Positions 1 through 64,000 of a stretch of DNA of 64,000 bases are shown piece by piece. The position numbers and the translations under genes were made by a program. The stretch is taken from sequence record NC_014662.1; one strand, given 5' to 3'. The DNA is from Enterobacter phage CC31. Position 1 is the first letter of the stretch; each line of letters begins with the position of its first letter. The notes beneath the pieces are model-generated. The model did no database searches. It worked only from the letters and a program-made list of their open reading frames with translations, and had not been told where the DNA came from.

Positions 1-392
1 TGTTTATACCACTTAGGCCGTTGAGCAATTTTTTCGTCCAGACGTGCTTGAGAAATTTTAAGAGCGTCAGAAGTTGGAATGTAATCATTACGCCACTCGA
101 CCGGAATATCACTAATGTCCTGGGCAGTTGTGTCCTGGATTTTAAAACCTCGTTTTAAACATTCAGCAATAATGTTGATTTGGCGTTTATGCAAGAACTC
201 AAGTTTATCATAAAAGAAAGTAACATGACCTGTACCTAAAATGAAAACCGAAGAGATTTTAAAATCCTTAAGCTTTTTACCATTTTGAACATGCTTACGA
301 ACGGCACCAAAAACACGTGGCAATTCACGATACTCAGCCATAAGATGTTGGTCGGCCAGTTCAGATACTAAAGTTAAGTTAATGCGTGTCAT
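1..392 (-). CDS. denV: Endonuclease V (pyrimidine-dimer DNA glycosylase), C-terminus off-window
   Basis: Manual minus-strand translation begins [34 protein letters not shown]..., near-identical to remembered T4 DenV; ATG at 392..390. Confidence 0.85.
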
Positions 393-451
393 TTTTAATC
401 TCCGTTTGTTTGGTATGAGAGTATCATAACATGGACAAACGGAGATGTAAA

Positions 452-742
452 CTACTTTCTAGTCAAAGATTTGATTTTTCCTACAAGTTTATCTTTCTTA
501 ATGCCTTTATGATAGTCTTTACCTACCATCATGAAATAAGTTCCAGTAGTAGGGTCAAAGTTAACAGACACACGAGTACCATTAACATCGATATCACGTT
601 GATTTATAACACGACTTACTTTACCGAATTCAGCGGCTAGAATAGTTTCAATTTCTTCTGCGCCTTTAGTAGCGGCCGCATAAAGTTCTTTGCCAGACAT
701 TTCACGTTTAGCTTCAAACATAAATTCATTATAGGTTTTCAT
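452..742 (-). CDS. Internal protein (IPII/IPIII-like) with capsid-targeting N-terminus
   Basis: In-frame start [11 protein letters not shown] matches T4 internal-protein capsid targeting sequence; lies between denV and e as in T4. Confidence 0.65.
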
Positions 743-1223
743 ATGCTTTCCAAGTACCTGTTTTAAATGTTGCAATCACGCGTTTAGCACGATTTGGTGT
801 CTGACGATACCACTTGGAATTAGCAAGCTCTTTTGCAGCTGCTTCCCATTGTTTTGATTTAAGCAGACGCATTGACGCTGGGAAACTAGCTACACCTGCT
901 ACACCCATCTGAAACACCATATTAATAAGTGCAGCACGACGAACTCCATCAAGTACATCATATACTGGTTTTAATACAGCATTTCCGAGAATCCCTCGAG
1001 TTGCTTTATCGACGTCTTTCGCAAAAATAGCTTCTGCTTCAGCTTTTGTGATTTGACCATTACATGGGCGTCCCACAAGCTTATCAAGTTCTCGTTTAGC
1101 AACATCAAGAGAAGGGTCACGTGTCAAAAGGTGACCGATACCGATTGTCCAAAAACCTTCGGTATCTTTATAGATTTTAGAATCGTATCCTTCATCGATA
1201 CGAAGCATGCCAAAAATGTCCAT
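729..1223 (-). CDS. e: Lysozyme (endolysin), T4 e-like
   Basis: 164 aa; [14 protein letters not shown] and C-terminal [20 protein letters not shown] match T4 lysozyme. Confidence 0.95.
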
Positions 1224-1256
1224 GAGGACCTCCTATCAGTTGATAGGAGTATTTAT

Positions 1257-1736
1257 TTAGCATTCCCAAAGAGCATCTTGAATGACCTTTGGATAAAGTT
1301 TCTGCATAACTGAGAAAAGACTTGGACCCATTACTACATTCCACATGCGCGGATGAATCAAAGCAAAAGCATCAATCTCCGGGAATTCATTTCCGTCTTC
1401 ATCTGTATGATATGCCGTGCAAATACAATCTCTGAATTGAGAGTGTTCCACTGGATGCATGTATTGGAAAAGATGTATATCTTTATTGCTAGCATAATCA
1501 TGACGACCTAGGTCAACCAGTAAACTCTGGTCGTAATCGACAAAGCCGGTTTCTTCACGGCATTCGCGAATAGCAGCTTCAATAGGTGTTTCACCTTCTT
1601 CAATATGGCCCTTTGGAATATCCCAGCGTGATGGCCCACCGCCTAATCCAGAATTAGTCACTCTTCCCATGAATAGTTCGTAGTCTTCGGTAAAGAAGAT
1701 AATTCCTGCAGATACTTCTTTAATTTTCTTACTCAA
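1257..1736 (-). CDS. nudE: Nudix hydrolase NudE
   Basis: 159 aa; Nudix box GHIEEGETPIEAAIRECREETG; follows e as in T4. Confidence 0.85.
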   Translation of the reverse strand: MSKKIKEVSAGIIFFTEDYELFMGRVTNSGLGGGPSRWDIPKGHIEEGETPIEAAIRECREETGFVDYDQSLLVDLGRHDYASNKDIHLFQYMHPVEHSQFRDCICTAYHTDEDGNEFPEIDAFALIHPRMWNVVMGPSLFSVMQKLYPKVIQDALWEC

Positions 1737-1963
1737 ATTTCACCCCAACTAATTTCACGAAGTCTTTGCATAATTGACTCAACTTCTTCAATCATATCTT
1801 CGTCAGAATCAAACGAACCTTCAACCATCCAATCAGAAATTGGAGTGAACATTTCCAGGCCCGTGGACAGACGATTACGAATATCATCAACTGATTCATT
1901 GTCGTTGAAGGAGTACAGGTAAGAATCAGCCGATTCAGATTTAACAAATACCGCAATACTCAT
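1733..1963 (-). CDS. Hypothetical acidic protein
   Basis: 76 aa ORF, start overlaps stop of upstream gene. Confidence 0.5.
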   Translation of the reverse strand: MSIAVFVKSESADSYLYSFNDNESVDDIRNRLSTGLEMFTPISDWMVEGSFDSDEDMIEEVESIMQRLREISWGEI

Positions 1964-2271
1964 ACCTTTTCCTCTAAGAAGTCAGACAGTTTAAAATCTT
2001 TACGGTCCATCAGACCATAGTGAATGTTCTTCAGCGTATCGTACATGTCCCAGTACTTTTCTTTTAGCATATTACCAAATGGTGGAATGTAAAGCTTATC
2101 CCATTTGGCAGCTAACTCACCGTTGCGCAGTTCTCCTGGAACATTTTCAACGATACGTAAAACTTTAGTTGCAACCTCATAATCGGATGGCGGAATCCAT
2201 CCCCAATTATGATGTACTGAACCGTTAATTTCGCCATTCAGCGAAGTAAAAATTGTAGCTGGACAACTCAT
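1960..2271 (-). CDS. Hypothetical protein
   Basis: 103 aa ORF in same-strand overlapping gene chain. Confidence 0.5.
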   Translation of the reverse strand: MSCPATIFTSLNGEINGSVHHNWGWIPPSDYEVATKVLRIVENVPGELRNGELAAKWDKLYIPPFGNMLKEKYWDMYDTLKNIHYGLMDRKDFKLSDFLEEKV

Positions 2272-2630
2272 CGTGTACCTCTAATACCTTGAATAAAGTT
2301 TAAAGCATCTTCACCTGAAGGAACTTCTTTAGACTTAGATTTTCGTTTAAAGAGTTTCCACTCTTTCTTTTGGTCGAAGGTTCCACGTTGAACCTGCCCA
2401 AGATAAAATAACCACTTTCCAATCCAGTAGAATGGAGTTAAAATGCCAGCCATCCAGCCAACAAAAAGTAATTGTTCTCCATAAAGAGGACTAAAGAAGT
2501 ACAATCCCCAATATAATCCAAACCCATTAAGCATTGTGAACATAAAGCAAATAATAATAGTGCCAATAGTCCATCCGAAATTATCATATGAACCAGCATC
2601 TTTGAATCCGCGAAATAATGTTTTAATCAT
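2268..2630 (-). CDS. Small membrane protein, paralog 1 of tandem family
   Basis: 120 aa; two hydrophobic helices; C-terminal NFIQGIRGTR tail. Confidence 0.55.
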   Translation of the reverse strand: MIKTLFRGFKDAGSYDNFGWTIGTIIICFMFTMLNGFGLYWGLYFFSPLYGEQLLFVGWMAGILTPFYWIGKWLFYLGQVQRGTFDQKKEWKLFKRKSKSKEVPSGEDALNFIQGIRGTR

Positions 2631-2965
2631 CGTTTAATCCTGCATCTGGAGATAAAGTTCTCTAAATTTTGTTTGTCGTCGTAAATGGCCTTGGCTTTAG
2701 TAAACAGTTTAACATGAATTTTACAATAGCACCATTTGATAAAAGAAGCTAAAACTATTACCACGAATAATGAGCATAAAGCACTTAGTGGTACAGTGAT
2801 AATCATTTCAGCTACAAAACCGTTGAACCACCAAACTGCGAAATTTGATAAGAAAACAGTAAGTATAATAATTGTCCAACAAACGTTGTCCTCATATTTC
2901 GACTTGAATCTGTCAGCAATTTCTCGTTCAAAATGTCTGATATTCATTTTAGGATTGTATTTCAT
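2627..2965 (-). CDS. Small membrane protein, paralog 2
   Basis: 112 aa; CWTIIILTVF and second hydrophobic helix; C-terminal ENFISRCRIKR. Confidence 0.55.
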   Translation of the reverse strand: MKYNPKMNIRHFEREIADRFKSKYEDNVCWTIIILTVFLSNFAVWWFNGFVAEMIITVPLSALCSLFVVIVLASFIKWCYCKIHVKLFTKAKAIYDDKQNLENFISRCRIKR

Positions 2966-3302
2966 TTTTACCTCGGCATTCCGTAATGAATTCTTCTGAT
3001 TCTCTGATTATTCTATTATGAAGAACTTTAGCATTCTGTTCAGCTAAGCGTTTATTTTCTGGTCGCATCACCCACCAAATAGCAATTTCTTGTGATTTTC
3101 CGTGAGACCAAAGTAGAACTGGAATAGAAAGAAACATTGATACTACAACCCAAATTGGAGCATATACTCCGTCATTAAGTATTAAAGCAGGAACAAAAAT
3201 TAAAAGCACCGCCACTGAACTAAAAGCCAAAAATATTATCATATGTAAAAATTCTGCTTTTGCTGCAAGCTCTCTTAATTCACTTTTTGGTTGATACCCC
3301 AT
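2949..3302 (-). CDS. Small membrane protein, paralog 3
   Basis: 117 aa; two hydrophobic helices; C-terminal EEFITECRGKN. Confidence 0.55.
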   Translation of the reverse strand: MGYQPKSELRELAAKAEFLHMIIFLAFSSVAVLLIFVPALILNDGVYAPIWVVVSMFLSIPVLLWSHGKSQEIAIWWVMRPENKRLAEQNAKVLHNRIIRESEEFITECRGKNEIQS

Positions 3303-3304
3303 GA

Positions 3305-3679
3305 TTATTTCCTCGCTTTACGACAGTCGTTAATGAAGCATTCAAACCGTTCAGCTTTGCTGAGCTTTGATATTATTCTATTTCTTCGCATGCCAATTAA
3401 AATTTGTGCAATAAAATTAACAAATTCACCAATCAGCATAACAATGATACCAAACATTCCCCAACCAAAGCATGTGAATGCAGCCATTGCTCCAGCAGAG
3501 TCAGCTCTTTCTTCTTTTGGAAGATTTGTGATATCAGACCAACCCCAAAATACAATAATTCCGTATAGTGTCAATGCAACGCACCAGCAGAGCTTTTCAT
3601 TTCTGGTCAAAATATATCTGACTTTGGTTGAAAGAGAATCCGTTTTAGCAATTTTAGCTTTAAGTTCAGTTGAATTCAT
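3305..3679 (-). CDS. Small membrane protein, paralog 4
   Basis: 124 aa; CWCVALTLYGIIVFWGW and second helix; C-terminal FECFINDCRKARK. Confidence 0.55.
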   Translation of the reverse strand: MNSTELKAKIAKTDSLSTKVRYILTRNEKLCWCVALTLYGIIVFWGWSDITNLPKEERADSAGAMAAFTCFGWGMFGIIVMLIGEFVNFIAQILIGMRRNRIISKLSKAERFECFINDCRKARK

Positions 3680-3712
3680 TTTATTTTCCTCATAGGGCCC
3701 GAAGGCCCTTTA

Positions 3713-4630
3713 TCATTTGAACGGACGAATCATATCAAAGTTTTGTTTAAAGCGTTTGACATAATCTGTCTTTCCAAGTTTCTTATGCATTGCAACTATC
3801 TTATGGTAGTTTTCCCATGCATATTCACGAAACCAGCCAGATGTAATGCTAGTACAAACTTTTTCCAAAGCGTACATAAATGAACCCGTAGGGTCTGGGT
3901 TGAAATTATTTGGAATTTGATGGCGTTCTAAAGCAAGTACACAAGTTTCTTCATATACACCTGCAAGCTTAAGTTCTTCAGGAAGAGAATCGAACTTCTC
4001 TTTTGAAGTCATTACTTCAGAGCCATCTTTCATGTAGAAAGTATAAGCAGGACGACCAGCTAAAGCCACTGCTTCATGAATTGAATCGTGGTCATAGATG
4101 TAAAAATCATCTTTAAAGAAAGAATCTTTATCTACATCCAGATTAGGATGAGAATATGCTAATGTTTCTTTCTGGCGCAGTTCAGAAATCTTTTTCAGTT
4201 TACTGTCTAAAACAATTCCTTTATTACGCAAGAAACGAATATGATGCATAGTCTTTTGAAAGAAACGAGTGTTCTTCTTGAAACGATGAGACATCTTAAT
4301 TGCTAAGCACATCTCAGGAGTTGCCCAATACATCTGTGAAAGCGCATCATAGCACCCATTAAATACTGCGTAGTGAGCAAGCAGTTCAGATGAACTCTCG
4401 TCGTTATATTCAAAAATGTATGCTTCAAAATAGGTCTCACGACCATTATGCATGCATTTAAAGGCTTGTACATTAGGAGATTGAACTTCGACCTCTGTAC
4501 CATTCATACGGTTTTTGAAATGGAGCCATTCGCCCGGAGACGCGATGAAGTCCCAATCAGAATTCTTAACATCACTGTACTCAATGAGTCCATGGTGATG
4601 TAGAGCTCTAGAACCAATAACCAGCAACAT
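3713..4630 (-). CDS. Hypothetical protein, 305 aa
   Basis: Long ORF; N-terminal VIGSRALHHHG...SDWD loosely resembles a nucleotidyltransferase motif but spacing is non-canonical; C-terminal NFDMIRPFK tail. Confidence 0.5.
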   Translation of the reverse strand: MLLVIGSRALHHHGLIEYSDVKNSDWDFIASPGEWLHFKNRMNGTEVEVQSPNVQAFKCMHNGRETYFEAYIFEYNDESSSELLAHYAVFNGCYDALSQMYWATPEMCLAIKMSHRFKKNTRFFQKTMHHIRFLRNKGIVLDSKLKKISELRQKETLAYSHPNLDVDKDSFFKDDFYIYDHDSIHEAVALAGRPAYTFYMKDGSEVMTSKEKFDSLPEELKLAGVYEETCVLALERHQIPNNFNPDPTGSFMYALEKVCTSITSGWFREYAWENYHKIVAMHKKLGKTDYVKRFKQNFDMIRPFK

Positions 4631-4659
4631 AATATTTTCCTCTTTAGAATGTAGAACTA

Positions 4660-5001
4660 CTATAACACACTTGACTGATGTTGTAAACGGTTCTTTCTAC
4701 ACATTCTGATGAAGTTTTCAATAGGCTCTTCTGGTCTATTGGCTGGATAGCATTTCTTCCAGTTCCACCCTCCCAGCAAGTCAAAGATTTGGTCAGGAAG
4801 AGAATCCCATGGATGTTCTCTTTCGCGGAGTTGAAGCACAATATCACCGGCTGCTTCTCTAATTCCAGTATCAAGTTTTCCATTACAAATCACGACATCC
4901 ATGAGTACTGCAAGACAACAACTATCATGGCTTCCGTATTTGTTCGGATAGTAGAAATAATGGTCAATAATGTAGCAGCAATTACGGTCTAAACCTTTCA
5001 T
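4660..5001 (-). CDS. Hypothetical Cys-rich protein
   Basis: Start chosen at MKGLDRN (ATG 5001..4999 after AGGA); C-terminal ENFIRMCRKNR tail shared with downstream genes. Confidence 0.45.
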   Translation of the reverse strand: MKGLDRNCCYIIDHYFYYPNKYGSHDSCCLAVLMDVVICNGKLDTGIREAAGDIVLQLREREHPWDSLPDQIFDLLGGWNWKKCYPANRPEEPIENFIRMCRKNRLQHQSSVL

Positions 5002-5064
5002 AGTGTTCCTCCAGTGATTCTGGGGAAACTTTTCAGTTTCCCCATATATTACCATTAACAGCTG

Positions 5065-5137
5065 CTAGTGTACCTGGACTCGAACCAGGGAATCGTAGAA
5101 TCAAAATCTACTGCCTTACCAACTTGGCTATACCCCA
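5065..5137 (-). tRNA. tRNA-Gln (UUG), no encoded CCA, acceptor mismatch
   Basis: Manual fold: anticodon arm GTAGA-TTTTGAT-TCTAC, T-arm CCTGG-TTCGAGT-CCAGG; body close to remembered E. coli tRNA-Gln. Confidence 0.7.
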
Positions 5138-5143
5138 ACTGTT

Positions 5144-5220
5144 TGGAGGCGGGTGATGGACTCGAACCATCGCGTAACGGGATATGAACCCGTCATTCTA
5201 CCAACTGAAGTTAACCCGCA
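5144..5220 (-). tRNA. tRNA-Met/Ile2 (CAU)
   Basis: Anticodon arm ACGGG-TTCATAT-CCCGT, T-arm GATGG-TTCGAGT-CCATC, encoded CCA; position 1:72 unpaired. Confidence 0.65.
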
Positions 5221-5230
5221 CTTATCCGGA

Positions 5231-5318
5231 TTCCTGAAGTACAACGGCTGCTTTATGTAGAACTCACCTATTGTGAGGGAACAAAATCACTGGTCCTGGC
5301 ATTAATTATGGACCACCA
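5231..5318 (-). ncRNA. Candidate structured small RNA within tRNA island (not a tRNA)
   Basis: Outer 9-bp stem ttcctgaag/cttcaggaa enclosing two hairpins (GGTCC..GGACC and CTCAC..GTGAG); no T-loop motif. Confidence 0.35.
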
Positions 5319-5340
5319 TCTTCAGGAACTGCCTCGTATT

Positions 5341-5416
5341 TGGCGGACCTAACGGGATTCGAACCCGTGACTCTCACGTGACAGGCGAGTATTTTCACCG
5401 CTGAAACTATAGGTCC
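5341..5416 (-). tRNA. tRNA-Asp (GUC)
   Basis: Perfect cloverleaf: acceptor GGACCTA/TAGGTCC, anticodon arm CTCGC-CTGTCAC-GTGAG, T-arm ACGGG-TTCGAAT-CCCGT, CCA encoded. Confidence 0.8.
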
Positions 5417-5658
5417 AAATTATCTTTCGTGATTATGTGAATCCCTCAGGTTTTCCGGAAAACCGAATAGGCGACAAAAGCTCTCATATACCCGTGCACA
5501 GATATAATCTTTGTTAACTAGTGTCTGAATCAGTATAATCCGAAAGATAACTTTCGGCGCCGTATTTAATTTGAGATATGTAGTTATCGTTGAGGGAACT
5601 CATATTCAGGGATTAACATGCCGACGACTTTGTCAGAACGTCTTCCAACTTCTATATT

Positions 5659-5743
5659 TGGCGGGTCGTGCAGGTATCGAACCTGCCTAGTCATTTCTGA
5701 CACGGATTAACAGTCCGCCGCTTACCCTCTCAGCCAACGACCC
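5659..5743 (-). tRNA. Type-II (long variable arm) tRNA with Asn anticodon GUU
   Basis: 85 nt; acceptor GGGTCGT/ACGACCC, 3-bp D-stem, anticodon arm GCGGA-CTGTTAA-TCCGT, 15-nt variable hairpin GTCA-GAAA-TGAC, T-arm GCAGG-TTCGATA-CCTGC, G73, CCA. Confidence 0.6.
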
Positions 5744-5748
5744 AAATT

Positions 5749-5823
5749 TGGTTCTCCGTAAGAGAATTGAACTCTTCTTTCCGACGTGAAAGGCCGGCGT
5801 CCTAACCGATAGACGAACGGAGA
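5749..5823 (-). tRNA. tRNA-Glu (UUC)
   Basis: Acceptor TCTCCGT/ACGGAGA, anticodon arm CCGGC-CTTTCAC-GTCGG, T-arm AAGAG-TTCAATT-CTCTT, CCA encoded. Confidence 0.7.
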
Positions 5824-5824
5824 T

Positions 5825-5902
5825 TGGTAGGACGTGAGGGAGTTGAACCCATCGACATTCCGATTAAAAGTCGGATGCTCTAACCAACTGAGCTAACGTC
5901 CT
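5825..5902 (-). tRNA. tRNA-Lys (UUU), weak T-stem
   Basis: Acceptor AGGACGT/ACGTCCT, D-arm GCTC-AGTTGGTTA-GAGC, anticodon arm TCCGA-CTTTTAA-TCGGA; T-stem only 3 bp. Confidence 0.65.
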
Positions 5903-5940
5903 GTAGATATTTATAATAACAAAAATATCTTTAAGCAAAT

Positions 5941-6016
5941 TGGTGGGAATAACTGGACTCGAACCAGTGACCTAACGATTATCGGTCGTTTGCTCTACCA
6001 ACTGAGCTATATTCCC
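5941..6016 (-). tRNA. tRNA-Ile (GAU), C at position 33
   Basis: Acceptor GGGAATA/TATTCCC, D-arm GCTC-AGTTGGTA-GAGC, anticodon arm AACGA-CCGATAA-TCGTT, T-arm CACTG-GTTCGAG-TCCAG, CCA. Confidence 0.7.
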
Positions 6017-6022
6017 TGAATT

Positions 6023-6110
6023 TGGTGGGGAGTGATGGAGTCGAACCACCCGAGTCGCAATGACAACAGATTTACAGTCTGCACCGCTACCTCTACGGAA
6101 TTAACTCCCC
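6023..6110 (-). tRNA. tRNA-Tyr (GUA), type II
   Basis: 88 nt; acceptor GGGGAGT/ACTCCCC; anticodon arm GCAGA-CTGTAAA-TCTGT as in remembered E. coli tRNA-Tyr; long variable arm; CCA. Confidence 0.8.
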
Positions 6111-6115
6111 GAAAT

Positions 6116-6475
6116 TTATTTAAGAACTGTTGAGTTCATCGATTTAACCAAGAAAACTTGGTGTGGTGAACGAAGTGAACCTTCAATAGTGCGATGTTCT
6201 GGAAAATTGGTTGAAGTCTGAAAACCAGCTACACGGTAACCTTGCTCAGTCCATCCTAAAAGGATACCAACCATACAGCCAGAATATTTTCCGCTTTTAT
6301 CCAAAGCTACAATATCACCAGGAGCAATTTCATTACCCATTGAATCAGGCTTAATCCATTGTGGAGTAACCAGTTCTATAGGTATATTTATACCGCTTGA
6401 AAAGCTGTAATATTCGTCTGAACGTAAGCCCTGAATGCTTTTAAAGACTTTATGCCAAGTTTTACTGATGCTCAT
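6116..6475 (-). CDS. Hypothetical protein
   Basis: 119 aa ORF directly upstream of tRNA island. Confidence 0.5.
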   Translation of the reverse strand: MSISKTWHKVFKSIQGLRSDEYYSFSSGINIPIELVTPQWIKPDSMGNEIAPGDIVALDKSGKYSGCMVGILLGWTEQGYRVAGFQTSTNFPEHRTIEGSLRSPHQVFLVKSMNSTVLK

Positions 6476-6701
6476 AATGTTCTCTCGCAGTGTTTTGGTG
6501 AATCAACGATAATTCATCGAAGATTGACTTCATTGCATTTTTCACAAAAATTTTTTCAGAAGGCTCCATCGACGTATTGTTGATGATTCTCGCCATTCGT
6601 TCTTTAAGCTTCTTTTTCCGATTCCGGACCGTCTCCTTGGAAGCGGTCCTCATGTGAGCAAGATTAGTCATCATGTTCCGTCGATAGATTAATAATAACA
6701 A
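6462..6701 (-). CDS. Hypothetical basic protein
   Basis: 79 aa ORF, Lys/Arg-rich. Confidence 0.45.
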   Translation of the reverse strand: MLLLIYRRNMMTNLAHMRTASKETVRNRKKKLKERMARIINNTSMEPSEKIFVKNAMKSIFDELSLIHQNTAREHYEHQ

Positions 6702-6717
6702 GTAGCTCTTTAAGCAT

Positions 6718-6954
6718 TTAACCGCGTTTATACGCGTGATGAATCAAAATACCAAGTACACCACAAGAAACTATAACGCTTTTAATAAAAGTTAAAACAA
6801 CGCCAGTAGCAACGCCGATAAGAATCCAGTCAAACTTATTCATCGGAGAATCGACATCATAAGTTTTCTTAACCCATGCTTTAGCTTTGGTGTACAGTTC
6901 TTTAATTTGGTTCATTTGCAATTTTATCCATAACGAATGAAATGATACCAGCAA
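6718..6954 (-). CDS. Hypothetical small membrane protein
   Basis: 78 aa; one hydrophobic helix (WILIGVATGVVLTFIKSVIVSCGVLGILI). Confidence 0.45.
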   Translation of the reverse strand: MLVSFHSLWIKLQMNQIKELYTKAKAWVKKTYDVDSPMNKFDWILIGVATGVVLTFIKSVIVSCGVLGILIHHAYKRG

Positions 6955-7146
6955 CGAGTGTAAGTACTACGCTACTGATGAGTTCAGAATTTGAAAGGAA
7001 CGGCCATCCGAAGATTGAAGTTCCAAGTGCTCCCAGGGTTACTACAGTAAAGATGTTTCCGATGATTTCGCAACGTTTCATTTTTAATCTCCTTGTGTTG
7101 ATAGGGCTATAGTATCATAGCCCTCAAGGAAAGTAAACGGCTAAAA

Positions 7147-8157
<1,011 letters not shown>

Positions 8158-8161
<4 letters not shown>

Positions 8162-8886
8162 TTAATTACCTTTTCAATTTTAGAATAGAGGTCCTCTAAA
8201 GAACCATCGTTTGTTATTACAATATCACCGTCTCTGATTGGTAAACCAGCTTCAGTGATGTGAGTATCTTGTGAACTTTCACTATCTGGACGAACTACAT
8301 GAATTACTGTAGCACCCATCGCCCGAGCAGCATCGAGTTCATGGTCCTGACGAGTATCTGGAACAATGTAAAAATCCAGGTCGTCATGGAAGCTATCGAC
8401 ATAATCAATAGCGAATAACTTCAACCAATACATGCGGTCAACCATGTTGCAGAAAATATCAGTCCCAAGGGTCTGCATGAGACGACGTACTGTCCATGGT
8501 TTGGTATTTTTATTTATTAGGGCTTCAATCTTGGTATTTCCACTGAATGAAAAATCACCATTGTCATGAATGAAGAACCCGTTTTCTCTTTTTCCAGCTT
8601 TTAATTTGCGGTCCAAAAGACGATAAACACACCGTTTCATGTAATCGATGACGTCTTTGTTATTCAGCAACAGAATCTGTTCGCGGTCATAACCTTTACC
8701 TTCAAAATCAAGGCGGTTCAAAGATACACCAGTTTTTTGGGTCAAATCTGGATTCCAGCAATCAGCTAATGTATCTTTAATTGGACCAGCAAGCTGGAAC
8801 TTTTTAGTTTTGTAGTTATTCGCAAGATAGTCAGCGGTGGTATCTTTACCTGACCGTTTCTTACCTATGATGAAAATAAGTTTCAT
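8158..8886 (-). CDS. 1: Deoxynucleoside monophosphate kinase gp1
   Basis: 242 aa; P-loop GKKRSGKDT; matches T4 gp1 size and position. Confidence 0.85.
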
Positions 8887-8887
8887 A

Positions 8888-9478
8888 TTACCTCATAGAA
8901 GGATGCATTCCAACAGATGAACGAGACTGAGCAGCCTGTTCGATATTTTGTTTACCTACTATGATTTTACCATCTTTTTCTATTTGCAAATACTTGAATG
9001 GGAACATTGCAGTGCAAATAACCGCTGGGTCAGTATCTTCAGTATAGCTGAATTCTACTTCGCCTAAATCAGAACACCAAGCTCCATAATAATGAAAACT
9101 CATTACAATTTTCTTCTTGGAGTTATCAAGCATATGCACAGAAACATGTGGTGGAGTGAAGCCAGGTTTCCACGCTTGAGAGTTAAAATCAATGTAGTTA
9201 TTGATTGAAAGCATCCATTGATACATCTGAAGCCAAGAGTTTAAGTCTTCATCGACTAAAAAGCGTATGACCAGTGGGTCATGCTCAAAAGTTGAACCTG
9301 GCAGTTGAGAACGTGCCAGACCACCTTGTCCAGATGGAGTTTCAGTAATAGGGATGCGTATACCTGGTATTGTAGCTGATTGTACGTTAAGCGTAAAAGC
9401 TTTTGTCAATCCAGCATCAGGAATATCTACTATAAAGTTAGTAATATTCGTTTGGTTAAAAAGTTGATTAGCGTCCAA
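8888..9478 (-). CDS. 3: gp3 tail completion / sheath stabiliser
   Basis: Synteny 1-3-2-4; ORF of expected size class. Confidence 0.7.
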   Translation of the reverse strand: MDANQLFNQTNITNFIVDIPDAGLTKAFTLNVQSATIPGIRIPITETPSGQGGLARSQLPGSTFEHDPLVIRFLVDEDLNSWLQMYQWMLSINNYIDFNSQAWKPGFTPPHVSVHMLDNSKKKIVMSFHYYGAWCSDLGEVEFSYTEDTDPAVICTAMFPFKYLQIEKDGKIIVGKQNIEQAAQSRSSVGMHPSMR

Positions 9479-9559
9479 TTCGCTTTCCTTCTGGAGTAGT
9501 TATAATGGTTTTGAGTTCTTCCGGAGCAATCAATATCAATCAATCCGGAAGAAGATGGA

Positions 9560-10390
9560 TTAAGATTTCCAAACAGCAGTAGCAGAATAACGCTTGCCTT
9601 TTGACATGAACTGTTGAGTTGGTAACATAACAACGTTAGCCCAGTCTGCTGGCTTAATCTCTACTAAACTTCCTTTGATATGACCAGGAAGATAAGCTTT
9701 AATCATCTTATCCGCGCCAGCGAAACCCTTAACTTGACTCCAATTAATCTTCAACTTAGTTTTGTTAGTAATAGTCGGAGTGTTAGCATATTGCTTTAGC
9801 AACTCTTCGAGAAACTGTTGTCGTGCTTTTGGTGGAATATAGTGCAAGTTCAAACCATACATCAACGTAGTTGAGCCTTGCTTACCCAATCCCAAATAAA
9901 TAATCAATGGAAATCTATCCCAGAATGGAAGTGTGTCTTTATGTTTAGCATCATACATATAAGCATAAAGTTTTCCTGGAGTAGGTTTTGATACCTGATG
10001 GCCACGAATATTTTTCTTCATAGTCTCGTTGAACCAACGAGCTGACTTATTGTTAACAGCTGCGCCTTCATTAGCAATCTTTTGACGAATGCTCTGACGG
10101 AAACTGTTAATCATCACGAGTTGTCTTTCTTGACGAGTAAGTTTCTTTGGACTCTTTCCTTCAAGTTTAGCAACTTGCACAGCCGTCTTAATTCTCGAAG
10201 CATATCTGCTCATCGCCTTTGTAAATGTAGCATATTTTATGCCTTTTTCTTCGGCAAAAGATTTGGCGGTGGCACCTTTCTTTTTCGCTTCAGCATATTC
10301 TACACCTATCTCTACCCATTTTCTTTCGTCTTTAGGGACTGTTCGAGCTATCGGTTGAGCACCTTCATTAAGCAATTCAAATATAGCCAT
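9560..10390 (-). CDS. 2: gp2 DNA end protector
   Basis: Synteny; start set at MAIFELL where ATG overlaps gene 4 stop (TAATG). Confidence 0.75.
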
Positions 10391-10839
10391 TAGCCTTTCC
10401 ACCCTAATCTCTTCAGACCATCTTCTGTAAGCAATCTGAATTTTATGTTATTCTTTTCAGCAACTTTTTGAGCAGCTGACCATTTATCCTGGTTCACACT
10501 CCATGTGTATATCTCATCGATATATCTTTTCTTTGCTGCTGTAGTAAGTTTAGCAGGCTTTGGAGGTGGTTGAGTCTCTTTCTTTGGCTTAACTTCAACA
10601 AAGAATTCTTGTCCGTTTACATCTCTGAACCAGAAGTCCATGAAGTATCTACGTTTTTTACCTTCTGCGTTGCAGAAATAAGGAATAACAACTTCTTCAC
10701 TGTTCCATTTAACTATTTCTGGATTTGCATCAAGCCATTTCATGAACCATGACTCCCAGGACGAGCGATATGTAATTTTACGAATATCACCCCTGTACTT
10801 TTCATGGTTCTTAGGCATAAATTTGCCAGAGTACGCCAT
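10390..10839 (-). CDS. 4: gp4 head completion protein
   Basis: 149 aa (T4 150); synteny. Confidence 0.8.
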
Positions 10840-10867
10840 TTCATTTTCCTCTAATAAATAATATTAC

Positions 10868-10875
10868 TATTTATA
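10868..10875 (-). promoter_or_regulatory. T4-type late promoter box TATAAATA for gene 4
   Basis: Exact TATAAATA on minus strand about 29 nt upstream of gene 4 ATG. Confidence 0.6.
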
Positions 10876-10888
10876 AAGTGGAGGCTTT

Positions 10889-11464
10889 ATGTTATTCAGC
10901 TTTTTTGACCCTATTACATACACCGCTAAAACGGTTGATGAAAACGCTAAGCCTATTTCCATGACAGACATTTTCAGAAACTATAAAGCATACTTCAAAA
11001 GAGTTGCTGCTAACTATCGTCTGCGCACATACTATATCCAAGGTTCTCCACGACCTGAAGAGTTGTCTAACATCATTTATGGTAACCCTCAATTGTATTG
11101 GGTGCTTCTGATGTGTAATGATAACTATGACCCTTACTATGGTTGGATTACGAGTCAAGAAGCAGCTTATAGAGCTTCTGAACAGAGATATGAAAATGCT
11201 GGTGGAAATCAGGTGTTGTACCACGTGGACGCTAAAGGAGAAAGATACTACAACTTAGTAGAATCTGAAACTAATCCTGGTACATGGTATGACAAAGGAG
11301 ATACTCTTCAAGAACATCCTCAATATCAAGGTGCTTTAGCAGCTGTTGATGTTTATGAAGCAGCTATTCTTGAAAATGAAAAGAAACGTCAAATCAAAAT
11401 TATTTCTCCTGCTGATATTGACACTTTTATTGCAGACTTAATCCGTGAGATGGAGATTGCATAA
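10889..11464 (+). CDS. 53: gp53 baseplate wedge
   Basis: Starts MLFSFFDPI; PMTDIFRNYK..YRLRTYYI matches remembered T4 gp53. Confidence 0.9.
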   Translation: MLFSFFDPITYTAKTVDENAKPISMTDIFRNYKAYFKRVAANYRLRTYYIQGSPRPEELSNIIYGNPQLYWVLLMCNDNYDPYYGWITSQEAAYRASEQRYENAGGNQVLYHVDAKGERYYNLVESETNPGTWYDKGDTLQEHPQYQGALAAVDVYEAAILENEKKRQIKIISPADIDTFIADLIREMEIA

Positions 11465-13197
11465 TGGAAATGATTAGTAACTCTCTTCAATGGTTCACAG
11501 GAGTTGTTGAAGATAGAATGGACCCGCTTAAGCGTGGTCGTGTGCGCGTGCGCGTGCATGGATTGCATCCGTTCCAAAAGACTCAAGGCCCTGTGATGGG
11601 TGTTCCGACTGAAGACCTTCCGTGGATGAGTCCAATATTTCCTGTGACATCTGCGGCTATTTCTGGCGTTGGTGGTTCAGTTACCGGTCCTGTTGAAGGG
11701 ACTCACGTATATGGTCATTTTTTAGACAAGTATAGACAGAATGGAATTATACTTGGAACTTATGCTGCTAATGCAACTGCTCGTCCAAATAGAACTGAAG
11801 GATTCTCTGACCCGACTGGACAGTATCCTCGATATCTTGGTAATGACACTAACGCATTGAACCAAGGCGGAGTTGAAGGTGACGATTATACCGCTAACAT
11901 AGTTCAAGATAACAACCTTGACACTGGTATTAATCCAGATGATACTGACCTTGCAAATATTCCTGAAGACAATAATCCGAATTACACAATAGAAGCAATG
12001 CTTCGTCGCGATGAAGGTCTTCGTCTTAAGGTGTATTGGGACACCGAAGGATACCCTACAATCGGTATTGGTCACCTTATTATCGCTCAACAAGTCCGTG
12101 ATATGACTCAGATTAATAAGGTGCTGAGTAAACAAGTTGGACGAGAAGTAACTGGTAATCCTGGCTCTATCTCAATGGACGAAGCTTCAAAATTATTTGA
12201 AGAAGACCTTGCTGATATGCAGCGTGATATTAAAACTAACTCTGCTGTTGGTCCAGTTTATGCTAAGATGAATAAGTCTCGCCAAATGGCTCTTGAAAAC
12301 ATGAGCTTCCAAATGGGAGTTGGCGGTGTAGCTAAATTCACTAACATGCTCGCTGCGATGTTTATTGGTGATTGGAAAACTGCATATAACGAAGCAAGAA
12401 ACTCTCGTTGGTTCCAGCAAACTAAAGGACGAGCATCTCGTGTTTCAATGATTATCTTGACAGGTAACTTGGAATCATACGGTGTTCCAGTTTCTCCACC
12501 AAGCCCAAAAAGTCTTTCAGCTGCCGCAGTTGCAATGGCGGTTGGTTCTGATGACCCATGGGGGCCGCCAATTCCTCAAACTGGACGAATCTTATTCAAA
12601 GAACCTGAATCTTCATATAATGGGCAATATCCTTATGTTCATACAATGGAAACTGAGTCTGGTCATATTCAAGAATTTGATGATACTCCAGGATATGAGC
12701 GTTATCGTATTGTTCATCCAACTGGAACATATGAAGAAGTTGCTCCTGACGGGCGAAGAACAAGAAAAACTGTCGGTGACCTTTATGATATGACTGGTGG
12801 TGACGGCAATATTTTAATTTCAGGCGATAAGAAAGTTAACGTCGGTGGTGATGAAACTTATTACAACATGGCTAATAAGACCACTCAAATCGATGGAAGC
12901 AACACTCTCTTTATTCGTGGTGATGAAACTAAAACTATTGAAGGCGATGGAACTCTTTATGTGAAGGGTAATATCAAAATTGTAGTTGATGGAAATGCTG
13001 ATATTCTTGTGAAAGGTGATGCCAAAACACAGGTTGAAGGAAACCATGATTATACCGTCAACGGTAACGTCACATGGTCTGTTAAGGGTAATGTGTCAAT
13101 GAACGTCACCGGAAACTGGGCTGAAACTATGCAGACGATGAGTTCTAAAGCATCTGGTCAGTACACCGTCGACGGTTCACGTATCGATATCGGTTGA
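11464..13197 (+). CDS. 5: gp5 baseplate hub with lysozyme domain
   Basis: 577 aa; MEMISN..DPLKRGRVRVRVHGLHP; internal lysozyme DTEGYPTIGIGHLI; C-terminal beta-helix. Confidence 0.95.
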   Translation: MEMISNSLQWFTGVVEDRMDPLKRGRVRVRVHGLHPFQKTQGPVMGVPTEDLPWMSPIFPVTSAAISGVGGSVTGPVEGTHVYGHFLDKYRQNGIILGTYAANATARPNRTEGFSDPTGQYPRYLGNDTNALNQGGVEGDDYTANIVQDNNLDTGINPDDTDLANIPEDNNPNYTIEAMLRRDEGLRLKVYWDTEGYPTIGIGHLIIAQQVRDMTQINKVLSKQVGREVTGNPGSISMDEASKLFEEDLADMQRDIKTNSAVGPVYAKMNKSRQMALENMSFQMGVGGVAKFTNMLAAMFIGDWKTAYNEARNSRWFQQTKGRASRVSMIILTGNLESYGVPVSPPSPKSLSAAAVAMAVGSDDPWGPPIPQTGRILFKEPESSYNGQYPYVHTMETESGHIQEFDDTPGYERYRIVHPTGTYEEVAPDGRRTRKTVGDLYDMTGGDGNILISGDKKVNVGGDETYYNMANKTTQIDGSNTLFIRGDETKTIEGDGTLYVKGNIKIVVDGNADILVKGDAKTQVEGNHDYTVNGNVTWSVKGNVSMNVTGNWAETMQTMSSKASGQYTVDGSRIDIG

Positions 13198-13204
13198 GGT
13201 AATA

Positions 13205-13708
13205 ATGGTTGACATACTTCCAGTAAGCACTGAGTTGCCTGATATTCAAGAAGGTGGTTCAGTTAATCAAACATTCACTGCTCAATTAGAAGCAACAGAC
13301 ACATTAGAGTCTATAAATATAATTGATTTTCAACCTACTCCTGGGATTACAGTCTCAGGAGCTAATTACACAGGCGTTTATGAGAGTGTCTTTTCTTTCG
13401 GAGGAGATGCTCTTAAATACCGAGAAGGTAATGAATTTAAAGTAGCCCAATCATGGGAATCTTTACCACCTCCTGGTACAGCCGATTTATACCTCTGGAA
13501 AGCCCCCTCTAAACTTGAGAGGACCTTTACATACACAGTTAAGGTTACATATTGGAGACAAGGTGAAGACACTACAGGACCATCTGGTGAACCTGTCACA
13601 CCTCCTCCAGTTAAAATGGAAATGACCAAAACTTATTCTCAGTTAGTGTATGGTAATTGGAGCAAATGGGCTGAACAACTTCGCTCATACGTATATGCGA
13701 GACCATAA
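13205..13708 (+). CDS. gp5.1-like protein
   Basis: 167 aa ORF between gene 5 and 5.4. Confidence 0.55.
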   Translation: MVDILPVSTELPDIQEGGSVNQTFTAQLEATDTLESINIIDFQPTPGITVSGANYTGVYESVFSFGGDALKYREGNEFKVAQSWESLPPPGTADLYLWKAPSKLERTFTYTVKVTYWRQGEDTTGPSGEPVTPPPVKMEMTKTYSQLVYGNWSKWAEQLRSYVYARP

Positions 13709-14005
13709 ATGGCCGGATTAAGTTATGACAAAGCTTTAACTGCAGGCCACTCAGCTTATCCTCCTACGCAAGTAAATGCGACTCAAGGAAAAGTATTTGT
13801 TGGTGGAATTGCAGTTCTAGTAGATGGAGACCAAATAACTCCTCATACTAAAACAGTTAAACCCTACGACACTCACGGGGGTTCTGTTCAACCTCGTACA
13901 AGTAAAGTGTTCGTTACAGGAAAGAAAGCCGTTCAAATGGCTGACCCTATTTCTTGCGGTGACACTGTAGCCGAATCGAGTAACAAAGTATTCATTCACG
14001 GATAA
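13709..14005 (+). CDS. 5.4: gp5.4 PAAR-repeat spike tip
   Basis: 98 aa (T4 97), Gly-rich, between gene 5 and gene 6. Confidence 0.75.
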
Positions 14006-14009
14006 AACA

Positions 14010-15956
14010 ATGGCAACTACTGAACCCTTTAACTATCAATTAAAAAGAACCGCGAATGCGATTCCTGAAGTTTTCATCGGCGGCACGTTCCAAGAAATTA
14101 AAAAGAACTTCGTTGATTGGCTGCGTGGCCAAAATGAGTTTTTAGATTATGATTTCGAAGGCTCCCGCATGAACGTATTGCTGGACCTCTTAGCATATAA
14201 CACTCTATACATTCAGCAATTCGGTAACAGCGCAGTTTATGAATCATTCATGCGTACTGCTAACTTGAGAAGTTCTGTTGTTCAAGCAGCTCAAGACAAT
14301 GGATATCTTCCATCTTCTCGTTCAGCAGCTAAAACTGAAATTATGCTTGAGTGTACACATGCACTGAATGAAAACAGTTTAAGAATTCCTCGCGGAACAA
14401 GATTCCTTGCATACGCTCGAGACACAAGTGCTGACCCATATCCATTCGTAACTACTGAAGACGTAATTGCATTAAAAGACCAAAATAGCTTGTACTTCCC
14501 TAGAGTAAAATTAGCTCAAGGACGTATTGTTCGTACTGAATTGAAGTACAATAAGTTGAAGCCGATTATCATCAGAGATGAAAATATCGACCGTTCAGAA
14601 GTTCGTTTATTTGTAGATGGAGCTGAATGGACTAACTGGACTTATAAATCAATGGTGCATGCTGGTTCTACATCAACGATTTATTACATGCGAGAAACTG
14701 TTGATGGTCACACTGAATTCTTCTTCGGTGAAGGCGAGCAATCTGTTTCAGTTGCTGGTGCAGCATTAGAAGCTAACTACATTGGTGGTTTAAAACCAAT
14801 TCAAGACCAGACTATTGTAATTGAGTATATCCGAACTGACGGTGAACGAGCAAATGGCGCTACTGAATTTTCATATGCTGATACCTTACAATACATCAGT
14901 GTTCAGAAAATTTATGAGAACCCAGATGATTCTCCAGATTACGTAGGTGCTGATGGTGGTGGTGACCCCGAAGATATTGAACGTATTCGTGAACTTGGAA
15001 CTATTAAACGCGAGGCTCAAGCCCGTTGTGTAACTGCAACTGACTATGATACTTTCGTTTCTGAACGTTTTGGTTCAATTGTTCAAGCTGTTCAGACATT
15101 TACTGACCAGTATAAACCAGGATACGCATTCATTGCAATTAAACCAAAATCTGGACTGTATCTTACTTCTGTTCAAAGAGAAGATATTCAGAACTATCTG
15201 AAGCCATTTAACTTGGCTCCGATTACTCCTTCTGTTATTTCTCCGAACTATCTGTTCTTGAAGCATAACATTAAAGTTACATATGCTTTAAATAAACTGC
15301 AAGAATCAGAGCAGTGGCTTCACGGTCAAATCATTGATAAAATCGATGAATATTACACCAATGAAGTAGAGATTTTCAATGCTCAATTTGCTAAGTCCAG
15401 AATGTTAACTTATGTTGACAGAGCAGACCACTCTATTATTGGTTCTTCTGCTGAAATTGAAATGGTTCGTGAAGTTCAAAACTTCTTTGAGACTCCATCT
15501 GCTGGTATTAAATACTATAACCAGATTACTCCGCGCAGTTTAAAATCGAGCGAATTCAAATTCACTAAAGGCACATCGTCTTACATGGTACGTTTAGCTG
15601 GTACTGTTGGTGATAGTAAAAAAGGTAAAGTTGTTCTTGGGCCATTTAAAGCCGGAGATTTAGTAGCTACACCTGCTGCTCCAATTTATACCGGAAGCGA
15701 TTTTGAAAAGCTCCCAGTGACTGACGGAAGAAATACATATTTCGTTGTTGGTGAAGTAGATTATCCATCAGATTACATCTATTGGAATATTGCAGCTCTT
15801 AATATTAACTCAAGTTTATTTGATGTTCAATCTATTGAGCTATACGCTTTACCAAAAGAAAACAACATTTTCACTAAAGATGGTTCACTGATTGTATTTG
15901 AGAATGACCTTCGTCCTCAATACACGACCATCACATTGGAGCCTATTGCACAATGA
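14010..15956 (+). CDS. 6: gp6 baseplate wedge
   Basis: 648 aa; synteny and size. Confidence 0.85.
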   Translation: MATTEPFNYQLKRTANAIPEVFIGGTFQEIKKNFVDWLRGQNEFLDYDFEGSRMNVLLDLLAYNTLYIQQFGNSAVYESFMRTANLRSSVVQAAQDNGYLPSSRSAAKTEIMLECTHALNENSLRIPRGTRFLAYARDTSADPYPFVTTEDVIALKDQNSLYFPRVKLAQGRIVRTELKYNKLKPIIIRDENIDRSEVRLFVDGAEWTNWTYKSMVHAGSTSTIYYMRETVDGHTEFFFGEGEQSVSVAGAALEANYIGGLKPIQDQTIVIEYIRTDGERANGATEFSYADTLQYISVQKIYENPDDSPDYVGADGGGDPEDIERIRELGTIKREAQARCVTATDYDTFVSERFGSIVQAVQTFTDQYKPGYAFIAIKPKSGLYLTSVQREDIQNYLKPFNLAPITPSVISPNYLFLKHNIKVTYALNKLQESEQWLHGQIIDKIDEYYTNEVEIFNAQFAKSRMLTYVDRADHSIIGSSAEIEMVREVQNFFETPSAGIKYYNQITPRSLKSSEFKFTKGTSSYMVRLAGTVGDSKKGKVVLGPFKAGDLVATPAAPIYTGSDFEKLPVTDGRNTYFVVGEVDYPSDYIYWNIAALNINSSLFDVQSIELYALPKENNIFTKDGSLIVFENDLRPQYTTITLEPIAQ

Positions 15957-18900
15957 CTGTAAAAGCACCTTCTGTTACAAGTCTCAGAATAACAAAACTA
16001 TCTGCAAACCAAGTTCAAATTAAGTGGGATGACGTTGGTGCTAACTTCTTCTATTTCGTTGAACTTGCAGAGACTCGTAACTCAAACGGGGAGATTATAC
16101 TCCCCGAAAATTATCAGTGGCGTAACTTAGGCTACACTGCTGAAAATGAATTTTTCGAGGACAACTACATTCGCCCTCTGAGCTATTATGTTATGCGTGT
16201 AGCTGTAGCAGCTGAAGGGTTTGAACAATCAAACTGGAAAATGACTGAAGAATTTCAATCATTCGAAACAAACGTTTATACGTTTGAAATGATGAGAGAA
16301 ATGACATTGTCTAAGCAATTCATTGAAGAAAAATTTACTAAAAATAACCAAGATTTTGTCAATTTTAACCGTGACACTATCATGGCTTCTTTAATGGATG
16401 AAACTTTCCAGTTCTCTCCTGATTATCGCACATCATCTTCTGTTGATAACTTCATTCTCAAAGAAGATGAGTATCATGAAATTCAAGGCGATATTACTAA
16501 GATTTGTAAAGATAAAGAACGAGTAATGCTAATGGAGTCAGAAGGGATTTTATATCTTTTTGAACGATTCCAGAACATCGTTAAGGTGTCAAACGATAAA
16601 GGACAGACTTGGAAGGCCGTACGATTACTCAATGACCGCGTAGGGAACCCAGTGTCCAAAAATGTATATTACCAAACGCGGAACACTACGTATCTCCTGG
16701 GATACGACAGGGTCTTCTATGGACGTAAGAGTAATGACATTCGTTGGTCAGCTGACGACGTAAAATTCAGCTCACAGGACGTTACATTTGCAAAAATTGG
16801 TGACCAGCTGAAATTAGGATTTGATGTTGAGATTTTCGGTACATATGCTCGTCTTCCGTTAGCTGTTCAGAAATATGCTGAAGCTATCACGGCAACTGAT
16901 GACATGATTTATGTTGCTGGTCGTGATGTTGTTTACAGAGCTCAAACACGAAATGCTCCGATTGACCAAGACCCATTATCACCAACCTTCGGTGAAAAGC
17001 TGTTTGATACTTGGACATCAAGAATAACTGGTAATTCAAAAGCAGTTTGTCATAACTTAGTTTCAGTTGAAGGCAAAACTTTAGCTCTTATTACTGGCGA
17101 AGTTAAAAACGATTTAGATGACAGAACAGTAGCAGATAACGTTGTTGATTCCGATTCGAAAGGTGTTTACATTCTCGAAGGAGATACTTGGACTCGAGTA
17201 TTTGGTAATACAGCCGAAGAACGCCGCCGAATTGAGCATGGATATACTTCACTTTCTACAAATGGAACTGAAATATTCTTTAGCTCAAGTAACTTCAAAT
17301 TTCTTGATTCAAACGTCGTTCCTGACCCAGACACTGCTGCTAAATATGGTCTTTTAGGTGCAGTAAAATATGAATACACCAGAGAATGGCTTTCTGATAA
17401 GCATTATCATATGATGAGCTTCAGAACTAACTCGAAGAGCGGATTTAAAACATTCGTTCCAGGAGCAATGAACTATTACGCTGAGCCGTTTTTCAATTGG
17501 TCACGTAAATCTAAGTCAAGATGCTGGATTGATACTTCATATCGAGTAGTAGTTGTTTACTCTGATATTGTTCACTCTAAAGTGATTGATGCTAATGGTT
17601 CTGGTTCTCCTGACCGTGTACTTCATGAATATTGGGATAAAGGGGTTTGCACTGTAACTAGCCCTAACATTCAATTTGATAACTTTACGAAATATGCTTC
17701 TGGAATTTTATTCCATAAAATGTCAGGTGAAATTATTTCATACTACGAGTTCAACTATCGAGTTCGTGATGAAGTATCAATAATTTGGAAACCATCTGAA
17801 ATTTTCTTAAAAGCGTATCTTCAGAATCAAGAAAGAGAAACTCCTTGGACACCTGATAATCGTGATGGACTGAAGGACCCTGATTTACGTCCATTGCTGA
17901 ATACTATGATGCCCGACAGTTATCTTCTTGAAGAAAGTAATTTTGAAGCGTTTTGCGAAGCTTATATTCAATATCTGTCAGATGGATACGGAACTCAGTA
18001 CAACAATCTGTTGAATCTCATTCGTAACAAATACCCTCGTGAAAAAGACGCTTGGGAATATTTGTGGTCTGAAGTTTACAAGCGCAATATCTATTTGAAT
18101 CCTGATAAACGAGATGCTGTTTCAAGATTCTTTGAAGCTCGTAAATCTGATTTTTATTCAACAAAAGGTATTGAAGCTTCTTATCAGTTCTTGTTCAAAT
18201 TGTTATACAATGAGAACGTTGAAATTGAAATAGAATCAAACTCTGGTACTGAGTACGATATCATTGTTGAATCTGATTCAGTAAATGACGATTTGGTTGG
18301 TCAGACAATTTACACCGCAACTGGTCGTACAAACGTTACTTACGTTGAACGCCACTATAATGAAGGCCGTTTGCAATGGCGAATTACAATTCACAACCTT
18401 TTAGGTCGTTTAATTGTAGGACAAGAGCTTAAAGCAGAACGTATGCCTGGATTTAGTGGTATTATTGTTCAGGGTGTACGTGGTAAAGAGTTAGTTGAAA
18501 ATACCATCGAGTATATCAACCGAAACCGCTCTTACTATGTGATGAAAATCAAATCTAATCTGCCTACTAGTAGATATCGTAATGACGTTTTAAGATTTGT
18601 TCATCCTGTAGGATTTGGTTTTATTGGCATTACGTTGTTGACTATGTTCATTAACGTAGGTTTGACTTTGAAACACGTTCAGACTATAATCAATAAATAC
18701 AAAAACTACAAATGGGATGCGGGACTTCCAAGTATTTGGGCTGACCGTGTTGCTCAATTGGATTCAAATGGTGATATAGAGCATGACCCTGTCACAGGAG
18801 AAGCATTATATTTACCTCACCCTAGAGCAGGTGAAGACTTTGACATTCCAGCCGATTATGATGCAGAGAATAATAACTCTGTAATTGCTGGCCAATTGCC

Positions 18901-19051
18901 GTCAGAAAGACGTAAACCAATGAGCCCTACATTTGACCAGAGCGCAGTAACATTCTCTAATTGGAGAGATTTGGTTGATGCTAGACTTATTGATAAAGTC
19001 AATATCCCTCGTGACCCGGCTAATCCAACACAGGTTAAGATTAATGAATGA
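15953..19051 (+). CDS. 7: gp7 baseplate wedge
   Basis: 1032 aa, identical length to T4 gp7. Confidence 0.9.
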   Translation: MTVKAPSVTSLRITKLSANQVQIKWDDVGANFFYFVELAETRNSNGEIILPENYQWRNLGYTAENEFFEDNYIRPLSYYVMRVAVAAEGFEQSNWKMTEEFQSFETNVYTFEMMREMTLSKQFIEEKFTKNNQDFVNFNRDTIMASLMDETFQFSPDYRTSSSVDNFILKEDEYHEIQGDITKICKDKERVMLMESEGILYLFERFQNIVKVSNDKGQTWKAVRLLNDRVGNPVSKNVYYQTRNTTYLLGYDRVFYGRKSNDIRWSADDVKFSSQDVTFAKIGDQLKLGFDVEIFGTYARLPLAVQKYAEAITATDDMIYVAGRDVVYRAQTRNAPIDQDPLSPTFGEKLFDTWTSRITGNSKAVCHNLVSVEGKTLALITGEVKNDLDDRTVADNVVDSDSKGVYILEGDTWTRVFGNTAEERRRIEHGYTSLSTNGTEIFFSSSNFKFLDSNVVPDPDTAAKYGLLGAVKYEYTREWLSDKHYHMMSFRTNSKSGFKTFVPGAMNYYAEPFFNWSRKSKSRCWIDTSYRVVVVYSDIVHSKVIDANGSGSPDRVLHEYWDKGVCTVTSPNIQFDNFTKYASGILFHKMSGEIISYYEFNYRVRDEVSIIWKPSEIFLKAYLQNQERETPWTPDNRDGLKDPDLRPLLNTMMPDSYLLEESNFEAFCEAYIQYLSDGYGTQYNNLLNLIRNKYPREKDAWEYLWSEVYKRNIYLNPDKRDAVSRFFEARKSDFYSTKGIEASYQFLFKLLYNENVEIEIESNSGTEYDIIVESDSVNDDLVGQTIYTATGRTNVTYVERHYNEGRLQWRITIHNLLGRLIVGQELKAERMPGFSGIIVQGVRGKELVENTIEYINRNRSYYVMKIKSNLPTSRYRNDVLRFVHPVGFGFIGITLLTMFINVGLTLKHVQTIINKYKNYKWDAGLPSIWADRVAQLDSNGDIEHDPVTGEALYLPHPRAGEDFDIPADYDAENNNSVIAGQLPSERRKPMSPTFDQSAVTFSNWRDLVDARLIDKVNIPRDPANPTQVKINE

Positions 19052-20054
19052 TTCAAGCGTAATCTATCGTTCCATAGTGACTTCAAAATTCCGTACTGAA
19101 AAGATGCTGAATTTTTATGAGTCAATTGGTGATGGCGATAATCAAAATACAATTTACATCACATTCGGACGAAGTGAACCTTGGTCAGATAACGAATCGG
19201 AGGTGGGGTTCGCCCCACCATATCCAGTAGATAATACACAAGGTGTTGAAGATATGTGGACTCACATGATGGGTTCAGTAAAAGTAATGCCTTCTATGCT
19301 GGATGCAATTATTCCCCGTAAAGACTGGGGAGATATTCGTTATCCAAATCCAAGAAACTTTGCAATTGGCGAAATTGTTGTGGTGAACAGTGCTCCATAT
19401 AATGCTACTGAAGTAGGTAGTGGATGGATGGTTTATCGTTGTATTGATATTCCAGATGCTGGTACTTGTTCAATTAACACTATCAAAAATAAAGAAGAGT
19501 GTATTAAGCTAGGCGGAAAATGGACTTCTTCAGTTCAATCAGCATTCCCTCCTCGTGGACGTGGTGATGCCACCAATGACAACAAAATTGATATGAAAGA
19601 TGGATATCTATGGGAATATCTGTATGAGATTCCACCTGATGTTTCTATCAACCGTTGTACAAACGAATATATTGTTGTTCCTTGGCCAGATGAAGTTAAA
19701 GAAGACCCAGAACGTTGGGGCTATAACAATAACTTAGAATGGGAACACGACGCATATGGAATTATCTATCGTGTAAAAGCATATACCATTAGATTTAAAG
19801 CATATTTCGATTCAGTGTATTTCCCAGAAGCTGCTTTGCCTGGCAATAAAGGCTTCCGTCAGATTTCAGTTATTACAAACCCGTTGGAAGCTAAAAAGAT
19901 ACCTTCTGAGCCAAATAAAAAGGCTAAGAATTTGTGGTACAACCCTATTGATTTAAGCCGTCATTCCGGTGAAATGATTTACATGGAAAACAGGCCTCCT
20001 ATCATTATGGCTATGGACCAAACCGAAGAAATTAACATCATCTTCGAATTCTAA
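19044..20054 (+). CDS. 8: gp8 baseplate wedge
   Basis: Start at MNDSSVIYR overlapping gp7 stop; C-terminal NRPPIIMAMDQTEEINI matches T4 gp8. Confidence 0.9.
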   Translation: MNDSSVIYRSIVTSKFRTEKMLNFYESIGDGDNQNTIYITFGRSEPWSDNESEVGFAPPYPVDNTQGVEDMWTHMMGSVKVMPSMLDAIIPRKDWGDIRYPNPRNFAIGEIVVVNSAPYNATEVGSGWMVYRCIDIPDAGTCSINTIKNKEECIKLGGKWTSSVQSAFPPRGRGDATNDNKIDMKDGYLWEYLYEIPPDVSINRCTNEYIVVPWPDEVKEDPERWGYNNNLEWEHDAYGIIYRVKAYTIRFKAYFDSVYFPEAALPGNKGFRQISVITNPLEAKKIPSEPNKKAKNLWYNPIDLSRHSGEMIYMENRPPIIMAMDQTEEINIIFEF

Positions 20055-20057
20055 TGC

Positions 20058-20081
20058 GGGAGCCTTCGGGCTCCCATTTTT
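20058..20081 (+). terminator. UUCG-tetraloop hairpin plus T-run after gene 8
   Basis: gggagccTTCGggctccc followed by tttt. Confidence 0.6.
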
Positions 20082-20082
20082 G

Positions 20083-20090
20083 TATAAATA
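20083..20090 (+). promoter_or_regulatory. Late promoter box TATAAATA for gene 9
   Basis: Exact TATAAATA about 25 nt upstream of gene 9 ATG. Confidence 0.65.
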
Positions 20091-20114
20091 GCATATATCA
20101 ATAGAGGACTCATT

Positions 20115-21023
20115 ATGTTCGAACAAGAAGCTAAACAACTAATTGACGTCGGTGAAATTGGTAACGCATCGACTGGTGATATTTTGTTCGATGGCGGTAA
20201 CAAAATTAACGACAACTTCAATGGCATTTATAATGCTTTTGGAGACCAACGCAAAATGGCACTTGATAATGGTCAAGGACAGGGCGTAGGACAGGTAATT
20301 CATGCTACCGGTTATTGGCAGAAATCAAATGACCCGCTGGAATTTACTACTCCAGTACCAAACGGCTCACAATATGACATTGACACCTCGGGCGGAGCTG
20401 TTCAAGTTACTTTAAGTAAAGGTGTTCGTGGAGAAGCAGTATTTTTCTGTAACAGCAATGGCTCATTCTCTCCAACCAATCCACTGACAATTGATGCAAA
20501 CGATACATTTGCAACAGTCACCGGCTCATTGAGAATTACATCTCCTTATGTATTTGTAAAATGCTGGTGTATTTCTGATGAAGGCGGTCGTTCAGTCTGG
20601 GATTATTCAGTAGAAAGTATGTTTGGTGAAAAACATATTCCAACTGACGGAACTTGGCAGTTAGGTGCAGCTGGAACTTCTACTAATATTCCGCTGTTCC
20701 ATAACACTGAATTTACAGTAGCTAAATATCTCATTACAGCTGAAACTAGTAATGGTTCAAAAGCCAAGAGCTGCGAAATAAATATTCACATAGACAGGGT
20801 TAAACGTGAAGTTAATAGCGTAGAGTATGCAGTAATTCGTATTGGTGCAGTTGATACTCCAGCTACTTCAACAACTCCAGAAGTGATTGACAAAATTTTT
20901 GTCCCATCATTTTCAATTAACCCTACCACAGGATATGTAGTCCTGACTTTAACGCCAGGAGTCGCTGGTTTGAAAGCGGCAGTTAAAGCTATCGCTACAC
21001 AGAAAATTGGGAATCCAAGATGA
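20115..21023 (+). CDS. 9: gp9 baseplate long-tail-fibre socket
   Basis: 302 aa; synteny. Confidence 0.85.
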   Translation: MFEQEAKQLIDVGEIGNASTGDILFDGGNKINDNFNGIYNAFGDQRKMALDNGQGQGVGQVIHATGYWQKSNDPLEFTTPVPNGSQYDIDTSGGAVQVTLSKGVRGEAVFFCNSNGSFSPTNPLTIDANDTFATVTGSLRITSPYVFVKCWCISDEGGRSVWDYSVESMFGEKHIPTDGTWQLGAAGTSTNIPLFHNTEFTVAKYLITAETSNGSKAKSCEINIHIDRVKREVNSVEYAVIRIGAVDTPATSTTPEVIDKIFVPSFSINPTTGYVVLTLTPGVAGLKAAVKAIATQKIGNPR

Positions 21024-22828
21024 AGCAAGATATTAAAATTGGTCAAGCTGTTGATGACGGCTCCGGCGACTACCTCCGTAAGGGCGGTCAAAAAATTAAT
21101 GAAAACTTTGATGAGCTTTATTATGAGCTTGGTGATGGAGACGTTCCATATGCTGCTGGCGCTTGGAAGAACCATAAAACTTCTAGTGGAGCTACATTAA
21201 CAGCTGAATGGGGTAAAGCATACGTTCTTGATACATCAACTGGTCGTATGAATGTTCGTCTTCCAAAGGGAACTGCCAACGATTACAATAAAGTAATTCG
21301 TTTCCGTGATGTTTATGCAACATGGCAGGTTAACCCAGTTACTATTATTCCAGGGTCTGGCGATACGTTGAAGGGTGATTCTCGTCCTCGAGAAATTCGC
21401 ACTCAATTCGCTGACTTGGAAATGGTTTACTGCCCTCCAGGACGTTGGGAATATGTTGAAAATAAACAAATCAACAGAATTTCCAATAGTGAATTAAGTA
21501 CCGTAGTTCGTAAAGAATTCTTGGTTAAAACTGCAGGCCAAACAGATTTTCCTGACGTCTTTAATGGTACAGAATATAACATCGGCAATACACAAGTATT
21601 CCATCGTGGTAACATTCTGTACTACGGAGAGAAATTTAGTGCAACTGATTCTGATTTTGGTTCTATTGGACCTAATGGAACTATGGTTGCTCTTGATGGT
21701 AAAAGCATTAAATTAAAAAATGCTGCCAACGTAGGTGATACTGTAATTGTTGTTTCTTACCTTGATGGTATTTCACAATTCCGTAGCTCATATAATCGTC
21801 GCACTATAACTCTAAGAGATTCTTCAAAGACTAACGAAACTTCAATTGAAGGTTCACTGTTAGTCACTGATTTAAGCACTCTAACTTATTTACCATTAGA
21901 TGTATTTGGTATTGATAGTTTCTCTCCTGTCAACCATCAATCAATGGAAGTTCGCTTTAATGGAATTCTTCAAAACGAAGCTGGCACAGCTGGTCTTCCA
22001 ACTGAACGTTGTATTAATGCGATTGCTGATGATGCATTTACATGTCAAGCTCTTGGTGGAACTTGGCAAAACAGCAAGTTAGATTACGTTCTCGATATCG
22101 ATGACAACAACAAATTGGTCGGTATTGAAACAGACCGCAAAATGGAAGATGGAGACGTTATTACACTGACTTGGTATAATAACCAAATCGGTACTGTAAT
22201 GGAGCTTGAAGACATTATCGCTGAAACCGATGCAAAATATGTATCTAAAGGCGAAATTCTTAATATTACTGGCCAAGTGCGTATTACTGACCAAAACAAA
22301 CCCGGTTGGCCTAATGTTGTTCCTGAACCAGCTCAATCGATAGAAGTAAATAACGTTCAAAACTTATTTGATTTGGTTTATCCAATTGGAACGATTTATG
22401 AAAACGCAGTGAACCCAAATAACCCAGCAACATATATGGGATTTGGTACTTGGGTGTTGTGGGGACAAGGTAAAGTTATAGCTGGTTGGAATAATGATAC
22501 TACAGACCCATATTTCGCCATGAACAATAATGATTTGGATGTTAACGGAAATCCAAGTCATACTGCGGGCGGAACTGGCGGTACTACATCAAATGAGTTA
22601 GAAAATGCTCAAATTCCAGCTGCTCAGACTACCGAAAAAGTTTTAGTAGTAGACCCTAATGGTCCTATTGTAGTTGGCGGGTGCCAATTTGACCCAGATG
22701 AACAAGGCCCAGCTTATACAAAATATCGTGAAGCTGTGGCAAATATAAATCCAACACATACGCCACCAAAATCGGTAAATAACGTTCAACCGTATATTAC
22801 TGCATATCGCTGGTTAAGGGTTTCTTAA
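21020..22828 (+). CDS. 10: gp10 baseplate wedge
   Basis: 602 aa (T4 602); MKQ..I.IG..VDDG.GDYLRKGG.KINENFDELYYELGDGDVPY. Confidence 0.95.
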   Translation: MKQDIKIGQAVDDGSGDYLRKGGQKINENFDELYYELGDGDVPYAAGAWKNHKTSSGATLTAEWGKAYVLDTSTGRMNVRLPKGTANDYNKVIRFRDVYATWQVNPVTIIPGSGDTLKGDSRPREIRTQFADLEMVYCPPGRWEYVENKQINRISNSELSTVVRKEFLVKTAGQTDFPDVFNGTEYNIGNTQVFHRGNILYYGEKFSATDSDFGSIGPNGTMVALDGKSIKLKNAANVGDTVIVVSYLDGISQFRSSYNRRTITLRDSSKTNETSIEGSLLVTDLSTLTYLPLDVFGIDSFSPVNHQSMEVRFNGILQNEAGTAGLPTERCINAIADDAFTCQALGGTWQNSKLDYVLDIDDNNKLVGIETDRKMEDGDVITLTWYNNQIGTVMELEDIIAETDAKYVSKGEILNITGQVRITDQNKPGWPNVVPEPAQSIEVNNVQNLFDLVYPIGTIYENAVNPNNPATYMGFGTWVLWGQGKVIAGWNNDTTDPYFAMNNNDLDVNGNPSHTAGGTGGTTSNELENAQIPAAQTTEKVLVVDPNGPIVVGGCQFDPDEQGPAYTKYREAVANINPTHTPPKSVNNVQPYITAYRWLRVS

Positions 22829-23490
22829 TGATTAGTGTATCTTCTTCAAAGGCGGGACTTAAGTCCCGCTCTGCAGCATTCCTGCAATATGAACTGGCTT
22901 CTGGAAGTATTGATGTAATGAATACTCAGCCGCTCGGTTCAAATACAATTTCTCAAAAATATCAAGGTGTTGATTTTCCTAACGTCCAATCCGCTATAGA
23001 AGATGTCCGTGGATTCGCTATTCTTCCTATTGGCTCAATTGTTATAAACGATACTGGTACCTCACCAGAGGGTATTCAGCAAATAGATGATTGGACTTTT
23101 ACTGGAACAGTTGAATTTGAAGGAAAAACTACAGGAGATTCAGTTCTTGTAGATGTTTATGGATTCATGGTACCTGCGCTAGTAGGTGATACTGATACTG
23201 AGTTTACTGCAAAAGTTAAAACCACTCTTGAGAATGCTATAACTGCAGGAGAAATTATTTCTTCTGTTGAAGTATCTTCATCCGCTGGTAATATTTTGAA
23301 TGTTAAATACATAGACAACCAAGAACATGTACTTCCTTCGTATTCATCATGCGGAATTTCTATTTCAGCGTCAATTCAATCTCCTTCTAAAGTAGGTTAT
23401 GGGTCTTGGGAATTAATTGGTCGTCAATCACTAACGTTTGACGGTGCTTCGGCTCCTACCGTCTTACAATACTTTAAGAGAATGGGTTAA
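22828..23490 (+). CDS. 11: gp11 baseplate wedge / short-fibre attachment
   Basis: 220 aa (T4 219); synteny. Confidence 0.85.
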   Translation: MISVSSSKAGLKSRSAAFLQYELASGSIDVMNTQPLGSNTISQKYQGVDFPNVQSAIEDVRGFAILPIGSIVINDTGTSPEGIQQIDDWTFTGTVEFEGKTTGDSVLVDVYGFMVPALVGDTDTEFTAKVKTTLENAITAGEIISSVEVSSSAGNILNVKYIDNQEHVLPSYSSCGISISASIQSPSKVGYGSWELIGRQSLTFDGASAPTVLQYFKRMG

Positions 23491-25040
23491 TGGCTACTAA
23501 TACTCTAAATCACATCAGTGATGAATCAAAATATAAAACGTTTAACCCGGCGGGAACAAGTTTCCCGTCAAATATAACAAACGTTCAAGCTGCTCTTGCA
23601 GCTTTAAAACCAATTGCTGTGAATGGTGTTCCTGACGCTACTGAAACTGTAAAGGGCATTATTCGTATTGCTACCCAACAAGAAGTAAATGATGGCGATT
23701 CGGCGAATACTGTGGTCACTCCGAAAACGTTAAAAGAGCGTTTAGGTAATCCTCAGGCTACAGAAACTACAATTGGTCTTACACGATACGCAACTACTCC
23801 AGAAGCTATCGCTGGAACAGTTTCTACTGCAGCTGTAGTTCCGACCGGTTTAAAAGGCGCAATTGATAATGCCTTCACAACTCGTACAGCAAAAGAATCT
23901 GTTTTGGGTGTAATTAAATTAGCTACTATTGCAATGGCTGAAGCCGGCACTGACGATACTTCAGCAATGACTCCACTTAAAACTCAGCGTGCAATTGCTA
24001 AAGCTACTGCAGTTCTTCCAGTGTATGGTCCAGCAACTGAAGCTGTCAGCGGTACAGTTCGTATTGCTACTAATGGTCAAGTTGCTCAAGGAACATTACG
24101 CGATGGTTATGCTGTATCTCCTAGCGGATTAGCTTCTTTAACTGCAACCTCTTCTCGTCGCGGAATTGCTCGTTCAGCTACAATAGCTGAGGTTAATGCA
24201 AACACCGCTGGAGATATTTTCGTTACTCCTAACGGATTGAACCAAAGAGTCGGCACTACTTCAACAAAAGGTCTTGTTAAATTAACAACTACCGTAGGTT
24301 CTGGCGATGCTAATACAGCTTTAGCTTATAACGCTGATGTTGTTCATACCAGAGGCGGACAAACAATTAATGGAAACACAACATTCGGTACTGCTCGAGT
24401 AAACGGTCGTTTAGATATGGGGTCTGGCTTTATTAACAACCAGCAAATTGCTACAGTTAATATGTTAGTTGATTCTGTTCCTATTGGAACAATTATCATG
24501 TGGCCTGGTCAAAACCCTCCAAGTTCAGATTGGATGCATTGTAATGGAGCTTTACTAAACAGAAGCGACCCACAATTCTCTACGTTGTTCAGTATTATCG
24601 GTATTCTGTACGGTGGTGATGCTACACGATTTGCTTTACCTGATATGCGTGGTATGTTCCCTCGTGGTGTAGGTAAATCAAATATCATGAACCAATATTC
24701 AGGAAACGACTCTAAAGGTAAACCTGGTCTTGGCGCTGGATGCGGCGGTGCGTCGCTTGGTCAATCTATGCCGCAATCTGTTCGTAAACACAAACACGAA
24801 TCTGGATGGGGTGAACATTATAAGCGTTCAGATGCAAGAAATGGTTGTACTGTTCGCAACGGTTATTTAGGTTCTAATCGTTCAGATTATGATAACTACA
24901 AGTATTTTACCAATGATGGCGATGAAGTTGAACCAGCCAATATTCGTGATTCATTCGGTACAATGAATACAGAAGGTCTAATGGGCGATGAAAACCGTCC
25001 TTGGTCAATTGCTCTAAACTTTGTAATAAAAGTAAGATAA
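23490..25040 (+). CDS. 12: gp12 short tail fibre
   Basis: 516 aa; synteny between 11 and wac. Confidence 0.85.
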   Translation: MATNTLNHISDESKYKTFNPAGTSFPSNITNVQAALAALKPIAVNGVPDATETVKGIIRIATQQEVNDGDSANTVVTPKTLKERLGNPQATETTIGLTRYATTPEAIAGTVSTAAVVPTGLKGAIDNAFTTRTAKESVLGVIKLATIAMAEAGTDDTSAMTPLKTQRAIAKATAVLPVYGPATEAVSGTVRIATNGQVAQGTLRDGYAVSPSGLASLTATSSRRGIARSATIAEVNANTAGDIFVTPNGLNQRVGTTSTKGLVKLTTTVGSGDANTALAYNADVVHTRGGQTINGNTTFGTARVNGRLDMGSGFINNQQIATVNMLVDSVPIGTIIMWPGQNPPSSDWMHCNGALLNRSDPQFSTLFSIIGILYGGDATRFALPDMRGMFPRGVGKSNIMNQYSGNDSKGKPGLGAGCGGASLGQSMPQSVRKHKHESGWGEHYKRSDARNGCTVRNGYLGSNRSDYDNYKYFTNDGDEVEPANIRDSFGTMNTEGLMGDENRPWSIALNFVIKVR

Positions 25041-25048
25041 GGAAAAAT

Positions 25049-26461
25049 ATGTCAACTATTGATTTAACTCCCCTTCCTTACGTCAACGGCCTTCCGGATG
25101 AAGGCCAATCTCGTGTAAACTGGATTAAAAATGGCGAGGAATTAACAGGAGCATCCACCAAGAATGGTGTAGACGGTAATTTGAACCGTGGACCTGTGCA
25201 GGTTCAACAAAACGTGGAAGTGCTCGACGGGAATATCGTAGTTGTCCGTGATTCTCTTGAGCAATCAAACGTAAGAATTAAGAATGTCGAGGATGCCCTA
25301 GGGGTCATTGGGGATGTAGATGTTGTCAAACAAATAGGTATTAACACAGCCGCAATTAAAGTTCTCCAGACTGACACAGGGGAACTTAAAACTACATCCG
25401 AGGACCACGGCTTACGTATTACTCACATTGAAGAAGATGTCGGTGAGTACGACCCATCTCGTGATTCGGTTTATCGTCCAGTTCGTGAAGATTTGCTTTG
25501 GATTAAAACTGAATTAGGTGCTTATCCAGGACAAGACATTAATGGTATGTCAGTACCAATGGCTCCTGGCCGCGGCTTAAAGAAAAGAGTCATTGATACC
25601 GCAAAAGCAACCAATGATAACTCAGTAAGAATCACAGAACTTGAAAAACAATTCAGCGATTCTGATGTTGGCGCTCTTACTATTGAAGTTCAGCGTCTTC
25701 GTGAAGAAATGGGTCCAAGAGCTTCAGCCGGGATTGATAGCGTTTATATCCGTTTGAACAAAATGGGTAATTCTATTGGAAGCTTAGCTTCTGATATGGA
25801 AAACGTTCTTGATTCTATCGGTTATACAAATGGCGTTACAAACCTTTATCAAAAGGTAGTAATTAACGAAAACGGTATCACTGAAATAAACCGTAAGCTG
25901 AGTGACCAGACTGTTGGTTTAATTCCTCGTGTAGATTTAATCGAATCTGCAATTGGTAAAGATTCTCAACCATCGACCATCAATGGTAGAATTAAAATCA
26001 ACTCAAATGAAATCACTGCTCTTAAATCTATCGTTGGTGCTGATACTTCATCAGGTCTTCGTGGACAAGTAGCTTGGATTAATCAGGTCGTTGGTATTAC
26101 CGAAAGTGGTCAGCCAGCTCCAACGAATTCTTTAATTGGCCAAATCAATACCTTAACTACTATGCAAAATCAGATGGCGAATACCATCCAAGATATTCAG
26201 GTAGATATTGGTAACAATAACGAAGGTTTGAAAGGGCAAGTAATTCGTTTAAATAGTATTGTTATGGGTACAAACCCTAATGGCTCTACTGTTGAAGAAA
26301 GAGGGTTGTTATCAACTGTTAAAACTCATGACACTGATATCGCATCTATTAAATTAGCTCAAAATAATTTCATCTCAGAAGCACCAAAAGATGGAAAAGC
26401 ATACGTTCGTAAAGACGGAGCTTGGGTTGATTTAGACACCATTCTTAATCCTACTCCATAA
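25049..26461 (+). CDS. wac: Fibritin (whisker, neck collar)
   Basis: Start at MSTIDLTPLPYV; C-terminus GSTVEERGL..EAPKDGKAYVRKDGAWV matches T4 foldon region. Confidence 0.9.
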   Translation: MSTIDLTPLPYVNGLPDEGQSRVNWIKNGEELTGASTKNGVDGNLNRGPVQVQQNVEVLDGNIVVVRDSLEQSNVRIKNVEDALGVIGDVDVVKQIGINTAAIKVLQTDTGELKTTSEDHGLRITHIEEDVGEYDPSRDSVYRPVREDLLWIKTELGAYPGQDINGMSVPMAPGRGLKKRVIDTAKATNDNSVRITELEKQFSDSDVGALTIEVQRLREEMGPRASAGIDSVYIRLNKMGNSIGSLASDMENVLDSIGYTNGVTNLYQKVVINENGITEINRKLSDQTVGLIPRVDLIESAIGKDSQPSTINGRIKINSNEITALKSIVGADTSSGLRGQVAWINQVVGITESGQPAPTNSLIGQINTLTTMQNQMANTIQDIQVDIGNNNEGLKGQVIRLNSIVMGTNPNGSTVEERGLLSTVKTHDTDIASIKLAQNNFISEAPKDGKAYVRKDGAWVDLDTILNPTP

Positions 26462-26491
26462 TAAAGGGCCTTCGGGCCCTTAGAGGTTTAT

Positions 26492-27430
26492 ATGGCCGCA
26501 AATACCGCACGAAATCCAAAAGAACTTAAAGACGTTATTCTGCGTCGCCTTGGTGCACCAATCATTAACGTCGAATTAACCGAAGATATGATTTATGATT
26601 GTATCCAACGAGCTTTAGAGCTATTCGGTGAATATCATTATGACGGCTTAAATAAAGGCTATCAAGTAATTCATATTGGCGATGACGAAATTGGTTGTGG
26701 TCAATTCAAAAACGGTGTGTTTGATTTTTCAGACCGTAACATTTTCGCAGTAACACAGATTGTTCGTACTAACGTTGGTTCATTAACGAGTATGGACGGT
26801 AATGCTACCTATCCATGGTTCACCGACTTCCTTTTGGGAATGGCTGGAATTAATGGTGGTATGGGTAGCTCTTGTAATAAAGCTTATGGACCAAATGCAT
26901 TTGGTGCTGACCTTGGCTATTTTACTCAGCTAACAACTTATTGGTCAATGATGCAAGATATGCTTGCTCCGTTGCCTGATTTCTGGTTCAACGACGCTAC
27001 TGGCCAACTCAAAATAATGGGTAACTTCCAGTTAGGTGACGTAATTGTAGTTGAATGCTGGACTAAATCTTATATTGATGTGGATAAAATGGTTGGAAAC
27101 ACTGCAGGATATGGAACAGCAGGCCCAGAAACATCTTGGACTCTTCCTGATGTGTATGATAATCCAGATAAACGCTTAACTGGTTACAGAGCTGGTGAAG
27201 AACTTTCAATTGTTCAAGGCTCTTATAACAACCGTTGGGTGAAAGATTATGCTCATATTCTGGCCAAAGAATTACTTGGCCAAGTATTAGCTCGTCACCA
27301 AGGTATGCAGCTTCCAGGCGGAGTCACATTAAATGGTGAACGTTTAATTGAAGAAGCTCGATTAGAAAAAGAATATGCTTTAGAACAGCTTTATTTACTT
27401 GACCCTCCAACAGGAGTACTTGTAGGATGA
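26492..27430 (+). CDS. 13: gp13 neck protein
   Basis: 312 aa; synteny. Confidence 0.85.
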
Positions 27431-28227
27431 TGAATAAAAATTTGTTCGCGAAGCTCGAGAACAAATCAGGTTATTCACGCACTAATGAAGAGGAAGTTCT
27501 TAATCCATATGTGAACTTCCACAATCATTTTAACACCCAAGCTCTGTTTGATACTCTTGTGGCTGAAAGTATTCAAATGCGTGGGGTTAAATGTTATTAC
27601 GTTCCCCGTGAATATGTAAAACCTGATTATGTCTTTGGTGAAGACCTTCAGTCCAAGTTCACTAAAGCTTGGCAATTTGCAGCTTACATTAACTCATTTG
27701 AGGGTTATGAAGGAGCAAATACATTTTATAGTAAGTTCGGAATGCAAGTTAATGATGAAGTTACTTTGTCAATTAACCCGGGCCTCTTTAAGCATCAAGT
27801 AAATGGACAAGAACCAAAGGAAGGAGACTTAATTTACTTCCCGATGGACAATAGCTTGTTTGAAATTTCTTGGGTAGAGCCGTATGACCCGTTCTATCAA
27901 GCTGGACGAAATGCTATTCGTAAGATTACAGCAGAGAAATTCATTTATTCTGGTGAGCAGCTTAAACCTGAGCTTCAGCGTAATGATGGAATTAACATTC
28001 CTGAATTCAGTGAGCTTGATTTAGACCCTATTCATGAATTAGATGGTCTTTCTGATATCAATGAAGTTCCGTATCAGGAAGTAGACCAAATGAATGATGA
28101 AGCTGATAAAGACGTTAAGCAATATGAAGTCGTTAATGGTACCGGTTCACCTAAGGTAGAACCACCAAGAAACAGACCACCAGCTAATCATGTAGCATCT
28201 CCGTTTGATGATGGTTTTATGCTATAA
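27427..28227 (+). CDS. 14: gp14 neck protein
   Basis: 266 aa; synteny. Confidence 0.85.
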
Positions 28228-28230
28228 ATA
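28223..28230 (+). promoter_or_regulatory. Late promoter box TATAAATA for gene 15
   Basis: Exact TATAAATA about 43 nt upstream of gene 15 ATG. Confidence 0.6.
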
Positions 28231-28272
28231 GTTAAAAGCATATACGGCTCTTCGGAGCCGTTAGGAGAAACA

Positions 28273-29102
28273 ATGTTCGGATATTTTTATAACTCGTCTT
28301 TGCGCAGATACATCCTAATGCTGGGTGACTTGTTCTCCAATATTCAAGTTCAAAGAGTGCGCGAAGACATAGGCAAGACATACATCAGAGTTCCAATTAC
28401 TTACGCTTCCAAAGAACATTTTATGATGAAGCTGAATAAATGGACTTCTGTTAATAATGAAGATGGTCCTGCGAAAGTAGAGACAATTCTTCCACGTATC
28501 AACCTCCATTTAGTTGATATGATGTACAACCCAACTTATAAGACTGGGCAACTTAATCGTTCAGCAATGAGCAATCCTAATTCGAAGACTGGGACTATTT
28601 CTCAATACAACCCAACTCCGATTAAAATGATTTTTGAGCTTGGAATTTTTACTCGTCACCAGGACGATATGTTTCAAATTGTAGAGCAAATTATGCCCTA
28701 CTTCCAACCTCATTTTAACACCACAATGACTGAACTATTCGAAAACGAAATTACATTTGAAAGAGATATAAGAATAACTTTCCAATCAATTTCAATTGAT
28801 GAACAAATTGAAGGCGAGAAACAATCTCGCAGACGTTTAGAATGGGCTATAATGTTTGAAGTAAATGGATGGCTTTATCCTCCAGCTTTCGATTTAAGTG
28901 GTGAAATCCGTACAATTTATCTTGATTTCCATGCTAATAGTCGTGAATTGGTAAATGAAGGTGTATTTGAATCTGTAGATTCTGAAGTAGACCCACGCGA
29001 TGTTGAAATTCAAGATTGGGACGGAAAATCTATTCAGAAATATGATAGCGATTCAACTCCAATTCCAAAAGAGCCTGAACCGCCTGGACCACGAGGTGTA
29101 TA

Positions 29103-29103
<1 letters not shown>
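28273..29103 (+). CDS. 15: gp15 tail sheath terminator
   Basis: 276 aa; synteny. Confidence 0.85.
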
Positions 29104-31419
<2,316 letters not shown>

Positions 31420-31449
31420 TACTAAAGCACACATGTAGAGGAATTCTTA

Positions 31450-33432
31450 ATGGCTTTATTATCTCCGGGCGTTGAGCTCAAAGAAACTAGTGTACAAAGC
31501 ACTATTGTTAATAATGCTACTGGGCGTGCGGCTCTTGCTGGTAAATTCCAGTGGGGCCCGGTTGGTCAAGTTGTTCAGGTGACTAACGAAGTCGAATTAG
31601 TCGATATTTTCGGCACTCCAGATAGCCAAACTGCTGACTACTTTATGTCCGCAATGAACTTCCTGCAATATGGTAATGACCTTCGTATTTCACGTGCAGT
31701 AAACCGTGAAGTTGCGAAAAACTCATCTCCTATCGCAGGAAACGTTCAAATCACTATTTCAGCAGCTGGTTCAAACTATGCTGTAGGTGATACTGTTCGC
31801 GTAAAATACAACGTTAATATCATCGAATCTGCTGGTAAAGTAACTCAGGTTGATGGTAATGGCGGTATTTTAGCTGTTTCAGTACCAAGCGCAAAAATTA
31901 TTGCATACGCGAAATCAATTAATCAATATCCAGATTTAGGTTCAAACTGGACTGCTGAAGTTACTTCCGCATCTTCTGGTGTAGCAGCAACTCTGGCTGT
32001 TGGTAAAATTGTAACTGATTCTGGTGTTCTGTTAACTGAACCAGAAACTGCTACCGAGCAAATGACTTCAGTTGCGTTCCAAACTGCGTTAAAAACTTAT
32101 GGAATGCCAGGTGTCGCTGCTCTTTATCCAGGTGAGCTTGGTTCTCAGTTAGAACTTGAAATTGTCTCTAAAGCTGGATTTGAACAGGGCGCTGCTACAC
32201 AGCTTCCAATTTATCCTGCTGGTGGTACTCGAGTATCAACTGCTCGTGCTGTATTCGGTTATGGACCACAATCTGACGACCAATATTGCATTATCGTTCG
32301 CCGCGATGGAGCTATTGTAGAAAGCTTCGTTCTGTCTACTGAAAAAGGCTCTAAGGACGTTTACGGAAATAACATCTATATTGATGATTTCTTCTCTAAA
32401 GGTTCAAGCAATTACATCTTTGCTACTGCTCAAGGCTGGCCTGCTGGATTCTCCGGTATTGTTCAGTTATCTGGCGGTGTATCAGCTAACGAATCTGTTA
32501 CTGCTGGCGATGTAATGCAAGCATGGGATTTATTCGCTGACCGTGAAGCTCTGCATGTTAACCTCTTAATTGCTGGTGCATGTGCTGGTGAAGACCAAGA
32601 ATTCGCATCTACCGTTCAGAAACACGTAGTATCAATTGCCGATGAACGTCAAGATTGTCTGGCTCTTATTTCTCCTCCACGTAGTGTGCTGGTTAATATT
32701 CCACTGACTCGTGCGATTGATAATCTGGTCGATTGGCGTACAGGTCAAGGTACCTACACTGATGCAAACATGAATATTAGTTCAACTTATGCATCTATTG
32801 ATGGTAACTACAAATATCAGTATGACAAATATAACGATGTTAACCGTTGGGTTCCGTTAGCTGCTGATATGGCTGGTCTGTGTGCTCGTACTGATAATAT
32901 CAGTCAGCCTTGGATGTCTCCAGCTGGTTATAACCGTGGACAGATTCTGAACGTCATTAAATTGGCAATCGAACCTCGTCAGAGCCAACGTGACCGTCTG
33001 TATCAGGAAGCAATTAACCCTGTTACTGGCACCGGTGGTGACGGATTCGTTCTGTTTGGCGATAAGACTGCAACCAAAGTTCCTACTCCGTTTGACCGCA
33101 TCAACGTACGTCGTCTGTTCAACATGCTGAAAACGAATATTGGAAACGCTTCTAAATATCGTCTGTTCGAGATGAACGATAACTTCACTCGTTCAAGCTT
33201 CCGTATGGAAACCTCTCAGTACTTGTCTGGAATTAAATCTCTGGGCGGTGTATATGAATTCCGTGTGGTATGTGATACTACGAACAACACGCCTGCTGTA
33301 ATCGACCGCAATGAGTTTGTTGCATCGTTCTACATCAAGCCAGCTCGTTCTATCAACTACATCACTCTGAACTTCGTTGCTACTGCTACGGGTGCTGATT
33401 TCGATGAACTGATTGGACCACAAGCTCAATAA
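31450..33432 (+). CDS. 18: gp18 tail sheath
   Basis: 660 aa (T4 659); MALLSPGVELKE start. Confidence 0.95.
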   Translation: MALLSPGVELKETSVQSTIVNNATGRAALAGKFQWGPVGQVVQVTNEVELVDIFGTPDSQTADYFMSAMNFLQYGNDLRISRAVNREVAKNSSPIAGNVQITISAAGSNYAVGDTVRVKYNVNIIESAGKVTQVDGNGGILAVSVPSAKIIAYAKSINQYPDLGSNWTAEVTSASSGVAATLAVGKIVTDSGVLLTEPETATEQMTSVAFQTALKTYGMPGVAALYPGELGSQLELEIVSKAGFEQGAATQLPIYPAGGTRVSTARAVFGYGPQSDDQYCIIVRRDGAIVESFVLSTEKGSKDVYGNNIYIDDFFSKGSSNYIFATAQGWPAGFSGIVQLSGGVSANESVTAGDVMQAWDLFADREALHVNLLIAGACAGEDQEFASTVQKHVVSIADERQDCLALISPPRSVLVNIPLTRAIDNLVDWRTGQGTYTDANMNISSTYASIDGNYKYQYDKYNDVNRWVPLAADMAGLCARTDNISQPWMSPAGYNRGQILNVIKLAIEPRQSQRDRLYQEAINPVTGTGGDGFVLFGDKTATKVPTPFDRINVRRLFNMLKTNIGNASKYRLFEMNDNFTRSSFRMETSQYLSGIKSLGGVYEFRVVCDTTNNTPAVIDRNEFVASFYIKPARSINYITLNFVATATGADFDELIGPQAQ

Positions 33433-33527
33433 TTCTAAGACATTTAGGGACCTTCGAGAGGAGGTCCATAAATACAATCATCTTAGGAAAACTAATTCAT
33501 CTCGGCCGCTCTGGCGAATCAGAGCGG

Positions 33528-33535
33528 TATAAATA
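33528..33535 (+). promoter_or_regulatory. Late promoter box TATAAATA for gene 19
   Basis: Exact TATAAATA 15 nt upstream of gene 19 ATG; preceded by hairpin ccgctctggcgaatcagagcgg. Confidence 0.65.
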
Positions 33536-33549
33536 TAACAGGAACTCAC

Positions 33550-34041
33550 ATGGAACTTACAGATTTAACTCGTGCATTTGAATCCGGTGATTTCGCGCGT
33601 CCTAACCTGTTTGAGGTAGAAATTCCTTATCTCGGTAAGAACTTCAGCTTCAAATGTAAAGCAGCTCCACTGCCTGCTGGTATTGTTGAAAAAATTCCGG
33701 TCGGTTATATGAACCGTAAGCTTAACGTTGCCGGTGACCGTACATTCGACGATTGGACCGTGACTATCTACAATGACGATGCTCATAATACTCGTCAAGC
33801 TATTGTTGAATGGCAGGGTATCGCAGCAGGTCAAGGTAATGAAATTACTGGTGGCTCACCTGCAGAGTATAAGAAAAAAGCAATTGTCCGTCAATTCGCA
33901 CGTGATAGTAAAACAATCACTCGTGAAATTGAAATTACGGGCGTTTGGCCAACTAACGTTGGTGAAGTCCAGCTCGACTGGGATTCAAACAACGAAGTTG
34001 AGACCTTTGAAGTAACATTCTGTCTCGACTGGTGGTTGTAA
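33550..34041 (+). CDS. 19: gp19 tail tube
   Basis: 163 aa (T4 163); synteny. Confidence 0.95.
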   Translation: MELTDLTRAFESGDFARPNLFEVEIPYLGKNFSFKCKAAPLPAGIVEKIPVGYMNRKLNVAGDRTFDDWTVTIYNDDAHNTRQAIVEWQGIAAGQGNEITGGSPAEYKKKAIVRQFARDSKTITREIEITGVWPTNVGEVQLDWDSNNEVETFEVTFCLDWWL

Positions 34042-34061
34042 AATGTGGGCCTTCGGGCCCA

Positions 34062-34069
34062 TATAAATA
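34062..34069 (+). promoter_or_regulatory. Late promoter box TATAAATA for gene 20
   Basis: Exact TATAAATA after gggccTTCGggccc hairpin, about 33 nt upstream of gene 20 ATG. Confidence 0.65.
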
Positions 34070-34101
34070 TTAGTATGCTTTAACCCTTATTGGAGACTCT
34101 A

Positions 34102-35670
34102 ATGAAATTTGACGTCTTAAGTTTGTTCGCGCCGTGGGCCAAAGTCGACGAACAGGAATACGACCAGCAGCTAAATAATAATTTAGAGTCTATCACGGCC
34201 CCTAAATTTGATGACGGCGCGACAGAGATTGAATCGGAACGTGGAGACATTGCAGGCGCTGGATTATTCCAGAGAATGTACGGTCAAAATGAACCGGGAA
34301 TGAAAAACACCAGGGAGCTTATCGATACTTACCGTCAGTTAATGAATAACTACGAAGTAGATAATGCTGTCCAAGAAATCGTCTTAGATGCAATCGTATA
34401 TGAAGACGAACATCCAGTAGTTGCACTGGATTTAGATAAAACAAATTTTAGCCCAGCGATTAAAGACCGACTGCAAGAAGAATTTAATGAAGTTCTTACT
34501 TGTCTGAATTTCGAAAGAAAAGGTCTCGACCATTTCCGTCGCTGGTACGTCGATTCTCGTATCTTCTTCCATAAAATTATTAACCCTAAAAACCCGAAAG
34601 AAGGTATTCAAGAGCTTCGTCGTTTAGACCCTCGCAATATTCAGTTCGTTCGTGAAGTTATCACTGACACTGAAGCGGGCGTGAAAATCGTTAAAGGCTA
34701 CAAAGAATATTTCGTTTATAACACCGGTCACGAATCTTATCAATGTGACGGTCGAATTTACGACGCTGGAACAAAAATTAAAATTCCAAAGGCTGCAGTT
34801 GTTTATGCACACTCTGGATTAGTTGATTGCTCAGGAAGAAACATCATCGGTTATTTGCACCGAGCTGTTAAACCTGCAAACCAGCTTAAACTGCTTGAAG
34901 ACGCAATGGTGATTTATCGTATTACACGTGCACCAGACCGTCGAGTATTTTACATTGACACAGGGAATATGCCTTCCCGTAAAGCTGCTGCTCATATGCA
35001 ACACATCATGAACACCATGAAAAACCGTGTGGTATATGATGCATCTACTGGTAAGATTAAAAACCAGCAGCATAATATGTCAATGACAGAAGATTATTGG
35101 TTACAGCGTCGTGACGGTAAAGCTGTTACTGAAATCGATAATATGCCTGGTGCTACTGGTATGAACGAAATGGACGATGTCCGTTGGTTCAAGAACAACC
35201 TTTACCAAGCATTACGTGTTCCACTGTCTCGTATTCCGAACGACCAGCAAGGCGGAGTTCAATTCGATGCGGGTACAGGTATTACGCGTGACGAGTTACA
35301 GTTTGCTAAATTCATTCGTGAATTGCAGCATAAGTTCGAAGAAATTTTCCTCGACCCTCTTAGAACGAATCTTGTTTTAAAAGGCGTAATGAGCGAAGAT
35401 GATTGGAAAGATGAAATAAATAACATTAAGATAGTATTTCATCGTGACAGTTACTTCACTGAACTTAAAGATGCTGAAGTTACCGAACGCAGATTCAATA
35501 TGCTTCAAATGGCCGAACCGTTTATCGGTAAGTATATTTCTCACCAGACAGCTATGAAGACTATTCTTCAAATGACTGATGAACAAATTGAACAAGAGGC
35601 TAAGCAAATTGAGCTAGAGTCTAAAGAGGCTCGTTTCCAAGACCCAGACCAAGAACAAGAGGATTTCTAA
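34102..35670 (+). CDS. 20: gp20 portal vertex
   Basis: Start at [14 protein letters not shown] (ATG 34102 after GGAGA); track start at 34090 is a TTG. Confidence 0.95.
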
Positions 35671-35912
35671 TGGAAGATTTCATCTCCGCACTCAAATCCA
35701 ACGACCTCGTTAAAGCAAAGAAAGCCTTTGGTGCTATTATGCTTGAACAGACCGCTGATTTGATTAGCCAACGTCGTGTTGAGATTGCCCAATCTATTAT
35801 GATTGAAGGCGAAGAAAAAGAAGACGACGAAGACGAGAATGATGATTCTGAAGATGAAGGTAAAGAAAAACCTGAATCTAAAGATGAAAAAGATTCTGAA
35901 GACGAAGACTAA
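35670..35912 (+). CDS. 67: gp67 prohead core protein
   Basis: 80 aa, highly acidic C-terminus; between 20 and 68. Confidence 0.85.
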   Translation: MEDFISALKSNDLVKAKKAFGAIMLEQTADLISQRRVEIAQSIMIEGEEKEDDEDENDDSEDEGKEKPESKDEKDSEDED

Positions 35913-35927
35913 GAATAAGGAGTCGCA

Positions 35928-36353
35928 ATGCTGATTGTTCCTGATGAGTACGAAGTCGTACTTGAAAACATCGAAGCAGCTATTCCTGAAGCCGAATCTC
36001 GTTTTAAGCAGTTGTCAGAAGCTCTCGATAAAGCAGACATAAATACAATTGTAGAAAACATGTTGCCAATTGAACCTGAAGTAGCAATTGCTATGGGTTC
36101 ACTGAATGAAGAAATGCAGCTCAATGAATTTATCGTTAAGCATGTTTCTTCTCGTGGAGAAATTACGCGTACTAAAGACCGTAAAACCCGCGAGCGTCAA
36201 GCATTCCAAACAACTGGTTTATCTAAAGCTAAACGTCGCGCTATCGCTCGAAAAGTCGTTAAGTCCAAACGCGCTAATCCGTCTGGTACTGTACGAGGCA
36301 ACCGCAAACGTAAGAAAGCTATGAAACGTCGTCAGGCGTTAGGATTAAGCTAA
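35928..36353 (+). CDS. 68: gp68 prohead core protein
   Basis: 141 aa; synteny. Confidence 0.85.
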
Positions 36354-36994
36354 TGAATGAACCCCAATTACTCATTGAGCATTGGGGTCAACCCGGCGAA
36401 ATTTTGAATGGCGTACCGATGCTTGAGTCATACGATGGCTCAGATGCTGGGCTAAAACCTGGATTATACATCGAAGGCGTGTTCATGCAAGCCGAAGTAG
36501 TTAACCGAAATAAGCGTCTTTATCCAAAGAGAGTGTTGGAAAAAGCCGTAGCTAATTATATTAAAGAGCAGGTTTCTACTAAACAAGCACTTGGAGAATT
36601 AAATCACCCACCACGTGCTAACGTTGACCCGATGCAAGCCGCAATCATCATCGAAGATATGTGGTGGAAAGGAAACGATGTTTATGGACGAGCTCGTATT
36701 ATTGAAGGTGACCACGGTCCTGGAGATAAACTCGCTGCAAACATTCGTGCTGGCTGGATTCCTGGAGTATCTAGTCGTGGACTAGGCTCATTAACGGAAA
36801 CCAATAAAGGCTACCGTATCGTAAACGAAGGATTTAAACTCACCGTTGGCGTTGATGCTGTGTGGGGACCTTCTGCACCAGATGCTTGGGTAACTCCGAA
36901 GCAGATTTCGGAATCCGCTGAGGCGCAAGTCGCCAAAAAGAATGACGATGAGTCATTTAAAGCTCTCGTAGAGAGTCTCGAAAAAGCATTATAA
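36353..36994 (+). CDS. 21: gp21 prohead core protease
   Basis: 213 aa (T4 212); synteny. Confidence 0.9.
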   Translation: MNEPQLLIEHWGQPGEILNGVPMLESYDGSDAGLKPGLYIEGVFMQAEVVNRNKRLYPKRVLEKAVANYIKEQVSTKQALGELNHPPRANVDPMQAAIIIEDMWWKGNDVYGRARIIEGDHGPGDKLAANIRAGWIPGVSSRGLGSLTETNKGYRIVNEGFKLTVGVDAVWGPSAPDAWVTPKQISESAEAQVAKKNDDESFKALVESLEKAL

Positions 36995-36997
36995 ATA
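36990..36997 (+). promoter_or_regulatory. Late promoter box TATAAATA for gene 22
   Basis: Exact TATAAATA overlapping gene 21 stop, 31 nt upstream of gene 22. Confidence 0.65.
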
Positions 36998-37027
36998 ATA
37001 ATGTAACTTAACAACAGGACTAACAAA

Positions 37028-37843
37028 ATGCTGAAAGACATCCTGCTCCAGGAAGCTCAGAATATTGAAGCTACCGTAGCTGTGGACAGTATTTTCGAAT
37101 CGGTCGAGCTTTCTCCGGAAGTAAAAGCGAAGTTCGAAACTGTATTCGAAGCAACTGTAAAGAAACATGCCGTTGAACTGGCTGAATCCCACATTACCAA
37201 AATTGCTGAAATGGCTGACGAAAAGCTGAAAGATGCTAAAGACGAAGCCGAAGAAAAAGCTGAAAAGAAACTGACTGAACATGCTTCTCGTTTCTTCAAT
37301 CACATCGCTCAAGAATGGATGAATGAAAACAAACTGGCTGTTGATAAAGGCATCAAAGCTGAACTGTTTGAATCCATGTTCGCTGGTATGAAAGAACTGT
37401 TCGTTGAACACAACGTTGTTCTGCCAGAAGAATCAGTTGATGTAGTTGCTGAAATGGAAGAAGAACTGGCTGAAGCTCGTGAAGAAATCAGCAATCTGTT
37501 CGAAGGTATTTCTGCTCGCGACGAAAAAATTAATACCATGCTGCGTGAAAGCGCTGTAATGGAATCAACTAAAGACTTGACCGACGTTCAGAAAGAGAAA
37601 GTAGCTTCTCTGACCGAAGGTATGGAATATTCCGACGAATTCTCAAGTAAGCTGTCTGCCATCGTCGAAATGGTTAAAGGCTCCGTCGAGAAAGAGGTAG
37701 TAAATGAAAGCATAAATACTACCGACAATGATGCTGACGGTCTCAACTTCATTACTGAAGAACATATTGAGCCAGAAGAAAAAGTATCAAAACAGCCATC
37801 GATGATGGACGCATACGTAGCCTCTGCGGCACGTCTTTCTTAA
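37028..37843 (+). CDS. 22: gp22 prohead scaffold
   Basis: 271 aa acidic coiled-coil; synteny. Confidence 0.9.
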   Translation: MLKDILLQEAQNIEATVAVDSIFESVELSPEVKAKFETVFEATVKKHAVELAESHITKIAEMADEKLKDAKDEAEEKAEKKLTEHASRFFNHIAQEWMNENKLAVDKGIKAELFESMFAGMKELFVEHNVVLPEESVDVVAEMEEELAEAREEISNLFEGISARDEKINTMLRESAVMESTKDLTDVQKEKVASLTEGMEYSDEFSSKLSAIVEMVKGSVEKEVVNESINTTDNDADGLNFITEEHIEPEEKVSKQPSMMDAYVASAARLS

Positions 37844-37865
37844 TTTTTAAAAGGTTATAAAACAC

Positions 37866-39428
37866 ATGAAAAAGATTAATCCGTTAGTAGAAAAATGGAC
37901 TCCGCTGCTTGAGAACGAAGCACTGCCTGAAATCGTTGGTGCTGGTAAAAAAGCTCTGATTGCAAAAATCATGGAAAACCAGGAATCAGCTATTAAAACT
38001 GAACCTGCATTCCGTGATGAAAAAATCGCTGAAGCATTTGGTTCGTTCCTGACTGAAGCAGAAATTGGTGGTGACCACGGTTATGATGCTCAGAACATCG
38101 CTGCTGGCCAAACCTCTGGTGCAGTAACTCAGATTGGACCAGCTGTTATGGGCATGGTACGTCGTGCAATTCCTAACCTGATTGCTTTCGACATCTGTGG
38201 TGTTCAGCCAATGAGTTCTCCTACCGGTCAGGTATTCGCTCTGCGTGCCGTTTACGGTAAAGACCCTCTGGCTGCTGGTGCTAAAGAAGCATTCCACCCA
38301 ATGTACGCTCCAGATGCAATGTTCTCTGGTCAGGGTGCTGCTGAGAAATTCGCTGCTGTAAAAGCTGCTGACGTTCTGACTGTTGGTACTATCGTAGTTC
38401 ACGATTTCGCTGATGTTGGTCGCGCTTACTTCCAGGTTGCTGAAGGTTTCACAGTAGATGCTGGTGCTACCGATGCTGAAAAACTGGATAAAGCAGTTAA
38501 AGCTGCTGAAGAAGCTGGTCAGCTGGTAGAAATCGCTGAAGGTATGGCTACCTCCGTAGCTGAACTGCAGGAAAACTTCAACGGTTCTACTGATAACCCA
38601 TGGAATGAAATGGGCTTCCGTATCGATAAACAAGTTATCGAAGCTAAATCCCGTCAGCTGAAAGCTCAGTACTCTATTGAACTGGCTCAAGATTTACGTG
38701 CTGTTCACGGTATGGACGCGGATGCTGAACTGTCTGGTATCCTGGCTACCGAAATCATGCTGGAAATCAACCGCGAAGTTGTAGATTGGATTAACTACTC
38801 TGCTCAACTGGGTAAAACCGGTATGACTCAGACTGTTGGTTCTAAAGCTGGTGTATTTGACTTCCAGGACCCAGTAGATATTCGTGGCGCTCGTTGGGCA
38901 GGTGAAAGCTTCAAAGCTCTGCTGTTCCAAATCGACAAAGAAGCTGCTGAAATCGCACGTCAGACTGGTCGTGGTGCTGGTAACTTCATCATCGCTTCTC
39001 GTAACGTAGTTAACGCTCTGGCAGCTGTTGATACTGGCGTTACTCCTGCTGCTCAGGGTCTGGGTCAAGGCTTCAATGCTGATACCACTAAGACTGTGTT
39101 CGCAGGTATTCTGGGCGGTCGTTATAAAGTATACATCGACCAGTACGCTCGTCAGGACTACTTCACCATTGGTTACAAAGGTGCTAACGAGATGGATGCT
39201 GGTATCTACTACGCTCCATACGTTGCTCTGACTCCACTGCGTGGTTCCGACCCTAAAAACTTCCAGCCAGTCATGGGCTTCAAAACCCGTTACGGTATTG
39301 GTATCAACCCGTTTGCTGATAGTGCATCACAGCAGCCGAATGCTCGCATTCAGTCTGGTATGCCTTCTATCGTCAACTCTGTTGGTAAGAACGCGTACTT
39401 CCGTCGCATCTGGGTTAAAGGTCTGTAA
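37866..39428 (+). CDS. 23: gp23 major capsid protein
   Basis: 520 aa; long stretches identical to remembered T4 gp23 (GAVTQIGPAVMGMVRRAIPNLIAFDICGVQPM). Confidence 0.97.
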   Translation: MKKINPLVEKWTPLLENEALPEIVGAGKKALIAKIMENQESAIKTEPAFRDEKIAEAFGSFLTEAEIGGDHGYDAQNIAAGQTSGAVTQIGPAVMGMVRRAIPNLIAFDICGVQPMSSPTGQVFALRAVYGKDPLAAGAKEAFHPMYAPDAMFSGQGAAEKFAAVKAADVLTVGTIVVHDFADVGRAYFQVAEGFTVDAGATDAEKLDKAVKAAEEAGQLVEIAEGMATSVAELQENFNGSTDNPWNEMGFRIDKQVIEAKSRQLKAQYSIELAQDLRAVHGMDADAELSGILATEIMLEINREVVDWINYSAQLGKTGMTQTVGSKAGVFDFQDPVDIRGARWAGESFKALLFQIDKEAAEIARQTGRGAGNFIIASRNVVNALAAVDTGVTPAAQGLGQGFNADTTKTVFAGILGGRYKVYIDQYARQDYFTIGYKGANEMDAGIYYAPYVALTPLRGSDPKNFQPVMGFKTRYGIGINPFADSASQQPNARIQSGMPSIVNSVGKNAYFRRIWVKGL

Positions 39429-39439
39429 TCCAATTAAAT

Positions 39440-39468
39440 GGGAGCCGCAAGGCTCCCATTGTTGTTTC
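39440..39468 (+). terminator. GCAA-tetraloop hairpin plus T-rich tail after gene 23
   Basis: gggagccGCAAggctccc followed by attgttgtttct. Confidence 0.6.
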
Positions 39469-39513
39469 TACGGATGATAAATAAAAGTATAATCCACTAG
39501 AGGAAAAGCGACG

Positions 39514-40797
39514 ATGGCTAACATCCATGACCTTCTGCGCGAATCAACTACAACGACGAGTTCAATTTCTGCCCGTCCTAGCCTCGTTGCATTGACTCGC
39601 GCTACTACTAAATTAATTTACTCTGATATTGTAGCTACTCAGCGTACTACTCAACCTACTGCTGCTTTCTACGGTATCAAATATTTGAACCCTAACAAAG
39701 AATTAACGTTCCTTACTGGTGCTACCTACGCAGGTCAAACTGGTACTGAGGACCGTAAATCTATTGAAACATTAACTGCTTCAAATAAAGATTCATTTGG
39801 CAAGGGTGATTTGTTCAAATACGATGACATTGTTTACAAAGTACTTGTAGATAATCCATTTGACCAGATTACTGAAACTGATTTAGAAGTTGTAATTCAG
39901 ATTTCTCTGGTTAAACTCACTACTCGTTTAATGTCTGACGCTGCTATCACTTCCAAGTTTGAAACTGCTGGAGCTGATATCGCTGAAGCTAAATTCCAAA
40001 TTGATAAATGGCAGACTCAAGTTAAATCTCGTAAACTTAAAACGAGCTTGACTGTTGAATTGGCCCAGGACCTTGAAGCTAATGGCTTTGATGCTTCCAA
40101 TTTTATCGATGATTTACTGGCTACTGAAATGGCCGATGAAATTAACAAAGACATTTTACAAAGTCTTGTGACAGTTTCAAAACGATATAAAGTTGAAGGT
40201 ATCACAGATACTGGATTCATCGATTTATCTTATGCATCTGCTCCAGAAGCTGGTCGTTCTCTGTATCGCATGGTATGCGAAATGGTTTCTCATATTCAGC
40301 GCTCAACATCCTTTACGGCAACATTCGCTGTAGCATCTACTCGTGCTGCTGCTGTTCTTGCTGCATCAGGTTGGTTGAAGCATAAACCTGAAGATGATGA
40401 TTATCTGTCACAGAACGCTTATGGTTTCCTGGCAAACGGTTTGCCTCTGTATTGCGATACTAACACTCCACTCGATTATGTAATCGTCGGTGTAGTAGAA
40501 GATATTGGTGATAAAGAAGTTGTATCGAGTATTTTCTATGCTCCATACACTGAAGGTATCGACCTTGATGACCCGGAACACGTTGGTGCATTTAAAGTAA
40601 TTGTTGACCCAGAAAGCTTACAGCCTTCTGTAGCTTTATTCGTTCGTTATGCATTGTCTGCTAACCCGTATACTGTAGCTAAAGATGAAAAGGAAGCTCG
40701 AATCATTGATGGCGGGGATATGGATAAGATGGCAGGACGTTCTGATTTATCAGTTCTTCTTGGTGTTAAGTTACCAAAAATCATCATTGAAGACTAA
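39514..40797 (+). CDS. 24: gp24 capsid vertex protein
   Basis: 427 aa (T4 427); gp23-like fold motifs. Confidence 0.92.
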   Translation: MANIHDLLRESTTTTSSISARPSLVALTRATTKLIYSDIVATQRTTQPTAAFYGIKYLNPNKELTFLTGATYAGQTGTEDRKSIETLTASNKDSFGKGDLFKYDDIVYKVLVDNPFDQITETDLEVVIQISLVKLTTRLMSDAAITSKFETAGADIAEAKFQIDKWQTQVKSRKLKTSLTVELAQDLEANGFDASNFIDDLLATEMADEINKDILQSLVTVSKRYKVEGITDTGFIDLSYASAPEAGRSLYRMVCEMVSHIQRSTSFTATFAVASTRAAAVLAASGWLKHKPEDDDYLSQNAYGFLANGLPLYCDTNTPLDYVIVGVVEDIGDKEVVSSIFYAPYTEGIDLDDPEHVGAFKVIVDPESLQPSVALFVRYALSANPYTVAKDEKEARIIDGGDMDKMAGRSDLSVLLGVKLPKIIIED

Positions 40798-40803
40798 AAG
40801 AAA

Positions 40804-40826
40804 GGGAACCTCACGGTTCCCTTTTG
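40804..40826. terminator. Bidirectional hairpin terminator between gene 24 and convergent minus-strand gene
   Basis: gggaaccTCACggttccc followed by tttt on plus and T-rich run on minus. Confidence 0.6.
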
Positions 40827-40829
40827 TAG

Positions 40830-41375
40830 TTATAAAGCAAATATATCGAATGTTGGTGCGTATTTTTCTTTAAATCTCTGATAGATTTCTTTCTCGTACA
40901 GATTGTAGCAAGGTATACCATGACGCTTGGCTATATCAACGGCCACTCGTGTCCCTCCAGTAACGCTAGAGAGTTTTATTGGAGCATAGAATAGTACCAT
41001 ATCCACAGGTGACTGGCAATCCTCTCCGAGCACCTGAAGTGCATTGCGGGCAAATAGAGTCTTCACTATATCCCGGCACTCATCCCAGTAGCTTGTCACT
41101 TCTCTTGCTTTAATTACACTCCTGATTCTCACTTCATTTGGAAAGTCTTTCCACACCTTTACTCCAACTCCAGTTTTAAGACCATTGAAGCCTTCGTATG
41201 GTATGATACGTAATGAACGTTCACGGTCGTATCTACTGAGCCATGATTCATCTGCACCAGGAGCACCTCCCGAATACGAAAAATGGCCTGACTCCGAAAG
41301 AGCCTGACCAGTTAATGACATGACATCTAAAACACGACGTGGCGTCTCTCGAGAACCGATTAACGCCAAACGCAT
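40830..41375 (-). CDS. DprA/Smf-like Rossmann (SLOG-type) protein
   Basis: 181 aa; LALIGSRETP and SGGAPGADESW resemble DprA motifs (GSR; SGxARGxD); no T4 counterpart recalled at this position. Confidence 0.5.
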   Translation of the reverse strand: MRLALIGSRETPRRVLDVMSLTGQALSESGHFSYSGGAPGADESWLSRYDRERSLRIIPYEGFNGLKTGVGVKVWKDFPNEVRIRSVIKAREVTSYWDECRDIVKTLFARNALQVLGEDCQSPVDMVLFYAPIKLSSVTGGTRVAVDIAKRHGIPCYNLYEKEIYQRFKEKYAPTFDIFAL

Positions 41376-42379
41376 TAGTTACTTACCAGTTCAATCCAAA
41401 CTGGACGAATTACGCCTTGCACGTAATTGACAAGTTCTTTCTTGACTACATCAGGATTATCAGCGTCAGTAATGAAGATTTCTTCACGGCCAGCTTCTTC
41501 CAGAATATCCTGGACAGTAAGACCCATAACTTTACCAAAGTCCTTTGGACCAACTTGGCCAATCTTACTGATAACGTTATTGACTCGGTTCAGAGTAGCA
41601 TAAGCTGCCAGCGTAGAGAAAGCAACCTTATCAACATCAGTTAATTCAACCTTAGCTTTAATAGGCTTATCGGATTTAGCTTTCTCAGAGAACTTGGAGT
41701 TCTTGCATTTAATAGCTACGCGAGAACCATTAGGGAAAAATTTAGGGTAGCATGGTTTCAGAACGTAGCCTTCGGCGATATTACTTTCTGATACAACCGC
41801 TTGGAATGGCATAGTATTAGCTTCTTCAAGACCATGAGCTTCAATAGCTTGATTATAGCGATTAACTACAACATCCAGCATATTAGGAATTTGAATCAGG
41901 TCATCGAATTTACCACGGCCCAGAAGTGGAGCCATTTTAAACCCAAAGACGTTACACATACGTTCCATCATAAAATCATCAACGTAAGACGATTCACCTG
42001 ATTCGGTAGTCACTTTAATATCAAAGACGTAGAAGTCTTTTTCACCGTAATCAACACCCTTCTGAATTCCGCCGCCAGCAAATTCACCAAAGATTTGATA
42101 AGCTACTGTAGCACCAGTCAGTGCAGCTTGAACAGCTTTAAAGGACTCGTTATAACGACCCATGATAACCATATAGCCAAAGAAGTCTTCTGCTGGCAGA
42201 ATAGGACCAGTACGCTTGGCAGGTTGGATGCTATCTTTAGTTACGATAACAGAGAAGTTAGTGCCGTGAATTTTCTCACGCGCTACCCAAGTTTCAGAGA
42301 CATCAAAACCAGCATTACGAATACGCTCAATGAATTTACCGTTGTAGTGGTTCTCGAGCGTTGAATATTTCTCAAACAT
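41375..42379 (-). CDS. rnlB: RNA ligase 2 (Rnl2)
   Basis: 334 aa (T4 334); adenylylation site [13 protein letters not shown]; [25 protein letters not shown] match T4 Rnl2. Confidence 0.95.
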
Positions 42380-42387
42380 ATTTCACC

Positions 42388-42648
42388 TTAGAATTTAATT
42401 TTGAAAGATTTGCCCTGGTAGTCAGAATTGAACTCATAAGAGAACTTTTCTTTATTCAGGAATCCTTTTATAGCGGTTTCATGAGAATACCACTCACTTG
42501 GAATAATATAAAGGGCTTCAAACTTGCCGCGGGCGGCAGCGTCGCGAAGATGGTCTTCAATATGGGTTTGAACTTCTTTTGGTAAATTTGTATTAGCTGA
42601 CTCAGCCATATTCCTGTAGAAATTAGCAAGACTCATTATAATCACCAT
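42388..42648 (-). CDS. Hypothetical protein (T4 24.2 position)
   Basis: 86 aa ORF. Confidence 0.5.
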   Translation of the reverse strand: MVIIMSLANFYRNMAESANTNLPKEVQTHIEDHLRDAAARGKFEALYIIPSEWYSHETAIKGFLNKEKFSYEFNSDYQGKSFKIKF

Positions 42649-42750
42649 ATAAATATCAATAATTAGGGAGGGTTCTATCCTTCTATCGTCAAGCGTATGT
42701 ACTAGAAAGAATCCGTGAAACCATTATACCACGCGGATTCTTTAAGCATA

Positions 42751-43332
42751 TTATAGAGGGATTACTTTATACTTCTTATTGCCACGAGCATCACGCTTAC
42801 AAACTAATTTGCACTTCATGCCGCTTGTGATAGTGTAATCTTCATCAACCTTCATCCGCATCCAGTCTAATACCATTCCAGATGGGTTCAAAGATTTTTC
42901 AACTTCAACCATAATTTTAGTGCCAGACTTATAAAACTTAGATTCTTGTTGCTCATAGTCAGATAGTGCGCGAGCAAACGCAGATGGGCTTAAGAATTTA
43001 TTATAACCGTGAGCAGCAGCCACAAATGTATTATCTAAAGCATGTTTGATATTTTTGATTACGACTGTTGCGTAACCGATGTGTTTTTCTGGATAGTGAG
43101 TCATTACAAAGTCCTCATGAACTGCGAAAGTTTTTTGATGACGAGATTTTACATCAACATTTGATAAGCGTTTACGATAAACCACTTTCTCTTTTCGTTT
43201 AGATTTAGCTTTTGCCGATTCAACTTTAGCATAATATAAAGCTGCTTCTTCGGGTTTAATACCCGCTTCTCTCGCAATTTCAATAAAACTCAATCCGCAC
43301 TCATGCTTAAAATGAATCTCAATCGGTGTCAT
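42751..43332 (-). CDS. Hypothetical protein (T4 24.3 position), possible N-terminal HTH
   Basis: 193 aa ORF; basic. Confidence 0.5.
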   Translation of the reverse strand: MTPIEIHFKHECGLSFIEIAREAGIKPEEAALYYAKVESAKAKSKRKEKVVYRKRLSNVDVKSRHQKTFAVHEDFVMTHYPEKHIGYATVVIKNIKHALDNTFVAAAHGYNKFLSPSAFARALSDYEQQESKFYKSGTKIMVEVEKSLNPSGMVLDWMRMKVDEDYTITSGMKCKLVCKRDARGNKKYKVIPL

Positions 43333-43385
43333 GGTAATATCCTACAGTAAAAGATGTTGATATAATACCACTCTCCAGAAAAAGC

Positions 43386-43412
43386 AAAAGGAGCCTTCGG
43401 GCTCCTTTTAAT
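43386..43412 (-). terminator. UUCG hairpin terminator downstream of hoc
   Basis: ggagccTTCGggctcc flanked by T-runs on both strands. Confidence 0.55.
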
Positions 43413-44218
43413 AGATGATACCAGCTTCTAAAGCTGAACGATGAACAATACGTCCATTACGTGATTCTTGAACATCAACTTCAGGGTAGTCTTCAATCAT
43501 TTTAGCTAACGTAGCCAAATGACAGTAATAAGGAGTATCAGAAGCGGTTGCAGTTTTCCAGTCTTTACCTTCTTCAGTAAGTTTCTGAATTGCATCCATA
43601 ACCCACCAACCAGCCCAGATATAAGCACTAGAGCGATGCGGAAGTGGATGAACATAGAGAATTGGGCATTCGTCTGGAACAACTGGCTCGGCAGCTTCAA
43701 CTGTAATATTCAGCACATTTGAAGTTTTAACAGTGTCTTCGTATCCAGTTGCTTTAGCAGTTACTTCACATGTTAAAGCAACATTTCCTTCCGTTTGAGC
43801 TACTGCACTAATATCAGCCGTAGTTTCTCCGGTTGACCATTTGTAAGCAAGAGTTGCTCCTGATGGTTGACCTGTTACTCCACAGGTTGCACTATAGCTT
43901 TCACCAACTTTAACAGTTTGAGACTGAGCTGAAATAGTAACAGTAAGATTCATAACGTCATTTACTGTTAAGTTAGTAGTTGCGGTTTGAATATCGTCTG
44001 GGTCTTCACCAGCTTTAGTGGTTGAAGTAACTTTAACTACTTTAGTTCCAGCCGAGTCAGCGGTGTAATCCAAAGTATCAGTCACAGATGATTGTACTAC
44101 AACCATTCATAAGTTATAGTTGCTCCTTCTGGCGCTCCGTTAACAGTTGCTGTAAACTGTTGTGAATCTCCAACTTTGATAGTGGGATTTAGAGGAGTTA
44201 AATCTACTGTAGTAGCCA
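43408..44218 (-). pseudogene. hoc: hoc (Ig-like outer capsid protein) interrupted by frameshift
   Basis: N-terminal frame MATTVDLTPLNP..ITYEWL stops at 44099..44097; remainder runs in the other frame from ATG 44106; C-terminal ECPILYVHPLPHRSSAYIWAGWWVMD..DYPEVDVQESRNG matches T4 Hoc capsid-binding domain. Confidence 0.7.
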
Positions 44219-44252
44219 TATAATTTCCATTATTTAAGAGGGACAAGCCCTC

Positions 44253-45008
44253 TTATGATAAAGTTACAAATGAAGAGTTTCGGGTTTCTCTTACTTGAAC
44301 TGAACCATTACGTTTGATGTAATAAATCAAGCTCAAAAGAGTTTGATGAGCAGTAGGATGCTCAAATGACAGTGGTCTAGATTTCCAATCTGGATTTTCA
44401 AGAATCCACTGATAAATCCACCAAGGAAGAGTAGCATAACCTGGATTACGCCCAATTAAATGCAGAGATGGACTGAAATCAGCCGGAAGCTCGAATGTGT
44501 CAGTTTCAATAACTTTGACAACTTTATCCATAGCTTCATTAAATTCATCTTGGGTCATATTCCCTACTGGAATTTTATGAACTTCGCCGTCATCTGAAAC
44601 TGCAATAACAGAATCACCAATCGGAGCTTCAAGGATTACACCTTTAACTGAGTCCATTGGCTTACCAAAATGAGGGTCGATATCAGTTACTTTCACTTGT
44701 GGTGCGTCAGCAGATACAGAATCAATCAATAGACGAGCTTCTTCTTTAGCTTCATCTTTAAAAATAGCAGTGCCTTTGGCTTCATCATCAGCTTGAATGA
44801 GGTCATAAATTGAAAGACCGTCATTATCTTCTGGCATAGGTTCTTCTGCTAGTTTAGCCAATTCGACTTCAAGGTCAGCGACCATATTGTCGAAGGCTTT
44901 AGTTTTCTTCAGCTTAATACCGAAGGTTTCAGCGTACTCGGCAAGCTTCTCTTTGGCTTCTTTTTTCTCAAGTGCACCGATTTCAGCAATATAATCTTTA
45001 TCTAACAT
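44253..45008 (-). CDS. inh: Inh-like protein (prohead protease inhibitor position)
   Basis: Start set at MLDKDYIAEIGAL; position between hoc and uvsW as T4 inh; identity not verified by motif. Confidence 0.6.
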   Translation of the reverse strand: MLDKDYIAEIGALEKKEAKEKLAEYAETFGIKLKKTKAFDNMVADLEVELAKLAEEPMPEDNDGLSIYDLIQADDEAKGTAIFKDEAKEEARLLIDSVSADAPQVKVTDIDPHFGKPMDSVKGVILEAPIGDSVIAVSDDGEVHKIPVGNMTQDEFNEAMDKVVKVIETDTFELPADFSPSLHLIGRNPGYATLPWWIYQWILENPDWKSRPLSFEHPTAHQTLLSLIYYIKRNGSVQVRETRNSSFVTLS

Positions 45009-45023
45009 AGTAGCCTCGTTGTG

Positions 45024-45045
45024 TATAAATATAAATGTATTTATA
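45024..45045. promoter_or_regulatory. Divergent late promoter boxes (TATAAATA on plus for uvsW; on minus for inh/hoc)
   Basis: tataaata at 45024..45031 and tatttata at 45038..45045. Confidence 0.55.
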
Positions 45046-45060
45046 ACTAAGGAATCGGCA

Positions 45061-46563
45061 ATGCACGATATCAATGTAAAATTTCATGATTTTAGTCATG
45101 TGTTTATTGAATGTGATGAATCCACATTTCATGAACTAAGAGACTATTTTAGTTTTGAAGCTGATGGCTACAAATTCAATCCAAAATACCGTTATGGGCA
45201 TTGGGATGGACGTATTCGTCTTCTGAACTACGATCGTCTGCTTCCGTTTGGCCTCGTCGGACAAATCCGCAAATTCGCTAATAGTATGGGTTATTCAGTT
45301 TACTTCGAACCGAAGATTTTTGAGACTGAAGAAATTACTCGTGAAGCGTTTGATGATTGGCTGGGCAATCTCAATATTTACTCTGGGAGTAAAAAGATTG
45401 AGCCTCACTGGTATCAGAAAGATGCAGTGTTTGAAGGATTAGTTAATCGCCGTCGAATTTTGAACCTTCCAACGTCTGCTGGTAAATCTTTAATTCAATG
45501 CTTACTTGCTCGTTATTATGTTGAGAATTATGAAGGTAAAATTTTAATCATCGTTCCAACAACAGCATTAGTAGACCAGATGATTAACGACTTCTGTGAT
45601 TATCGTCTATTTGGTAAACAACATTGTCTTGGTATTCGTTCAGGTACAAAGCGTGATTCTGATGCAATGATTTATGTTGCCACCTGGCAAACAGCAGTAA
45701 AACAGCCAAAAGAGTGGTTCCATCAATTCGGCATGATGATGAACGATGAATGCCACCTGGCTACCGGTAAGTCTATTTCTACTATCGTTGCTGGTCTAAA
45801 TAACTGCATGTTTAAGTTCGGCTTATCCGGTTCATTAAAAGACGGAAAAGCTAATATCATGCAATATGTTGGAATGTTTGGTGAAATTTTCAAACCAGTT
45901 TCAACATCACAGCTTATGGAAGATGGACAAGTAACTGACTTAAAAATTAACTCTATTTTCCTTCGGTACCCGGATGAGTTTACCGTCAAAATGAAAGGTA
46001 AAACTTATCAAGAAGAAATTAAAGTTATTACAAATGCAAAACGTCGCAATAAATGGATAGCTAATCTTGCAGTAAAATTGGCTAAGCGAGACGAAAATGC
46101 ATTTCTGATGTTTAAACACGTGGCTCACGGTAAAGAGCTATTTGAAATGATTAAAGAACTTGGGTATGAGAAAGTGTATTATGTTTCAGGGGAAGTTTCT
46201 ACTGAAGTTCGTAATGCTCTGAAGGTGATGGCTGAAAATGGAACAGGAATTATCGTAGTTGCGTCTTATGGCGTTTTTTCTACTGGCATTTCTGTAAAGA
46301 ATCTCCATCATGTTATTTTAGCTCACCCAGTTAAATCAAAAATTATCGTTCTGCAAACAATCGGTCGCGTACTTCGTAAACATGATTCTAAATCAGTTGC
46401 TACAGTATGGGATATCATCGATGATATGGGTGTTAAACCAAAATCAGCAAATGCTAAGAAAAAATATGTTCATTTGAACTATGCTTTAAAGCACGCGCTG
46501 GAGCGCATTCAAAGATATGCAGACGAAAAATTCAATTACGTAATGAAACAAATCGATATTTGA
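45061..46563 (+). CDS. uvsW: UvsW DNA/RNA helicase
   Basis: Start at MHDINVKFHDFSHV; Walker A PTSAGKS, DECH box MMNDECHLATGKS match T4 UvsW. Confidence 0.95.
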   Translation: MHDINVKFHDFSHVFIECDESTFHELRDYFSFEADGYKFNPKYRYGHWDGRIRLLNYDRLLPFGLVGQIRKFANSMGYSVYFEPKIFETEEITREAFDDWLGNLNIYSGSKKIEPHWYQKDAVFEGLVNRRRILNLPTSAGKSLIQCLLARYYVENYEGKILIIVPTTALVDQMINDFCDYRLFGKQHCLGIRSGTKRDSDAMIYVATWQTAVKQPKEWFHQFGMMMNDECHLATGKSISTIVAGLNNCMFKFGLSGSLKDGKANIMQYVGMFGEIFKPVSTSQLMEDGQVTDLKINSIFLRYPDEFTVKMKGKTYQEEIKVITNAKRRNKWIANLAVKLAKRDENAFLMFKHVAHGKELFEMIKELGYEKVYYVSGEVSTEVRNALKVMAENGTGIIVVASYGVFSTGISVKNLHHVILAHPVKSKIIVLQTIGRVLRKHDSKSVATVWDIIDDMGVKPKSANAKKKYVHLNYALKHALERIQRYADEKFNYVMKQIDI

Positions 46564-46570
46564 GGAAGTT

Positions 46571-46801
46571 ATGAAAACATTCGAAGAAGTCATTTACGAA
46601 GCTACTATCGACACGTTTATGAGTAAGATTGCTCAGTGCCAAACTTTAGAAGGTTTAGAAGAACTGGAAGCTTATTACAAAAAGCGTGTTAAAGAAGCTG
46701 ACCTGAAAGATACTGATGATATCTCTATTCGAGATGCATTGGCAGGAAAAAGAATGGAATTTGAATCTGAAGATGAGTCAGAATCAGAAGAAGAATTCTA
46801 A
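46571..46801 (+). CDS. uvsW.1: UvsW.1
   Basis: 76 aa acidic ORF directly after uvsW. Confidence 0.7.
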   Translation: MKTFEEVIYEATIDTFMSKIAQCQTLEGLEELEAYYKKRVKEADLKDTDDISIRDALAGKRMEFESEDESESEEEF

Positions 46802-46808
46802 TAAAAAA

Positions 46809-46835
46809 GGCCCCTCAAAAGAGGGGCAAACCACA
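46809..46835 (-). terminator. Hairpin terminator downstream of uvsY operon
   Basis: gcccctcAAAAgaggggc with T-run on minus strand. Confidence 0.5.
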
Positions 46836-46854
46836 AGTGGCATAAAACACTAGG

Positions 46855-47046
46855 CTACATTAAAAGTTGCGTTTCGTTTAATTGCTCTTCTGCGCTTTCG
46901 CTTACCGGCAATTCAATCGCATAATTATAACAAGCACCTGGATGAACAGGGCCTTTATCTGTTTCAACAACCAACGCCGAATCAATCGGTTGCTTACAGA
47001 CAGCACAAATCTTTTCAGACATGATTGTCTCCTCAGTTATTAACAA
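46855..47046 (-). CDS. UvsY.-2-like small Cys protein
   Basis: 63 aa ORF with CxxC pair, downstream of uvsY. Confidence 0.55.
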   Translation of the reverse strand: MLITEETIMSEKICAVCKQPIDSALVVETDKGPVHPGACYNYAIELPVSESAEEQLNETQLLM

Positions 47047-47055
47047 TTCTATTTA

Positions 47056-47475
47056 TTAGTCGCCTGCTTCAAACCTACGCATATCAATAATGTGCTTGAT
47101 TGAAAATCCGCGAGACTTAATAGCATCCATCGCATCGCGACAGAACTCTAACAAAATTCCCCAGTATTGCAAACTTGTATCAATACGAAGAACTTCTTTA
47201 TCGGCAGACAGAACAGTCTTCATCTCAGACTTTTCATAACGGTCCATGCTGAACTCGTCACCATCACCTCTACCTGTATAGTAATCCAACTTCTGCTTTA
47301 ACGCGGACTTCTTCGAAGCCTCGATGCGAAGCATTTCTTTACGAATAGCAGACAATTTTGTCAACCACTTACCATAAAGAACTGGATTATTAGCTGCTTC
47401 ATACTGCAATTTAGTTGAATCAATAATCAAATCTTGTTTCAACTCTTCCTGTAAATCTTCAAGCTTCATAATCAC
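47056..47475 (-). CDS. uvsY: UvsY recombination mediator
   Basis: LEDLQEELK..DSTKLQYEAANN..GRGDGDEFSMDRYEKSEMKTVLSADK matches T4 UvsY. Confidence 0.95.
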   Translation of the reverse strand: MIMKLEDLQEELKQDLIIDSTKLQYEAANNPVLYGKWLTKLSAIRKEMLRIEASKKSALKQKLDYYTGRGDGDEFSMDRYEKSEMKTVLSADKEVLRIDTSLQYWGILLEFCRDAMDAIKSRGFSIKHIIDMRRFEAGD

Positions 47476-47545
47476 CTTTCTTTGTTCAATTTGTTACTCT
47501 AGCAAGGAACTCAAAACCATTATAACCATCTTGAAATAAAAGCGA

Positions 47546-47944
47546 TTAGTTACGGCTTGAGCTTGCCAATTGAAGCTTAATCTGTTCAAGGTCGTCCGGG
47601 TTGTCAATGACGGAGAACTGAACTTCAACGATAAGCGTGTAATCATCGTAAACCGGAGTGACGTTCACCTGAAGACGACGAATGCGTGGTTCATAGTTTC
47701 TTATAGCAGATGTGATGTTTCGTTCTACTGTGTCAGCCGTAAGAGGAGTCATGTTCTCGAAAAGCTGGTCTTGTAAATCACACCCAAAGTTAGGGTCAAA
47801 TGGACGGCTTCCCTTTCTTGTTGTTATAATACCTAAAAGAGAGTTTTTAATTGCTCGTAACCCACGAGCACGTGCAACGTCTTTGGACCAGTTCATTTTA
47901 AGTTCAGGGTCCAAATCCGAATAAAGGTCGTTTATATTTGCCAT
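47546..47944 (-). CDS. 25: gp25 baseplate wedge
   Basis: 132 aa (T4 132); synteny. Confidence 0.9.
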   Translation of the reverse strand: MANINDLYSDLDPELKMNWSKDVARARGLRAIKNSLLGIITTRKGSRPFDPNFGCDLQDQLFENMTPLTADTVERNITSAIRNYEPRIRRLQVNVTPVYDDYTLIVEVQFSVIDNPDDLEQIKLQLASSSRN

Positions 47945-48573
47945 TACAGATACCTGAAGAATTCTTTAAGGCCTTTAATCACTTCAACGTGAGTTGCTCC
48001 GCATTTCTGACATTTCACAGGAACTGCTAGATAAACGGTAGGCTTTAAAAGCATATTTTTGATGCGGATAATATCCTCTTCAGTGATAGCTGAGTAAAGG
48101 TCATCGATTTCTTTGTCATTCAAATCTTCGATTGAAATGGTTTCACCATTCACATAGATGTACTCGATACACGTAGCAATCATCTGTGCGATGTTTTTAT
48201 CATCGAATAATTTTGGATAACGAAGCTTAAGTTTAAAATTCGCTAGAGGATACCAGAGTTCCTCTGGTTCATCGATTTGTGCAGATGTAAAGTTAATCGG
48301 CGTTAATGTTTCGTGACCTTCTGGACATATCCAGATGTTCTCATGATTAACCTCACCTAATGAGTGAGACCATAACTGAATCAGCAGAAGTTCTGACTCT
48401 TGCTTGTTAAGGTTTCGTGCTGATGTACAATTATTAATCAGCCGTTTTACTACTTCACCAATGTTTCCATTGATTTTGCCATCGATGAGCTCTTTGTATT
48501 CTTCTAACGTAAAAGCTCTGCATTGGATATCAGAGCCATTAATCTGGACTTCAAATTTGTAATCGTAGTTCAT
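47944..48573 (-). CDS. 26: gp26 baseplate hub
   Basis: 209 aa (T4 208); synteny. Confidence 0.85.
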   Translation of the reverse strand: MNYDYKFEVQINGSDIQCRAFTLEEYKELIDGKINGNIGEVVKRLINNCTSARNLNKQESELLLIQLWSHSLGEVNHENIWICPEGHETLTPINFTSAQIDEPEELWYPLANFKLKLRYPKLFDDKNIAQMIATCIEYIYVNGETISIEDLNDKEIDDLYSAITEEDIIRIKNMLLKPTVYLAVPVKCQKCGATHVEVIKGLKEFFRYL

Positions 48574-48590
48574 ATTAGCTCCTTACGGAC

Positions 48591-48602
48591 TATTTATAAA
48601 TA
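48591..48602. promoter_or_regulatory. Overlapping divergent late promoter boxes (gene 26 on minus, gene 51 on plus)
   Basis: Palindromic tatttataaata: tatttata 48591..48598 and tataaata 48595..48602. Confidence 0.6.
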
Positions 48603-48622
48603 TTTCAATAAAGGAGACCTCT

Positions 48623-49375
48623 ATGGCCAATATAATTCGTTGTGTACTACCGGACGGGGTCCATCGTTTTAAACCCTTCACGGTAGCTGATTACAGAGAT
48701 TTCCTTCTGGTTCGTAATGATATGCAACATAAAACTTACGAAGAGCAGAAGGTGATTATAAAAGAACTTTTAGCTGATTACTTTGGTGAATATCCTGAGA
48801 CTTTACGTCCATACATGTTCATGAAGGTATTCACTGGCTCAATCGGTAAAACAAAAATTCCAGTAGCTTTCACCTGTCCGACTTGCGAAAAACAAAAGCA
48901 AGTTCTGTTTGACATCAGCCAAGAAGATTTGGTTGAGCCTACTATTGAAGTTGCCGGAATCACAATAGCTTTTAAATTCCCTGAGAAGGAATACGAAGAT
49001 AAAGCTGCAATGATTTACGATTGCATTAAAGCAATTAAATACAACAATCAATGGTATCCTTGGAAAGAGATGTCAGAAGACAACCAAATCCAAGTGATAG
49101 AAGCAATTGACTTTACAACGTTTGAAAAGATTTACACTCAACTAACTCCAATGAGATTTGAACTTAAAATGAAATGTTGCGAGTTAAGAACAAACGTGTA
49201 TGAAGACATTTTATCAGTCTTTAAGCTTCTTATAAACCCAGATGAAATTTTTAGCTTCTATCAAATCAATCACACTCTGGTTAAAAGTTCATATGATTTG
49301 AACAGCATAATGGGTATGATTCCAATCGAGCGAAGCATCGCCCTTTCGTTAGTAGAGAAGGACAATAAGAAATGA
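48623..49375 (+). CDS. 51: gp51 baseplate hub assembly catalyst
   Basis: 250 aa (T4 249); synteny. Confidence 0.85.
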
Positions 49376-50556
49376 CAGTACTACAACGTCCAGGTTTTCC
49401 TAACTTAAGCATAAAGCTCTATGAAAATTACGATGCTTGGTTAGATAACCGTTTCCTTGAATTAGCAGCAACTGTAACGACACTCACTATGCGTGATGGT
49501 CTTTATGGCAGAAATGAAGGGATGCTGCAATTTTATGATAACAAAAATATGCATACCAGAATGAATGGTGACCAAATCATTCAGATTTCTGTGGCCAATG
49601 CAAACAGTAAAAGAACATTGAACCGCATTTACGGTTGTAAGCATTTTTCAGTTTCAGTTGACTCTAAAGGCGATAACATCATCGCAATTCAACTTGGATT
49701 GGTGCACGAGATTATCAACCTCAAGTTTAGTCGTTGTTTCTTCAACGATGCTGGTGAGTCAATTAAAGAGATGATTGGTGTAATTTACCAAGAAACTCCT
49801 CATATTGCTCCAGCTATAAACTCGATTAACACCTACGTTCCACGGGTTCCATGGACGAGTACGTTAAAGGACTATTTAGCTTGGGTTAGAGAAATTTCAC
49901 TTGCCGTTGAAAGTGACCAATTCGTATTTGTGTGGGAAGACATCTATGGCATTAACATGATGGACTATGCATTTATGATTGCACAAGAGCCTATCCCGGT
50001 TGTGGTCGGTGAACCAAGACAAATCGGTCAAATGGTTAATGAGTTGAATACGGACTTGGCATATGACTTTGAATGGCTCACTAAAGCTAACCAATTTACC
50101 CGAAACCCAATGGCTAACGCTACATTTTATGCTCACAGCTTCTTGGATAATCAATTCCCTCGAATTGTTACGGGCGATGGTTATAACTCGGTGTTAGTGT
50201 CTCGTTCAGGTTCATATTCTGAAATGACTTATCGTAACGCATACGAAGAAGCTCTGCGATTAGGAACGATGGCACAATATGATGGTTATGCTAAGTGCAC
50301 GATGGTTGGTAATTTTGAATATACTCCAGGTCAAAAGATAAACTTCTTTGACCCTAAAAACCAATTCCGCACAAACTTTTACGTAGATGAAGTTATTCAT
50401 GAAGTTTCTAATAACGAATCAATAACTACATTGTATATGTTTACTAACGGACAGAACTTAAGTCCAGTAGAACCAATTAAGGTGAAAAATGAATTTAAAC
50501 CTAATACTTCCAATGAAAACAATTCAAGTGAACCAGAAGGAAATAAAAATTCCTAA
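49372..50556 (+). CDS. 27: gp27 baseplate hub
   Basis: 394 aa (T4 391); synteny. Confidence 0.9.
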
Positions 50557-51016
50557 GCTTGGATTGAAGCATCACAACATGCTGAAAGAAGTTAAATCTC
50601 CGGAAGAGAATTTATCTCTGCTGATTAATTCAATTCATCCGGGTTTAACACCAGCCGAAATCGATTACGTTTCAATTCATTTACTTGAGTTCAACGGTAA
50701 GATTAAAAGTAAGGTAGTCAAAGACGATTTTGAATATGACCTTTCAACTTTAAGAATTGTTCAACGATTAGAATTTCAATTCGCTGGTCATACTTTCAAA
50801 TTCAGAGCTCCTGAGCAGTTTGAAGGATTTGGCGGTGTTGATAAGATGCTTTCAAAATGCCTTGAAACGGTAGACGGTAAAAAAGAAGATGTCGACTTCA
50901 TGAAGATGCCAGCATTTGTGACCAAATGGGCAGATGACATTTCAAGTACCGTAGCAGTAAGCGGCCCTAATGGCGACATCAGAGGAGTTGCCAAAATCAT
51001 AGGAATTTTTGAATGA
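50489..51016 (+). CDS. 28: gp28 baseplate distal hub
   Basis: 175 aa (T4 177); ATG preceded by AAGGTG; overlaps gp27 end by 68 nt. Confidence 0.8.
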
Positions 51017-52773
51017 AAACCGAAAACATGAAGACTATGCGTCGGAAGGTTATTGAAGAGGGTCGTAGTGAAAGAGATGCAGCGAAAGCTGCATCAACTC
51101 AAGCCGAATCTTTATCAGTTCTTTCTTCACAGCTTGATGATTTACAAACTCAAGCTGAGCTTACGTCTGAAGTAATTGAGGATAAAGGTAATCAAGTTAT
51201 TGATGCCTTGAATCGAGTTGACCAAAGCATAATTGATACTACTGCCGGGGCTGAATTAACTGCCGAAGCATCTGAAAGAACCACGGAAGCTGTTAAGCAA
51301 CAGACCGAAGTGTCAAACAAGATTTCAGATAAGCTCAGTAAGCTGACTGAACTTTTAAATGAACGTCTTTCAGCTATCACTCCGAATCTTCCGCAGATAT
51401 CTGTTCCCGATACATCTCTGTCTGTAGTTGAAGATGCAGTACCTGTTGATATAGTGACACCAGGGTTACCAGAGTTACTTCAGGAGTTAATTCCTGACCC
51501 TGTCAATAATACCAATAACCCTAACGATGCGTTCTTCCCTACCGTTCCAGAGAACCCAGAGAGTGATTCTAAAAAGGGAGCTGACGAGGAACGTAAGAAG
51601 AAAGACTCTGACACTCTGAGTAATCTGCTTAAAGCTACAAAAAGTGGATTTAAGGCTTCAATGAGTATCACGGATAGAATAGCTGGAATGCTTTTCAAGT
51701 ACACGGTAACTGCTGTGATTGAAGCTGCTAAAACAGCCGCATTGCTGTTCTCTATTGTGCTCGGTATCGATGTCATAATGAAGCACTTCAAATATTGGTC
51801 AGACAAATTCACTTCAGACTTTGATAAGTTCTCTGCTGAAGCTGGCGAATGGGGAAGCACATTATCATCTATATTCGGAACACTTGAAAACATTCAGAAG
51901 TTCTGGGAAGCTGGAGACTGGTCTGGATTGACTGTTGCTATTGTAAAAGGCGTAACTGAAATCATTTACAACCTCAGTGAACTCATTTCTTTAGGAATGT
52001 CAAAAGTAGCTGCCGCTATTCTTTCACTTATTCCTGGCTTAGGAGATGCTGCATTATCTGTTGAAGGAGCTGCATTAGAAGGTTTCCAAGAAAGAACCGG
52101 TAACTCTCTTTCTAAAGAAGACCAAGATACATTAGCTAAGTATCAATCATCTAAGATTGAAAAAGGCGAAAACTTCTTCGATAAAGTATCTCAAGGTAAA
52201 ACTTGGATTGTTAACAAAATAACTGGAGATGCTAACATTTCTGATTTTGTTACAGACGAAGAAAGAACAGCTCAGAACGAAAAACTCCGTCAGATGAAAC
52301 CTGAAGAAAGGGAACAAGTTCTGAAGAAAGGTAATGAAGCTCGTGCTGCTATTGTCAGATTTGAAAAATACATGGAACAAATCAATCCTGACGATAAACG
52401 TTCAGTTCAATCAGCTGATAAAGCATACGCTAATCTTCAGACACAGTTAAATGACACTGACCTGAATAATTCTCCTATTACCAAAAAAGAATTAAATGCT
52501 CGTATGAATATTGTTACTGCTAAGTATGATAAGCTCAAAGGCAAAGAACCACAGCCTGCTCCATCATCTCAATCTGAAGATGTTAAAAAAGTCGAAAGTA
52601 TCGAGAAGAATAAAGCAGCTGAAAAAGCTTCATTAGGAACTGGCGCAGGAGCTGCAGCAGCTAACTTGTTCAATACAAACAACGTCATTAACAACAGTAG
52701 AACTATAAATACTGTTAGTCCTGTAACGAGCACTAATGCTCCAGGCGTATTTGGTGCAACTGGTGTTAACTAA
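51013..52773 (+). CDS. 29: gp29 tail tape measure
   Basis: 586 aa (T4 590); synteny. Confidence 0.9.
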   Translation: MKTENMKTMRRKVIEEGRSERDAAKAASTQAESLSVLSSQLDDLQTQAELTSEVIEDKGNQVIDALNRVDQSIIDTTAGAELTAEASERTTEAVKQQTEVSNKISDKLSKLTELLNERLSAITPNLPQISVPDTSLSVVEDAVPVDIVTPGLPELLQELIPDPVNNTNNPNDAFFPTVPENPESDSKKGADEERKKKDSDTLSNLLKATKSGFKASMSITDRIAGMLFKYTVTAVIEAAKTAALLFSIVLGIDVIMKHFKYWSDKFTSDFDKFSAEAGEWGSTLSSIFGTLENIQKFWEAGDWSGLTVAIVKGVTEIIYNLSELISLGMSKVAAAILSLIPGLGDAALSVEGAALEGFQERTGNSLSKEDQDTLAKYQSSKIEKGENFFDKVSQGKTWIVNKITGDANISDFVTDEERTAQNEKLRQMKPEEREQVLKKGNEARAAIVRFEKYMEQINPDDKRSVQSADKAYANLQTQLNDTDLNNSPITKKELNARMNIVTAKYDKLKGKEPQPAPSSQSEDVKKVESIEKNKAAEKASLGTGAGAAAANLFNTNNVINNSRTINTVSPVTSTNAPGVFGATGVN

Positions 52774-52782
52774 GGAATAATC

Positions 52783-53832
52783 ATGGCTATAAGAGCTACA
52801 GAAATTCTAGATAAAGCTTTCGGCAGTGGAGAAAAGACCTCTGCCGGCCAAAGCTCTATTTCATCAACTCGAAGAAGTACTGTAACAGCTCAATATCCGG
52901 CAGAACGTTCTGCCGGTAACGACGCTGCAGGAGACCTTCGTGTTCATGACCTTTATAAGAACGGATTGCTGTTTACTGCATACGATATGAGTTCAAGAAC
53001 GACTCCCGACCTTCGTAGTATGCGTCAATCACAATTGAGTAAATCAGCAAGTTCTATTCTCAATAGTCTTGGAATTAAAAACAACGGACAAGTCGATAAA
53101 TCTCCGATTGCGAATATTTTACTTCCACGTTCTAAATCAGACGTTGAATCAATATCACACAAGTTCAATGATGTTGGTGATTCATTAATGACTCGTGGTA
53201 ATAACTCAGCTACTGGAGTATTGAGTAACGTTGCATCTACAGCAGTATTTGGTGCATTAGATTCAATCACTCAAGGTCTGATGGCTGACAATAACGAGCA
53301 AATCTATAACACTGCACGAAGCATGTATGCGGGCGCAGATAACAGAACGAAAGTATTCACTTGGGATTTGACTCCTCGTTCAGTGGCGGATTTGGTTTCA
53401 ATTATTCAAATATACGAGTACTTTAACTATTTCAGCTACGGTGAAACCGGTAATTCAACTTATGCTAAAGAGTTGAAAGGACAATTAGATGAGTGGTACA
53501 AAACAACTCTGTTATCTCCATTGACTCCAGATGGAGCTGATTTGAATAACACAATGTTTGAAAATATCACTTCATTCTTAAGTAATGTTATTGTTGTGAC
53601 TAACCCAACGGTATGGTTCATCAGAAACTTTGGTAAGACATCTAAATTCGATGGAAGAGCTGAAGTGTTTGGCCCATGCCAGATTCAGAGTATTCGCTTC
53701 GATAAAACTCCGAATGGTCAATTCAATGGTTTAGCAATTGCTCCTAATATGCCAAGCACATTCACTCTGGAAATTACTTTCCGTGAAATCTTGACACTGA
53801 ACAGAGCATCACTTTATGCAGAAGGTTTCTAA
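52783..53832 (+). CDS. 48: gp48 baseplate tail-tube cap
   Basis: 349 aa; synteny. Confidence 0.85.
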   Translation: MAIRATEILDKAFGSGEKTSAGQSSISSTRRSTVTAQYPAERSAGNDAAGDLRVHDLYKNGLLFTAYDMSSRTTPDLRSMRQSQLSKSASSILNSLGIKNNGQVDKSPIANILLPRSKSDVESISHKFNDVGDSLMTRGNNSATGVLSNVASTAVFGALDSITQGLMADNNEQIYNTARSMYAGADNRTKVFTWDLTPRSVADLVSIIQIYEYFNYFSYGETGNSTYAKELKGQLDEWYKTTLLSPLTPDGADLNNTMFENITSFLSNVIVVTNPTVWFIRNFGKTSKFDGRAEVFGPCQIQSIRFDKTPNGQFNGLAIAPNMPSTFTLEITFREILTLNRASLYAEGF

Positions 53833-54794
53833 TGCTTAATTTAGATGAATTCAACAACCAAGTAATGAACGTTGATTTCCAACGTACAAATATGTTTAGT
53901 TGTGTATTCGCAACGTCTCCATCTGCAAAGTCTCAATTACTGTTGGACCAATTCGGTGGAATGCTTTATAATAACTTGCCAGTCTCAGGAGACTGGCTTG
54001 GATTATCTCAAGGCGAATTTACACAAGGACTTACATCAATTATCACCGCAGGTACTCAGGAACTTGTTCGTAAATCGGGCGTATCTAAGTACCTTATTGG
54101 AGCAATGACTAATCGTGTTGTTCAGTCTTTATTGGGAGAATTTGAAGTCGGTACTTATTTACTTGACTTCTTCAATATGGCTTTCCCAACATCAGGATTG
54201 ATGATTTATTCAGCTAAAATTCCTGATAATAGACTGTCTCATGAAACAGACTGGCTTCATAACTCTCCGAATATTCGTATCACCGGAAGAGAATTAGAGC
54301 CGCTTACTTTAAGTTTCCGAATGGATTCTGAAGCAAGTAACTGGAGAGCAATGCAAGACTGGGTTAACTCTGTACAAGACCCTGTCACTGGATTAAGAGC
54401 TCTTCCTGTTGACGTTGAAGCTGATATTCAAGTTAACTTGCATGCACGCAATGGACTACCTCATACAGTGTGTATGTTCACAGGTTGTGTTCCAGTTTCA
54501 TGTGGTTCACCTGAATTTACTTGGGATGGTGACAACCAAATTGCTGTATTTGACGTTCAGTTTGCTTATCGTGTTATGCAGGTAGGTGCTGTTGGTCGTC
54601 AAGCTGCTGCTGACTGGGTTGAAGATAGACTTGTTCATGCTATTGGAAATATTTCTGATGACATGGGTCTGGACTCATCACTGTCAAGACTTAGTAGATT
54701 AGGAGGCGCTGCTGGAGGTATTACTCAGATGGGTAATGCGATAGGGCGTAAGACTGGAATGTGGAATAGTACTTCCAAGATACTTGGACTATAG
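53832..54794 (+). CDS. 54: gp54 baseplate tail-tube initiator
   Basis: 320 aa (T4 320); synteny. Confidence 0.9.
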   Translation: MLNLDEFNNQVMNVDFQRTNMFSCVFATSPSAKSQLLLDQFGGMLYNNLPVSGDWLGLSQGEFTQGLTSIITAGTQELVRKSGVSKYLIGAMTNRVVQSLLGEFEVGTYLLDFFNMAFPTSGLMIYSAKIPDNRLSHETDWLHNSPNIRITGRELEPLTLSFRMDSEASNWRAMQDWVNSVQDPVTGLRALPVDVEADIQVNLHARNGLPHTVCMFTGCVPVSCGSPEFTWDGDNQIAVFDVQFAYRVMQVGAVGRQAAADWVEDRLVHAIGNISDDMGLDSSLSRLSRLGGAAGGITQMGNAIGRKTGMWNSTSKILGL

Positions 54795-54799
54795 AAAAA

Positions 54800-54830
54800 G
54801 GGAGCCGCAAGGCTCCCTTTGTTTTATTTG
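54800..54830. terminator. GCAA-tetraloop hairpin terminator after gene 54
   Basis: gggagccGCAAggctccc followed by tttgttttatttg; A-run on other side. Confidence 0.6.
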
Positions 54831-55114
54831 CGGAACACCACGAAAGCATTCAGAACAACTTCCGAAGATTGCTCAATGTTAGTTACAGTGATTTTAAACG
54901 GAACTTCACCATTGAACTTACCGTTCAGAGTGTAAGCGATATACCCCTCACATTTGTCTTCTGGAATTCCGAAAGGTGCCAGTGGAACCATTTCAACCAT
55001 TCCTTTAGCAATCTTTTGAATCTCGTTAAAGACCATGTTATTGAATTCGTCAGATACTGGAACTACACCTTCAACAACAGTTTCTTGGCCATTCATACGC
55101 AGAATCGATTTCAT
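54824..55114 (-). CDS. Hypothetical protein downstream of alt
   Basis: Start set at MKSILRMNGQ after GAGGAG. Confidence 0.5.
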   Translation of the reverse strand: MKSILRMNGQETVVEGVVPVSDEFNNMVFNEIQKIAKGMVEMVPLAPFGIPEDKCEGYIAYTLNGKFNGEVPFKITVTNIEQSSEVVLNAFVVFRK

Positions 55115-55173
55115 GATGTTCTCCTCAGTTAGTGTAAGTCTATAGTAACACACTTCCATGTGCGTGTAAACGG

Positions 55174-57309
55174 TTAAAGAACGAACTTCTCTGGAGTGTC
55201 TTCAACATCAATCATTGAAGCCAACAGAGCAAGAATCTTGTTGCTTTCTGATGCCTTTGTGGACTTAACAAATCCTTCAAAATCATATGGACTTGGTTCA
55301 GGCTGAGGCTCGTCACTGTATTCTACTACTTCACCGGTTTCCATAAGAACGTCACCATCATAAACAACAGCTTCGTCTAACTGGTCAGCTGTCATTACTT
55401 CGCCTTGGATGAATTTCTGATTGTCATACACTAGACCATCACTATAAGAAGCATCTACAATGCTGTTGACTTTCAGCATAGTACCGCGAGGCAGAATAAC
55501 TTCCATTTCACCAGACATGTTGCTCAGGTCACCAGGATAAACAACGTTAACTTTCTCACCACCAGTAATAGCCCAACCAATCATGACTCTCGTGCTTTCC
55601 GCCTGCTGAACGTCTTTAGCTGCATGAACCTCATCAGTAAGACCTAATTCAGCATAAGTCATAGAAGCTAACTTGACAGTTTCTGCACTGTTATCTGGCT
55701 GATTCAATACTGCACGAGTATTATCAGAAGCCATTGCAACCGCTTGGTTACCTTTCCAACCACCAAAAATAATTGGAGACAGAGAAGTTGAAACATAGTT
55801 TCTGAAATAGAATACTCTGTTCTTAACCATTGCTTCAAAAATTGGTTTACGGACTGACTGCGAACGCCATAAGGTAAGTCCTTCTGGAATTCTGTCACCG
55901 CGTTTAAAAGCATCATCCAGATTTTTGATAGCAGTAGTAACTTCTTTATAAGACAGCGTATCGTAATTGTCAGCTCTATAACGGCCTAAAAGCATATTGT
56001 TGATGTCTGAATAGCCGGAACCAACATACTCTTTGATGCCGCGTTTTTCTGCATTTGTATATTGAAGAGGTGTACGAGTACGAGTAATATCTTCGATAGT
56101 AGCAGAAACGTTTTTAGCATAACCTTGAAGAGCAGCTTTAATCATTTTGGTACGTTCAATGTTCCAAAGATTGTTAGCCATTTGCTCTTTATCTTTTGGT
56201 TCAAGGTATTGTGGAACTTTAGTCATGATATGTTCCATTGCTTCATATTTACGCTCTTCTAATGTGTCTAAAAGAGTTTGAGTATATGCTTGCATACTCT
56301 GAACTGAAGTTAATGGAGCATTACCAATTCTTGATTCAAGTTCTTTTACGAATCTCTGCTCAAATTTTTCTGACTGACTTAATTTAATTGTAGTCAGTGA
56401 TTTCAAATGGAATATAGCTCCAGTGGCTGCCAATTGAGCAGAACGAGCTTTAGCCGCTTTAGATTCTACCGCGTCCTTTAACTGCTGAGCTTCCGGAATA
56501 GGATTTGCTGTAGCTGGTTTACTGAATTCAGCAGCAGTGGCTTCATACTTTTCAAATTCTTCCGGGTCATGAATGATATCAGAAGTTAATGATTGACTTG
56601 CCGCAACTTGACGACGAGATACCTTAGCACGAGCAATAACAGATTGGTCAGTACGTTTGTCATTCTCTTGAGCAATAGTAGCTGCTAACGCTTCCGATTT
56701 AGAAACTTGCTTACCTGACTTATTGTTGATGTAAACATCACCGACCGCAGTGTCAACCTTAGTGAACTCTTCTGTTGATATCTCTGGGATGCCAGGGATG
56801 GTCGAGAGGTCAACATTCTTACGATGAATAAGAACATATACGTACTTCTTATCGTAATCATAGAGTTCTTTCAGGATAACAAAACGACCACCCAGACGAC
56901 TCATCACCAAACGGTTGATAATCATCTGCACTGCTCGAGCTTGTCCACCCATCTTAGACTTATTGATGCGGAACATTACAGCATCCATTTTGTATTTCTT
57001 CACAGTTTGAGATACTAAGTCAAACATGGTAGAAATAACACCCAATGGATTGCCACCAAGATTTTTCAGCTTAACCAAAGTACCTTTTTCAGATACACCG
57101 AGCACAATAGCATGCATCATTTTATCACCAGGCTTAACGTTCTTGTTAACGTCTCCGCCGCCAGTGTAAGAACACATACGAAGAGCTACTGAACCTTCTG
57201 GAGCAGCAATAGCAAAAATCTGTGGAATTTTAGTTTTCGGATAAAGATTAGTGACCGGAAGCATTTCTGAATCCGCGTCAAAAATCTCATTTAATTGAAA
57301 TTCGGTCAT
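55174..57309 (-). CDS. alt: Alt ADP-ribosyltransferase
   Basis: Start at MTEFQLNEIF; LPVTNLYPKTKIPQIF, RIPEGLTLWRSQSVRKPI, EVILPRGT.LKVN match T4 Alt. Confidence 0.9.
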   Translation of the reverse strand: MTEFQLNEIFDADSEMLPVTNLYPKTKIPQIFAIAAPEGSVALRMCSYTGGGDVNKNVKPGDKMMHAIVLGVSEKGTLVKLKNLGGNPLGVISTMFDLVSQTVKKYKMDAVMFRINKSKMGGQARAVQMIINRLVMSRLGGRFVILKELYDYDKKYVYVLIHRKNVDLSTIPGIPEISTEEFTKVDTAVGDVYINNKSGKQVSKSEALAATIAQENDKRTDQSVIARAKVSRRQVAASQSLTSDIIHDPEEFEKYEATAAEFSKPATANPIPEAQQLKDAVESKAAKARSAQLAATGAIFHLKSLTTIKLSQSEKFEQRFVKELESRIGNAPLTSVQSMQAYTQTLLDTLEERKYEAMEHIMTKVPQYLEPKDKEQMANNLWNIERTKMIKAALQGYAKNVSATIEDITRTRTPLQYTNAEKRGIKEYVGSGYSDINNMLLGRYRADNYDTLSYKEVTTAIKNLDDAFKRGDRIPEGLTLWRSQSVRKPIFEAMVKNRVFYFRNYVSTSLSPIIFGGWKGNQAVAMASDNTRAVLNQPDNSAETVKLASMTYAELGLTDEVHAAKDVQQAESTRVMIGWAITGGEKVNVVYPGDLSNMSGEMEVILPRGTMLKVNSIVDASYSDGLVYDNQKFIQGEVMTADQLDEAVVYDGDVLMETGEVVEYSDEPQPEPSPYDFEGFVKSTKASESNKILALLASMIDVEDTPEKFVL

Positions 57310-57332
57310 GACAAGTCCTCTATTGTTTCTTA

Positions 57333-57340
57333 TATTTATA
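57333..57340 (-). promoter_or_regulatory. Late promoter box TATAAATA for alt
   Basis: Exact TATAAATA on minus about 24 nt upstream of alt ATG. Confidence 0.6.
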
Positions 57341-57363
57341 GACAACAAAAGCCCCGAAGGGCT

Positions 57364-57582
57364 TTAGACTGCAATAATATTCCTGAAGATTTCAACCTTT
57401 CCACCGCCACGGGTAGCAATGACCTCATGCTTGTTAATTCCGGAAACTCGACCATCTGTAAATGATTCCACTTCACCCTGTGGACGGAATGGTAATTCGA
57501 CCAAACTCTGTGTTACATTAGCGGCTCGTCCTGAGCCTTCACCTGGATGAGCAATTGTGATAATTTCTAAATAGAATTTCAT
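57364..57582 (-). CDS. Hypothetical protein
   Basis: 72 aa ORF overlapping stop of ligase gene. Confidence 0.45.
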   Translation of the reverse strand: MKFYLEIITIAHPGEGSGRAANVTQSLVELPFRPQGEVESFTDGRVSGINKHEVIATRGGGKVEIFRNIIAV

Positions 57583-59063
57583 AGACCAGTTACCTCATGG
57601 AAATCACCCCAGATATCAGCAAACGTATTTGCTACATCTTTATCACGACGCATTTTAATCGCAATAGGCAAGAACAGCTTGACATAATCAGTTCGCCCTT
57701 CAGCAGCTAACCAACCATTACATTCGGATTCAAGAACACCACCGATGTAGTCATTCTTGTTTTCCCAAATTCGAGTTCGGTCTAACTCATGAGCATCTTT
57801 ACCTGGTTTGTCTTTAAGACCTGAACCAGCTTTAACTTTAATCAGACCACATTCGGATTCAAGATAAAAACCACCGGCTTTACCTGGCTGCTTGCTATGC
57901 TCATAGATATCAACAATACGAAGGTCAATCGTAATAACTTCTTTGAACTTATAAAGGTTTTTAGAACGGGTGTTTTCCCAGAAAGCCCCAATGTTCTTCA
58001 GGATAATACCTTCAAGACCTTCATCAACGTATTTGCGATAAATGACCTTAGCTTCATCAAGATTATGAACGATGTGGTTCTCAATCAGAATCATCTGAGA
58101 GTAACCTTGAACCATCAGTTCTAATGCACGGAAGCGAACATCATAAGCAAATCCAGATTGCTTACCTTCGGAATAAACAACATCCAACGGAACGTAATCC
58201 CATACTTGGAATTTCATACCAGCAGCTTCTTTAGCTGAGATAGTTCCTTTCAGAGATTTGTTAGCCAACCCGTTTGACATTGTACGGGATTCTTCTTTGA
58301 ATTCCTTAGCTTTACTCAGCTCGGGTAAATCACCGAAGATATCGTCCAATGGACCAGCTGGGAGAGTGCTTGCATGATAGACGAGTTCACCATCAATCAT
58401 TACACCGCCAGGATGACGTTCACGAGCTTCTTTGGTCATTTCAATGAGTTGTTGTTTTAACAAATCAAGACCAAGATACTCGTTACCCGCTCGGGACAGA
58501 ATTTTTACATCATCTAATTCATCACCACGAACTTCAGCAAATGCTCTGGCACCATCGGCTTTAAGCTGTGCAAATGCAGGGAACTTGATGTTCTTTTCAA
58601 TACCTTTTTCATCATAAGATGAAGCAAGCATCTGTGGCTGTTCGGGAATTAGATTTTTCCATACTTTATTCGCAATACTACGGGATGCGCCACAGCGCAA
58701 ATCACGAAGCAGAACTTTCTTAACAACTTCTGCATCTGCATCAGATGTTTGAGATAAAGCAATTTCAAGTTTTTCCTTTGCGGCATTACCGGTCACAACT
58801 CGCTTAGCTAATTTTTCTTCTAACAAATAAAGCATGTCTTCAAGAGTAAGATGAATATCACCTTTAGGTCTCGTATCCCACTTCTTGATGTAATACTGGA
58901 GCTTGCCATCATAAGTCATTCTGAATACTCGCTTCAGAAGCTCATTATCTTTATGACGACGGATGATAGCTTCTTTTTCTTTGGTAGAGCCAATTGAAGC
59001 AATTTCATTGATAATATCTAAAATCATATTCACCTCGTTTATTGTCCCGAGCGGGTATGACAA
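57579..59063 (-). CDS. 30: ATP-dependent DNA ligase gp30
   Basis: 494 aa (T4 487); adenylylation motif LKADGAR. Confidence 0.95.
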   Translation of the reverse strand: MSYPLGTINEVNMILDIINEIASIGSTKEKEAIIRRHKDNELLKRVFRMTYDGKLQYYIKKWDTRPKGDIHLTLEDMLYLLEEKLAKRVVTGNAAKEKLEIALSQTSDADAEVVKKVLLRDLRCGASRSIANKVWKNLIPEQPQMLASSYDEKGIEKNIKFPAFAQLKADGARAFAEVRGDELDDVKILSRAGNEYLGLDLLKQQLIEMTKEARERHPGGVMIDGELVYHASTLPAGPLDDIFGDLPELSKAKEFKEESRTMSNGLANKSLKGTISAKEAAGMKFQVWDYVPLDVVYSEGKQSGFAYDVRFRALELMVQGYSQMILIENHIVHNLDEAKVIYRKYVDEGLEGIILKNIGAFWENTRSKNLYKFKEVITIDLRIVDIYEHSKQPGKAGGFYLESECGLIKVKAGSGLKDKPGKDAHELDRTRIWENKNDYIGGVLESECNGWLAAEGRTDYVKLFLPIAIKMRRDKDVANTFADIWGDFHEVTGL

Positions 59064-59085
59064 TTATATCATACCCTTTATAAAG

Positions 59086-59316
59086 CTATTGCCCGCGATA
59101 CTCACGAATGAGTTCAGCCAGAGTTCGGTGGTAAAGTACTCCACCATTTTTACGAGTAATGTAGATTGCGCCATTGAACATCGCATCAATCATTTCACGT
59201 TGTTTTTGATTATCAGCATGAATGTTACGCGCCTTGAAGAACTCTTCTTTGTTTGCGAAACTTTCTAAACGCTTAGTTTTGTCAGTTTGCGGGAACCATT
59301 CAATTACGTTAATCAT
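59086..59316 (-). CDS. Hypothetical protein (30.1 position)
   Basis: 76 aa ORF. Confidence 0.5.
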   Translation of the reverse strand: MINVIEWFPQTDKTKRLESFANKEEFFKARNIHADNQKQREMIDAMFNGAIYITRKNGGVLYHRTLAELIREYRGQ

Positions 59317-60182
59317 GCTTTACCTATAGTAGTTTTAGCTGTAGGCTGACGATTCAGATATTCGATACCTGTCCCAATTCCGTATCCTACACCTGGATTG
59401 TAAACAGGAAGATTACCTGGATGCTCATACCACGGCTTATAATCAGAAGGACCTGGATTTACCCATTTCTTTGGAAATTCTGGAAACTTATCAAATGGCC
59501 AATTCGGAGTAGTCTTTTCAACCTTTTTGAATAAGTCGCTCAGCTTATCACCGAGGCTTTCCTGGAATTCGCGCTGATTCATCAGACGCTGAACATGTTC
59601 CCAGTTATGCACCTTTTCTCCATATTTAGAGGAGGTGTCTCGCTGACCACGAGGCATAAACATGCAATTGACTTCACCGCCAAAGACTTCATAAGCTGAA
59701 TCTACATGATGAGGAAGGTCATCAATATAAGCAACAACTCTGTCGCCATATTTTTCTTTGATTTTCTCAAAGAGTTTAGTCTTTGGCTCAGCATGGTCAC
59801 AGATGAAAGTTTCAAGGAAAGCACCTGGGAACAAAGCATTCAAGTTGAATTGACGATTCAGTTTAGCATCTACAGAAGTACCAAGTGCCGTTACTGCAAC
59901 GAAGTCATACTTATCTTTCAGAGCATTGACAACCTTCAAAGCATCGTCATACGCAGCCAGATAGCGAATGAAATCTGAGCAATTATATTTGACCATCAGT
60001 TGTTGAGCAAATTCTTCGTCTACACCAAACAAATCTTTTGGAGCAACGAATTGGTCGTCAATAATCATTTCAAGAATGTGATGAACAGGCAGATTGTACT
60101 TCTGAGCGAAGTAAGGCAAGCCTGATTGCCACTTTACTAATACACCGTCTACATCAGTAGAGATAATTGGTTTATTTGACAT
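59313..60182 (-). CDS. HAD-superfamily hydrolase-like protein (30.2 position)
   Basis: 289 aa; N-terminal DVDGVL resembles HAD motif I. Confidence 0.55.
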   Translation of the reverse strand: MSNKPIISTDVDGVLVKWQSGLPYFAQKYNLPVHHILEMIIDDQFVAPKDLFGVDEEFAQQLMVKYNCSDFIRYLAAYDDALKVVNALKDKYDFVAVTALGTSVDAKLNRQFNLNALFPGAFLETFICDHAEPKTKLFEKIKEKYGDRVVAYIDDLPHHVDSAYEVFGGEVNCMFMPRGQRDTSSKYGEKVHNWEHVQRLMNQREFQESLGDKLSDLFKKVEKTTPNWPFDKFPEFPKKWVNPGPSDYKPWYEHPGNLPVYNPGVGYGIGTGIEYLNRQPTAKTTIGKA

Positions 60183-60326
60183 TTTTAGCCTTCATTTTAG
60201 CAATCATGTAAGCCGCGATACAAGATTTACCCGGCAGCGATGGTTGTCCAACTCCACTTAATAGAGTAGTTAACTCTCCTACTTTAATACCGCCTTGATT
60301 TAAGCGTTTTAAAACATCAAGACCTT

Positions 60327-60509
60327 TCATATCATATTTGACTTGCATAACATTTTCTCAAAGGTTGCGATACTGTTAGCTGGGCCACTTAGAGTTATCT
60401 CTATGAACCCAGGCTGACTTGAAGGACCAATTCTGTATATACATATGGCTAATGTTCTTGCGTATTCCAGAAGGTCCTTCGTTAACCCTCTTACATTAAA
60501 CTGTTTCAT
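60327..60509 (-). CDS. Hypothetical small protein
   Basis: Start chosen at in-frame ATG 60509. Confidence 0.35.
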   Translation of the reverse strand: MKQFNVRGLTKDLLEYARTLAICIYRIGPSSQPGFIEITLSGPANSIATFEKMLCKSNMI

Positions 60510-60699
60510 AAATTTCGTCATTAGCAGCTTTAAGAGGTTCGATTTCACATTCTAAACGAATATCAGTATTCCCATCAACCCATTGTACTTCATAAGCAGG
60601 TTGAACACCATATTCTGGGATTGCTTCAGCAGTATCACAGATGACTCCCGGAATACCGCCTTTTCGCAGCTGTACGGCTTGTAAAATGTGGTATTTCAT
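60496..60699 (-). CDS. Hypothetical small protein
   Basis: 67 aa ORF. Confidence 0.45.
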   Translation of the reverse strand: MKYHILQAVQLRKGGIPGVICDTAEAIPEYGVQPAYEVQWVDGNTDIRLECEIEPLKAANDEIYETV

Positions 60700-60862
60700 T
60701 CTGCCACCGCATAAGTTGGAATTTGACGAAAGAAATCAGGGCATTCAAGCTGATACTTAACTTCTGTATCAGAGACAGTTACACCCAGCACTTCAATCAT
60801 TGGATTGCTCAACATGCCGCGTTCAAATTCAGGTGCTTTATTACGAGGAATAGTGATAATCA

Positions 60863-61330
60863 TTACAGAGTCTCCAATACAGTTTTTACTTTAGCTTCAG
60901 CAACTTGTTTAACAATCAGAACACGAACACCTTCAATCGCGTTGCGAATTTGCTTTTGAGCTTTTTCTGTAGCTTCATCTTCAGTGTAAGGACCAACACA
61001 GAAGGGCGATTGAGAACGACTGGCCGGGATGGTCATCATCCAGAAATCTTTATCTACAGAAGCTTGCTTAACTTCTTCAAGATACTTATGAATATCAGTA
61101 GCCAAGAAGAAGCACCATACTACATTGAATACACCAACATTAGCATGATGAAGTTTACCATCAACATCAATTGCAATAATGTTTCCACCGCCGTCTATCT
61201 TTTTGACTGTAAATGAAGTTAGTCCGTTATTCAACAGCTTAAGAAGTTCATCAGAATAAGAACTTCCACGATTCTTAAGACAAGTAACACCGGATTCAGT
61301 CAGTTTAAACTCTTTATCAATAATGCTCAT
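60863..61330 (-). CDS. Hypothetical protein
   Basis: 155 aa ORF. Confidence 0.5.
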   Translation of the reverse strand: MSIIDKEFKLTESGVTCLKNRGSSYSDELLKLLNNGLTSFTVKKIDGGGNIIAIDVDGKLHHANVGVFNVVWCFFLATDIHKYLEEVKQASVDKDFWMMTIPASRSQSPFCVGPYTEDEATEKAQKQIRNAIEGVRVLIVKQVAEAKVKTVLETL

Positions 61331-61369
61331 AACTATTTCCTCAAGTAGAGGGGCCGAAGCCCCTAATTT

Positions 61370-61732
61370 TTAGATTACGAATTCGTTTGAAACGATATCC
61401 CAAATTGCTTCACGTTGTTCTTCAGTAGTTTTGAGGCTGAGAACATGACGCAGATAAAGTTTAACCAGAATTTTACGATTATCACCGTTCCAAGAAGGAT
61501 GAGTTCCTAAATCGCGAGTACGATGATCATCGTGGAAACCAATTGAAATGACTGAACCTTTGAGTTTGACGTCTAAGGTTGGGCCATTTTCAAAACTGAT
61601 GAAGACGTAGTTATCTTCCCAGTACATATCGATTTGAGCAACTGTGCCATTTTTATGTTCCCAGAGTAAAGTTGTTGAAACGTCCCATGCATTATCTTGA
61701 ACGTATTTTCTGTTAAAGTTTGTGAAGTTCAT
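61370..61732 (-). CDS. Hypothetical protein
   Basis: 120 aa ORF. Confidence 0.5.
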   Translation of the reverse strand: MNFTNFNRKYVQDNAWDVSTTLLWEHKNGTVAQIDMYWEDNYVFISFENGPTLDVKLKGSVISIGFHDDHRTRDLGTHPSWNGDNRKILVKLYLRHVLSLKTTEEQREAIWDIVSNEFVI

Positions 61733-61802
61733 TTTGTTCTCCGTTGTATCTGTTTGTTTTTGAGTTTATATACTAACACATACAACGGAGGATGTAAACG
61801 GT

Positions 61803-62324
61803 TTAGTTCACTTCTGTGAAAATTGTTTGAGGAACTTGCTCGGTTTTGGCAGTTGCAATCATCTTCATAATGGCAGCTTTTCCTTCAATGTTTTTACGCA
61901 AGAACGACTTGCATGCATCATGAGCTTCTTCGGACGTCATAAGCGTAGCTATTGAACGCGCTTCCCCTACTTGGTCCAGATTCAACCAAACGTTTTCTTT
62001 CTTAGTCTGGCCAAAAGCCGCATACATCACTTCAACGGTCTTTTCTTCAGTTTCAATCAGAAAATTTTTAATTTCATTTGAAGTAAACCAAGGACACGAA
62101 TCGCCATTCATACCATCAATATCAGCACCCTTTGGACTTATCCAGCCTTCATTTTCAAATCGGATAAGACCAATAGAACCTGAAGCAATTGCTTCACCCT
62201 TTGCAATGTAAAAAGGTCTGTCACCGATATAATCGGCAATCAATTGATTTACTCGCTGATTGCATCCTTCAGCGAACTTTAAAAAACCTTCTTTGTCTAA
62301 GCGGTACAGAACATCACTTTTCAT
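61803..62324 (-). CDS. Hypothetical protein
   Basis: 173 aa ORF. Confidence 0.5.
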   Translation of the reverse strand: MKSDVLYRLDKEGFLKFAEGCNQRVNQLIADYIGDRPFYIAKGEAIASGSIGLIRFENEGWISPKGADIDGMNGDSCPWFTSNEIKNFLIETEEKTVEVMYAAFGQTKKENVWLNLDQVGEARSIATLMTSEEAHDACKSFLRKNIEGKAAIMKMIATAKTEQVPQTIFTEVN

Positions 62325-62348
62325 AGTTTCCTCATAAGGCCCGAAGGC

Positions 62349-62771
62349 CTAGAACATTTTACGTTCGGTCCAGTTATCAAGATTAACTGTGCCAGTTTTC
62401 TTCATTTTCTCAATCAAGTTATCTGCGCGAGTGCGTCCATTTTCATACCACACTACATCTTCAGAATAACCATCTTCGTCTTCATAAGTTTCTGAACGAA
62501 TGTGACCGTGAATGCTTGTTTTCAAAACGTATTCAGAGCCAGTGAACCAGTTAGTCAAAACGATGTACCAGCAGAAATCAGTAGATGGACCATCAGGAGT
62601 CATACAGTGAACTACATCTCCTTGCCATGAAGACAGATGCCACATTGGCTCTTCTACTTCAATTGCTTTATATCCGTCATGGTCTTTCGTTTTGATTTTA
62701 GCGTTCAGATTAATTGTGTTCATTTTATTCTCCGTTACCATATTGGTTATTGAGATTCTATCATAACACAA
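62349..62771 (-). CDS. Hypothetical protein
   Basis: 140 aa ORF. Confidence 0.5.
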   Translation of the reverse strand: MCYDRISITNMVTENKMNTINLNAKIKTKDHDGYKAIEVEEPMWHLSSWQGDVVHCMTPDGPSTDFCWYIVLTNWFTGSEYVLKTSIHGHIRSETYEDEDGYSEDVVWYENGRTRADNLIEKMKKTGTVNLDNWTERKMF

Positions 62772-62791
62772 CTTTCAACAGATGTAAACGG

Positions 62792-62995
62792 TTAGAGTTT
62801 TTCGCAACTATGATATTCAGTATCTGTCCAAATACCAAATGACGGCAATGATTCTAGCATTGAGTTTCCGACTTTAACTGCGTCTTCCCATGGCCAAAGC
62901 GTAGCAACCTTTTCATAGAAAAAGATTGAATCCATGTGTGAATATTCTGCTGGGTATTCTGATGTAACTTTGAAAATAAATTTACGCTTAAACAT
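62792..62995 (-). CDS. Hypothetical small protein
   Basis: 67 aa ORF. Confidence 0.4.
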   Translation of the reverse strand: MFKRKFIFKVTSEYPAEYSHMDSIFFYEKVATLWPWEDAVKVGNSMLESLPSFGIWTDTEYHSCEKL

Positions 62996-63050
62996 ATGAA
63001 CCTCTTAAACAAAAAAGGGACTCCCGAAGGAGTCCCGAACTTATGCTTTA

Positions 63051-63230
63051 TGCTTTCTTACGTGGATTACCAAAAGCCGTGTCGTGAGCAATAACTTTAC
63101 GAGCACGAGATGCTAACTTATCTGTTAGCTGATTGATACGCTTGTTCGAACCACGCTTGTAGCCAGCGCGTTTAGAGGTACCAACAACTTCTTTTACTGC
63201 AGTTTTTGCTTTAGCTTGTTTAGCCATTTT
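63051..63230 (-). CDS. Hypothetical small basic protein (not in ORF track)
   Basis: Manual translation MAKQAKAKTAVKEVVGTSKRAGYKRGSNKRINQLTDKLASRARKVIAHDTAFGNPRKKA, 59 aa. Confidence 0.4.
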
Positions 63231-63375
63231 TAGTCTTCCATATAAGGAGGTAATAAAAGAGCTCTAAGTCTTAGACAGCTAACCTTTTGCTGACGCATAG
63301 AGCCGTTGTTAATGGAAGTTTTGGATATTTAACGTCTGGATAACTACCAACCACGACCAAGTCCTCGAAGGGTAC

Positions 63376-63624
63376 TTATTTCAAAGTCACTACGAAGTGA
63401 CGAACCGCTTTACGAGCTGCTGAACACAGAGGTTTAGCAAACTTCAACTCATCTTTCAGAGCAAGTGCATCGCGGAGGTCTGCCTGAACAGGATTCAGAT
63501 GTTTGAAACCTTTCAGAACTTCCAGTGCTTCGGCGTAAACGTCGATAGATGCACCGTAGTTTTCGTGACCTGCGTTCCAGGAGTTGCGCTGCAGATGCAG
63601 AGCGTGTTCAAGTTGTTTGTTCAT
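63376..63624 (-). CDS. rIII: rIII-like lysis-inhibition accessory protein
   Basis: About 82 aa from MNKQLEHALHL; sits just before gene 31 as T4 rIII; recalled from memory. Confidence 0.55.
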   Translation of the reverse strand: MNKQLEHALHLQRNSWNAGHENYGASIDVYAEALEVLKGFKHLNPVQADLRDALALKDELKFAKPLCSAARKAVRHFVVTLK

Positions 63625-63755
63625 TGACATTATGTCATTCCTCAATACGAGGTTAATAAAAGGTAGACGGTATCAGAGTTTAATCTATGCGTCTACCACC
63701 TTGTAATTTCTCCGGGTAACTTTTGTCCGGCAGCCAAATTACAATAATATTTATA

Positions 63756-64000
63756 TCACCCGTAGATACACGGAATTGATTTCCAATGACAAGTCACAAA
63801 TTTTTGTGCAATTTCTTTTGGTTTTTTCATACCAGCAGCGACAAGCGGATGAGGTACATTACGAATCTGACCAGTTGGCAGCGGCACTAACATACCGACT
63901 TCGAAAATACCTTCAGGAACATCCGCGCCGATTGAATATATTTCACACATATCGGGGATTTGTCCGGTTTCTTGTTTGCCGATAACAATACCGCCAGAAG
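63756..64000 (-). CDS. 31: gp31 co-chaperonin (GroES-like), N-terminus off-window
   Basis: C-terminus [33 protein letters not shown] matches T4 gp31; frame stays open to window edge. Confidence 0.85.

Follow-up and report, generated by a model that had tools for sequence, protein, structure and literature searches.

A putative divergent initiator-type tRNA-Met gene with a non-canonical body in the tRNA cluster of Enterobacter phage CC31

The window, the whole 64,000-nucleotide stretch of Enterobacter phage CC31 DNA (NC_014662.1) that was analysed, contains a tRNA gene with the anticodon CAU. ARAGORN called tRNA-Met(CAU) at exactly 5144-5220 on the minus strand, and the Rfam tRNA model (RF00005) matched 5148-5219 with 44.1 bits (E=1.5e-7). 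The gene spans 77 nt with an encoded CCA, and the call is backed by 226 phage homologues and by covariation in nine stem pairs. Its minus-strand sequence reads U1 GCGGGU UA ACUUCAGUUGGUAGAAU G ACGGG UUCAUAU CCCGU UACGC GAUGG UUCGAGU CCAUC ACCCGC C72 U73 CCA. U1 (5220) is unpaired with C72 (5148), and 1:72 is likewise unpaired in 11 homologues. The 5' strand of the acceptor stem, positions 2-7 (GCGGGU, 5214-5219), has its partner at 5149-5154, as placed by alignment with E. coli metZ and by the homologues. An irregular D arm, ACUUC AGUUGGUA GAAU, occupies 5195-5211 and was defined by pairing counts, covariation and folding. The anticodon stem, read from the sequence and the homologues, is formed by A27 C28 G29 G30 G31 (5189-5193) and C39 C40 C41 G42 U43 (5177-5181). 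It encloses the loop UUCAUAU (5182-5188), in which CAU lies at 5184-5186, A37 at 5183 and an unusual U38 at 5182. The T arm, GAUGG UUCGAGU CCAUC (5155-5171), is supported by covariation of 50:64 and 51:63, and C72, the discriminator U73 and the encoded CCA lie at 5144-5148. All of these elements are on the minus strand.

ARAGORN found seven minus-strand tRNAs between 5064 and 6016, including tRNA-Met(CAU). Rfam confirmed the same tRNAs and added an eighth, of Tyr type, at 6026-6110. A tRNA-Gln(UUG) called by ARAGORN (5064-5137, minus strand) is located 6 nt downstream of the tRNA-Met, and this Met-Gln pair is conserved in relatives. Pfam gave no match for the ORF that stands in place of the distal tRNAs. 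The phage is T4-like, and over the tRNA region it shares 90-96% identity with Enterobacter phage PG7 and other Karamvirus genomes. The tRNA(CAU) gene was present in 226 T4-like phage records, in which the annotated copies are all labeled tRNA-Met, some of them by tRNAscan-SE. A single well-formed CAU tRNA was seen in the window and in the clusters of most relatives. The 95-nt second 'tRNA-Met' of phage PG7 was considered as a clean elongator partner and discarded, because its anticodon stem is badly paired and it is absent from the window. A blastn comparison of the tRNA with 5,426 complete E. coli genomes returned no match even at E=10; on this evidence the gene is not a recent host capture. 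A scan of IMG/VR with the D-arm motif recovered known isolates and chance matches only, and added no further diversity.

The assignment of the 5' end determines whether the terminal mismatch is real. The Rfam alignment of the window tRNA begins one base later, at G2, and to do so it must delete position 66. We rejected this register, which is countered by covariation at 7:66 and by the CCA lying in register after U73. Among 11 aligned homologues from eight genera (Karam-, Marfa-, Moon-, Kanagawa-, Kagamiyama-, Mosuguk-, Jiaoda- and Winklervirus), compensatory acceptor changes were seen at 7:66 (U:A to G:C), 6:67 (G:C to A:U) and 5:68 (G:C to A:U). Since these three pairs covary, the acceptor stem has seven positions with the mismatch outermost. 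Five other tRNAs of the cluster apparently also encode CCA, as the ARAGORN calls end 3 bases past the Rfam hits; the CCA was read directly only for tRNA-Asp. All seven other cluster tRNAs of the window pair 1:72 in the Rfam alignments. In Aeromonas phage L9-6, the homologous U1 is paired with A72.

Pair counting over the 11 homologues showed that the cloverleaf is well preserved, with 90-95% of cells paired and compensatory changes in nine pairs. The covariation score was 0.389; shuffles gave 0.13 and slid controls 0.085 or less. Near the positions of interest, 5:68, 6:67, 7:66, 27:43, 28:42, 50:64 and 51:63 covary. The invariant stem pairs of the phage family, 2:71, 4:69, 30:40 and 31:39 together with the T-stem pairs common to all tRNAs, coincide exactly with the functional ones, and the pairs next to them show free covariation. 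Position 3:70 is C:G in 10/11. The D arm could be drawn in two ways. With four stacked pairs it contains a C11xA24 mismatch and reaches 75% pairing over the homologues; with a C bulged after A10 it forms U11:A24, U12:A23 and C13:G22 around a canonical D loop, AGUUGGUA, at 100% pairing. The folding energies of the two models were -20.0 and -19.7 kcal/mol. Position 10:25 covaries from A:U to C:G in phage IME523. An elongator-type D arm (Y11:R24, A14 R15 ... G18 G19 ... A21) fits under the bulged-C model only, and the stem is irregular in both. Judged from these conservation patterns, the tRNA(CAU) of the window is a functional, conserved and structurally constrained gene.

The preliminary description had pointed to two initiator hallmarks in this tRNA, and both were borne out. 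At 1:72, U1 and C72 form no Watson-Crick pair in the 77-nt register, and the position is unpaired in all 11 homologues (UxC in nine, AxC in two). Beside the anticodon loop, the ACGGG/CCCGU stem contains the consecutive pairs G29:C41, G30:C40 and G31:C39. The two inner pairs, 30:40 and 31:39, are G:C in 11/11 homologues and 29:41 is G:C in 9/11, being weakened to A:U in PM2 and to AxC in Gravdalen. As a bacterial reference we used an arbitrary sample of 101 CAU tRNAs from one scan of a genome collection, parsed by structure, with A38 imposed by the scan pattern. Unsupervised clustering separated this sample into three clean groups of 35 initiators, 24 elongator tRNA-Met and 42 tRNA-Ile2. A non-pairing 1:72 occurred in 34/35 initiators and in 0/66 elongators (Met and Ile2 together); all 66, the 24 Met elongators among them, pair 1:72 as G:C, G.U or A:U. 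GGG/CCC at 29-31:39-41 was found in 29/35 initiators and 0/66 elongators. The narrower combination of G30:C40 with G31:C39 was present in every sampled initiator (35/35) and in none of the 24 Met elongators. Natural initiators in the sample showed CxA, CxU, UxU, CxC or U:A at 1:72. Because UxU is among them and 7/35 have U1, a U-first pyrimidine-pyrimidine mismatch lies within the natural range.

The two hallmarks are those described in PMC7949028 as enabling bacterial initiation; according to the same paper, a 1:72 mismatch and three G:C pairs placed into elongator tRNA-Met or tRNA-Gln suffice for initiation in E. coli. Formylation is described there as being helped by G2:C71, C3:G70 and A11:U24. 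In PMC9976931 the formylase identity set comprises the unpaired 1-72 as the major element and A73, G2-C71, C3-G70 and G4-C69 as minor ones. The window tRNA has G2:C71, C3:G70 and G4:C69, the acceptor determinants of the formylase. The combination of hallmarks is more than chance, and their conservation amid covarying neighbours is the pattern that would be expected if initiator determinants were under selection.

Comparison with E. coli tRNA-fMet (metZ/metW/metV/metY) showed how far the likeness goes. Both tRNAs have the CAU anticodon, no Watson-Crick pair at 1:72, G26 and 77 nt with CCA. They also share G2:C71, C3:G70, G4:C69, G5:C68 and G6:C67 in the acceptor stem, and C28:G42 with G29-G31:C39-C41 in the anticodon stem. 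Over acceptor positions 2-6 and in the CGGG/CCCG of the anticodon stem the phage tRNA is identical to metZ, and the ungapped identity over the whole tRNA is 46/77 to metZ versus 34/77 to metT. However, E. coli tRNA-fMet has CxA at 1:72 and A73 where the window tRNA has UxC and U73, and it has C32 and A38 in place of U32 and U38. The A11:U24 pair of the initiator has no counterpart in the window tRNA, which has either C11xA24 or U11:A24 with the bulged C. Further differences from the E. coli tRNA lie in the D arm, which is irregular and elongator-like, in the variable loop (UACGC) and in the T loop (UUCGAGU).

These departures are family traits. U38 is invariant in 11/11 homologues, so that A38 is missing. 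U73 is equally invariant in the aligned homologues (as UCCA), and the window tRNA lacks A73, which is a minor determinant for MetRS. The sole copy with A73 is that of Citrobacter phage Moon, in which a 3-nt deletion creates A73 and leaves no encoded CCA. In the bacterial sample, A73 was present in 101/101 CAU tRNAs; A11:U24 was found in 35/35 initiators and C11:G24 in all elongators. The D arm and T loop of the window tRNA are elongator-like. From its sequence, the molecule can be described as a mosaic of initiator-type acceptor and anticodon stems with an elongator-type D arm and T loop. The nearest experimental analogues are the engineered elongators with transplanted initiator features from the RajBhandary and Varshney laboratories. 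As reviewed in PMC7949028, these likewise join the 1:72 mismatch and the three anticodon-stem G:C pairs to a body of elongator type, and they initiate in E. coli. They were made in the laboratory and have A73 and a regular D stem, whereas the natural phage gene has U73 and U38 and a D stem with a bulge or mismatch.

For whole-molecule scoring we built fMet, Met and Ile2 covariance models (Infernal, entropy-weighted, bulge-tolerant) from the three clusters of the sample and ran them with filters off. The window tRNA(CAU) scored 50.3 bits with fMet, 50.8 with Met and 42.9 with Ile2, a Met-minus-fMet margin of +0.5 bits. Controls separated clearly (fMet, Met and Ile2 scores in this order): 103, 74 and 63 bits for E. 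coli metZ; 55, 87 and 85 for metT; 53, 80 and 91 (90.8) for ileX; and 33, 52 and 60 (59.6) for T4 tRNA-Ile(CAU). Among other phage tRNAs, the two CAU tRNAs of Aeromonas phages, A and B, gave 63-66, 50-54 and 44-49 bits and 39, 61 and 68 bits, respectively. The tRNA of pf16 gave 80, 59 and 53, and that of JohannJBalmer, deposited as tRNA-fMet, gave 71, 50 and 40.

Within the family of 11, the fMet model was best in seven members (by 1-5 bits) and the Met model in four (by 0.5-7 bits). The members for which Met equals or exceeds fMet are the window copy, EcS1, Gravdalen and F48. The Ile2 model was lowest for the window copy and for 9/11 family members, the exceptions being EcS1 and Gravdalen, in which fMet was lowest. 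The difference between fMet and the best elongator model ranged from -7 to +5 bits in the family, from -17 to -38 bits in true elongators and from +6 to +29 bits in initiators. The elongator advantage of 17-38 bits was seen for metT, ileX, T4 tRNA-Ile and the Ile, Lys, Gln and Asp tRNAs of the window, all of them well-scoring controls paired at 1:72; for the four window tRNAs the elongator models lay 17-26 bits above fMet.

A simple pair-aware position profile trained on the 101 CAU tRNAs (99/101 correct in leave-one-out) gave 17, 35 and 25 bits for fMet, Met and Ile2, and 41, 55 and 46 once the bulge was taken out; real members reach at least 86. It thus favoured Met over fMet by 13-18 bits, and the deficit against fMet came mainly from the D arm, with smaller shares from the T arm and variable loop. 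We did not accept this result as an assignment, because the initiator profile is very tight (90% column identity) and penalises any diverged sequence. Whole-molecule scoring of the window tRNA is a tie between fMet and Met and disfavours Ile2. The covariance scoring proposed in the preliminary description gave no clear placement as elongator or Ile2 (50.3/50.8/42.9), and no clear win for the initiator either. Nor is the acceptor stem fully paired on the correct ends, and the outcome named there as refuting was thus not observed. The initiator-like reading is the best supported one, although the tRNA is not a canonical tRNA-fMet, given the missing A11:U24, A73 and A38 and the fMet score of 50.3 against 50.8 for Met.

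Related phage tRNAs help to place this family. A blastn search with E. coli metZ found similar tRNAs in 426 phage records. Among them is a tRNA of Aeromonas T4-like phages (tRNA A), which in turn matches the Marfavirus copies of the window family over positions 29-77. The Aeromonas phages L9-6, phiAS4 and B614 have two CAU tRNAs in the homologous cluster. tRNA A reads UGCGACG UA GAGG AGAGGUCGU CCUC G UCGGG CUCAUAU CCCG(G/A) AAAUC GGUGG UUCGAAU CCAUC CGUCGC(A/U) U CCA, and tRNA B reads GGCCCUG...A73 and resembles T4 tRNA-Ile and ileX. tRNA A, annotated as tRNA-Met in phage 31, L9-6, phiAS4 and B614, shares with the window family the phage family and the Asp/Gln/Met cluster neighbourhood. It also shares U1, G2, C3, G4, U8 A9, G26, CGGG/CCCG, U38, U73, the encoded CCA and the T arm G-UGG UUCGA-U CCAUC. 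It differs in keeping the initiator D stem GAGG/CCUC (A11:U24), in having U1:A72 or U1xU72, and in its clear fMet score, whereas in the window family the D arm has been replaced or has diverged and 1:72 is UxC. The Aeromonas A/B pair and the common U1, U38 and U73 indicate that T4-like phages contain two distinct CAU lineages and that the window tRNA goes with the initiator-derived one. On this sequence comparison, the window tRNA is placed in the phage initiator-like set and not in the T4 tRNA-Ile2 lineage.

Initiator-like tRNAs also occur elsewhere, in Justusliebigvirus (CxC at 1:72, U38, U73), Klebsiella T5-like phages (U:A, U73), pf16 (AxA, A73) and Vibrio phages. Those of JohannJBalmer (Escherichia), pf16 (Pseudomonas), KpGranit (Klebsiella T5-like), and PVA8 and D481 (Vibrio) resemble the window family in having a 1:72 mismatch or U:A, G2:C71 and C3:G70; U73 is also found in JohannJBalmer, KpGranit and D481, and U38 in JohannJBalmer. 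In contrast to the window family, all five keep A11:U24 and score best with fMet, while KpGranit and JohannJBalmer have lost the three G:C pairs that the window family keeps. U73 recurs in the several phage lineages sampled, through either independent origin or shared ancestry. The earlier remark that a phage-encoded initiator tRNA would be unusual was overstated, given the 426 phage records that match metZ, the JohannJBalmer gene deposited as tRNA-fMet, and the tRNA-fMet genes reported for sequenced phages (PMC7760394, PMC12429752). Such initiator-like tRNAs are common in phages and of a kind already known. What is new is the recognition that this widespread family combines both initiator hallmarks with a non-canonical body, which has U73 and U38 and lacks A11:U24.

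Our preferred interpretation, which we hold with moderate confidence, is that through this gene the phage supplies a divergent tRNA-Met of initiator type that belongs to a phage lineage. Host MetRS would charge it through the CAU anticodon. The host formyltransferase would then formylate it, the 1:72 mismatch and the pairs 2:71 to 4:69 serving as the main determinants, perhaps only partially or with reduced efficiency for lack of A11:U24 and A73. The mismatch and the formyl group would keep the tRNA from EF-Tu, and the G:C pairs would lead to its selection in the 30S P site. Phage proteins would then be started with it at AUG, and in the infected cell it would either supplement the host initiator pool or take its place. 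With its U38/U73 body, the tRNA may withstand nucleases of the host that cleave the host's own initiator. Both the partial formylation and the tolerance of nucleases are suggested because the elongator-like body, U73 and U38 are unlike the sampled initiators, whose A38 was imposed by the sampling pattern.

Two other decoding roles have to be weighed against this interpretation. The preliminary description had offered a lysidine-modified tRNA-Ile2 reading AUA instead. On that reading, C34 would become lysidine through the action of host TilS, and the tRNA would be charged with Ile and read AUA like T4 tRNA-Ile. A CAU tRNA-Ile2 is present in the homologous cluster of T4 and of Aeromonas T4-like phages, AT-rich phages use AUA, and the window tRNA shares its anticodon with T4 tRNA-Ile and E. 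coli ileX and its location in the T4-type cluster with the former. However, G1:C72, C4:G69, C5:G68, A73, A38 and C29:G41, which T4 tRNA-Ile and ileX have in common, are all missing from it. E. coli TilS depends on 4:69 and 5:68 (PMC11947777), and IleRS on A73, C4-G69 and C29-G41 (PMC9976931). The proposed check of TilS determinants came out against lysidine: ileX, T4 tRNA-Ile and Aeromonas tRNA B have C4:G69 and C5:G68, and the window tRNA has them inverted to G4:C69 and G5:C68. The host initiator has these same acceptor pairs. To our knowledge, the host initiator tRNA is not lysidinylated. A38 is a further IleRS determinant. With U73, G4:C69, G29:C41 and U38, the window tRNA lacks the IleRS determinants, and the Ile2 model scored it lowest (42.9 bits) while assigning the T4, Aeromonas tRNA B and ileX controls correctly. 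A role in reading AUA is therefore most improbable, and from the sequence the Ile2 alternative is effectively excluded. An ordinary elongator tRNA-Met for internal AUG, with the terminal mismatch and the G:C-rich stem as tolerated quirks of a fast-evolving phage tRNA, is harder to dismiss, though still unlikely. The Met model equals or beats fMet for the window copy, EcS1, Gravdalen and F48, annotated database copies are all tRNA-Met, and the D loop AGUUGGUA, the Y11:R24-type D stem (under the bulged model) and the T loop UUCGAGU are elongator-like. Yet 1:72 is paired in 66/66 sampled elongators and in the seven other cluster tRNAs and in 0/11 family members, even though the adjacent pairs covary; G30:C40 with G31:C39 is found in 0/24 sampled Met elongators; and the 17-38-bit elongator-model gap of other elongators is absent from the family. 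Work from the RajBhandary laboratory is said to have found that an unpaired 1:72 handicaps EF-Tu binding.

The remaining alternatives concern a shared role and no role in translation. In the former, the tRNA would be partly formylated, because A11:U24 and A73 are missing, and would serve initiation in its formylated state with IF2 and elongation in its unformylated state with EF-Tu, by analogy with the single mitochondrial tRNA-Met. The mosaic anatomy, the equal fMet and Met scores and its position as the sole well-formed CAU tRNA in the window and most relatives' clusters would fit. So would the statement in PMC7949028 that the formylation rate decides whether a tRNA-fMet is a strict initiator or also elongates, mitochondrial tRNA-Met being dual. 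But the host already supplies an elongator tRNA-Met, the full UxC mismatch resembles strict initiators in not being a wobble pair, and the argument is one of inference; we consider dual use at least as doubtful as pure elongation. The tRNA might also be a pseudo-tRNA in decay, or be retained for a different purpose as a decoy or processing element. This could account for the lowest Rfam score among the class I tRNAs of the cluster (44 bits), for the irregular D stem and the unusual U73, and for isotype-profile scores that all fall far short of those of real members. Such a lack of use in translation is quite improbable for a gene kept in at least eight phage genera with nine compensatory stem pairs and 95% of cells paired; its anticodon loop and encoded CCA are invariant in the 11 homologues, the signature of purifying selection on a working tRNA.

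If the tRNA is of initiator type, as we favour, U38 deserves attention. Enteric VapC toxins cut tRNA-fMet at a single bond, A38|C39, according to PMC4105405, which cites Winther and Gerdes (2011). In the phage family the base directly on the 5' side of the matching bond is U38, within an anticodon stem-loop that is near the host initiator's; that of phage CF1 differs from it only at positions 32 and 38. The substitution at the enteric VapC cleavage site suggests a candidate for nuclease evasion. Phage tRNAs have been hypothesised to evade anticodon nucleases by loop mutations, and the survey in the same paper found that phages generally avoid encoding tRNA-fMet (PMC10264068). The window family may be a hidden counter-example to this avoidance that fits the evasion hypothesis of PMC10264068. 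A bolder proposal, that the window family and its Aeromonas-phage and Justusliebigvirus relatives represent a nuclease-resistant replacement initiator tRNA, in which U73 would also change the acceptor end presented to other toxins that target initiators, is speculative and on balance rather unlikely. Were it true, the phage would keep initiating when a toxin-antitoxin or abortive-infection system of the host destroys the host initiator, the same tRNA might also serve elongation, and the idea of anticodon-nuclease evasion would be extended to initiator tRNA.

With A11:U24, A73 and A38 all missing, the family is a naturally occurring system for asking which parts of the initiator identity set can be dispensed with, and it is a testable candidate for escape from the VapC-type toxins by which the host initiator is cleaved. 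It also carries a warning for annotation, as isotype models fail to split fMet from Met for the window tRNA, and an initiator-type gene may be hidden under a plain tRNA-Met label. If the tRNA initiates, a large group of Klebsiella, Enterobacter, Citrobacter and Serratia T4-like phages, many of them candidates for phage therapy, would have their own start tRNA. This would qualify the published statement that enterobacterial phages avoid tRNA-fMet, and phage tRNA repertoires, usually explained by codon supplementation, would be read differently.

All 35 sampled bacterial initiators, the initiator cluster within a random sample of 101 bacterial CAU tRNAs, carried A73, whereas several phage initiator-like tRNAs have U73, as does the tRNA(CAU) at 5144-5220 (minus strand). 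This base recurred in T5-like Klebsiella phages, Justusliebigvirus, a Vibrio phage and Aeromonas T4-like phages (loci L139, L141, L143 and L136-L138), which are several mutually unrelated groups. Within the family of homologues of the window tRNA in T4-like phages, the member from Citrobacter phage Moon (L144, the IMG/VR copy) was short of three bases, UCC, at its 3' end, and the blastn alignment covered positions 1-73. The loss of UCC places an A directly after C72, so that this copy has A73 and its CCA is not encoded. The Moon tRNA is a natural A73 revertant. A variation of the 3' acceptor strand was seen in the initiator-like tRNAs of Vibrio phages PVA8 (L140 61-137) and D481 (L143 61-137). 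An additional A was present in this strand, and the pairing of CCCACGCA with the facing UGCGGGG leaves a bulge inside the acceptor stem.

Several bacterial loci (L033, L037, L052, L087, L106, L135 and others) contained the 3' half of a CAU tRNA, from the anticodon loop to the 3' end, without the matching 5' half, and an intact copy was often located nearby. Integration of mobile elements into tRNA genes leaves such orphan halves behind.

The spacer of 120 nt that separates tRNA-Asp from the initiator-like tRNA (5221-5340, minus strand) was predicted to adopt a multi-branch fold with a closing stem of roughly 10 bp (UUCCUGAAG / CUUCAGGAA). This fold had a minimum free energy of -31.5 kcal/mol and a z score of only -1.85. 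The final 10 nt ahead of the initiator-like tRNA (CCGGAUAAR) were kept in most homologues. Possible readings of the spacer are a degenerate tRNA and a processing element.

Two other genes of the cluster had class II features. The 85-nt tRNA at 5659-5743 (minus strand), detected by both ARAGORN and Rfam, combines discriminator G73 with anticodon GUU, which are the Asn identity elements, and in relatives it is labelled tRNA-Asx or tRNA-Asn. Its D stem has 3 bp and its variable arm is long and class II-like, unlike the normally short variable loop of bacterial tRNA-Asn. The class II tRNA at 6026-6110 (minus strand), with anticodon GUA and of Tyr type, was found by Rfam (39.1 bits); ARAGORN made no call for it, including in a run on the isolated segment. 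Its counterpart in Enterobacter phage PG7 is labelled tRNA-Tyr, and that in Cronobacter phage Pet-CM3-4 'tRNA-Pseudo-GTA'.

On the 3' side of tRNA-Gln, PG7 carries seven further tRNA genes (L001 651-1284; His, Ser, Trp, a 95-nt 'Met', Gly, Pro and Phe), whereas the window has an unrelated segment at 4500-5063 in their place. This segment holds a 131-aa ORF (4660-5055, minus strand) for which a Pfam search gave no match. The 305-aa ORF directly 3' of the tRNA cluster (3713-4630, minus strand) strongly matched DUF7277 and DUF7275 (E=3e-77). The second 'tRNA-Met' of PG7 (L001 890-984) has a perfect acceptor stem and a long extra arm, but its anticodon stem pairs badly, at 2-3 of the 5 positions. 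It is probably a pseudo-tRNA or some other element.

Together with the initiator-like CAU, the cluster at 5064-6110 (minus strand) carries anticodons for Gln (UUG), Asp (GUC), Asn (GUU), Glu (UUC), Lys (UUU), Ile (GAU) and Tyr (GUA). This set is unlike that of T4, which serves rare A-ending codons. Among the anticodon nucleases, PrrC and PARIS target tRNA-Lys, colicin E5 targets tRNA-Tyr, tRNA-Asn and tRNA-Asp, a retron-associated nuclease targets tRNA-Tyr, and VapC targets the initiator. The overlap between these known targets and the anticodon set of the cluster is striking.

Follow-up and report, generated by a model that had tools for sequence, protein, structure and literature searches.

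A folded spacer between tRNA-Asp and tRNA-Met

The sequence analysed here, referred to as the window, is a stretch of 64,000 nucleotides from Enterobacter phage CC31 (NC_014662.1), a T4-like member of the Straboviridae belonging to the Karamvirus group; its positions 3139-5886 show 100% identity to the IMG/VR genome UViG_650627040_000001 (165,540 bp). It contains an island of eight tRNA genes, all encoded on the minus strand, as determined with ARAGORN and the Rfam tRNA model. Two of these genes, tRNA-Asp(GUC) (5341..5416, minus strand; ARAGORN and Rfam) and the initiator-like tRNA-Met(CAU) (5144..5220, minus strand; ARAGORN and Rfam, 44 bits), are separated by a spacer of 120 nt (5221-5340, minus strand) that encodes a small folded RNA. 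On the tRNA strand, the CCA of tRNA-Asp runs straight into this spacer, which reads AAUACGAGGCAGUUCCUGAAGAUGGUGGUCCAUAAUUAAUGCCAGGACCAGUGAUUUUGUUCCCUCACAAUAGGUGAGUUCUACAUAAAGCAGCCGUUGUACUUCAGGAAUCCGGAUAAG and is followed at once by position +1 of tRNA-Met. The element occupies the whole spacer (5221..5340), from the CCA of tRNA-Asp to the +1 of tRNA-Met, and matches the final covariance model over its entire length (1-126 of 126). Since the tRNAs lie on the minus strand, the RNA of the element is read from the minus strand as well.

A structured non-tRNA element inside the tRNA island had already been proposed in a first-pass annotation of this DNA, and covariation across homologues strongly supports it. 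The remark that the element bears no T-loop or anticodon-arm signature was likewise borne out, neither ARAGORN nor the Rfam tRNA model calling anything there, even at E<=10. A tRNA or pseudo-tRNA was rejected, as the 7 tRNAs reported by ARAGORN all fall outside 5221-5340, where the program detected no tmRNA either, and cmscan gave no tRNA match at E<=10. In the Rfam scan that the annotation had suggested, no family matched the element, even at E<=10: at gathering thresholds, the 4227 models of Rfam 15 (including ribozymes, T-box, Y RNA/YrlA, SRP and 6S) returned only tRNAs across the window, and in a permissive scan of 5000-6200 (E<=10) nothing overlapped the element.

Elsewhere in the island, a tRNA with a long variable arm (6026-6110, minus strand; Tyr in relatives) was missed by ARAGORN and detected by the Rfam tRNA model with 39 bits. 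Its counterpart is annotated in one record of a relative as tRNA-Pseudo-GTA.

Homologues and predicted fold of the element

A set of 17 loci was fetched on the basis of a BLAST search with the spacer, and the spacers located 5' of tRNA-Met were extracted. Inspection by eye revealed strictly conserved ends and hairpin stems that differ and yet stay complementary. A first covariance model, R1, was built from a structure drawn on six trivially alignable sequences, and the search of the fetched loci and of about 0.9 Mb of IMG/VR loci with this model yielded 26 members. A second model, R2, derived from those 26, added members from Jiaodavirus, Kanagawavirus and one unclassified Klebsiella phage, giving 30 distinct sequences. 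In the window, the element scored 82 bits with R1 (E 9e-20, cmsearch) and 109 bits with R2 (E 1e-24), the latter being the sole R2 match within the 64 kb.

The predicted fold is Y-shaped: a long closing stem (P0/P1/P2), which carries a GUA bulge, leads to a junction from which two arms emerge. All the features described below are given on the minus strand. The 5' leader AAUACGAGGCA (5330..5340) contains a GGCA that is invariant in 30/30 sequences together with G12, the first base of P1 (alignment A5). P0 is a 2-bp clamp formed by GG 5332-5333 and CC 5228-5229 (G8 and G9 with C112 and C113); these pairs are GC in 30/30 members and never vary, so that covariation is uninformative on P0. The 10-bp closing helix P1 pairs GUUCCUGAAG (5320..5329) with CUUCAGGAAU (5230..5239), the latter corresponding to ttcctgaag on the plus strand. 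Compensatory changes were found in 6 of its 10 pairs, and GUUCUUGAAG/CUUCAAGAAU is rewritten in other lineages as GUCCAGAGAG/CUCUCUGGAC or GUCUAAAGAG/CUCUUUAGAC. P2 pairs AUGGU (5315..5319) with GCCGU (5244..5248); it has 5 bp in the window, where it also forms in the minimum free energy (MFE) fold, and 6 bp in most relatives (AUGAGU/ACUUGU), with both-side changes in 2 pairs and 99.4% of cells paired. On the 3' strand, between P2 and P1, lies the bulge UGUA (5240..5243), whose GUA is invariant in 30/30.

The first arm is the P3 hairpin (5292..5314), in which GGUCC 5310-5314 pairs with GGACC 5292-5296 and closes a 13-nt loop, AUAAUUAAUGCCA (5297-5309), ending in an AAUGCC that is invariant in 30/30. 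Four of the five P3 pairs show compensatory changes and 100% of the cells are paired, the stem being replaced elsewhere by GUCCU/AGGAC, GGUUCC/GGAACC, GGUUCU/AGAACC or AUUCC/GGAAU. The second arm (5256..5283) starts with the 3-bp helix P2c (UGU 5281-5283 with ACA 5256-5258), continues through an invariant, pyrimidine-rich internal loop (UCC 5278-5280 opposite UUCU 5259-5262) and ends in the P4 hairpin, where CUCAC 5273-5277 pairs with GUGAG 5263-5267 around the 5-nt loop AAUAG. A compensatory case exists in all 3 pairs of P2c and in 3 of the 5 pairs of P4. The strand joining the two arms (5284..5291) includes the 5' half of P2b, whose partner lies within 5249-5255. P2b is the least secure helix, with 2 bp in the window and 3-5 bp in relatives (AGCU/AGCU, AGGU/ACCU), 82.5% of cells paired and compensatory changes in 2 pairs. 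Finally, the 3' tail CCGGAUAAG (5221..5229), with a CC invariant in 30/30, ends at the RNase P site of tRNA-Met; after CCGGA, the tail diverges in Kanagawaviruses, in which the tRNA is missing.

The three helices named in the first-pass annotation are all present in the sequence, namely the outer helix ttcctgaag 5231-5239/cttcaggaa 5320-5328 and the hairpins GGTCC 5292-5296/GGACC 5310-5314 and CTCAC 5263-5267/GTGAG 5273-5277, and to this inventory P2, P2c and the weak P2b have to be added. The outer helix itself is 10 bp long (5230-5239/5320-5329) rather than 9, and is extended by the 2-bp GG/CC clamp at 5228-5229/5332-5333. The end that had been given for the element, 5318, has to be corrected, as it loses the 3' half of the outer helix, which ends at 5328/5329.

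The features by which the new family is defined (P0-P1-P2 with the GUA bulge, P3 with AAUGCC, and P2c/P4 with UCC/UUCU) are all found in the window, as are all the invariant positions. The unit measures about 100-120 nt in CC31, the window version being the smallest, and can reach about 175 nt in relatives; a J2/3 strand of 4 nt and an enlarged P4 tip are found in other lineages. This tip is freely variable, with expansions of 30-50 nt in PG7, Merlin, PKO111, Moon and CF1. A conserved expansion of about 35 nt, GGAUAAGCUCUAUAUUCGGAAGAUUAUAUCUUUAG, stands in place of the P4 tetraloop in L017 (PG7), L021 (Merlin), L142 (PKO111), L039, L028, L016, L059 and L025, and a different one of about 50 nt is found in CF1 (L107); the window has the minimal hairpin.

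The unpaired GGCA, AAUGCC, UCC/UUCU and GUA, as well as the CC of the tail, are fixed in 30/30 sequences while helices such as P1 are rewritten. Invariant unpaired bases amid changing helices point to tertiary contacts or to a bound partner. A pseudoknot between the GGCA of the leader and the UGCC of the P3 loop is a possible alternative to P0. Both partners of this pseudoknot are invariant, and covariation therefore cannot decide between the two pairings; P0 appears likelier on geometric grounds, because P3 stands about 16 bp from the base of P1.

Evidence for selection on an RNA

Canonical pairs were found in 96.8% of 1040 pair cells, compared with 34-48% when the 3' partners were slid by 1-3 columns (n=30), and both-side changes affected 20 of the 35 pairs (141 cells), with compensatory changes in all six helices across the 30 homologues; these counts rest on model-fitted alignments, which lean towards the structure of the model. 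None of 500 column shuffles equalled the real alignment in pairing or in covariation score. P0, P1 and P3 were also recovered when RNAalifold was run on a plain MAFFT alignment, and P1, P3 and P4 turned up in independent single-sequence folds. G.U cells were far more numerous than A.C cells (103 vs 6), and the antisense strand would pair 86.9% of the cells. This excess of G.U over A.C fixes the strand of the RNA, and an RNA encoded on the antisense strand was ruled out on the same basis. Compensatory changes in every helix, together with the strand-specific G.U bias, argue for selection on an RNA. The covariation check, which had been set beforehand as the refuting test, thus came out in favour of the element.

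Folding energy contributed little. The MFE fold of 5221-5340 (minus strand) contains the outer helix and both hairpins plus extra pairs; its z score was -1.85, with 6 of 200 shuffles folding as well, a weak signal. For the coordinates of the first-pass annotation, ending at 5318, z was +0.6, and among eleven homologues values ranged from -2.4 to +0.4. Since these energies are little better than those of shuffled sequences, energy alone does not establish the element and was not used as evidence.

The comparative data bear directly on the reading of the locus as a relic or as something other than an RNA, that is, a degenerate copy of a tRNA or of rnaC, a short ORF, or a DNA site (homing-endonuclease target or promoter) conserved by recent descent. 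Such a reading could draw on the "hypothetical protein" annotated over the element in some records, on the AT-rich P3 loop, which resembles a -10 or late-promoter box, and on the ORF insertion that separates the element from the upstream tRNA in the phages Ursula (L002 1040-1519, HNH endonuclease) and KMB20 (L014 137-601, hypothetical protein), which adjoins the element and has its stop codon in the P1 5' strand, at the 5' border. We regard it as very improbable, as the compensatory changes in every helix and the G.U bias demand selection on RNA and largely refute it. Moreover, the ORFs of at least 20 aa that cross the element in the window also extend into the tRNA genes, mini-ORFs from in-element AUGs (examined by eye) are not conserved, the indels are not multiples of three, tRNA models give no match, and a sigma-70 scan finds nothing in the element.

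A coding ORF was also rejected in its most suggestive form: the SD-like GAGG and the AUG in P1/P2 give M-S-stop or other non-conserved mini-ORFs, the AUG being AUA or AAG in three members and the GAGG missing in three. A promoter or terminator inside the element was discarded, none having been detected by consensus scan. According to these sequence comparisons, the element is a conserved structured RNA whose function-bearing strand is the minus strand, and in several T4-like genera selection is keeping both its pairings and its unpaired nucleotides.

Distribution among T4-like phages

A BLAST search with the spacer of the window retrieved 29 phage records with 73-99% identity. When the variant of the Citrobacter phage CF1 was used as query, 203 phage records were obtained, 161 of them with a query coverage of 80% or more. 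Klebsiella phages account for 137 records, Enterobacter phages for 33 and Citrobacter phages for 8, with further hosts in Serratia, Raoultella, Edwardsiella, Kosakonia, Pectobacterium, Cronobacter and Erwinia; no Escherichia phage was among the records listed for this variant. The matching records (about 200) are all Straboviridae; none of them annotates the element as an RNA, and it is either left unannotated or overlapped by a "hypothetical protein" ORF.

T4 does not carry the element, as neither R1 (E<=1) nor R2 (E<=10) found a match in T4 66000-76000. Two pattern scans of IMG/VR recovered T4-like genomes or contigs only (102-177 kb), apart from two chance matches in coding DNA, and R2, run over about 0.9 Mb of viral loci that have the anticodon arm of tRNA-Met in common, detected no more distant members. 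A search of the literature on Karamvirus and Jiaodavirus transcriptomes and on non-coding RNAs of T4-like tRNA clusters returned nothing on the element.

The window-type variant is 96-99% identical in CW742 (Karamvirus), LC53 (Winklervirus) and Ursula (Straboviridae, genus unassigned), whose closer relatives carry a type of 128 nt. Because a near-identical variant thus spans groups whose closer relatives have the 128-nt type, the pattern suggests that the segment has been exchanged laterally between phage groups.

Genomic context and autonomy of the element

In 26 of the 30 members, the element abuts an initiator-like tRNA-Met with zero spacing, and in 28 of the 30 a tRNA with a CAU anticodon follows directly or within 32 nt. 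The tRNA-Met(CAU) of the window combines a U1xC72 mismatch with the pairs G2-C71/C3-G70/G4-C69, and the base of its anticodon stem consists of three consecutive G-C pairs. It is called initiator-like on the basis of the identity elements of the E. coli initiator, and given these hallmarks of bacterial initiators, the phage appears to encode its own initiator tRNA.

This close association is what would be expected if the element acted in cis, as a leader or processing platform: the folded spacer would organise maturation or stability of the precursor and the excised piece would be discarded. It could do so by joining the 3' end of the upstream tRNA to the 5' end of the CAU tRNA, by presenting RNase P or RNase E sites, or by blocking exonucleases. 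The zero-nt junction with tRNA-Met in 26/30 and the CAU tRNA that comes next in 28/30 fit such a role, as do the tail CCGGAUAR, which is conserved only where a tRNA follows, the unusual 1x72 mismatch of the neighbouring tRNA, and the P0/P1 helices, which clamp both ends of the spacer together. Nevertheless, several observations speak against it. More than 120 IMG/VR contigs have an identical tRNA-Met anticodon arm, and of about 115 loci with this arm sequence only about a dozen have the element. In the IMG/VR locus L067, the initiator-like tRNA-Met is found elsewhere, without the element, and the CAU tRNA that comes 32 nt after the element is another one. The layout is the same, with a 1-nt gap, in Klebsiella phage HMGUkp2, where the initiator-like tRNA probably also stands apart from the element, the upstream tRNA-Met copy being cut at the edge of the locus. 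Furthermore, the element is not followed by a tRNA in two Kanagawaviruses, PEi20 and Kosakonia phage 305, and it keeps every invariant position there, those of the loops included. The gene that comes next in these two phages is homologous (54% identity, E 1e-35) to the ORF located after tRNA-Met in Winklerviruses, indicating that the tRNA is absent and the element has been retained. A simple clamp, finally, needs no invariant loops distant from the ends. A cis-acting role is therefore considered unlikely, though it retains an appreciable share of the probability, and a pure processing platform for the neighbouring tRNA, as mentioned in the first-pass annotation, is disfavoured because the element stays intact where tRNA-Met has moved or been lost.

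The upstream neighbour is also variable and may be tRNA-Asp, tRNA-Asn, an rnaC/rnaD-like spacer or, as in Ursula and KMB20, an inserted ORF that stops precisely where the element begins. Since its neighbours vary and tRNA-Met can be moved or lost, the element behaves as an independent module and not as the mere leader of one tRNA. A scan for consensus promoters and terminators gave no match on the tRNA strand between the genes of the cluster, which makes co-transcription with the tRNAs the natural inference.

In Winkler- and Kanagawaviruses, the tRNA cluster contains or ends with a gene for a small signal-peptide protein (L143 666-1082; L011 859-1236), adjoining the element or tRNA-Met. The copies are 54% identical, and one record assigns a YadA-anchor-like domain.

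Candidate function: an autonomous small RNA

The reading preferred here, to which about an even chance is assigned, is that the element is an autonomous small RNA, cut from the tRNA precursor and acting in trans. It would be transcribed within the polycistronic tRNA precursor and then released by the enzymes that process tRNAs. The cut that frees the CCA of the upstream tRNA would give its 5' end, and an AAU start is common to all the modules, T4 rnaC and rnaD included. RNase P, cleaving at the +1 of tRNA-Met, would produce the 3' end, which would then be trimmed as far as the closed P0/P1 stem, and this stem would protect the excised RNA. During infection, the RNA would then act in trans, its invariant loops binding a protein or RNA partner, and its resemblance to RNA C and RNA D of T4 would be functional, without homology. 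Counted against the small-RNA reading were the unexceptional folding energy, the weak P2b of the window variant, the lean of the model-fitted alignments, the lack of extended complementarity between the loops and the neighbouring tRNA, and the adjacency of a CAU tRNA, which equally fits a role in cis.

The position of the element could also suit a self-cleaving ribozyme, by which a tRNA end would be released independently of RNase P and RNase E. HDV-like "theta" ribozymes, which are found adjacent to phage tRNAs at the 3' trailer, offer a comparable case. Indeed, the invariant nucleotides cluster in junctions and internal loops, and in most genomes the element starts 3 nt past the CCA of a tRNA and ends exactly at the +1 of another. 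Against this, no ribozyme family of Rfam matches at E<=10, the upstream neighbour is often no tRNA, and a stem that closes the 5' and 3' ends over a 3-way junction is unlike the HDV-like, hammerhead, twister, pistol and hatchet folds, which leaves catalysis with only a very slight probability. The likeness to theta ribozymes lies in their being small structured RNAs that abut phage tRNA genes, with a possible tie to tRNA end formation, whereas the element has another fold, no HDV-like Rfam match and a position on the 5' side of the tRNA.

A more specialised form of trans-acting RNA, one dedicated to CAU-anticodon tRNAs or to translation initiation, is considered quite improbable. Its starting point is that the element nearly always accompanies a CAU tRNA, of three different types, and displays an invariant AUG (within AAUGCC) in an open loop of 13-14 nt. 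In addition, the invariant CC after the closing helix, upon trimming and addition of an A, would resemble an NCCA-like acceptor end. The company of CAU tRNAs, the AUG of the loop and the NCCA-like end together raise the idea of a tRNA-minihelix or codon mimic. The loops show no extended complementarity to the neighbouring tRNA, the P3 loop and the CAU anticodon loop being complementary only over the 3-nt AUG:CAU, which is not supportive. If the proposal were true, such a mimic could be a ligand or chaperone of the phage initiator tRNA, or a decoy for a host enzyme or defence nuclease with specificity for the acceptor ends or anticodons of tRNAs; as a phage RNA countermeasure or translation modulator, it would belong to a new class.

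Comparison with known phage RNAs and with the tRNA-Asn/tRNA-Asp spacer

To our knowledge, the stable RNAs of the T4 tRNA region have gone fifty years without a known function. By analogy with them, the small RNA proposed here most likely represents a new RNA family of the "T4 stable RNA" kind. Large ornate phage RNAs of 500-800 nt, GOLLD and ROOL, whose function is unknown, also occur near tRNA genes. The element shares with them the condition of a conserved structured phage RNA near tRNA genes with no known function, but it falls far under 500-800 nt, and no Rfam match was obtained, where these families would be reported if Rfam has them. The likeness to tRNAs (RF00005) is limited to a common operon and strand, tRNA processing sites at the flanks and a long terminal helix with an invariant CC after it; in contrast, the element has no cloverleaf, T loop or anticodon arm.

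RNA C (species 1, rnaC) and RNA D (species 2, rnaD) of T4 are still uncharacterised and their roles are unknown (PMC3014915; PMC12685909). The element resembles them in being a non-tRNA module of 100-140 nt located inside the tRNA cluster on the tRNA strand, which starts with AAU directly past the preceding CCA and has its ends closed by a terminal helix. However, it has no detectable homology with them in sequence or structure, R1 and R2 remaining blank in the T4 region. T4 rnaC has a tRNA-like T arm (CCGGGUUCGAAUCCCGG), whereas the element is without an arm of the GGUUCGAAUCC type, and T4 rnaD is followed directly by CCA (...GCGCACC|A), whereas the element runs through ...CCGGAUAAG to the +1 of tRNA-Met. 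The analogy drawn in the first-pass annotation with the stable RNAs of the T4 tRNA region consequently holds for context (strand, location within the cluster, AAU start after CCA) and not for homology to rnaC or rnaD. Homology to either RNA was rejected as such, the covariance-model searches being negative and the strings shared by eye short (CGAGG, CCGG); a MAFFT alignment of the T4 rnaD-rnaC region with other spacers was noisy.

The element would thus be a third, unrelated RNA of the kind found in the T4 tRNA region, with an unusually well supported structure and clear candidate functional nucleotides. It is carried by around 200 sequenced phages, whose hosts are Klebsiella, Enterobacter, Citrobacter, Serratia, Edwardsiella and relatives and many of which are candidates for therapy, and it offers a compact target for showing what phage tRNA clusters hold besides tRNAs. 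An Rfam entry seems deserved and would correct the annotation.

The 242-nt spacer between tRNA-Asn and tRNA-Asp (5417-5658, minus strand) also looks structured. RNAalifold on 9 homologous spacers predicted two closed domains, at about 5556-5658 and 5419-5553, with both-side changes in 20 of the 77 predicted pairs. The former contains a stem, GUCGUCGG/ACGGCGC, that is also present in T4 rnaD, the latter has a 19-bp closing stem with compensatory changes, and the sizes of both resemble those of T4 rnaD plus rnaC. With a separate rnaD-like module in this spacer, the element between tRNA-Asp and tRNA-Met would be an additional RNA. In phage CW742, a hypothetical protein of 159 nt is annotated in the tRNA-Asn/tRNA-Asp spacer.

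Follow-up and report, generated by a model that had tools for sequence, protein, structure and literature searches.

The region between tRNA-Asn and tRNA-Asp

The stretch of DNA analysed here (64,000 nucleotides of Enterobacter phage CC31, sequence record NC_014662.1; referred to as the window) belongs to a T4-like myovirus of the Karamvirus type and carries an island of tRNA genes on the minus strand. In 5' to 3' direction on this strand, the island consists of Tyr, Ile, Lys, Glu, Asn, a 242-bp region (positions 5417–5658), Asp, a gap of 120 bp, Met and Gln. The region is bounded upstream by tRNA-Asn(GUU) (5743–5659, minus strand, CCA encoded) and downstream by tRNA-Asp(GUC) (5416–5341, minus strand), both of which were detected with ARAGORN and Rfam. 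tRNA-Tyr (6110–6026, minus strand) was identified with Rfam (39 bits) and missed by ARAGORN. All genes flanking the region are located on the minus strand. The nearest GenBank records are those of the Enterobacter phages CW742 and PG7, with about 94% identity across the tRNA island, and positions 3139–5886 of the window are identical to the IMG/VR contig UViG_650627040_000001.

In a sequence-only reading, the region had been regarded as an AT-rich spacer without a tRNA or a convincing open reading frame (ORF), containing a perfect 16-bp palindrome (ggttttccggaaaacc, 5449–5464) and a hairpin (ccgaaag-ataa-ctttcgg, 5540–5557). Both elements were found at exactly these coordinates. ARAGORN and Rfam placed tRNAs on either side of the region only, and the longest ORF inside comprises 26–29 aa. 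The region is AT-rich relative to the flanking tRNAs, but not in comparison to the window (GC 0.38 and 0.40, respectively). The term spacer was an interpretation and has to be abandoned, since the region is filled from end to end by two structured RNA modules.

Perfect palindromes of at least 16 bp occurred six times in the 64-kb window (1.3 in dinucleotide shuffles), and hairpins with a 7-bp stem and a loop of 3–6 nt occurred 55 times (21.7 in shuffles). Each class on its own is thus not rare across 64 kb. Per 242 bp, about 0.005 such palindromes and about 0.08 such hairpins are expected, and therefore their co-occurrence in one stretch of this length is not due to chance.

With the 242 bp as blastn query, 106 of 50,697 phage records were matched, and conservation was seen to split into two parts, 5418–5552 and 5542–5658, each of which is kept independently. 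The first part (module A) is kept alone in Marfavirus and in the E. coli phage EcS1, and the second part (module B) is kept alone in Jiaodavirus and Moonvirus; the core of module B (5557–5630) was detected even in rV5-like Vequintavirinae phages. Both modules adjoin the flanking tRNAs with zero gap, and many other tRNA junctions of the same island comprise 1–10 nt without any module-like structure. In comparison to shuffled sequences, folding of the region was favoured on the minus strand (z = -2.68; plus strand z = -1.0). Judged from these sequence comparisons, the 242 bp very probably represent two neighbouring small structured RNA genes, oriented on the minus strand like the tRNAs.

None of the approximately 90 related phage records listed carries an RNA-gene annotation for the modules. 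In the best 60 related records and additional samples, the annotation under the match was either blank or "hypothetical protein". The samples covered the region of the window and the Jiaodavirus-type module A, and one of these entries gives only the adjacent tRNA-Asp. Furthermore, an Rfam cmscan of 5417–5658 yielded no match at E ≤ 10 or at the gathering threshold, ribozymes, riboswitches, sRNAs, 6S RNA and Y RNA included, and no Rfam entry was found for T4 rnaC or T4 rnaD.

The rnaD-like module B

Module B (5554–5658, minus strand, about 105 nt) was delimited by homology to T4 rnaD and by the covariance model R2. Its 5' end is located at 5658, one base past the CCA of tRNA-Asn. A 5' hairpin (approximately 5649–5632) is followed by a domain which is closed by the stem GUCGUCG/CGGCGC (5628–5622 with 5562–5557). 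According to sequence and model comparisons, module B is homologous to T4 rnaD (species 2 RNA) and represents an unannotated new member of this family. In alignment A6, which comprises 18 rnaD-family sequences, the blocks AAGTCGTCGG, TCCCTG and ACGGCG are invariant; written in RNA letters, module B and T4 rnaD have AAGUCGUCGG, UCCCUG and ACGGCG in common. RNAalifold predicted the closing stem and inner helices for the 18 members, with compensatory changes in 8 of 15 pairs.

The direct pairwise alignment of module B to T4 rnaD was ambiguous when considered alone, and a profile of T4-type sequences alone matched the window only marginally (E = 0.038). The assignment was settled by a bridging sequence from the Vequintavirinae phage UPEC06, which was connected by nhmmer to the module of the window (2e-9) as well as to T4 rnaD (5e-10), and by R2. 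The seed of this model contained T4-type sequences and UPEC06 only and no Karam-type sequence; it matched the window at 5556–5656 on the minus strand over its full length (37.1 bits, E = 6e-8, model positions 1–120).

T4 rnaD comprises 119 nt (T4 71053–71171). Like T4 rnaD, module B is located on the tRNA strand of a tRNA island directly after a tRNA, is homologous in sequence and possesses the closing stem, the inner helices and the 5' hairpin. Unlike T4 rnaD, it is about 105 nt long with a much shorter central hairpin domain, and it follows tRNA-Asn and precedes module A, whereas T4 rnaD follows tRNA-Arg and precedes rnaC. The sequence of the 5' hairpin differs by subtype (T4 ACCGG/CCGGU; UPEC06 UCGGG/CCCGA; window GUUGGAA/UUCUGAC; KP182 GUCAGAA/UUCUGAU). 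A further difference concerns the 3' end, which reads ...GCGCCGA in module B and ...GCGCACCA in T4 rnaD: an encoded ACCA terminus after the closing stem is not present, and GCGC-CGA is followed by module A. After GCGC, ACC(A) occurs in T4-type sequences and UPEC06, AAU in KM16 and UGA in KP182. Since this feature varies inside the rnaD family, the missing ACCA is read as a subtype difference. rnaD without module A was seen in UPEC06 and in KM16, and in the latter rnaD is joined straight to tRNA-Asp. In the Pectobacterium phage PM2, a full-length rnaD-type match (R2) was detected downstream of module A.

Fold and relatives of module A

Module A (5417–5553, minus strand) is a Y-shaped structured RNA of 137 nt according to covariance model R1 and covariation. 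Its 3' end directly abuts the 5' nucleotide of tRNA-Asp, and the putative boundary to module B was placed where homology and helices end. In the consensus fold, a terminal stem P1 of 16–19 bp closes a junction bearing the hairpins P2 and P3. P1 is formed by the 5' strand AAGUUAUCUUUCGGAUUAU (5535–5553, minus strand) and the 3' strand AUAAUCACGAAAGAUAAUUU (5417–5436, minus strand, with a bulged A at 5430). Its 16 consensus pairs were paired in 99% and 7 of them covaried; cofolding of both strands yielded -19.3 kcal/mol. The core AGUU-NN-CUUUC/GAAAG-NN-AAUU is invariant even in the remotest members, and the NN positions covary (AU/UA/CG), which suggests recognition by sequence as well as by shape. 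A near-perfect helix of about 20 bp such as P1 could also be a target of RNase III, which would argue against a stable RNA.

The long hairpin P2 (5473–5525, minus strand; helices 2 and 3, 14 of 20 pairs covarying) contains an invariant 5-nt bulge AAGAU (5511–5507), the palindromic hexamer GUGCAC in the apical loop (5499–5494) and an invariant UGAGAG (5486–5481). The hairpin P3 (5443–5471, minus strand) consists of helix 4, in which 7 of 11 pairs covary and U·G wobbles occur in relatives (GCUUUCCGGAAGGC). Its tip is the 16-bp palindrome GGUUUUCCGGAAAACC (5449–5464) with the tetraloop CCGG.

This fold was evaluated with two alignments. In A7, a MAFFT alignment of 14 sequences which was not fitted to the structure, 96.8% of the cells were paired and 25 of 46 pairs were changed on both sides. 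The mean of the shuffled controls was 10.4, slid controls reached 5–9, and none of 500 shuffles reached the observed value. The CM-fitted alignment A9 of 17 sequences gave similar values (97.2% of cells paired; 28 of 47 pairs changed on both sides; 0 of 500 shuffles). The covariation was drawn from about eight lineages of related phages, and for this reason the counts do not represent independent events. In addition, folding of single module A sequences yielded z-scores from -4.1 to -5.65.

The hairpin noted at 5540–5557 (CCGAAAG-UUAU-CUUUCGG on the minus strand) spans the junction of both modules. Its 5' arm consists of the 3' tail of module B and the first three nucleotides of module A, and its 3' arm lies within the 5' strand of P1; hence, this hairpin and P1 are mutually exclusive. 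With -9.3 kcal/mol it is less stable than P1 (about -19 kcal/mol). A comparable upstream sequence complementary to the P1 5' strand was present in nine of the ten lineages examined, including EcS1, where a tRNA and not rnaD is located upstream. In a metagenome sequence (L069), GAAAGAUA is changed to GGAAGGUA and pairing is retained through G·U. KM16, which possesses rnaD but no module A, lacks the complement. The junction hairpin thus appears to be an "anti-P1" leader belonging to module A, which would probably determine the order of folding or make the junction between B and A accessible to cleavage.

Module A seems to be a separate RNA family, apparently not described before. Members were detected in Karamvirus (several subtypes), Marfavirus, EcS1 (Kagamiyamavirus), the Jiaodavirus KP182, the Pectobacterium phages PM2 and POP12, and two metagenome contigs. 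R1 matched the window across the full model (146.5 bits), but the sequence of the window is inside the seed of R1 and its membership is therefore given by construction. Members outside the seed scored 92 (PM2), 76 (POP12) and 31.6 bits (KP182). Module A of KP182 is diverged and comprises 125 nt; among 137 Jiaodavirus records, this type shows an identity of at least 97.6%. The gap between tRNA-Lys and tRNA-Asn of EcS1 is occupied solely by module A. Module A has a narrow distribution: of 66 metagenome pattern matches, only 2 were genuine, and pattern scans of metagenomes and IMG/VR yielded mostly chance matches, the only new true members being L069 and L090 (metagenome) and L053 (PM2). An element of UPEC06 (L005, 893–1010) possesses P1-like termini (E = 0.07) and an unrelated interior.

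T4 rnaC (species 1 RNA) comprises 139 nt. Module A is of the same size class, is also located directly downstream of an rnaD-type RNA and has paired termini, but it exhibits neither sequence similarity to rnaC nor the tRNA-like T-arm (CCGGGTTCGAATCCCGG) that rnaC has. R1 did not match T4 rnaC, the pairwise alignment was unconvincing, and an nhmmer search with rnaC gave no match anywhere in the window, whereas genuine rnaC was found in relatives at other positions. CW742 (L001) carries both, module A at 1855–1993 and rnaC at 332–470. An identification of module A as rnaC was therefore rejected; module A takes an rnaC-like position but is no rnaC.

Three further candidates were discarded. A hammerhead ribozyme had been considered due to UUGAUGA in J1/2 and GAAA in P1 of CW742. 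It was rejected by eye, as the motif is not conserved (CUGAUUC in the window, AUCGCCU in PM2), GAAA is situated in the wrong junction and Rfam yielded no match. A K-turn at AAGAU/UGAGAG was rejected by inspection only, as the unbulged strand lacks the required GA step. Pairing of UGAGGG of module A with UUCCCUCA of rnaD was also rejected: the covariation of UGAG(G/A)G is with a partner inside the same molecule (columns 86/113), and rnaD is found where module A is missing.

Beside modules A and B, a third structured RNA module, module G (5221–5340, minus strand), was identified with nhmmer and RNAalifold. It fills the 120-bp gap between tRNA-Asp and tRNA-Met, and nhmmer detected homologous sequences in loci of the Karam, Marfa, EcS1 and KP182 types. 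RNAalifold showed compensatory changes in 13 of 30 pairs, and the folding z-score was -1.85. Like module A, module G appears to be a new family among the small RNAs co-transcribed with phage tRNAs.

Alternative explanations, proposed maturation and significance

The possibility of a second small RNA, which had been raised from the sequence, was supported and in fact understated, as two modules are each independently conserved across phage genera with compensatory changes. The comparison with relatives and the RNA structure prediction proposed for this purpose recovered conserved modules in several phage genera and conserved, covarying folds in the region.

An unlikely but still serious alternative is a purely cis-acting role, in which the helices act as "punctuation" that guides or insulates the processing of the neighbouring tRNAs, and what is cut out decays without acting in trans. 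Every module directly touches the neighbouring tRNA or module, the ends of each module pair in the manner of a tRNA acceptor stem, and the conserved anti-P1 hairpin resembles a folding or processing device. However, the unpaired AAGAU and UGAGAG are invariant across distant lineages, which is more than such a helix needs, and the conservation of the P2 loop and of the paired P1 core is likewise surplus. Moreover, many tRNA junctions of the island are short and unstructured, rnaD of KM16 meets tRNA-Asp directly, and RNAC and RNAD of T4 accumulate as stable species (PMC9697503).

It is highly improbable that the palindromes act at the level of DNA, be it as a site for a dimeric protein, as a replication or recombination signal, or as a MITE-like element with terminal inverted repeats. 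The perfect 16-bp palindrome, terminal inverted repeats of 19 bp and the different placement of the element among tRNA islands would fit such a function. In the helices of module A, however, 93 G·U cells were counted in comparison to 2 A·C cells, and pairing dropped from 96.8% on the tRNA strand to 82.5% on the complementary strand. This asymmetry is explained only by single-stranded minus-sense RNA; it fixes the strand and the RNA level, and the selected molecule is thus an RNA in the sense of the tRNA strand and not a DNA palindrome. Owing to U·G pairs, the apex of P2 is not even palindromic in DNA. Conservation and covariation extend through the whole interior of the element, and searches yielded no further copy of module A in the window and none in E. 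coli genomes. Since P3 is included in these counts and variants of the junction hairpin preserve pairing through G·U, both palindromes described at the outset are pieces of RNA helices and not DNA signals.

A promoter inside the region that serves the distal tRNAs Asp, Met and Gln is very unlikely as well; an internal promoter was another option put forward from the sequence alone. Two sigma-70-like matches occur in the region (5511–5539 and 5630–5658), but both are located on the plus strand, antisense to all nearby genes, and such matches are no more frequent than expected by chance (4 found versus 4.8). The tRNA strand of the region contains neither the T4 late motif TATAAATA nor a strict MotA-box match. 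The nearest TATAAATA on this strand lies at 5915–5908 between tRNA-Ile and tRNA-Lys, and a better promoter candidate is found in the same gap at 5940–5903. A terminator motif was not found on the tRNA strand within the region either.

A small protein read from the tRNA strand (MSSLNDNY...; 29 aa in the window, 52–61 aa in relatives) is hardly credible, even though the start of this ORF has the same position in Karamvirus relatives and the ORF is annotated as "hypothetical protein" in CW742 and others. It starts inside the rnaD core and crosses two modules which are separable in other phages, its length (29, 52 or 61 aa) and start codon (ATG/GTG) vary, and Marfa, KP182 and EcS1 keep the RNA modules but do not have this ORF. 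A Shine-Dalgarno sequence upstream and significant PHROG or Pfam matches are lacking, and substitutions track helix pairing and not codon positions. Decayed or insertion-interrupted tRNA genes can practically be dismissed: the modules are tRNA-sized or about twice as large, their termini are paired, they are surrounded by tRNA genes, and T4 rnaC has a T-arm-like GGTTCGAATCC, but ARAGORN and Rfam (RF00005) gave no tRNA match in 5417–5658 even at E ≤ 10, neither module contains a T-loop motif, and the fold under strong purifying and compensatory selection is no cloverleaf.

Two small RNAs embedded among the tRNAs are thus the preferred interpretation; in the most likely course, both are excised from the tRNA precursor and persist as stable RNAs. 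In T4, a dimeric precursor of species 2 and species 1 RNA is split by RNase P and RNase E, and the same enzymes are expected to process modules B and A likewise. Processing sites, which had also been suggested for the region, are plausible, and as the modules adjoin the tRNAs without a gap, processing cuts must set their outer ends. Transcription of modules B and A would start at a promoter located upstream and yield them as part of a polycistronic tRNA precursor. From the anatomy of the locus and the established biology of RNase P and RNase E, 3' processing of tRNA-Asn would free the 5' end of module B, and the 3' end of module A, situated at the foot of P1, would result from cleavage by RNase P at +1 of tRNA-Asp. 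The two RNAs would be parted by a further cut where B meets A. During transcription, the anti-P1 hairpin would form first and would be displaced later by the more stable P1. The products might then accumulate during infection as stable protein-binding or decoy-type RNAs, as RNAC and RNAD of T4 do.

A more speculative idea, to which we attach little probability, is that module A is a trans-acting phage RNA which self-associates via two self-complementary apical loops. In most members, these loops are GUGCAC (P2) and CCGG (P3); POP12 carries AUGCAU and CGCG, and KP182 carries GGUACC and UUCG. The P2 loop is thus GUGCAC in 15 of 17 sequences and another palindromic hexamer in the remaining two. 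Three of four independent loop replacements stay self-complementary (about 1 in 16 expected each), in a small sample and post hoc. Among known phage RNAs, phi29 pRNA consists of a terminal helix of its 5' and 3' ends and a three-way junction with two loop-bearing hairpins, the loops of which pair with each other and not with themselves. ROOL and GOLLD are phage-associated, often located beside tRNAs and self-assemble by loop-loop contacts. Module A is likewise phage-encoded, with apical loops that are self-complementary in most lineages, but it has no sequence or Rfam similarity to these RNAs, and ROOL and GOLLD are 4–6 times larger.

Release of a functional RNA from the spacer of a bacterial tRNA operon is exemplified by the 3'ETS-leuZ sponge of E. 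coli. As in that case, the modules would be fragments of a tRNA precursor outside the tRNAs themselves, which are freed by tRNA-processing nucleases and could then act in trans. Sponges of this kind are short, largely unstructured and act by base-pairing, whereas the modules described here are long and highly structured with conserved loops. A decoy or protein-binding role of the modules is our leading guess, held with low confidence. It is based on phage tRNA islands serving counter-defence, as described in two publications (PMC11464382, PMC13096335). As tRNA islands are recognised as counter-defence loci, the conserved non-tRNA RNAs embedded in them are obvious candidates for testing.

RNAC and RNAD of T4 were already known in the 1970s, and reviews still describe their roles as unknown (PMC3014915, PMC9697503). 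The results presented here indicate that the rnaD family reaches well past T4, as it occurs with a conserved fold in several genera of Straboviridae and in one Vequintavirinae phage. In addition, at least two further structured RNA families (modules A and G) occur as mobile cassettes among the tRNA genes of T4-like phages of Enterobacter, Klebsiella, Citrobacter, Cronobacter, Pectobacterium and E. coli. With the covariance models and alignments, these modules can be searched for, and the invariant loops indicate specific mutations. If the trans-acting interpretation is true, module A, the rnaD-like RNA and module G could form a set of "cassette RNAs" of the tRNA island, which might bind or decoy a host factor, for example a tRNA-targeting defence nuclease or a processing enzyme, and comparative genomics would then offer access to the 50-year-old question of the role of the species 1 and species 2 RNAs of T4.

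A third structured RNA in the tRNA island

The 120 bp that separate tRNA-Asp from tRNA-Met (window 5221-5340, minus strand) constitute a third RNA module that is both structured and conserved, which was termed module G. Homologs of this module were detected in Karam-, Marfa-, EcS1- and KP182-type phages, and in Marfa it is located immediately after module A, the Y-shaped RNA. The terminal stem of module G covaries (GUUCUUGAAG/CUUCAAGAAC vs GUCUAAAGAG/CUCUUUAGAC), with compensatory pairs amounting to 13/30. Furthermore, a GUUCCC motif is common to module G and the rnaD family, which comprises homologs of a small stable RNA of T4 and includes module B.

Homologs, loops and palindromes

A clear rnaD homolog was identified in Escherichia phage UPEC06 of the Vequintavirinae (L005 1498-1598, minus strand), an rV5-like phage belonging to another family than T4. 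It lies directly 3' of tRNA-Met, and its sequence stands between the T4-type and the Karam-type. The rnaD-type/module A locus of Pectobacterium phage PM2 (L053 6100-6221 and 6228-6365, both minus strand) showed a full-length rnaD-type match (35.9 bits) downstream of module A, not upstream, where only a weak rnaD-like match was found (11.5 bits, E=0.56). The order of the cassettes is therefore not fixed.

A further element of UPEC06 (L005 893-1010, minus strand; 118 nt, CM E=0.07) stands after a terminator-like hairpin and has termini resembling P1, the terminal stem of module A (AAGUUUUCUUUAAG...CCUUAAAGAGAAUUU), while its interior is unrelated. It could be a distant relative or a coincidence. 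In module A itself, the apical loops of both hairpins are self-complementary, that of P2 being GUGCAC, AUGCAU or GGUACC (window 5494-5499; other loci L123 and L004) and that of P3 CCGG or CGCG, with UUCG in KP182 (window 5455-5458; L123 and L004). This is a possible kissing-loop signature, observed post hoc in a small sample.

Elsewhere in the window, five more perfect palindromes of 16-20 bp occur (22852-22869, 26890-26905, 46412-46427, 52897-52916 and 62181-62196), giving six in total vs 1.3 expected.

tRNA genes and the end of the island

A gene for tRNA-Tyr(GUA) lies at window 6026-6110 (minus strand; Rfam 39.1 bits); its variable arm is long, and the CCA end is encoded. It was not picked up when ARAGORN was run over the window; its counterpart is annotated as tRNA-Tyr in relatives. 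The tRNA-Asn(GUU) (window 5659-5743, minus strand; length 82-85 nt) has 12 extra nucleotides, ucagaaaugacu, inserted in the region of the variable arm, which is unusual in tRNA-Asn. Several relatives annotate tRNA-Asn at equal length, and in PG7 it is labelled 'tRNA-Asx'.

The island of the window ends after tRNA-Gln and is followed by a 131-aa ORF (window 4660-5064, compared with L001 1-1500 of the Karamvirus relative CW742). In relatives, the island goes on with His, a homing endonuclease, Ser, Trp, an rnaC homolog, Gly, Pro and Phe; a search for an rnaC homolog across the 64-kb window yielded none.

Candidate promoter between tRNA-Ile and tRNA-Lys

The gap between tRNA-Ile and tRNA-Lys (window 5903-5940, minus strand; ATTTGCTTAAAGATATTTTTGTTATTATAAATATCTAC) contains the T4 late-promoter motif TATAAATA at 5915-5908 (minus strand) and, upstream of it, the MotA-box-like TTTGCTTAA. 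The latter agrees at 8/9 positions with the MotA-box consensus, and it did not pass a scan with a strict MotA-box pattern. As the site of an internal promoter, this gap is a stronger candidate than anything within 5417-5658. In CW742, about 490 bp are inserted at this position. A promoter located here would drive Lys-Glu-Asn-B-A-Asp-G-Met-Gln. In the whole window, TATAAATA occurs in 18 copies vs 3.9 expected, an excess that is consistent with T4-type late promoters across the window.

Follow-up and report, generated by a model that had tools for sequence, protein, structure and literature searches.

A tRNA-Asn(GUU) With a Long Variable Arm in Enterobacter Phage CC31 and Its Possible Role Against tRNA-Directed Nucleases

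Introduction

In bacteria, long variable arms are by textbook reserved for the tRNAs of Leu, Ser, Tyr and Sec. A tRNA gene in Enterobacter phage CC31 (NC_014662.1; the window, that is, the whole stretch of DNA that was analyzed, has 64,000 nucleotides) departs from this rule: the short variable loop of about 5 nt that is typical of all cellular tRNA-Asn is absent from it, and a 15-nt hairpin stands there instead, above an Asn anticodon. Which amino acid does such a tRNA carry, how are AAC and AAU codons (AAY) read in this phage, and what is the arm for? A preliminary description of the locus had suggested a Ser-charged, recoding tRNA or, failing that, a degenerate or recombinant one.

Results

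Gene Structure and Genomic Context

The source phage is a T4-like phage of the Karamvirus group, with phages CW742 and PG7 as its best matches; its gene order is that of T4, and 23 structural proteins in the window share 45–83% identity with their T4 orthologues. T4 itself is without a tRNA-Asn gene. ARAGORN and Rfam together placed a tRNA cluster at 5064–6110 on the minus strand (ARAGORN alone gave seven tRNAs at 5064–6016), and its order, 5′ to 3′ on that strand, is Tyr(GUA), Ile(GAU), Lys(UUU), Glu(UUC), Asn(GUU), Asp(GUC), Met(CAU) and Gln(UUG), as in Karamvirus relatives.

The tRNA-Asn(GUU) gene of this cluster is complete, with 85 nt and an encoded CCA, at 5659–5743 on the minus strand. 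ARAGORN, a predictor proposed as a check, returned tRNA-Asn(GTT) with exactly these boundaries. The Rfam model RF00005 gave it 49.8 bits, where the gathering score is 29, its alignment putting the surplus bases in the variable region. The 5′ part of the molecule reads GGGUCGU UG GCU-GAGAGGGUA-AGC G GCGGA-CUGUUAA-UCCGU, and the 3′ part GUCA-GAAA-UGAC-UAG GCAGG-UUCGAUA-CCUGC ACGACCC G CCA. All parts lie on the minus strand: the 5′ acceptor strand GGGUCGU at 5737–5743; the D-arm, with G18 and G19 present, at 5720–5734; the anticodon arm at 5702–5718, with the anticodon GUU (ARAGORN and sequence) at 5709–5711; the variable arm at 5687–5701; the T-arm at 5670–5686; and, within 5659–5669, the 3′ acceptor strand ACGACCC (5663–5669), the discriminator G73 (5662) and CCA (5659–5661). 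The D-stem has 3 bp, as had been claimed, and the sequence also allows a G13·A22 pair. The class-II-like hairpin described earlier, GUCA-GAAA-UGAC, was likewise seen in the sequence as well as in the Rfam placement, the covariation and the geometry comparison presented below; its 4-bp stem abuts the anticodon stem, its loop is a GNRA tetraloop (GAAA), and three unpaired bases precede the T-stem.

The statement that the tRNA folds cleanly was correct in part. ARAGORN and Rfam both recovered the cloverleaf with its stems intact, but the thermodynamic minimum free energy (MFE) fold of the 85 nt is not a cloverleaf (−34.0 kcal/mol); the cloverleaf lies less than 3 kcal/mol away, at −30.9 kcal/mol, to which the extra arm contributes about −4.4 kcal/mol. 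The features needed in translation are kept, namely G73, CCA, G18 and G19, the T-loop and 7/7 acceptor pairs.

Compared with host genes, the anticodon arm matches that of E. coli K-12 asnT at 17/17 nt, and the acceptor stem (on its 5′ and 3′ strands) and the T-stem match E. coli lysT at every base, in agreement with the preliminary description on both counts. In the D-loop, where E. coli asnT has U16 and C17, the window tRNA carries A16 and lacks position 17. Identity over the whole molecule is 69% to lysT, 60% to tyrT, 59% to asnT and 48% to serU. By these matches, the tRNA body is a mosaic of the anticodon stem-loop of host tRNA-Asn, Lys-like acceptor and T stems and a remodeled core, which suits the word "recombinant" in the earlier fallback reading.

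Distribution of the Long-Arm Form

With only these 85 nt as the query, BLAST gave full-length matches, annotated as tRNA-Asn, in 547 phage records from Karamvirus, the Klebsiella T4-likes, Marfavirus, Epseptimavirus, Tequintavirus, Novosibvirus and Phapecoctavirus; the proposal to look in other T4-like genomes thus led to Karamvirus and the Klebsiella T4-likes, and also beyond the T4-like phages. Identical or near-identical copies are present in many phages, and identical ones in several phage genera. The gene has 85 nt in the T4-like tRNA cluster of Klebsiella phage Roth01 and in Novosibvirus PM135 (Proteus), 83 nt in the Marfavirus phages Potts1 and VAC36 and in the T5-like Tequintavirus BUCT632, 86 nt in the T5-like Epseptimavirus SB9 and in Phapecoctavirus ESCO5, and 88 nt in the T5-like Salmonella phage KKP_3822. 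GenBank labels it routinely as tRNA-Asn and sometimes as tRNA-Asx.

An exact-pattern scan, in which the anticodon arm of the window tRNA had to be followed by a long variable region, detected 43 long-form loci in IMG/VR, corresponding to 33 distinct tRNAs of 79–92 nt. The same pattern was found at only 4 loci in the cellular genomes (about 100,000 bacterial and archaeal species, one genome each), and 2 of these 4 lie inside arrays of 25–30 tRNAs on short contigs, an arrangement typical of tRNA arrays in phages or mobile elements. With a short arm instead, the pattern, including the host-identical anticodon arm, occurs at no fewer than 120 IMG/VR loci.

The tRNA-Asn genes of T5, T2 and Sf14 are of the short form. 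T5 was considered as a carrier of the long form and was rejected, its own copy being 78 nt with a substituted stem, unlike other Tequintavirus and Epseptimavirus phages, which do have the long form. The Sf14 gene was considered as a proxy for isotype scores (published tRNAscan-SE scores: Lys 52.7, Asn 47.9, Ser 29.7); it is a 77-nt short form of different sequence, so its scores do not transfer to the window tRNA. We found no description of a long-arm tRNA-Asn in the open-access literature, although an earlier report may exist elsewhere, and variable arms are nowhere discussed in the PARIS, OLD and Sf14 papers. The long-arm tRNA-Asn family is widespread, almost confined to phages and apparently undescribed so far.

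Conservation and Covariation of the Arm

For comparison, 44 distinct long-arm tRNA-Asn sequences were collected. Their variable regions span 11–22 nt (most commonly 15) and their arm stems 2–6 bp (most commonly 3–4, with 2–3-bp members common). The loop is GAAA in 20/44 and some GNRA in about 25/44; the stem directly abuts the anticodon stem in 30/44, and three unpaired bases follow it in 28/44. The stem sequence itself varies, with 23 distinct versions among the 44 members.

Pairing was maintained through this variation. When 16 sequences whose arms have 15 nt were aligned without gaps, each of the four arm pairs (4/4) showed compensatory changes on both sides, and 92% of cells were paired in the arm register, compared with 33–41% when the partners were slid. 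The arm covariation score was 0.535 against 0.152 after shuffling, and 0/500 shuffles reached 0.535. A per-sequence shuffle test of the arm gave a median p of 0.26, the stems being too short for it to inform. Covariation was seen in every helix of the family tRNA. By these patterns, the extra arm is a selected structure, and, given the copies in many phages together with the covariation of the arm, the feature lies far beyond chance.

The same data bear on the proposal that the gene is a pseudogene or a degenerate tRNA. Its unusual shape and an MFE fold other than the cloverleaf would fit such a proposal, but all stems are intact, the Rfam score is well over threshold, the gene is conserved across phage families with identical copies in several genera, and every helix covaries; this reading is as good as refuted.

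Conserved geometry might also point to a binding partner. If a phage or host factor specific to phage tRNAs, acting in processing, modification, repair or delivery, were to bind the arm, one could understand why the phenomenon is restricted to phages and why geometry and GNRA loop are kept; phage tRNA-Ile(UAU) long arms share a loop motif, CAGAUUA/CAGAUAA, which suggests recognition in that isotype. Against this stand the highly variable arm sequences of the Asn family, and no partner ORF shared between T4-like and T5-like carriers was found beside the gene, their neighbors being unrelated. Such a partner therefore seems rather unlikely. Protection from a homing endonuclease was considered separately, as SegB prefers the tRNA-Asn gene of T2 as its site, and was rejected, since the T2 gene is of the short form and unrelated in sequence.

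Amino-Acid Identity and Decoding

In bacteria, two elements make up Asn identity, the GUU anticodon and G73, and they also confer it when transferred to the body of a tRNA-Lys (PMC9976931). The window tRNA presents the same combination naturally, with GUU and G73 in a Lys-like frame, so that both AsnRS identity elements are in place; the G at 5662 bears out the discriminator given in the preliminary description. G73 is found in 44/44 family members, and strong AsnRS determinants are present in all of them. As far as these elements tell, the window tRNA is very probably charged with Asn by AsnRS.

Decoding was assessed with 23 conserved proteins of the window, aligned to their T4 orthologues. 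AAC codons corresponded to Asn in T4 at 67.3% and to Ser at 4.1%, and AAU codons to Asn at 56.2% and to Ser at 7.8%. Other codons behaved alike, with GAU corresponding to Asp at 64.7% and UCU to Ser at 65.3%. Since AAY codons, which the phage uses heavily, match Asn at the rate at which other codons match their own amino acid, and match Ser only at background, AAY means Asn. AAC and AAU are read as Asn, and codon reassignment is rejected.

A weaker version of the Ser proposal would have the tRNA hold two identities, SerRS recognizing the arm, G73 and the G1-C72 and G2-C71 pairs, so that some AAC/AAU codons would be mistranslated as Ser. Ser identity comprises a long arm, G73 and conserved G1-C72 and G2-C71, and it is independent of the anticodon. 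The window copy has G1-C72, G2-C71, G9 and G73, and low-level mischarging of this copy with Ser is possible on account of the two pairs and G73. Its Asn determinants are complete and some Ser determinants are there too, but the geometry of its arm is not Ser-like.

This geometry was compared among tRNAs encoded at the same phage loci, unpaired bases being counted 5′/3′ of the stem. The median arm of tRNA-Ser (n = 99) measures 18 nt and has a 6-bp stem (1/1); that of tRNA-Tyr (n = 44) has 14 nt and 3 bp (1/3), that of tRNA-Leu (n = 70) 13 nt and 3 bp (1/2), and that of long-arm tRNA-Asn (n = 35) 15 nt and 3 bp (0/3). The window arm, with 4 bp in 15 nt, 0 unpaired bases 5′ and 3 unpaired bases 3′, has neither the size nor the orientation of a Ser-type arm. 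One unpaired base on each side is found in 71–76/99 phage tRNA-Ser. Sizes do overlap, in that 16/99 phage tRNA-Ser have 4-bp arms and 9/99 have variable regions of 14–15 nt. The geometry of the arm is tRNA-Tyr-like and not tRNA-Ser-like.

Across the family, C2-G71, an antideterminant for SerRS, occurs in 17/44 members and U1-A72 in 28/44, and the arm is kept nonetheless. Because so many members carry the antideterminant and retain the arm, recruitment of SerRS is not the common reason for the arm; the frequent 2–3-bp arms and the strong AsnRS determinants in every member also speak against a second identity. Himeno et al. reportedly observed in 1990 that tRNA-Tyr gains some Ser acceptance when its arm is lengthened by one pair. 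Judged by its elements, the short, Tyr-like arm should fit SerRS poorly, and G73, an antideterminant for LeuRS and TyrRS, should keep both of those enzymes off; as a TyrRS substrate the tRNA has G73 in place of A73, and U36, so that its anticodon is not GUA. With AAY matching Asn rather than Ser, an arm shorter than and built differently from that of tRNA-Ser, and serU giving the lowest identity (48%), the recoding tRNA proposed earlier is not supported, and we consider even partial Ser charging quite improbable.

Class II synthetases approach the tRNA from the variable-arm side, so the arm might even hinder AsnRS.

Likeness to tRNA-Tyr and the Origin of the Arm

The class II tRNA-Tyr of bacteria shares with the window tRNA a short hairpin in the variable region that has a GUC..GAC stem and is followed on its 3′ side by 3 unpaired bases, as well as G34, U35 and a GAG-type start of the D-loop. 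The window tRNA differs in having G73 for A73 and U36 for A36, no unpaired base 5′ of the arm, a D-loop two bases shorter, and the acceptor stem of tRNA-Lys.

This likeness raises the question of whether the arm is a tolerated relic, acquired by recombination with a neighboring class II gene such as tRNA-Tyr, paired only for the sake of folding and otherwise without function. The molecule is a mosaic of host-identical segments, its GUC...GAC stem is similar to those of E. coli tyrT and the phage tRNA-Tyr, and a tRNA-Tyr gene lies within the same cluster; all of this would agree with such an origin. A neutral insert, however, should easily be removed by deletion, and the long form recurs across many unrelated phage groups while scarcely occurring in about 100,000 cellular genomes. 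The 0/3 geometry is moreover consistent despite very different acceptor stems, and a GNRA loop is kept in about 25/44 members. A functionless relic is therefore unlikely, though it is the most serious competitor to a role for the arm.

Discussion

Taking the evidence as a whole, we lean, by a modest degree, toward a functional tRNA-Asn that is charged with Asn and whose arm reshapes the tRNA body against nucleases. In this explanation, tRNA-Asn would be transcribed together with the neighboring tRNAs of the cluster; host AsnRS would read GUU and G73 and charge it with Asn, and the tRNA would decode AAC and AAU. The arm would alter the face of the tRNA from the anticodon stem to the D-loop. If recognition by AriB of PARIS, and perhaps by OLD-type Toprim nucleases, extends beyond the cut site to the body of the tRNA, the arm could stop their docking, and the anticodon stem-loop could be left identical to that of the host for AsnRS, the modification enzymes and the ribosome.

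Several published results are relevant here. E. coli tRNA-Asn(GUU) is cut by AriB at 40|41, and full rescue needs the tRNA-Asn of T5 along with T5 tRNA-Lys and tRNA-Thr (PMC12409363). In the modeled AriB dimer, C40-A41 is occupied by one monomer and U16-U17, in the D-loop, by the other; cleavage is impaired by U16C and was not regained when T5 tRNA-Lys was given the E. coli cut site (PMC12409363), from which it follows that the tRNA body matters to AriB. P2 OLD cuts after C28 and C40, at paired CNG motifs with A37, and also cleaves tRNA-Asn(GUU) (PMC12445682). All of these AriB and OLD motifs are kept in the window tRNA (C28-G-G30, C40-C-G42, A37 and U36-A-A-U-C-C41). It differs from asnT at A16, in the missing position 17, and in the helix that emerges between the two proposed AriB contacts. 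Host-like U39-C40-C41 is found in 10/10 long-arm enterobacterial versions, whereas the short tRNA-Asn of T5, T2 and Sf14 are changed at position 39 and in the stem instead.

These observations make a shield against nucleases the leading explanation of the arm, and we put it forward tentatively, at somewhat less than even confidence. Nuclease-evading tRNAs are isoacceptors of host tRNAs cleaved by AriB or OLD, which the window tRNA is, and they carry substitutions near the cut site or in the anticodon loop, which it does not. Arm swaps with P2 OLD identified the anticodon arm as the main determinant (PMC12445682), and this counts against a shield. At least 120 IMG/VR loci combine a short arm with the host-identical anticodon arm, so a long arm is not required for keeping that stem. 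Phage Bas33 (HildyBeyeler) carries a long-arm tRNA-Asn and escaped PARIS with T5 tRNA-Lys alone (PMC12409363); T4 and T7 likewise had no need of tRNA-Asn (PMC12409363), and the escape of Bas33 is therefore not diagnostic for the shield.

Other isotypes were surveyed in a sample of 120 loci picked regardless of arm length in these isotypes. Long arms on normally short tRNAs were concentrated in Ile(UAU) (12/41) and Thr(UGU) (6/63), the latter being a prime target of AriB and OLD. In phage Thr(UGU), retention of the CNG and UAAU motifs did not differ between long-arm (4/7) and short-arm tRNAs (26/51; p = 1.0), and this missing signal speaks for the relic discussed above. A variable-region hairpin may still be a general and previously unrecognized phage strategy against the docking of tRNA-directed nucleases that leaves the anticodon stem-loop as in the host, a doubtful extension that would span Asn(GUU), Thr(UGU), Ile(UAU), Lys(UUU) and others and would constitute a second route beside anticodon-arm substitutions.

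The host-identical anticodon arm admits another relation to the same nucleases. It could serve as bait, titrating or inhibiting enzymes directed at tRNA-Asn, with translation as a secondary matter; the authors of the AriB study suggested that certain viral tRNAs, if overexpressed, may inhibit AriB by competition (PMC12409363), and the anticodon arm is 100% host-identical. However, G73, CCA, G18 and G19, the T-loop and 7/7 acceptor pairs are all conserved and AAY codons are in heavy use, so that a mere decoy has little probability. Between bait and shield, we continue to prefer an Asn-charged, translating tRNA whose arm would hinder docking.

The closest functional parallel is the tRNA-Asn of T5, which is likewise a phage isoacceptor of an AriB-cleaved host tRNA and clustered beside a phage tRNA-Lys(UUU). 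With 78 nt, it has the usual short variable loop and owes its escape to anticodon-stem substitutions (GCAUC/GUUGA, G39), whereas in the window tRNA the host stem-loop is unchanged and the body and arm differ. In composition, the window tRNA resembles the engineered tRNA-Lys with Asn anticodon and G73 that accepts Asn (cited in PMC9976931, refs 135 and 185), the Lys frame and GUU/G73 being the same; unlike the engineered molecules, it is natural and has a remodeled D-arm and an extra arm. Nematode nev-tRNAs, bacterial allo-tRNAs (PMC5389517) and Candida tRNA-Ser(CAG) also join a long arm to the anticodon of an amino acid whose tRNAs normally have short arms. They carry a Leu or Ser identity set, and they cause or permit altered decoding. 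In the window tRNA, by contrast, anticodon and identity elements agree with each other, the acceptor branch has the canonical 7/5 form, and decoding is standard by codon alignment.

As judged from its sequence elements, the window tRNA would be a genuine tRNA-Asn, a new structural variant within the ordinary supplementary or counter-defense tRNA-Asn of phages. A long arm on a non-Ser tRNA alone does not mean recoding, and this should be kept in mind when similar genes are met. The family also offers natural tRNA scaffolds that seemingly avoid SerRS, TyrRS and LeuRS despite a long arm, which makes the family interesting for tRNA engineering. Well-studied phages of E. coli, Klebsiella, Salmonella and Enterobacter that can be grown in culture commonly have a structured extra arm on their tRNA-Asn, and cells almost entirely lack it. 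Since recent work showed that PARIS and OLD cut host tRNA-Asn(GUU), whether phages reshape the body of this tRNA as a counter-defense becomes a testable question.

Long variable arms on other phage tRNA isotypes

Long variable arms were also found on phage tRNAs other than tRNA-Asn. In the IMG/VR phage loci, 14 of the 18 distinct tRNA-Ile(UAU) genes were 90-99 nt in length and carried a long variable arm (loci L010, L030, L037, L043, L070, L073, L085, L094-L096, L103, L105, L122, L124, and L134). The loop of these long arms frequently contained a conserved motif, CAGAUUA or CAGAUAA, which may act as a recognition element. Hairpin variable arms were likewise present in phage loci on the normally short isotypes Thr(UGU) (82-90 nt), Cys(GCA), Trp(CCA), Met(CAU), and Asp(GUC), and on a single Lys(UUU) gene of 90 nt (loci L035, L061, L070, L078, L085, L103, and L138, and also L003, L007, L018, L041, L160, L162, and L169). 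Among the 120 loci chosen regardless of arm length in isotypes other than Asn, no hairpin variable arm was seen on Ala, Gly, His, Val, or Pro tRNAs.

Long-arm tRNAs with an Asn anticodon in bacterial records

Sequences filed under bacteria also carried long-armed tRNAs with an Asn anticodon. An 84-nt gene of a Devosia MAG (JACRAF010000061.1, L166 2438-2521) combined a tRNA-Leu-type body (GCCCCCG UG GCGGAAUGGUAGACGC) with the Asn anticodon arm and G73. Its neighbours encode a DUF2125 protein and a response regulator, and the context looks chromosomal; this gene is possibly a bacterial tRNA with mismatched identity. Short contigs assigned to Micromonospora craterilacus (NZ_POTY01000104.1, L168 6762-9953) and to a Flavobacteriales MAG (L169 4061-10998) each contained a long-arm tRNA-Asn within a densely packed array of about 25-30 tRNA genes, and the L169 array held a normal tRNA-Asn as well. 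Although filed as bacterial genomes, both arrays are probably of phage or mobile origin.

Genes surrounding tRNA-Asn in CC31

The second 85-nt class II tRNA of the window, tRNA-Tyr(GUA) (6026-6110, minus strand), was detected by Rfam (39.1 bits), though not called by ARAGORN. It is almost identical to T2 tRNA-Tyr and is labelled 'tRNA-Pseudo-GTA' in Cronobacter phage Pet-CM3-4. Its D-arm is atypical (UAAUUCCGUAGAGGUAGCGG).

Gene content was compared with that of CW742, the closest relative (window 3713-5064 against L001 1-1500). Beyond tRNA-Gln, CW742 carries a block of His, homing endonuclease, Ser, Trp, Gly, Pro, and Phe that is absent from the window, and it has an insert of ~490 bp between tRNA-Lys and tRNA-Ile. 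An ORF with DUF7277 and DUF7275 domains occupies window 3713-4630 (minus strand).

The anticodon stem of the tRNA-Lys(UUU) that neighbours tRNA-Asn (5825-5902, minus strand) is UCCGA/UCGGA, whereas that of E. coli lysT is GUUGA/UCAAU, and position 41 is changed from A to G. Published work has shown that substitution at tRNA position 41 reduces cleavage by the PARIS nuclease AriB.

tRNA-Asn and tRNA-Asp are separated by a 242-nt spacer (5417-5658, minus strand), annotated in relatives as encoding a 52-aa hypothetical protein. This reading frame is disrupted in the window, yet the DNA remains conserved, with 88.5% identity to CW742 and, over its 3' 136 nt, 80% identity to Marfavirus phages. The spacer resembled neither rnaC nor rnaD of T4, and an Rfam search gave no match. 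Its predicted fold has a long closing helix (z = -2.68), and none of 200 shuffled sequences reached equal stability. The spacer may specify a stable non-coding RNA.

Follow-up and report, generated by a model that had tools for sequence, protein, structure and literature searches.

A 10-bp deletion splits hoc of Enterobacter phage CC31, most likely a recent loss of function in a dispensable decoration gene

The decoration protein Hoc of phage T4 (376 aa; PDB 5vf3 chain Z, 8t1x and 8t9r) is encoded by an intact gene and carries three immunoglobulin-like (Ig) domains, and Hoc is nonessential under laboratory conditions (PMC10385173). The Hoc of the lineage of Enterobacter phage CC31 belongs to the same family but has two Ig domains. 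Database-wide, Hoc lengths fall into classes of about 180, 273, 360-376 and 468-472 aa. Six Karamvirus hoc loci, with flanking genes ~93-95% identical to those of CC31, encode proteins that differ in their number of Ig domains, namely one (185 aa), two (273 aa) or three (373 aa). KMB17, myPSH1140 and PS49 have natural one-Ig Hocs (177-185 aa); they comprise the C-terminal domain and one Ig domain and result from clean in-frame domain deletions, in which Ig1 was retained, Ig2 is lacking and the gene remained a single ORF. The intact 185-aa one-Ig hoc of myPSH1140 (NC_055739; locus L008 ~1515..2072) has no CDS annotation in RefSeq or GenBank, which is an annotation gap and not a pseudogene. Judged from such sequence comparisons, the number of Ig domains is evidently a fast-evolving, modular character of Hoc.

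A described counterpart of the gene reported here is the hoc of the Karamvirus PG7, which a frameshift also divides into two overlapping ORFs (AHI61102.1 and AHI61101.1), deposited as “putative split head outer capsid protein.” The lesion itself is different and independent: in comparison with KaAlpha and fGh-Ecl01, at 99.2-99.5% identity, the PG7 gene (KJ101592, locus L002 1091..2213) carries a 1-nt insertion, CCAAAC[C]AGC, at ~locus position 1524, which is ~codon 145 of a three-Ig Hoc of 373 aa. Although Fokine et al. (2023) count the 233-residue piece of PG7 as a second, shorter Hoc (PMC10385173, section 3.6), this alignment indicates that it is rather the 3' fragment of a frameshifted hoc.

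Phage CC31 is from sewage, comes from the Karam laboratory and was isolated on E. coli B strain S/6/4 (PMC2993671). Hoc is not mentioned in the overview of its genome given in the same paper, and a literature search found no paper discussing the hoc of this phage. The window examined here is a stretch of 64,000 nt of the CC31 record (NC_014662.1), and all positions refer to it unless stated otherwise. The hoc region reads as follows:
44097..44219, minus strand: hoc ORF-A, 40 sense codons plus TAG (ATG 44219..44217, TAG 44099..44097), GenBank ADB81680.1
43408..44106, minus strand: hoc ORF-B, 232 codons plus TAA (ATG 44106..44104, TAA 43410..43408), GenBank ADB81679.1
44253..45008, minus strand: inh (inhibitor of prohead protease), intact and directly upstream of hoc, 251 aa from the ATG at 45008

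Translation of the minus strand gives MATTVDLTPLNPTIKVGDSQQFTATVNGAPEGATITYEWL as the product of ORF-A. ORF-B lies in the -1 frame relative to ORF-A, and its AUG, 7 nt upstream of the ORF-A stop, overlaps with that UAG by 10 nt in all. Directly upstream of the ORF-B ATG the -1 frame is shut by a TGA (44109..44107), so that both frames are open together, and a frame switch is possible, solely in the 7 nt of 44106..44100. An earlier note, based on the letters of the window, had described a hoc gene split by a frameshift with a permissive stretch of about 7 nt, and both statements are confirmed by this reading, as are the 232 codons of ORF-B, its ATG and the TAG of ORF-A; the first part of the gene, however, has 40 sense codons and not the 38 given there, and it begins at 44219 rather than at 44218. 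CC31 thus possesses no single uninterrupted full-length Hoc coding sequence but 40 + 232 codons in different frames.

The split itself is already public. An exact-sequence look-up showed that the products of both ORFs have been deposited for Enterobacter phage CC31 (165,540 bp), i.e., the 40-aa “head outer capsid protein” (ADB81680.1/YP_004010042.1) and the 232-aa “Hoc-like head decoration” (ADB81679.1/YP_004010041.1); GenBank, therefore, carries both pieces as Hoc CDSs, and the split implies no new mechanism. The copy of CC31 in IMG/VR is identical to window positions 43904..45836. Identification of the gene as hoc is solid, since over residues 2-273 the intact ortholog aligns to T4 Hoc (PDB 5vf3 chain Z) with E=1.7e-71 and the genomic position is T4-like, downstream of inh, beside uvsW and upstream of 24.3-like genes and rnlB, an arrangement that CC31 shares with all relatives compared. 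The inh gene is contained in a longer ORF (44253..45074); a length of 251 aa is also that of the annotated inh of phage vB_VIPECLUMC02 and of the inh of two further loci (L005 and L006), in which the domains Phage_Inh_N and Phage_Inh_C are present.

Comparison with relatives reveals what separates the two ORFs:
44101..44102, minus strand: deletion junction, at which the 10 nt CAGTTGATGA are absent between GAATGGT and TGTAGTAC in the pairwise alignment to vB_VIPECLUMC02

Phage vB_VIPECLUMC02 (genus Karamvirus) is the closest relative in GenBank, with 95.6% identity over the region. Its hoc (WFG78914.1) is uninterrupted (822 nt, 273 aa) and 96.6% identical to the CC31 gene at the nucleotide level, and the alignment of the two contains one gap only, of 10 nt, between otherwise collinear flanks; blastn places the deletion at window position 44102. 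Two more intact alleles were found, in an ENA assembly (171,540-bp contig, 97.3% nucleotide identity) and in a Logan assembly (104,339-bp contig, 98.4%), and a fourth is known as a 273-aa protein; the identity range of 96.6-98.4% refers to the three intact alleles with DNA. The intact alleles share with CC31 the inh-hoc-24.3-like-rnlB context and an identical start, stop and terminator. All four include the deleted segment, and alleles of the vB_VIPECLUMC02 type, which have CAGTTGATGA, encode one uninterrupted two-Ig Hoc, whereas CC31, lacking these 10 nt, has 40 + 232 codons. Putting the 10 nt back in silico restores a 273-aa Hoc ORF. Among the five known alleles of the two-Ig hoc the deletion is unique to CC31. 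The comparison with related phages that the earlier note had proposed, therefore, establishes the split as peculiar to CC31; it also rules out the single-base lesion that the note had implied, as the four intact alleles show one gap of 10 nt, and the test suggested there, a single-base error that restores one frame, is inapplicable in that form. On the basis of this deletion, CC31 hoc is, in sequence terms, a disrupted member of the Hoc family, either a pseudogene or a truncated allele.

The missing CAGTTGATGA, three codons plus one base, encodes part of the motif W-SVDD-V, the lost residues being S40-V41-D42-D43. T4 Hoc has TITYAWSVDN where the intact relatives have TITYEWSVDD, which makes the intact state of hoc the ancestral one. 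Columns 40-43 are free of gaps in 21 homologs (54-99% identity), W39 and Q46 do not vary, and D42 is conserved at 90% or more. Clustering at 90% identity gives seven independent clusters (72-99% identity to the query), each of them exactly 273 aa long, and the 232-aa product is encoded by one contig in a collection of 15 billion proteins. A 28-mer across the junction occurs in IMG/VR only in the entry of CC31 itself and a 22-mer across the junction had no match in JGI metagenome contigs, but the positive control, a 32-mer of the intact allele, is also absent from both collections and these scans are, therefore, uninformative on the frequency of the deletion allele.

Possible routes to the deletion were read from the alignment. 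Microhomology-mediated deletion was rejected, as no base is shared at either end of the 10-nt gap, and a simple slippage in one event does not, therefore, explain the loss. The gap can also be written as deletions of 4 nt and 6 nt, each with short repeats, which is less parsimonious. A mutation templated by a quasi-palindrome was considered because the junction makes an 8-bp RNA hairpin (AUGGUUGU-AGU-ACAAUCAU), but this structure is weak and non-significant (see below) and needs a G-U pair, so that there is no perfect palindrome in the DNA; this candidate was dropped.

The consequences for the protein can be read from its domains. The intact protein matches Pfam Big_2 (Ig-like) at residues 2-71 (28.8 bits vs. 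a cutoff of 22.8) and ORF-A retains this match over residues 2-37, corresponding to profile positions 2-38 of 79; the break thus falls in the middle of the Big_2 match, and the deleted residues belong to a stretch of conserved length. In the confident AlphaFold2 model (AF2; mean pLDDT 86.7) of the closest intact allele, beta-sandwich blocks extend over residues 4-91 (Ig1) and 96-178 (Ig2), and the helical capsid-binding domain begins at ~residue 185. The model places strands of Ig1 at residues 4-8, 13-15, 19-27, 34-41, 52-56, 61-72 and 79-91, and the break at residue 40 within strand 34-41, which bears the invariant Trp. ORF-A accordingly encodes the first three predicted strands of Ig1 and most of the fourth, and neither fragment can form Ig1. 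The parts left in ORF-B are:
43954..44106, minus strand: remnant of Ig1, 51 residues, with limits from the AF2 model and the T4 Hoc alignment
~43690..43953, minus strand: Ig2, complete, with limits from the AF2 model and the T4 Hoc alignment
43411..43686, minus strand: capsid-binding C-terminal domain, complete, by sequence match to this domain

Residues 141-232 of ORF-B (43686..43411) match the C-terminal domain of the intact ortholog with 100% identity, so that ORF-B carries a Hoc C-terminal domain; this domain has >50 invariant columns among homologs, and the intact ortholog aligns to T4 Hoc through residue 373 of the latter. The two Ig domains of the ancestral allele are thus represented in CC31 by a complete Ig2 and by an Ig1 split over two frames at strand 34-41. 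No second Hoc-type domain was found within the window.

The gene lies in a putative transcription unit comprising inh and hoc, with these signals:
45038..45045, minus strand: T4-type late promoter motif, an exact TATAAATA upstream of inh
43385..43410, minus strand: intrinsic-terminator-like hairpin of 11 pairs with a T-run, overlapping the hoc stop codon

By analogy with T4, the motif at 45038..45045 is the probable start of an inh-hoc late transcript, and the sequence of the strong terminator-like hairpin is identical in vB_VIPECLUMC02. With motif and terminator intact, an inh-hoc mRNA is probably still made. In the window as a whole TATAAATA occurs at 18 sites vs. 3.9 expected by chance, among them 45024..45031 on the plus strand and 48591..48602 on both strands; some of these motifs are arranged back to back as divergent pairs, in the interval between inh and uvsW and where baseplate genes of opposite orientation adjoin.

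For an impression of the quality of the record beyond hoc, the window was compared with vB_VIPECLUMC02, to which it aligns in a single blastn HSP of 58,235 columns (window 5064..63241, 92.9% identity). This HSP contains 35 indels that are not a multiple of three. Those within genes form compensating clusters, i.e., alignment wobble in divergent stretches, and the remaining ones are intergenic or in the tRNA region. This leaves just two uncompensated frame changes in coding sequence, the hoc deletion and an extra A in an adjoining small gene of unknown function; the many essential genes for head, tail and baseplate that the window contains are all unbroken. In the part of the tRNA cluster that aligns to vB_VIPECLUMC02 (window 5064 onward) there are 11 1-nt indels in ~600 nt (~5240..5860), a density far above that in the rest of the 58-kb alignment. 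The second frame change is located as follows:
43131..43136, minus strand: run of six A within ORF 42751..43332 (minus strand), A6 vs. A5 in five relatives, ~970 bp from the hoc deletion

The extra A fuses a 75-aa DUF2774 (24.3-like) gene to the next gene of 117 aa, yielding the 193-aa CC31p182 (ADB81678.1), while the other members of this protein cluster are all 117 aa long (12/12), and removal of one A brings the arrangement of 75 + 117 aa back. This run could reflect real slippage or a homopolymer sequencing error.

It is appropriate to ask whether the hoc deletion could itself be an artefact, in which case the living CC31 would have an intact 273-aa hoc and the 10 nt would have dropped out during assembly or editing of the 2010 GenBank record, for instance where contigs were joined or where coverage was low. 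The deletion allele is indeed known from the single CC31 record, and two CC31-only frame changes ~970 bp apart, one of them (A6 vs. A5) of the classic homopolymer error type, could mark a weak patch of the 2010 assembly. However, a 10-nt gap in complex sequence is an atypical error for Sanger sequencing or pyrosequencing, and the gap in hoc lies in sequence that is neither repetitive nor homopolymeric; the single base in a short run by which PG7 hoc is disrupted is much more compatible with a sequencing error. The original submitters, moreover, annotated both halves as CDSs and left the sequence uncorrected. Random errors are also not expected to spare the essential genes, which make up most of the window, and to strike dispensable ones only, and within the entire HSP uncompensated frame-breaking indels are absent from all essential genes, an outcome predicted by selection on real mutations. 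The sequencing indel that the earlier note had listed as one option is thus weakened, and we regard such an artefact as rather unlikely and infer a biological mutation rather than an error in the record. Far less probable still, to the point that we reject it, is another option of that note, programmed recoding, by which a -1 ribosomal frameshift or transcriptional slippage in 44106..44100 would fuse ORF-A and ORF-B into a 271-aa Hoc. Programmed -1 frameshifting does occur in phage genes such as the tail assembly chaperone G/GT, in which two ORFs overlap, the second is in the -1 frame, and both a slippery heptamer and the two-frame layout are conserved across relatives. The CC31 gene resembles these in geometry, with a short overlap and a downstream ORF in the -1 frame, which is the sole argument in favour, but lacks the conserved heptamer and the conserved layout. 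The overlap (AUGGUUG, 44106..44100) reads U-AUG-GUU-GUA-G in the -1 frame and UGG-UUG-UAG in frame 0, so that there is no heptamer of the X XXY YYZ type, and direct reading reveals no possible tRNA re-pairing in the -1 frame; nor is there any run of >2 nt in 44097..44110 on which transcription could slip. RNA structure does not stand out either: the 103 nt from the overlap downstream fold with z=-1.53 (15 of 200 shuffles fold as well), the local region with z=-1.23, no different from shuffled controls, and the junction hairpin that covers both AUG and UAG is non-significant (-5.6 kcal/mol, z=-1.0). A two-frame hoc layout was found in none of the relatives, as the four closest alleles are all single ORFs, and so are all 120 homologs among the matches listed, with which the CC31 fragments do not cluster. 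The fused product would, furthermore, still miss the conserved segment that includes D42.

Another possibility concerns what becomes of the split gene and refines a genuine deletion rather than excluding it, namely that termination at the ORF-A stop is followed by reinitiation at the overlapping AUG (AUGGUUGUAG) and that ORF-B is thereby made as a shortened Hoc. Ribosomes ending at the UAG (44099..44097) might restart at the AUG (44106..44104), and such a restart would give 232-aa molecules in low quantity, composed of half of Ig1, the whole of Ig2 and the capsid-binding domain; these would bind capsid hexamers through their C-terminal domain and show one intact Ig domain, like the natural one-Ig Hocs. 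Reinitiation is conceivable because the AUG lies only 7 nt before the stop and because neighbouring annotated genes overlap by 1-17 nt in many pairs in the close relative vB_VIPECLUMC02. The intact promoter motif and terminator, the preservation of a complete Ig2 and C-terminal domain and the lack of secondary lesions in ORF-B are also in line with this possibility, and the one-Ig Hocs of sister phages, whose size class an expressed ORF-B would approach, suggest that a shorter Hoc can be a functional design. These, however, keep Ig1 intact, whereas ORF-B retains Ig2 preceded by an unfoldable half of Ig1 and has no ribosome-binding site of its own. No Shine-Dalgarno sequence was found 4-13 nt upstream of the restart codon, where the sequence is GGAGCAACUAUAACUUAUGA-AUG and the sole GGAG stops 16 nt short of the AUG, so that any restart should be weak and inefficient, and the weak, non-significant hairpin mentioned above covers this AUG. 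The 51-residue remnant of Ig1, without the first four predicted strands, cannot fold as an Ig domain and could destabilise the product. That a functional ORF-B product is made in this way seems to us unlikely, though slightly less so than an artefact. That ORF-B is re-expressed and decorates the capsid as a single-Ig Hoc, providing a snapshot of how Hocs lose Ig domains, is a more speculative proposal, to which we give a lower probability than to either.

A genuine 10-bp deletion in the sequenced CC31 stock, i.e., a recent knockout of the nonessential hoc gene, is in our opinion the probable explanation, and the comparison with relatives thereby supports the remaining option of the earlier note, that a dispensable decoration protein has been inactivated by a real mutation. 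The deletion would shift the frame and translation would stop after 40 codons, and the full-length two-Ig Hoc would consequently not be made by CC31; this lesion would be tolerated since Hoc is dispensable in the laboratory for T4-type phages. Eight changes in hoc are specific to CC31 when polarised with the three intact DNA alleles, five synonymous and three conservative non-synonymous (I150V, A161T and A166T), where neutral expectation is 76% non-synonymous (one-sided binomial p=0.022). ORF-B contains neither another stop nor another indel, and with no second defect in these 232 codons the lesion looks evolutionarily young. The mostly synonymous changes suggest that hoc was under purifying selection for most of the CC31 branch, from which we infer that the deletion is recent, or else ORF-B is still useful. 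The deletion may have arisen during laboratory propagation.

CC31 is not left without candidates for docking at the Hoc site. PG7 encodes a 511-residue protein in which an N-terminal Hoc-type capsid-binding domain is fused to a GDSL lipase (PMC10385173). The same protein in vB_VIPECLUMC02 (locus L015 5300..6835) shares 39% identity with the C-terminal domain of Hoc across 67 residues (E=9e-15) and has a match to PF13472 (GDSL lipase/acylhydrolase) at 4.5e-18. CC31 keeps an intact 511-aa copy, 96% identical, outside the window (CC31 contig 5305..6840; locus L018 1001..2536), and, judging from its domains, this protein might take the Hoc site in place of an absent Hoc. If ORF-B were re-expressed, the balance at the hexamer centre between Hoc and the intact lipase fusion could change.

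The split of hoc in CC31 is most likely a recent loss-of-function mutation in a dispensable decoration gene, an ordinary knockout that involves no new mechanism. CC31 is the type phage of its group, and its reference genome encodes no full-length Hoc, which is relevant to capsid display, to structural work and to comparative claims on the architecture of Hoc. Fragments of a frameshifted hoc may, furthermore, be mistaken for genuine short variants of Hoc, as has apparently happened in the literature with the 233-residue piece of PG7.
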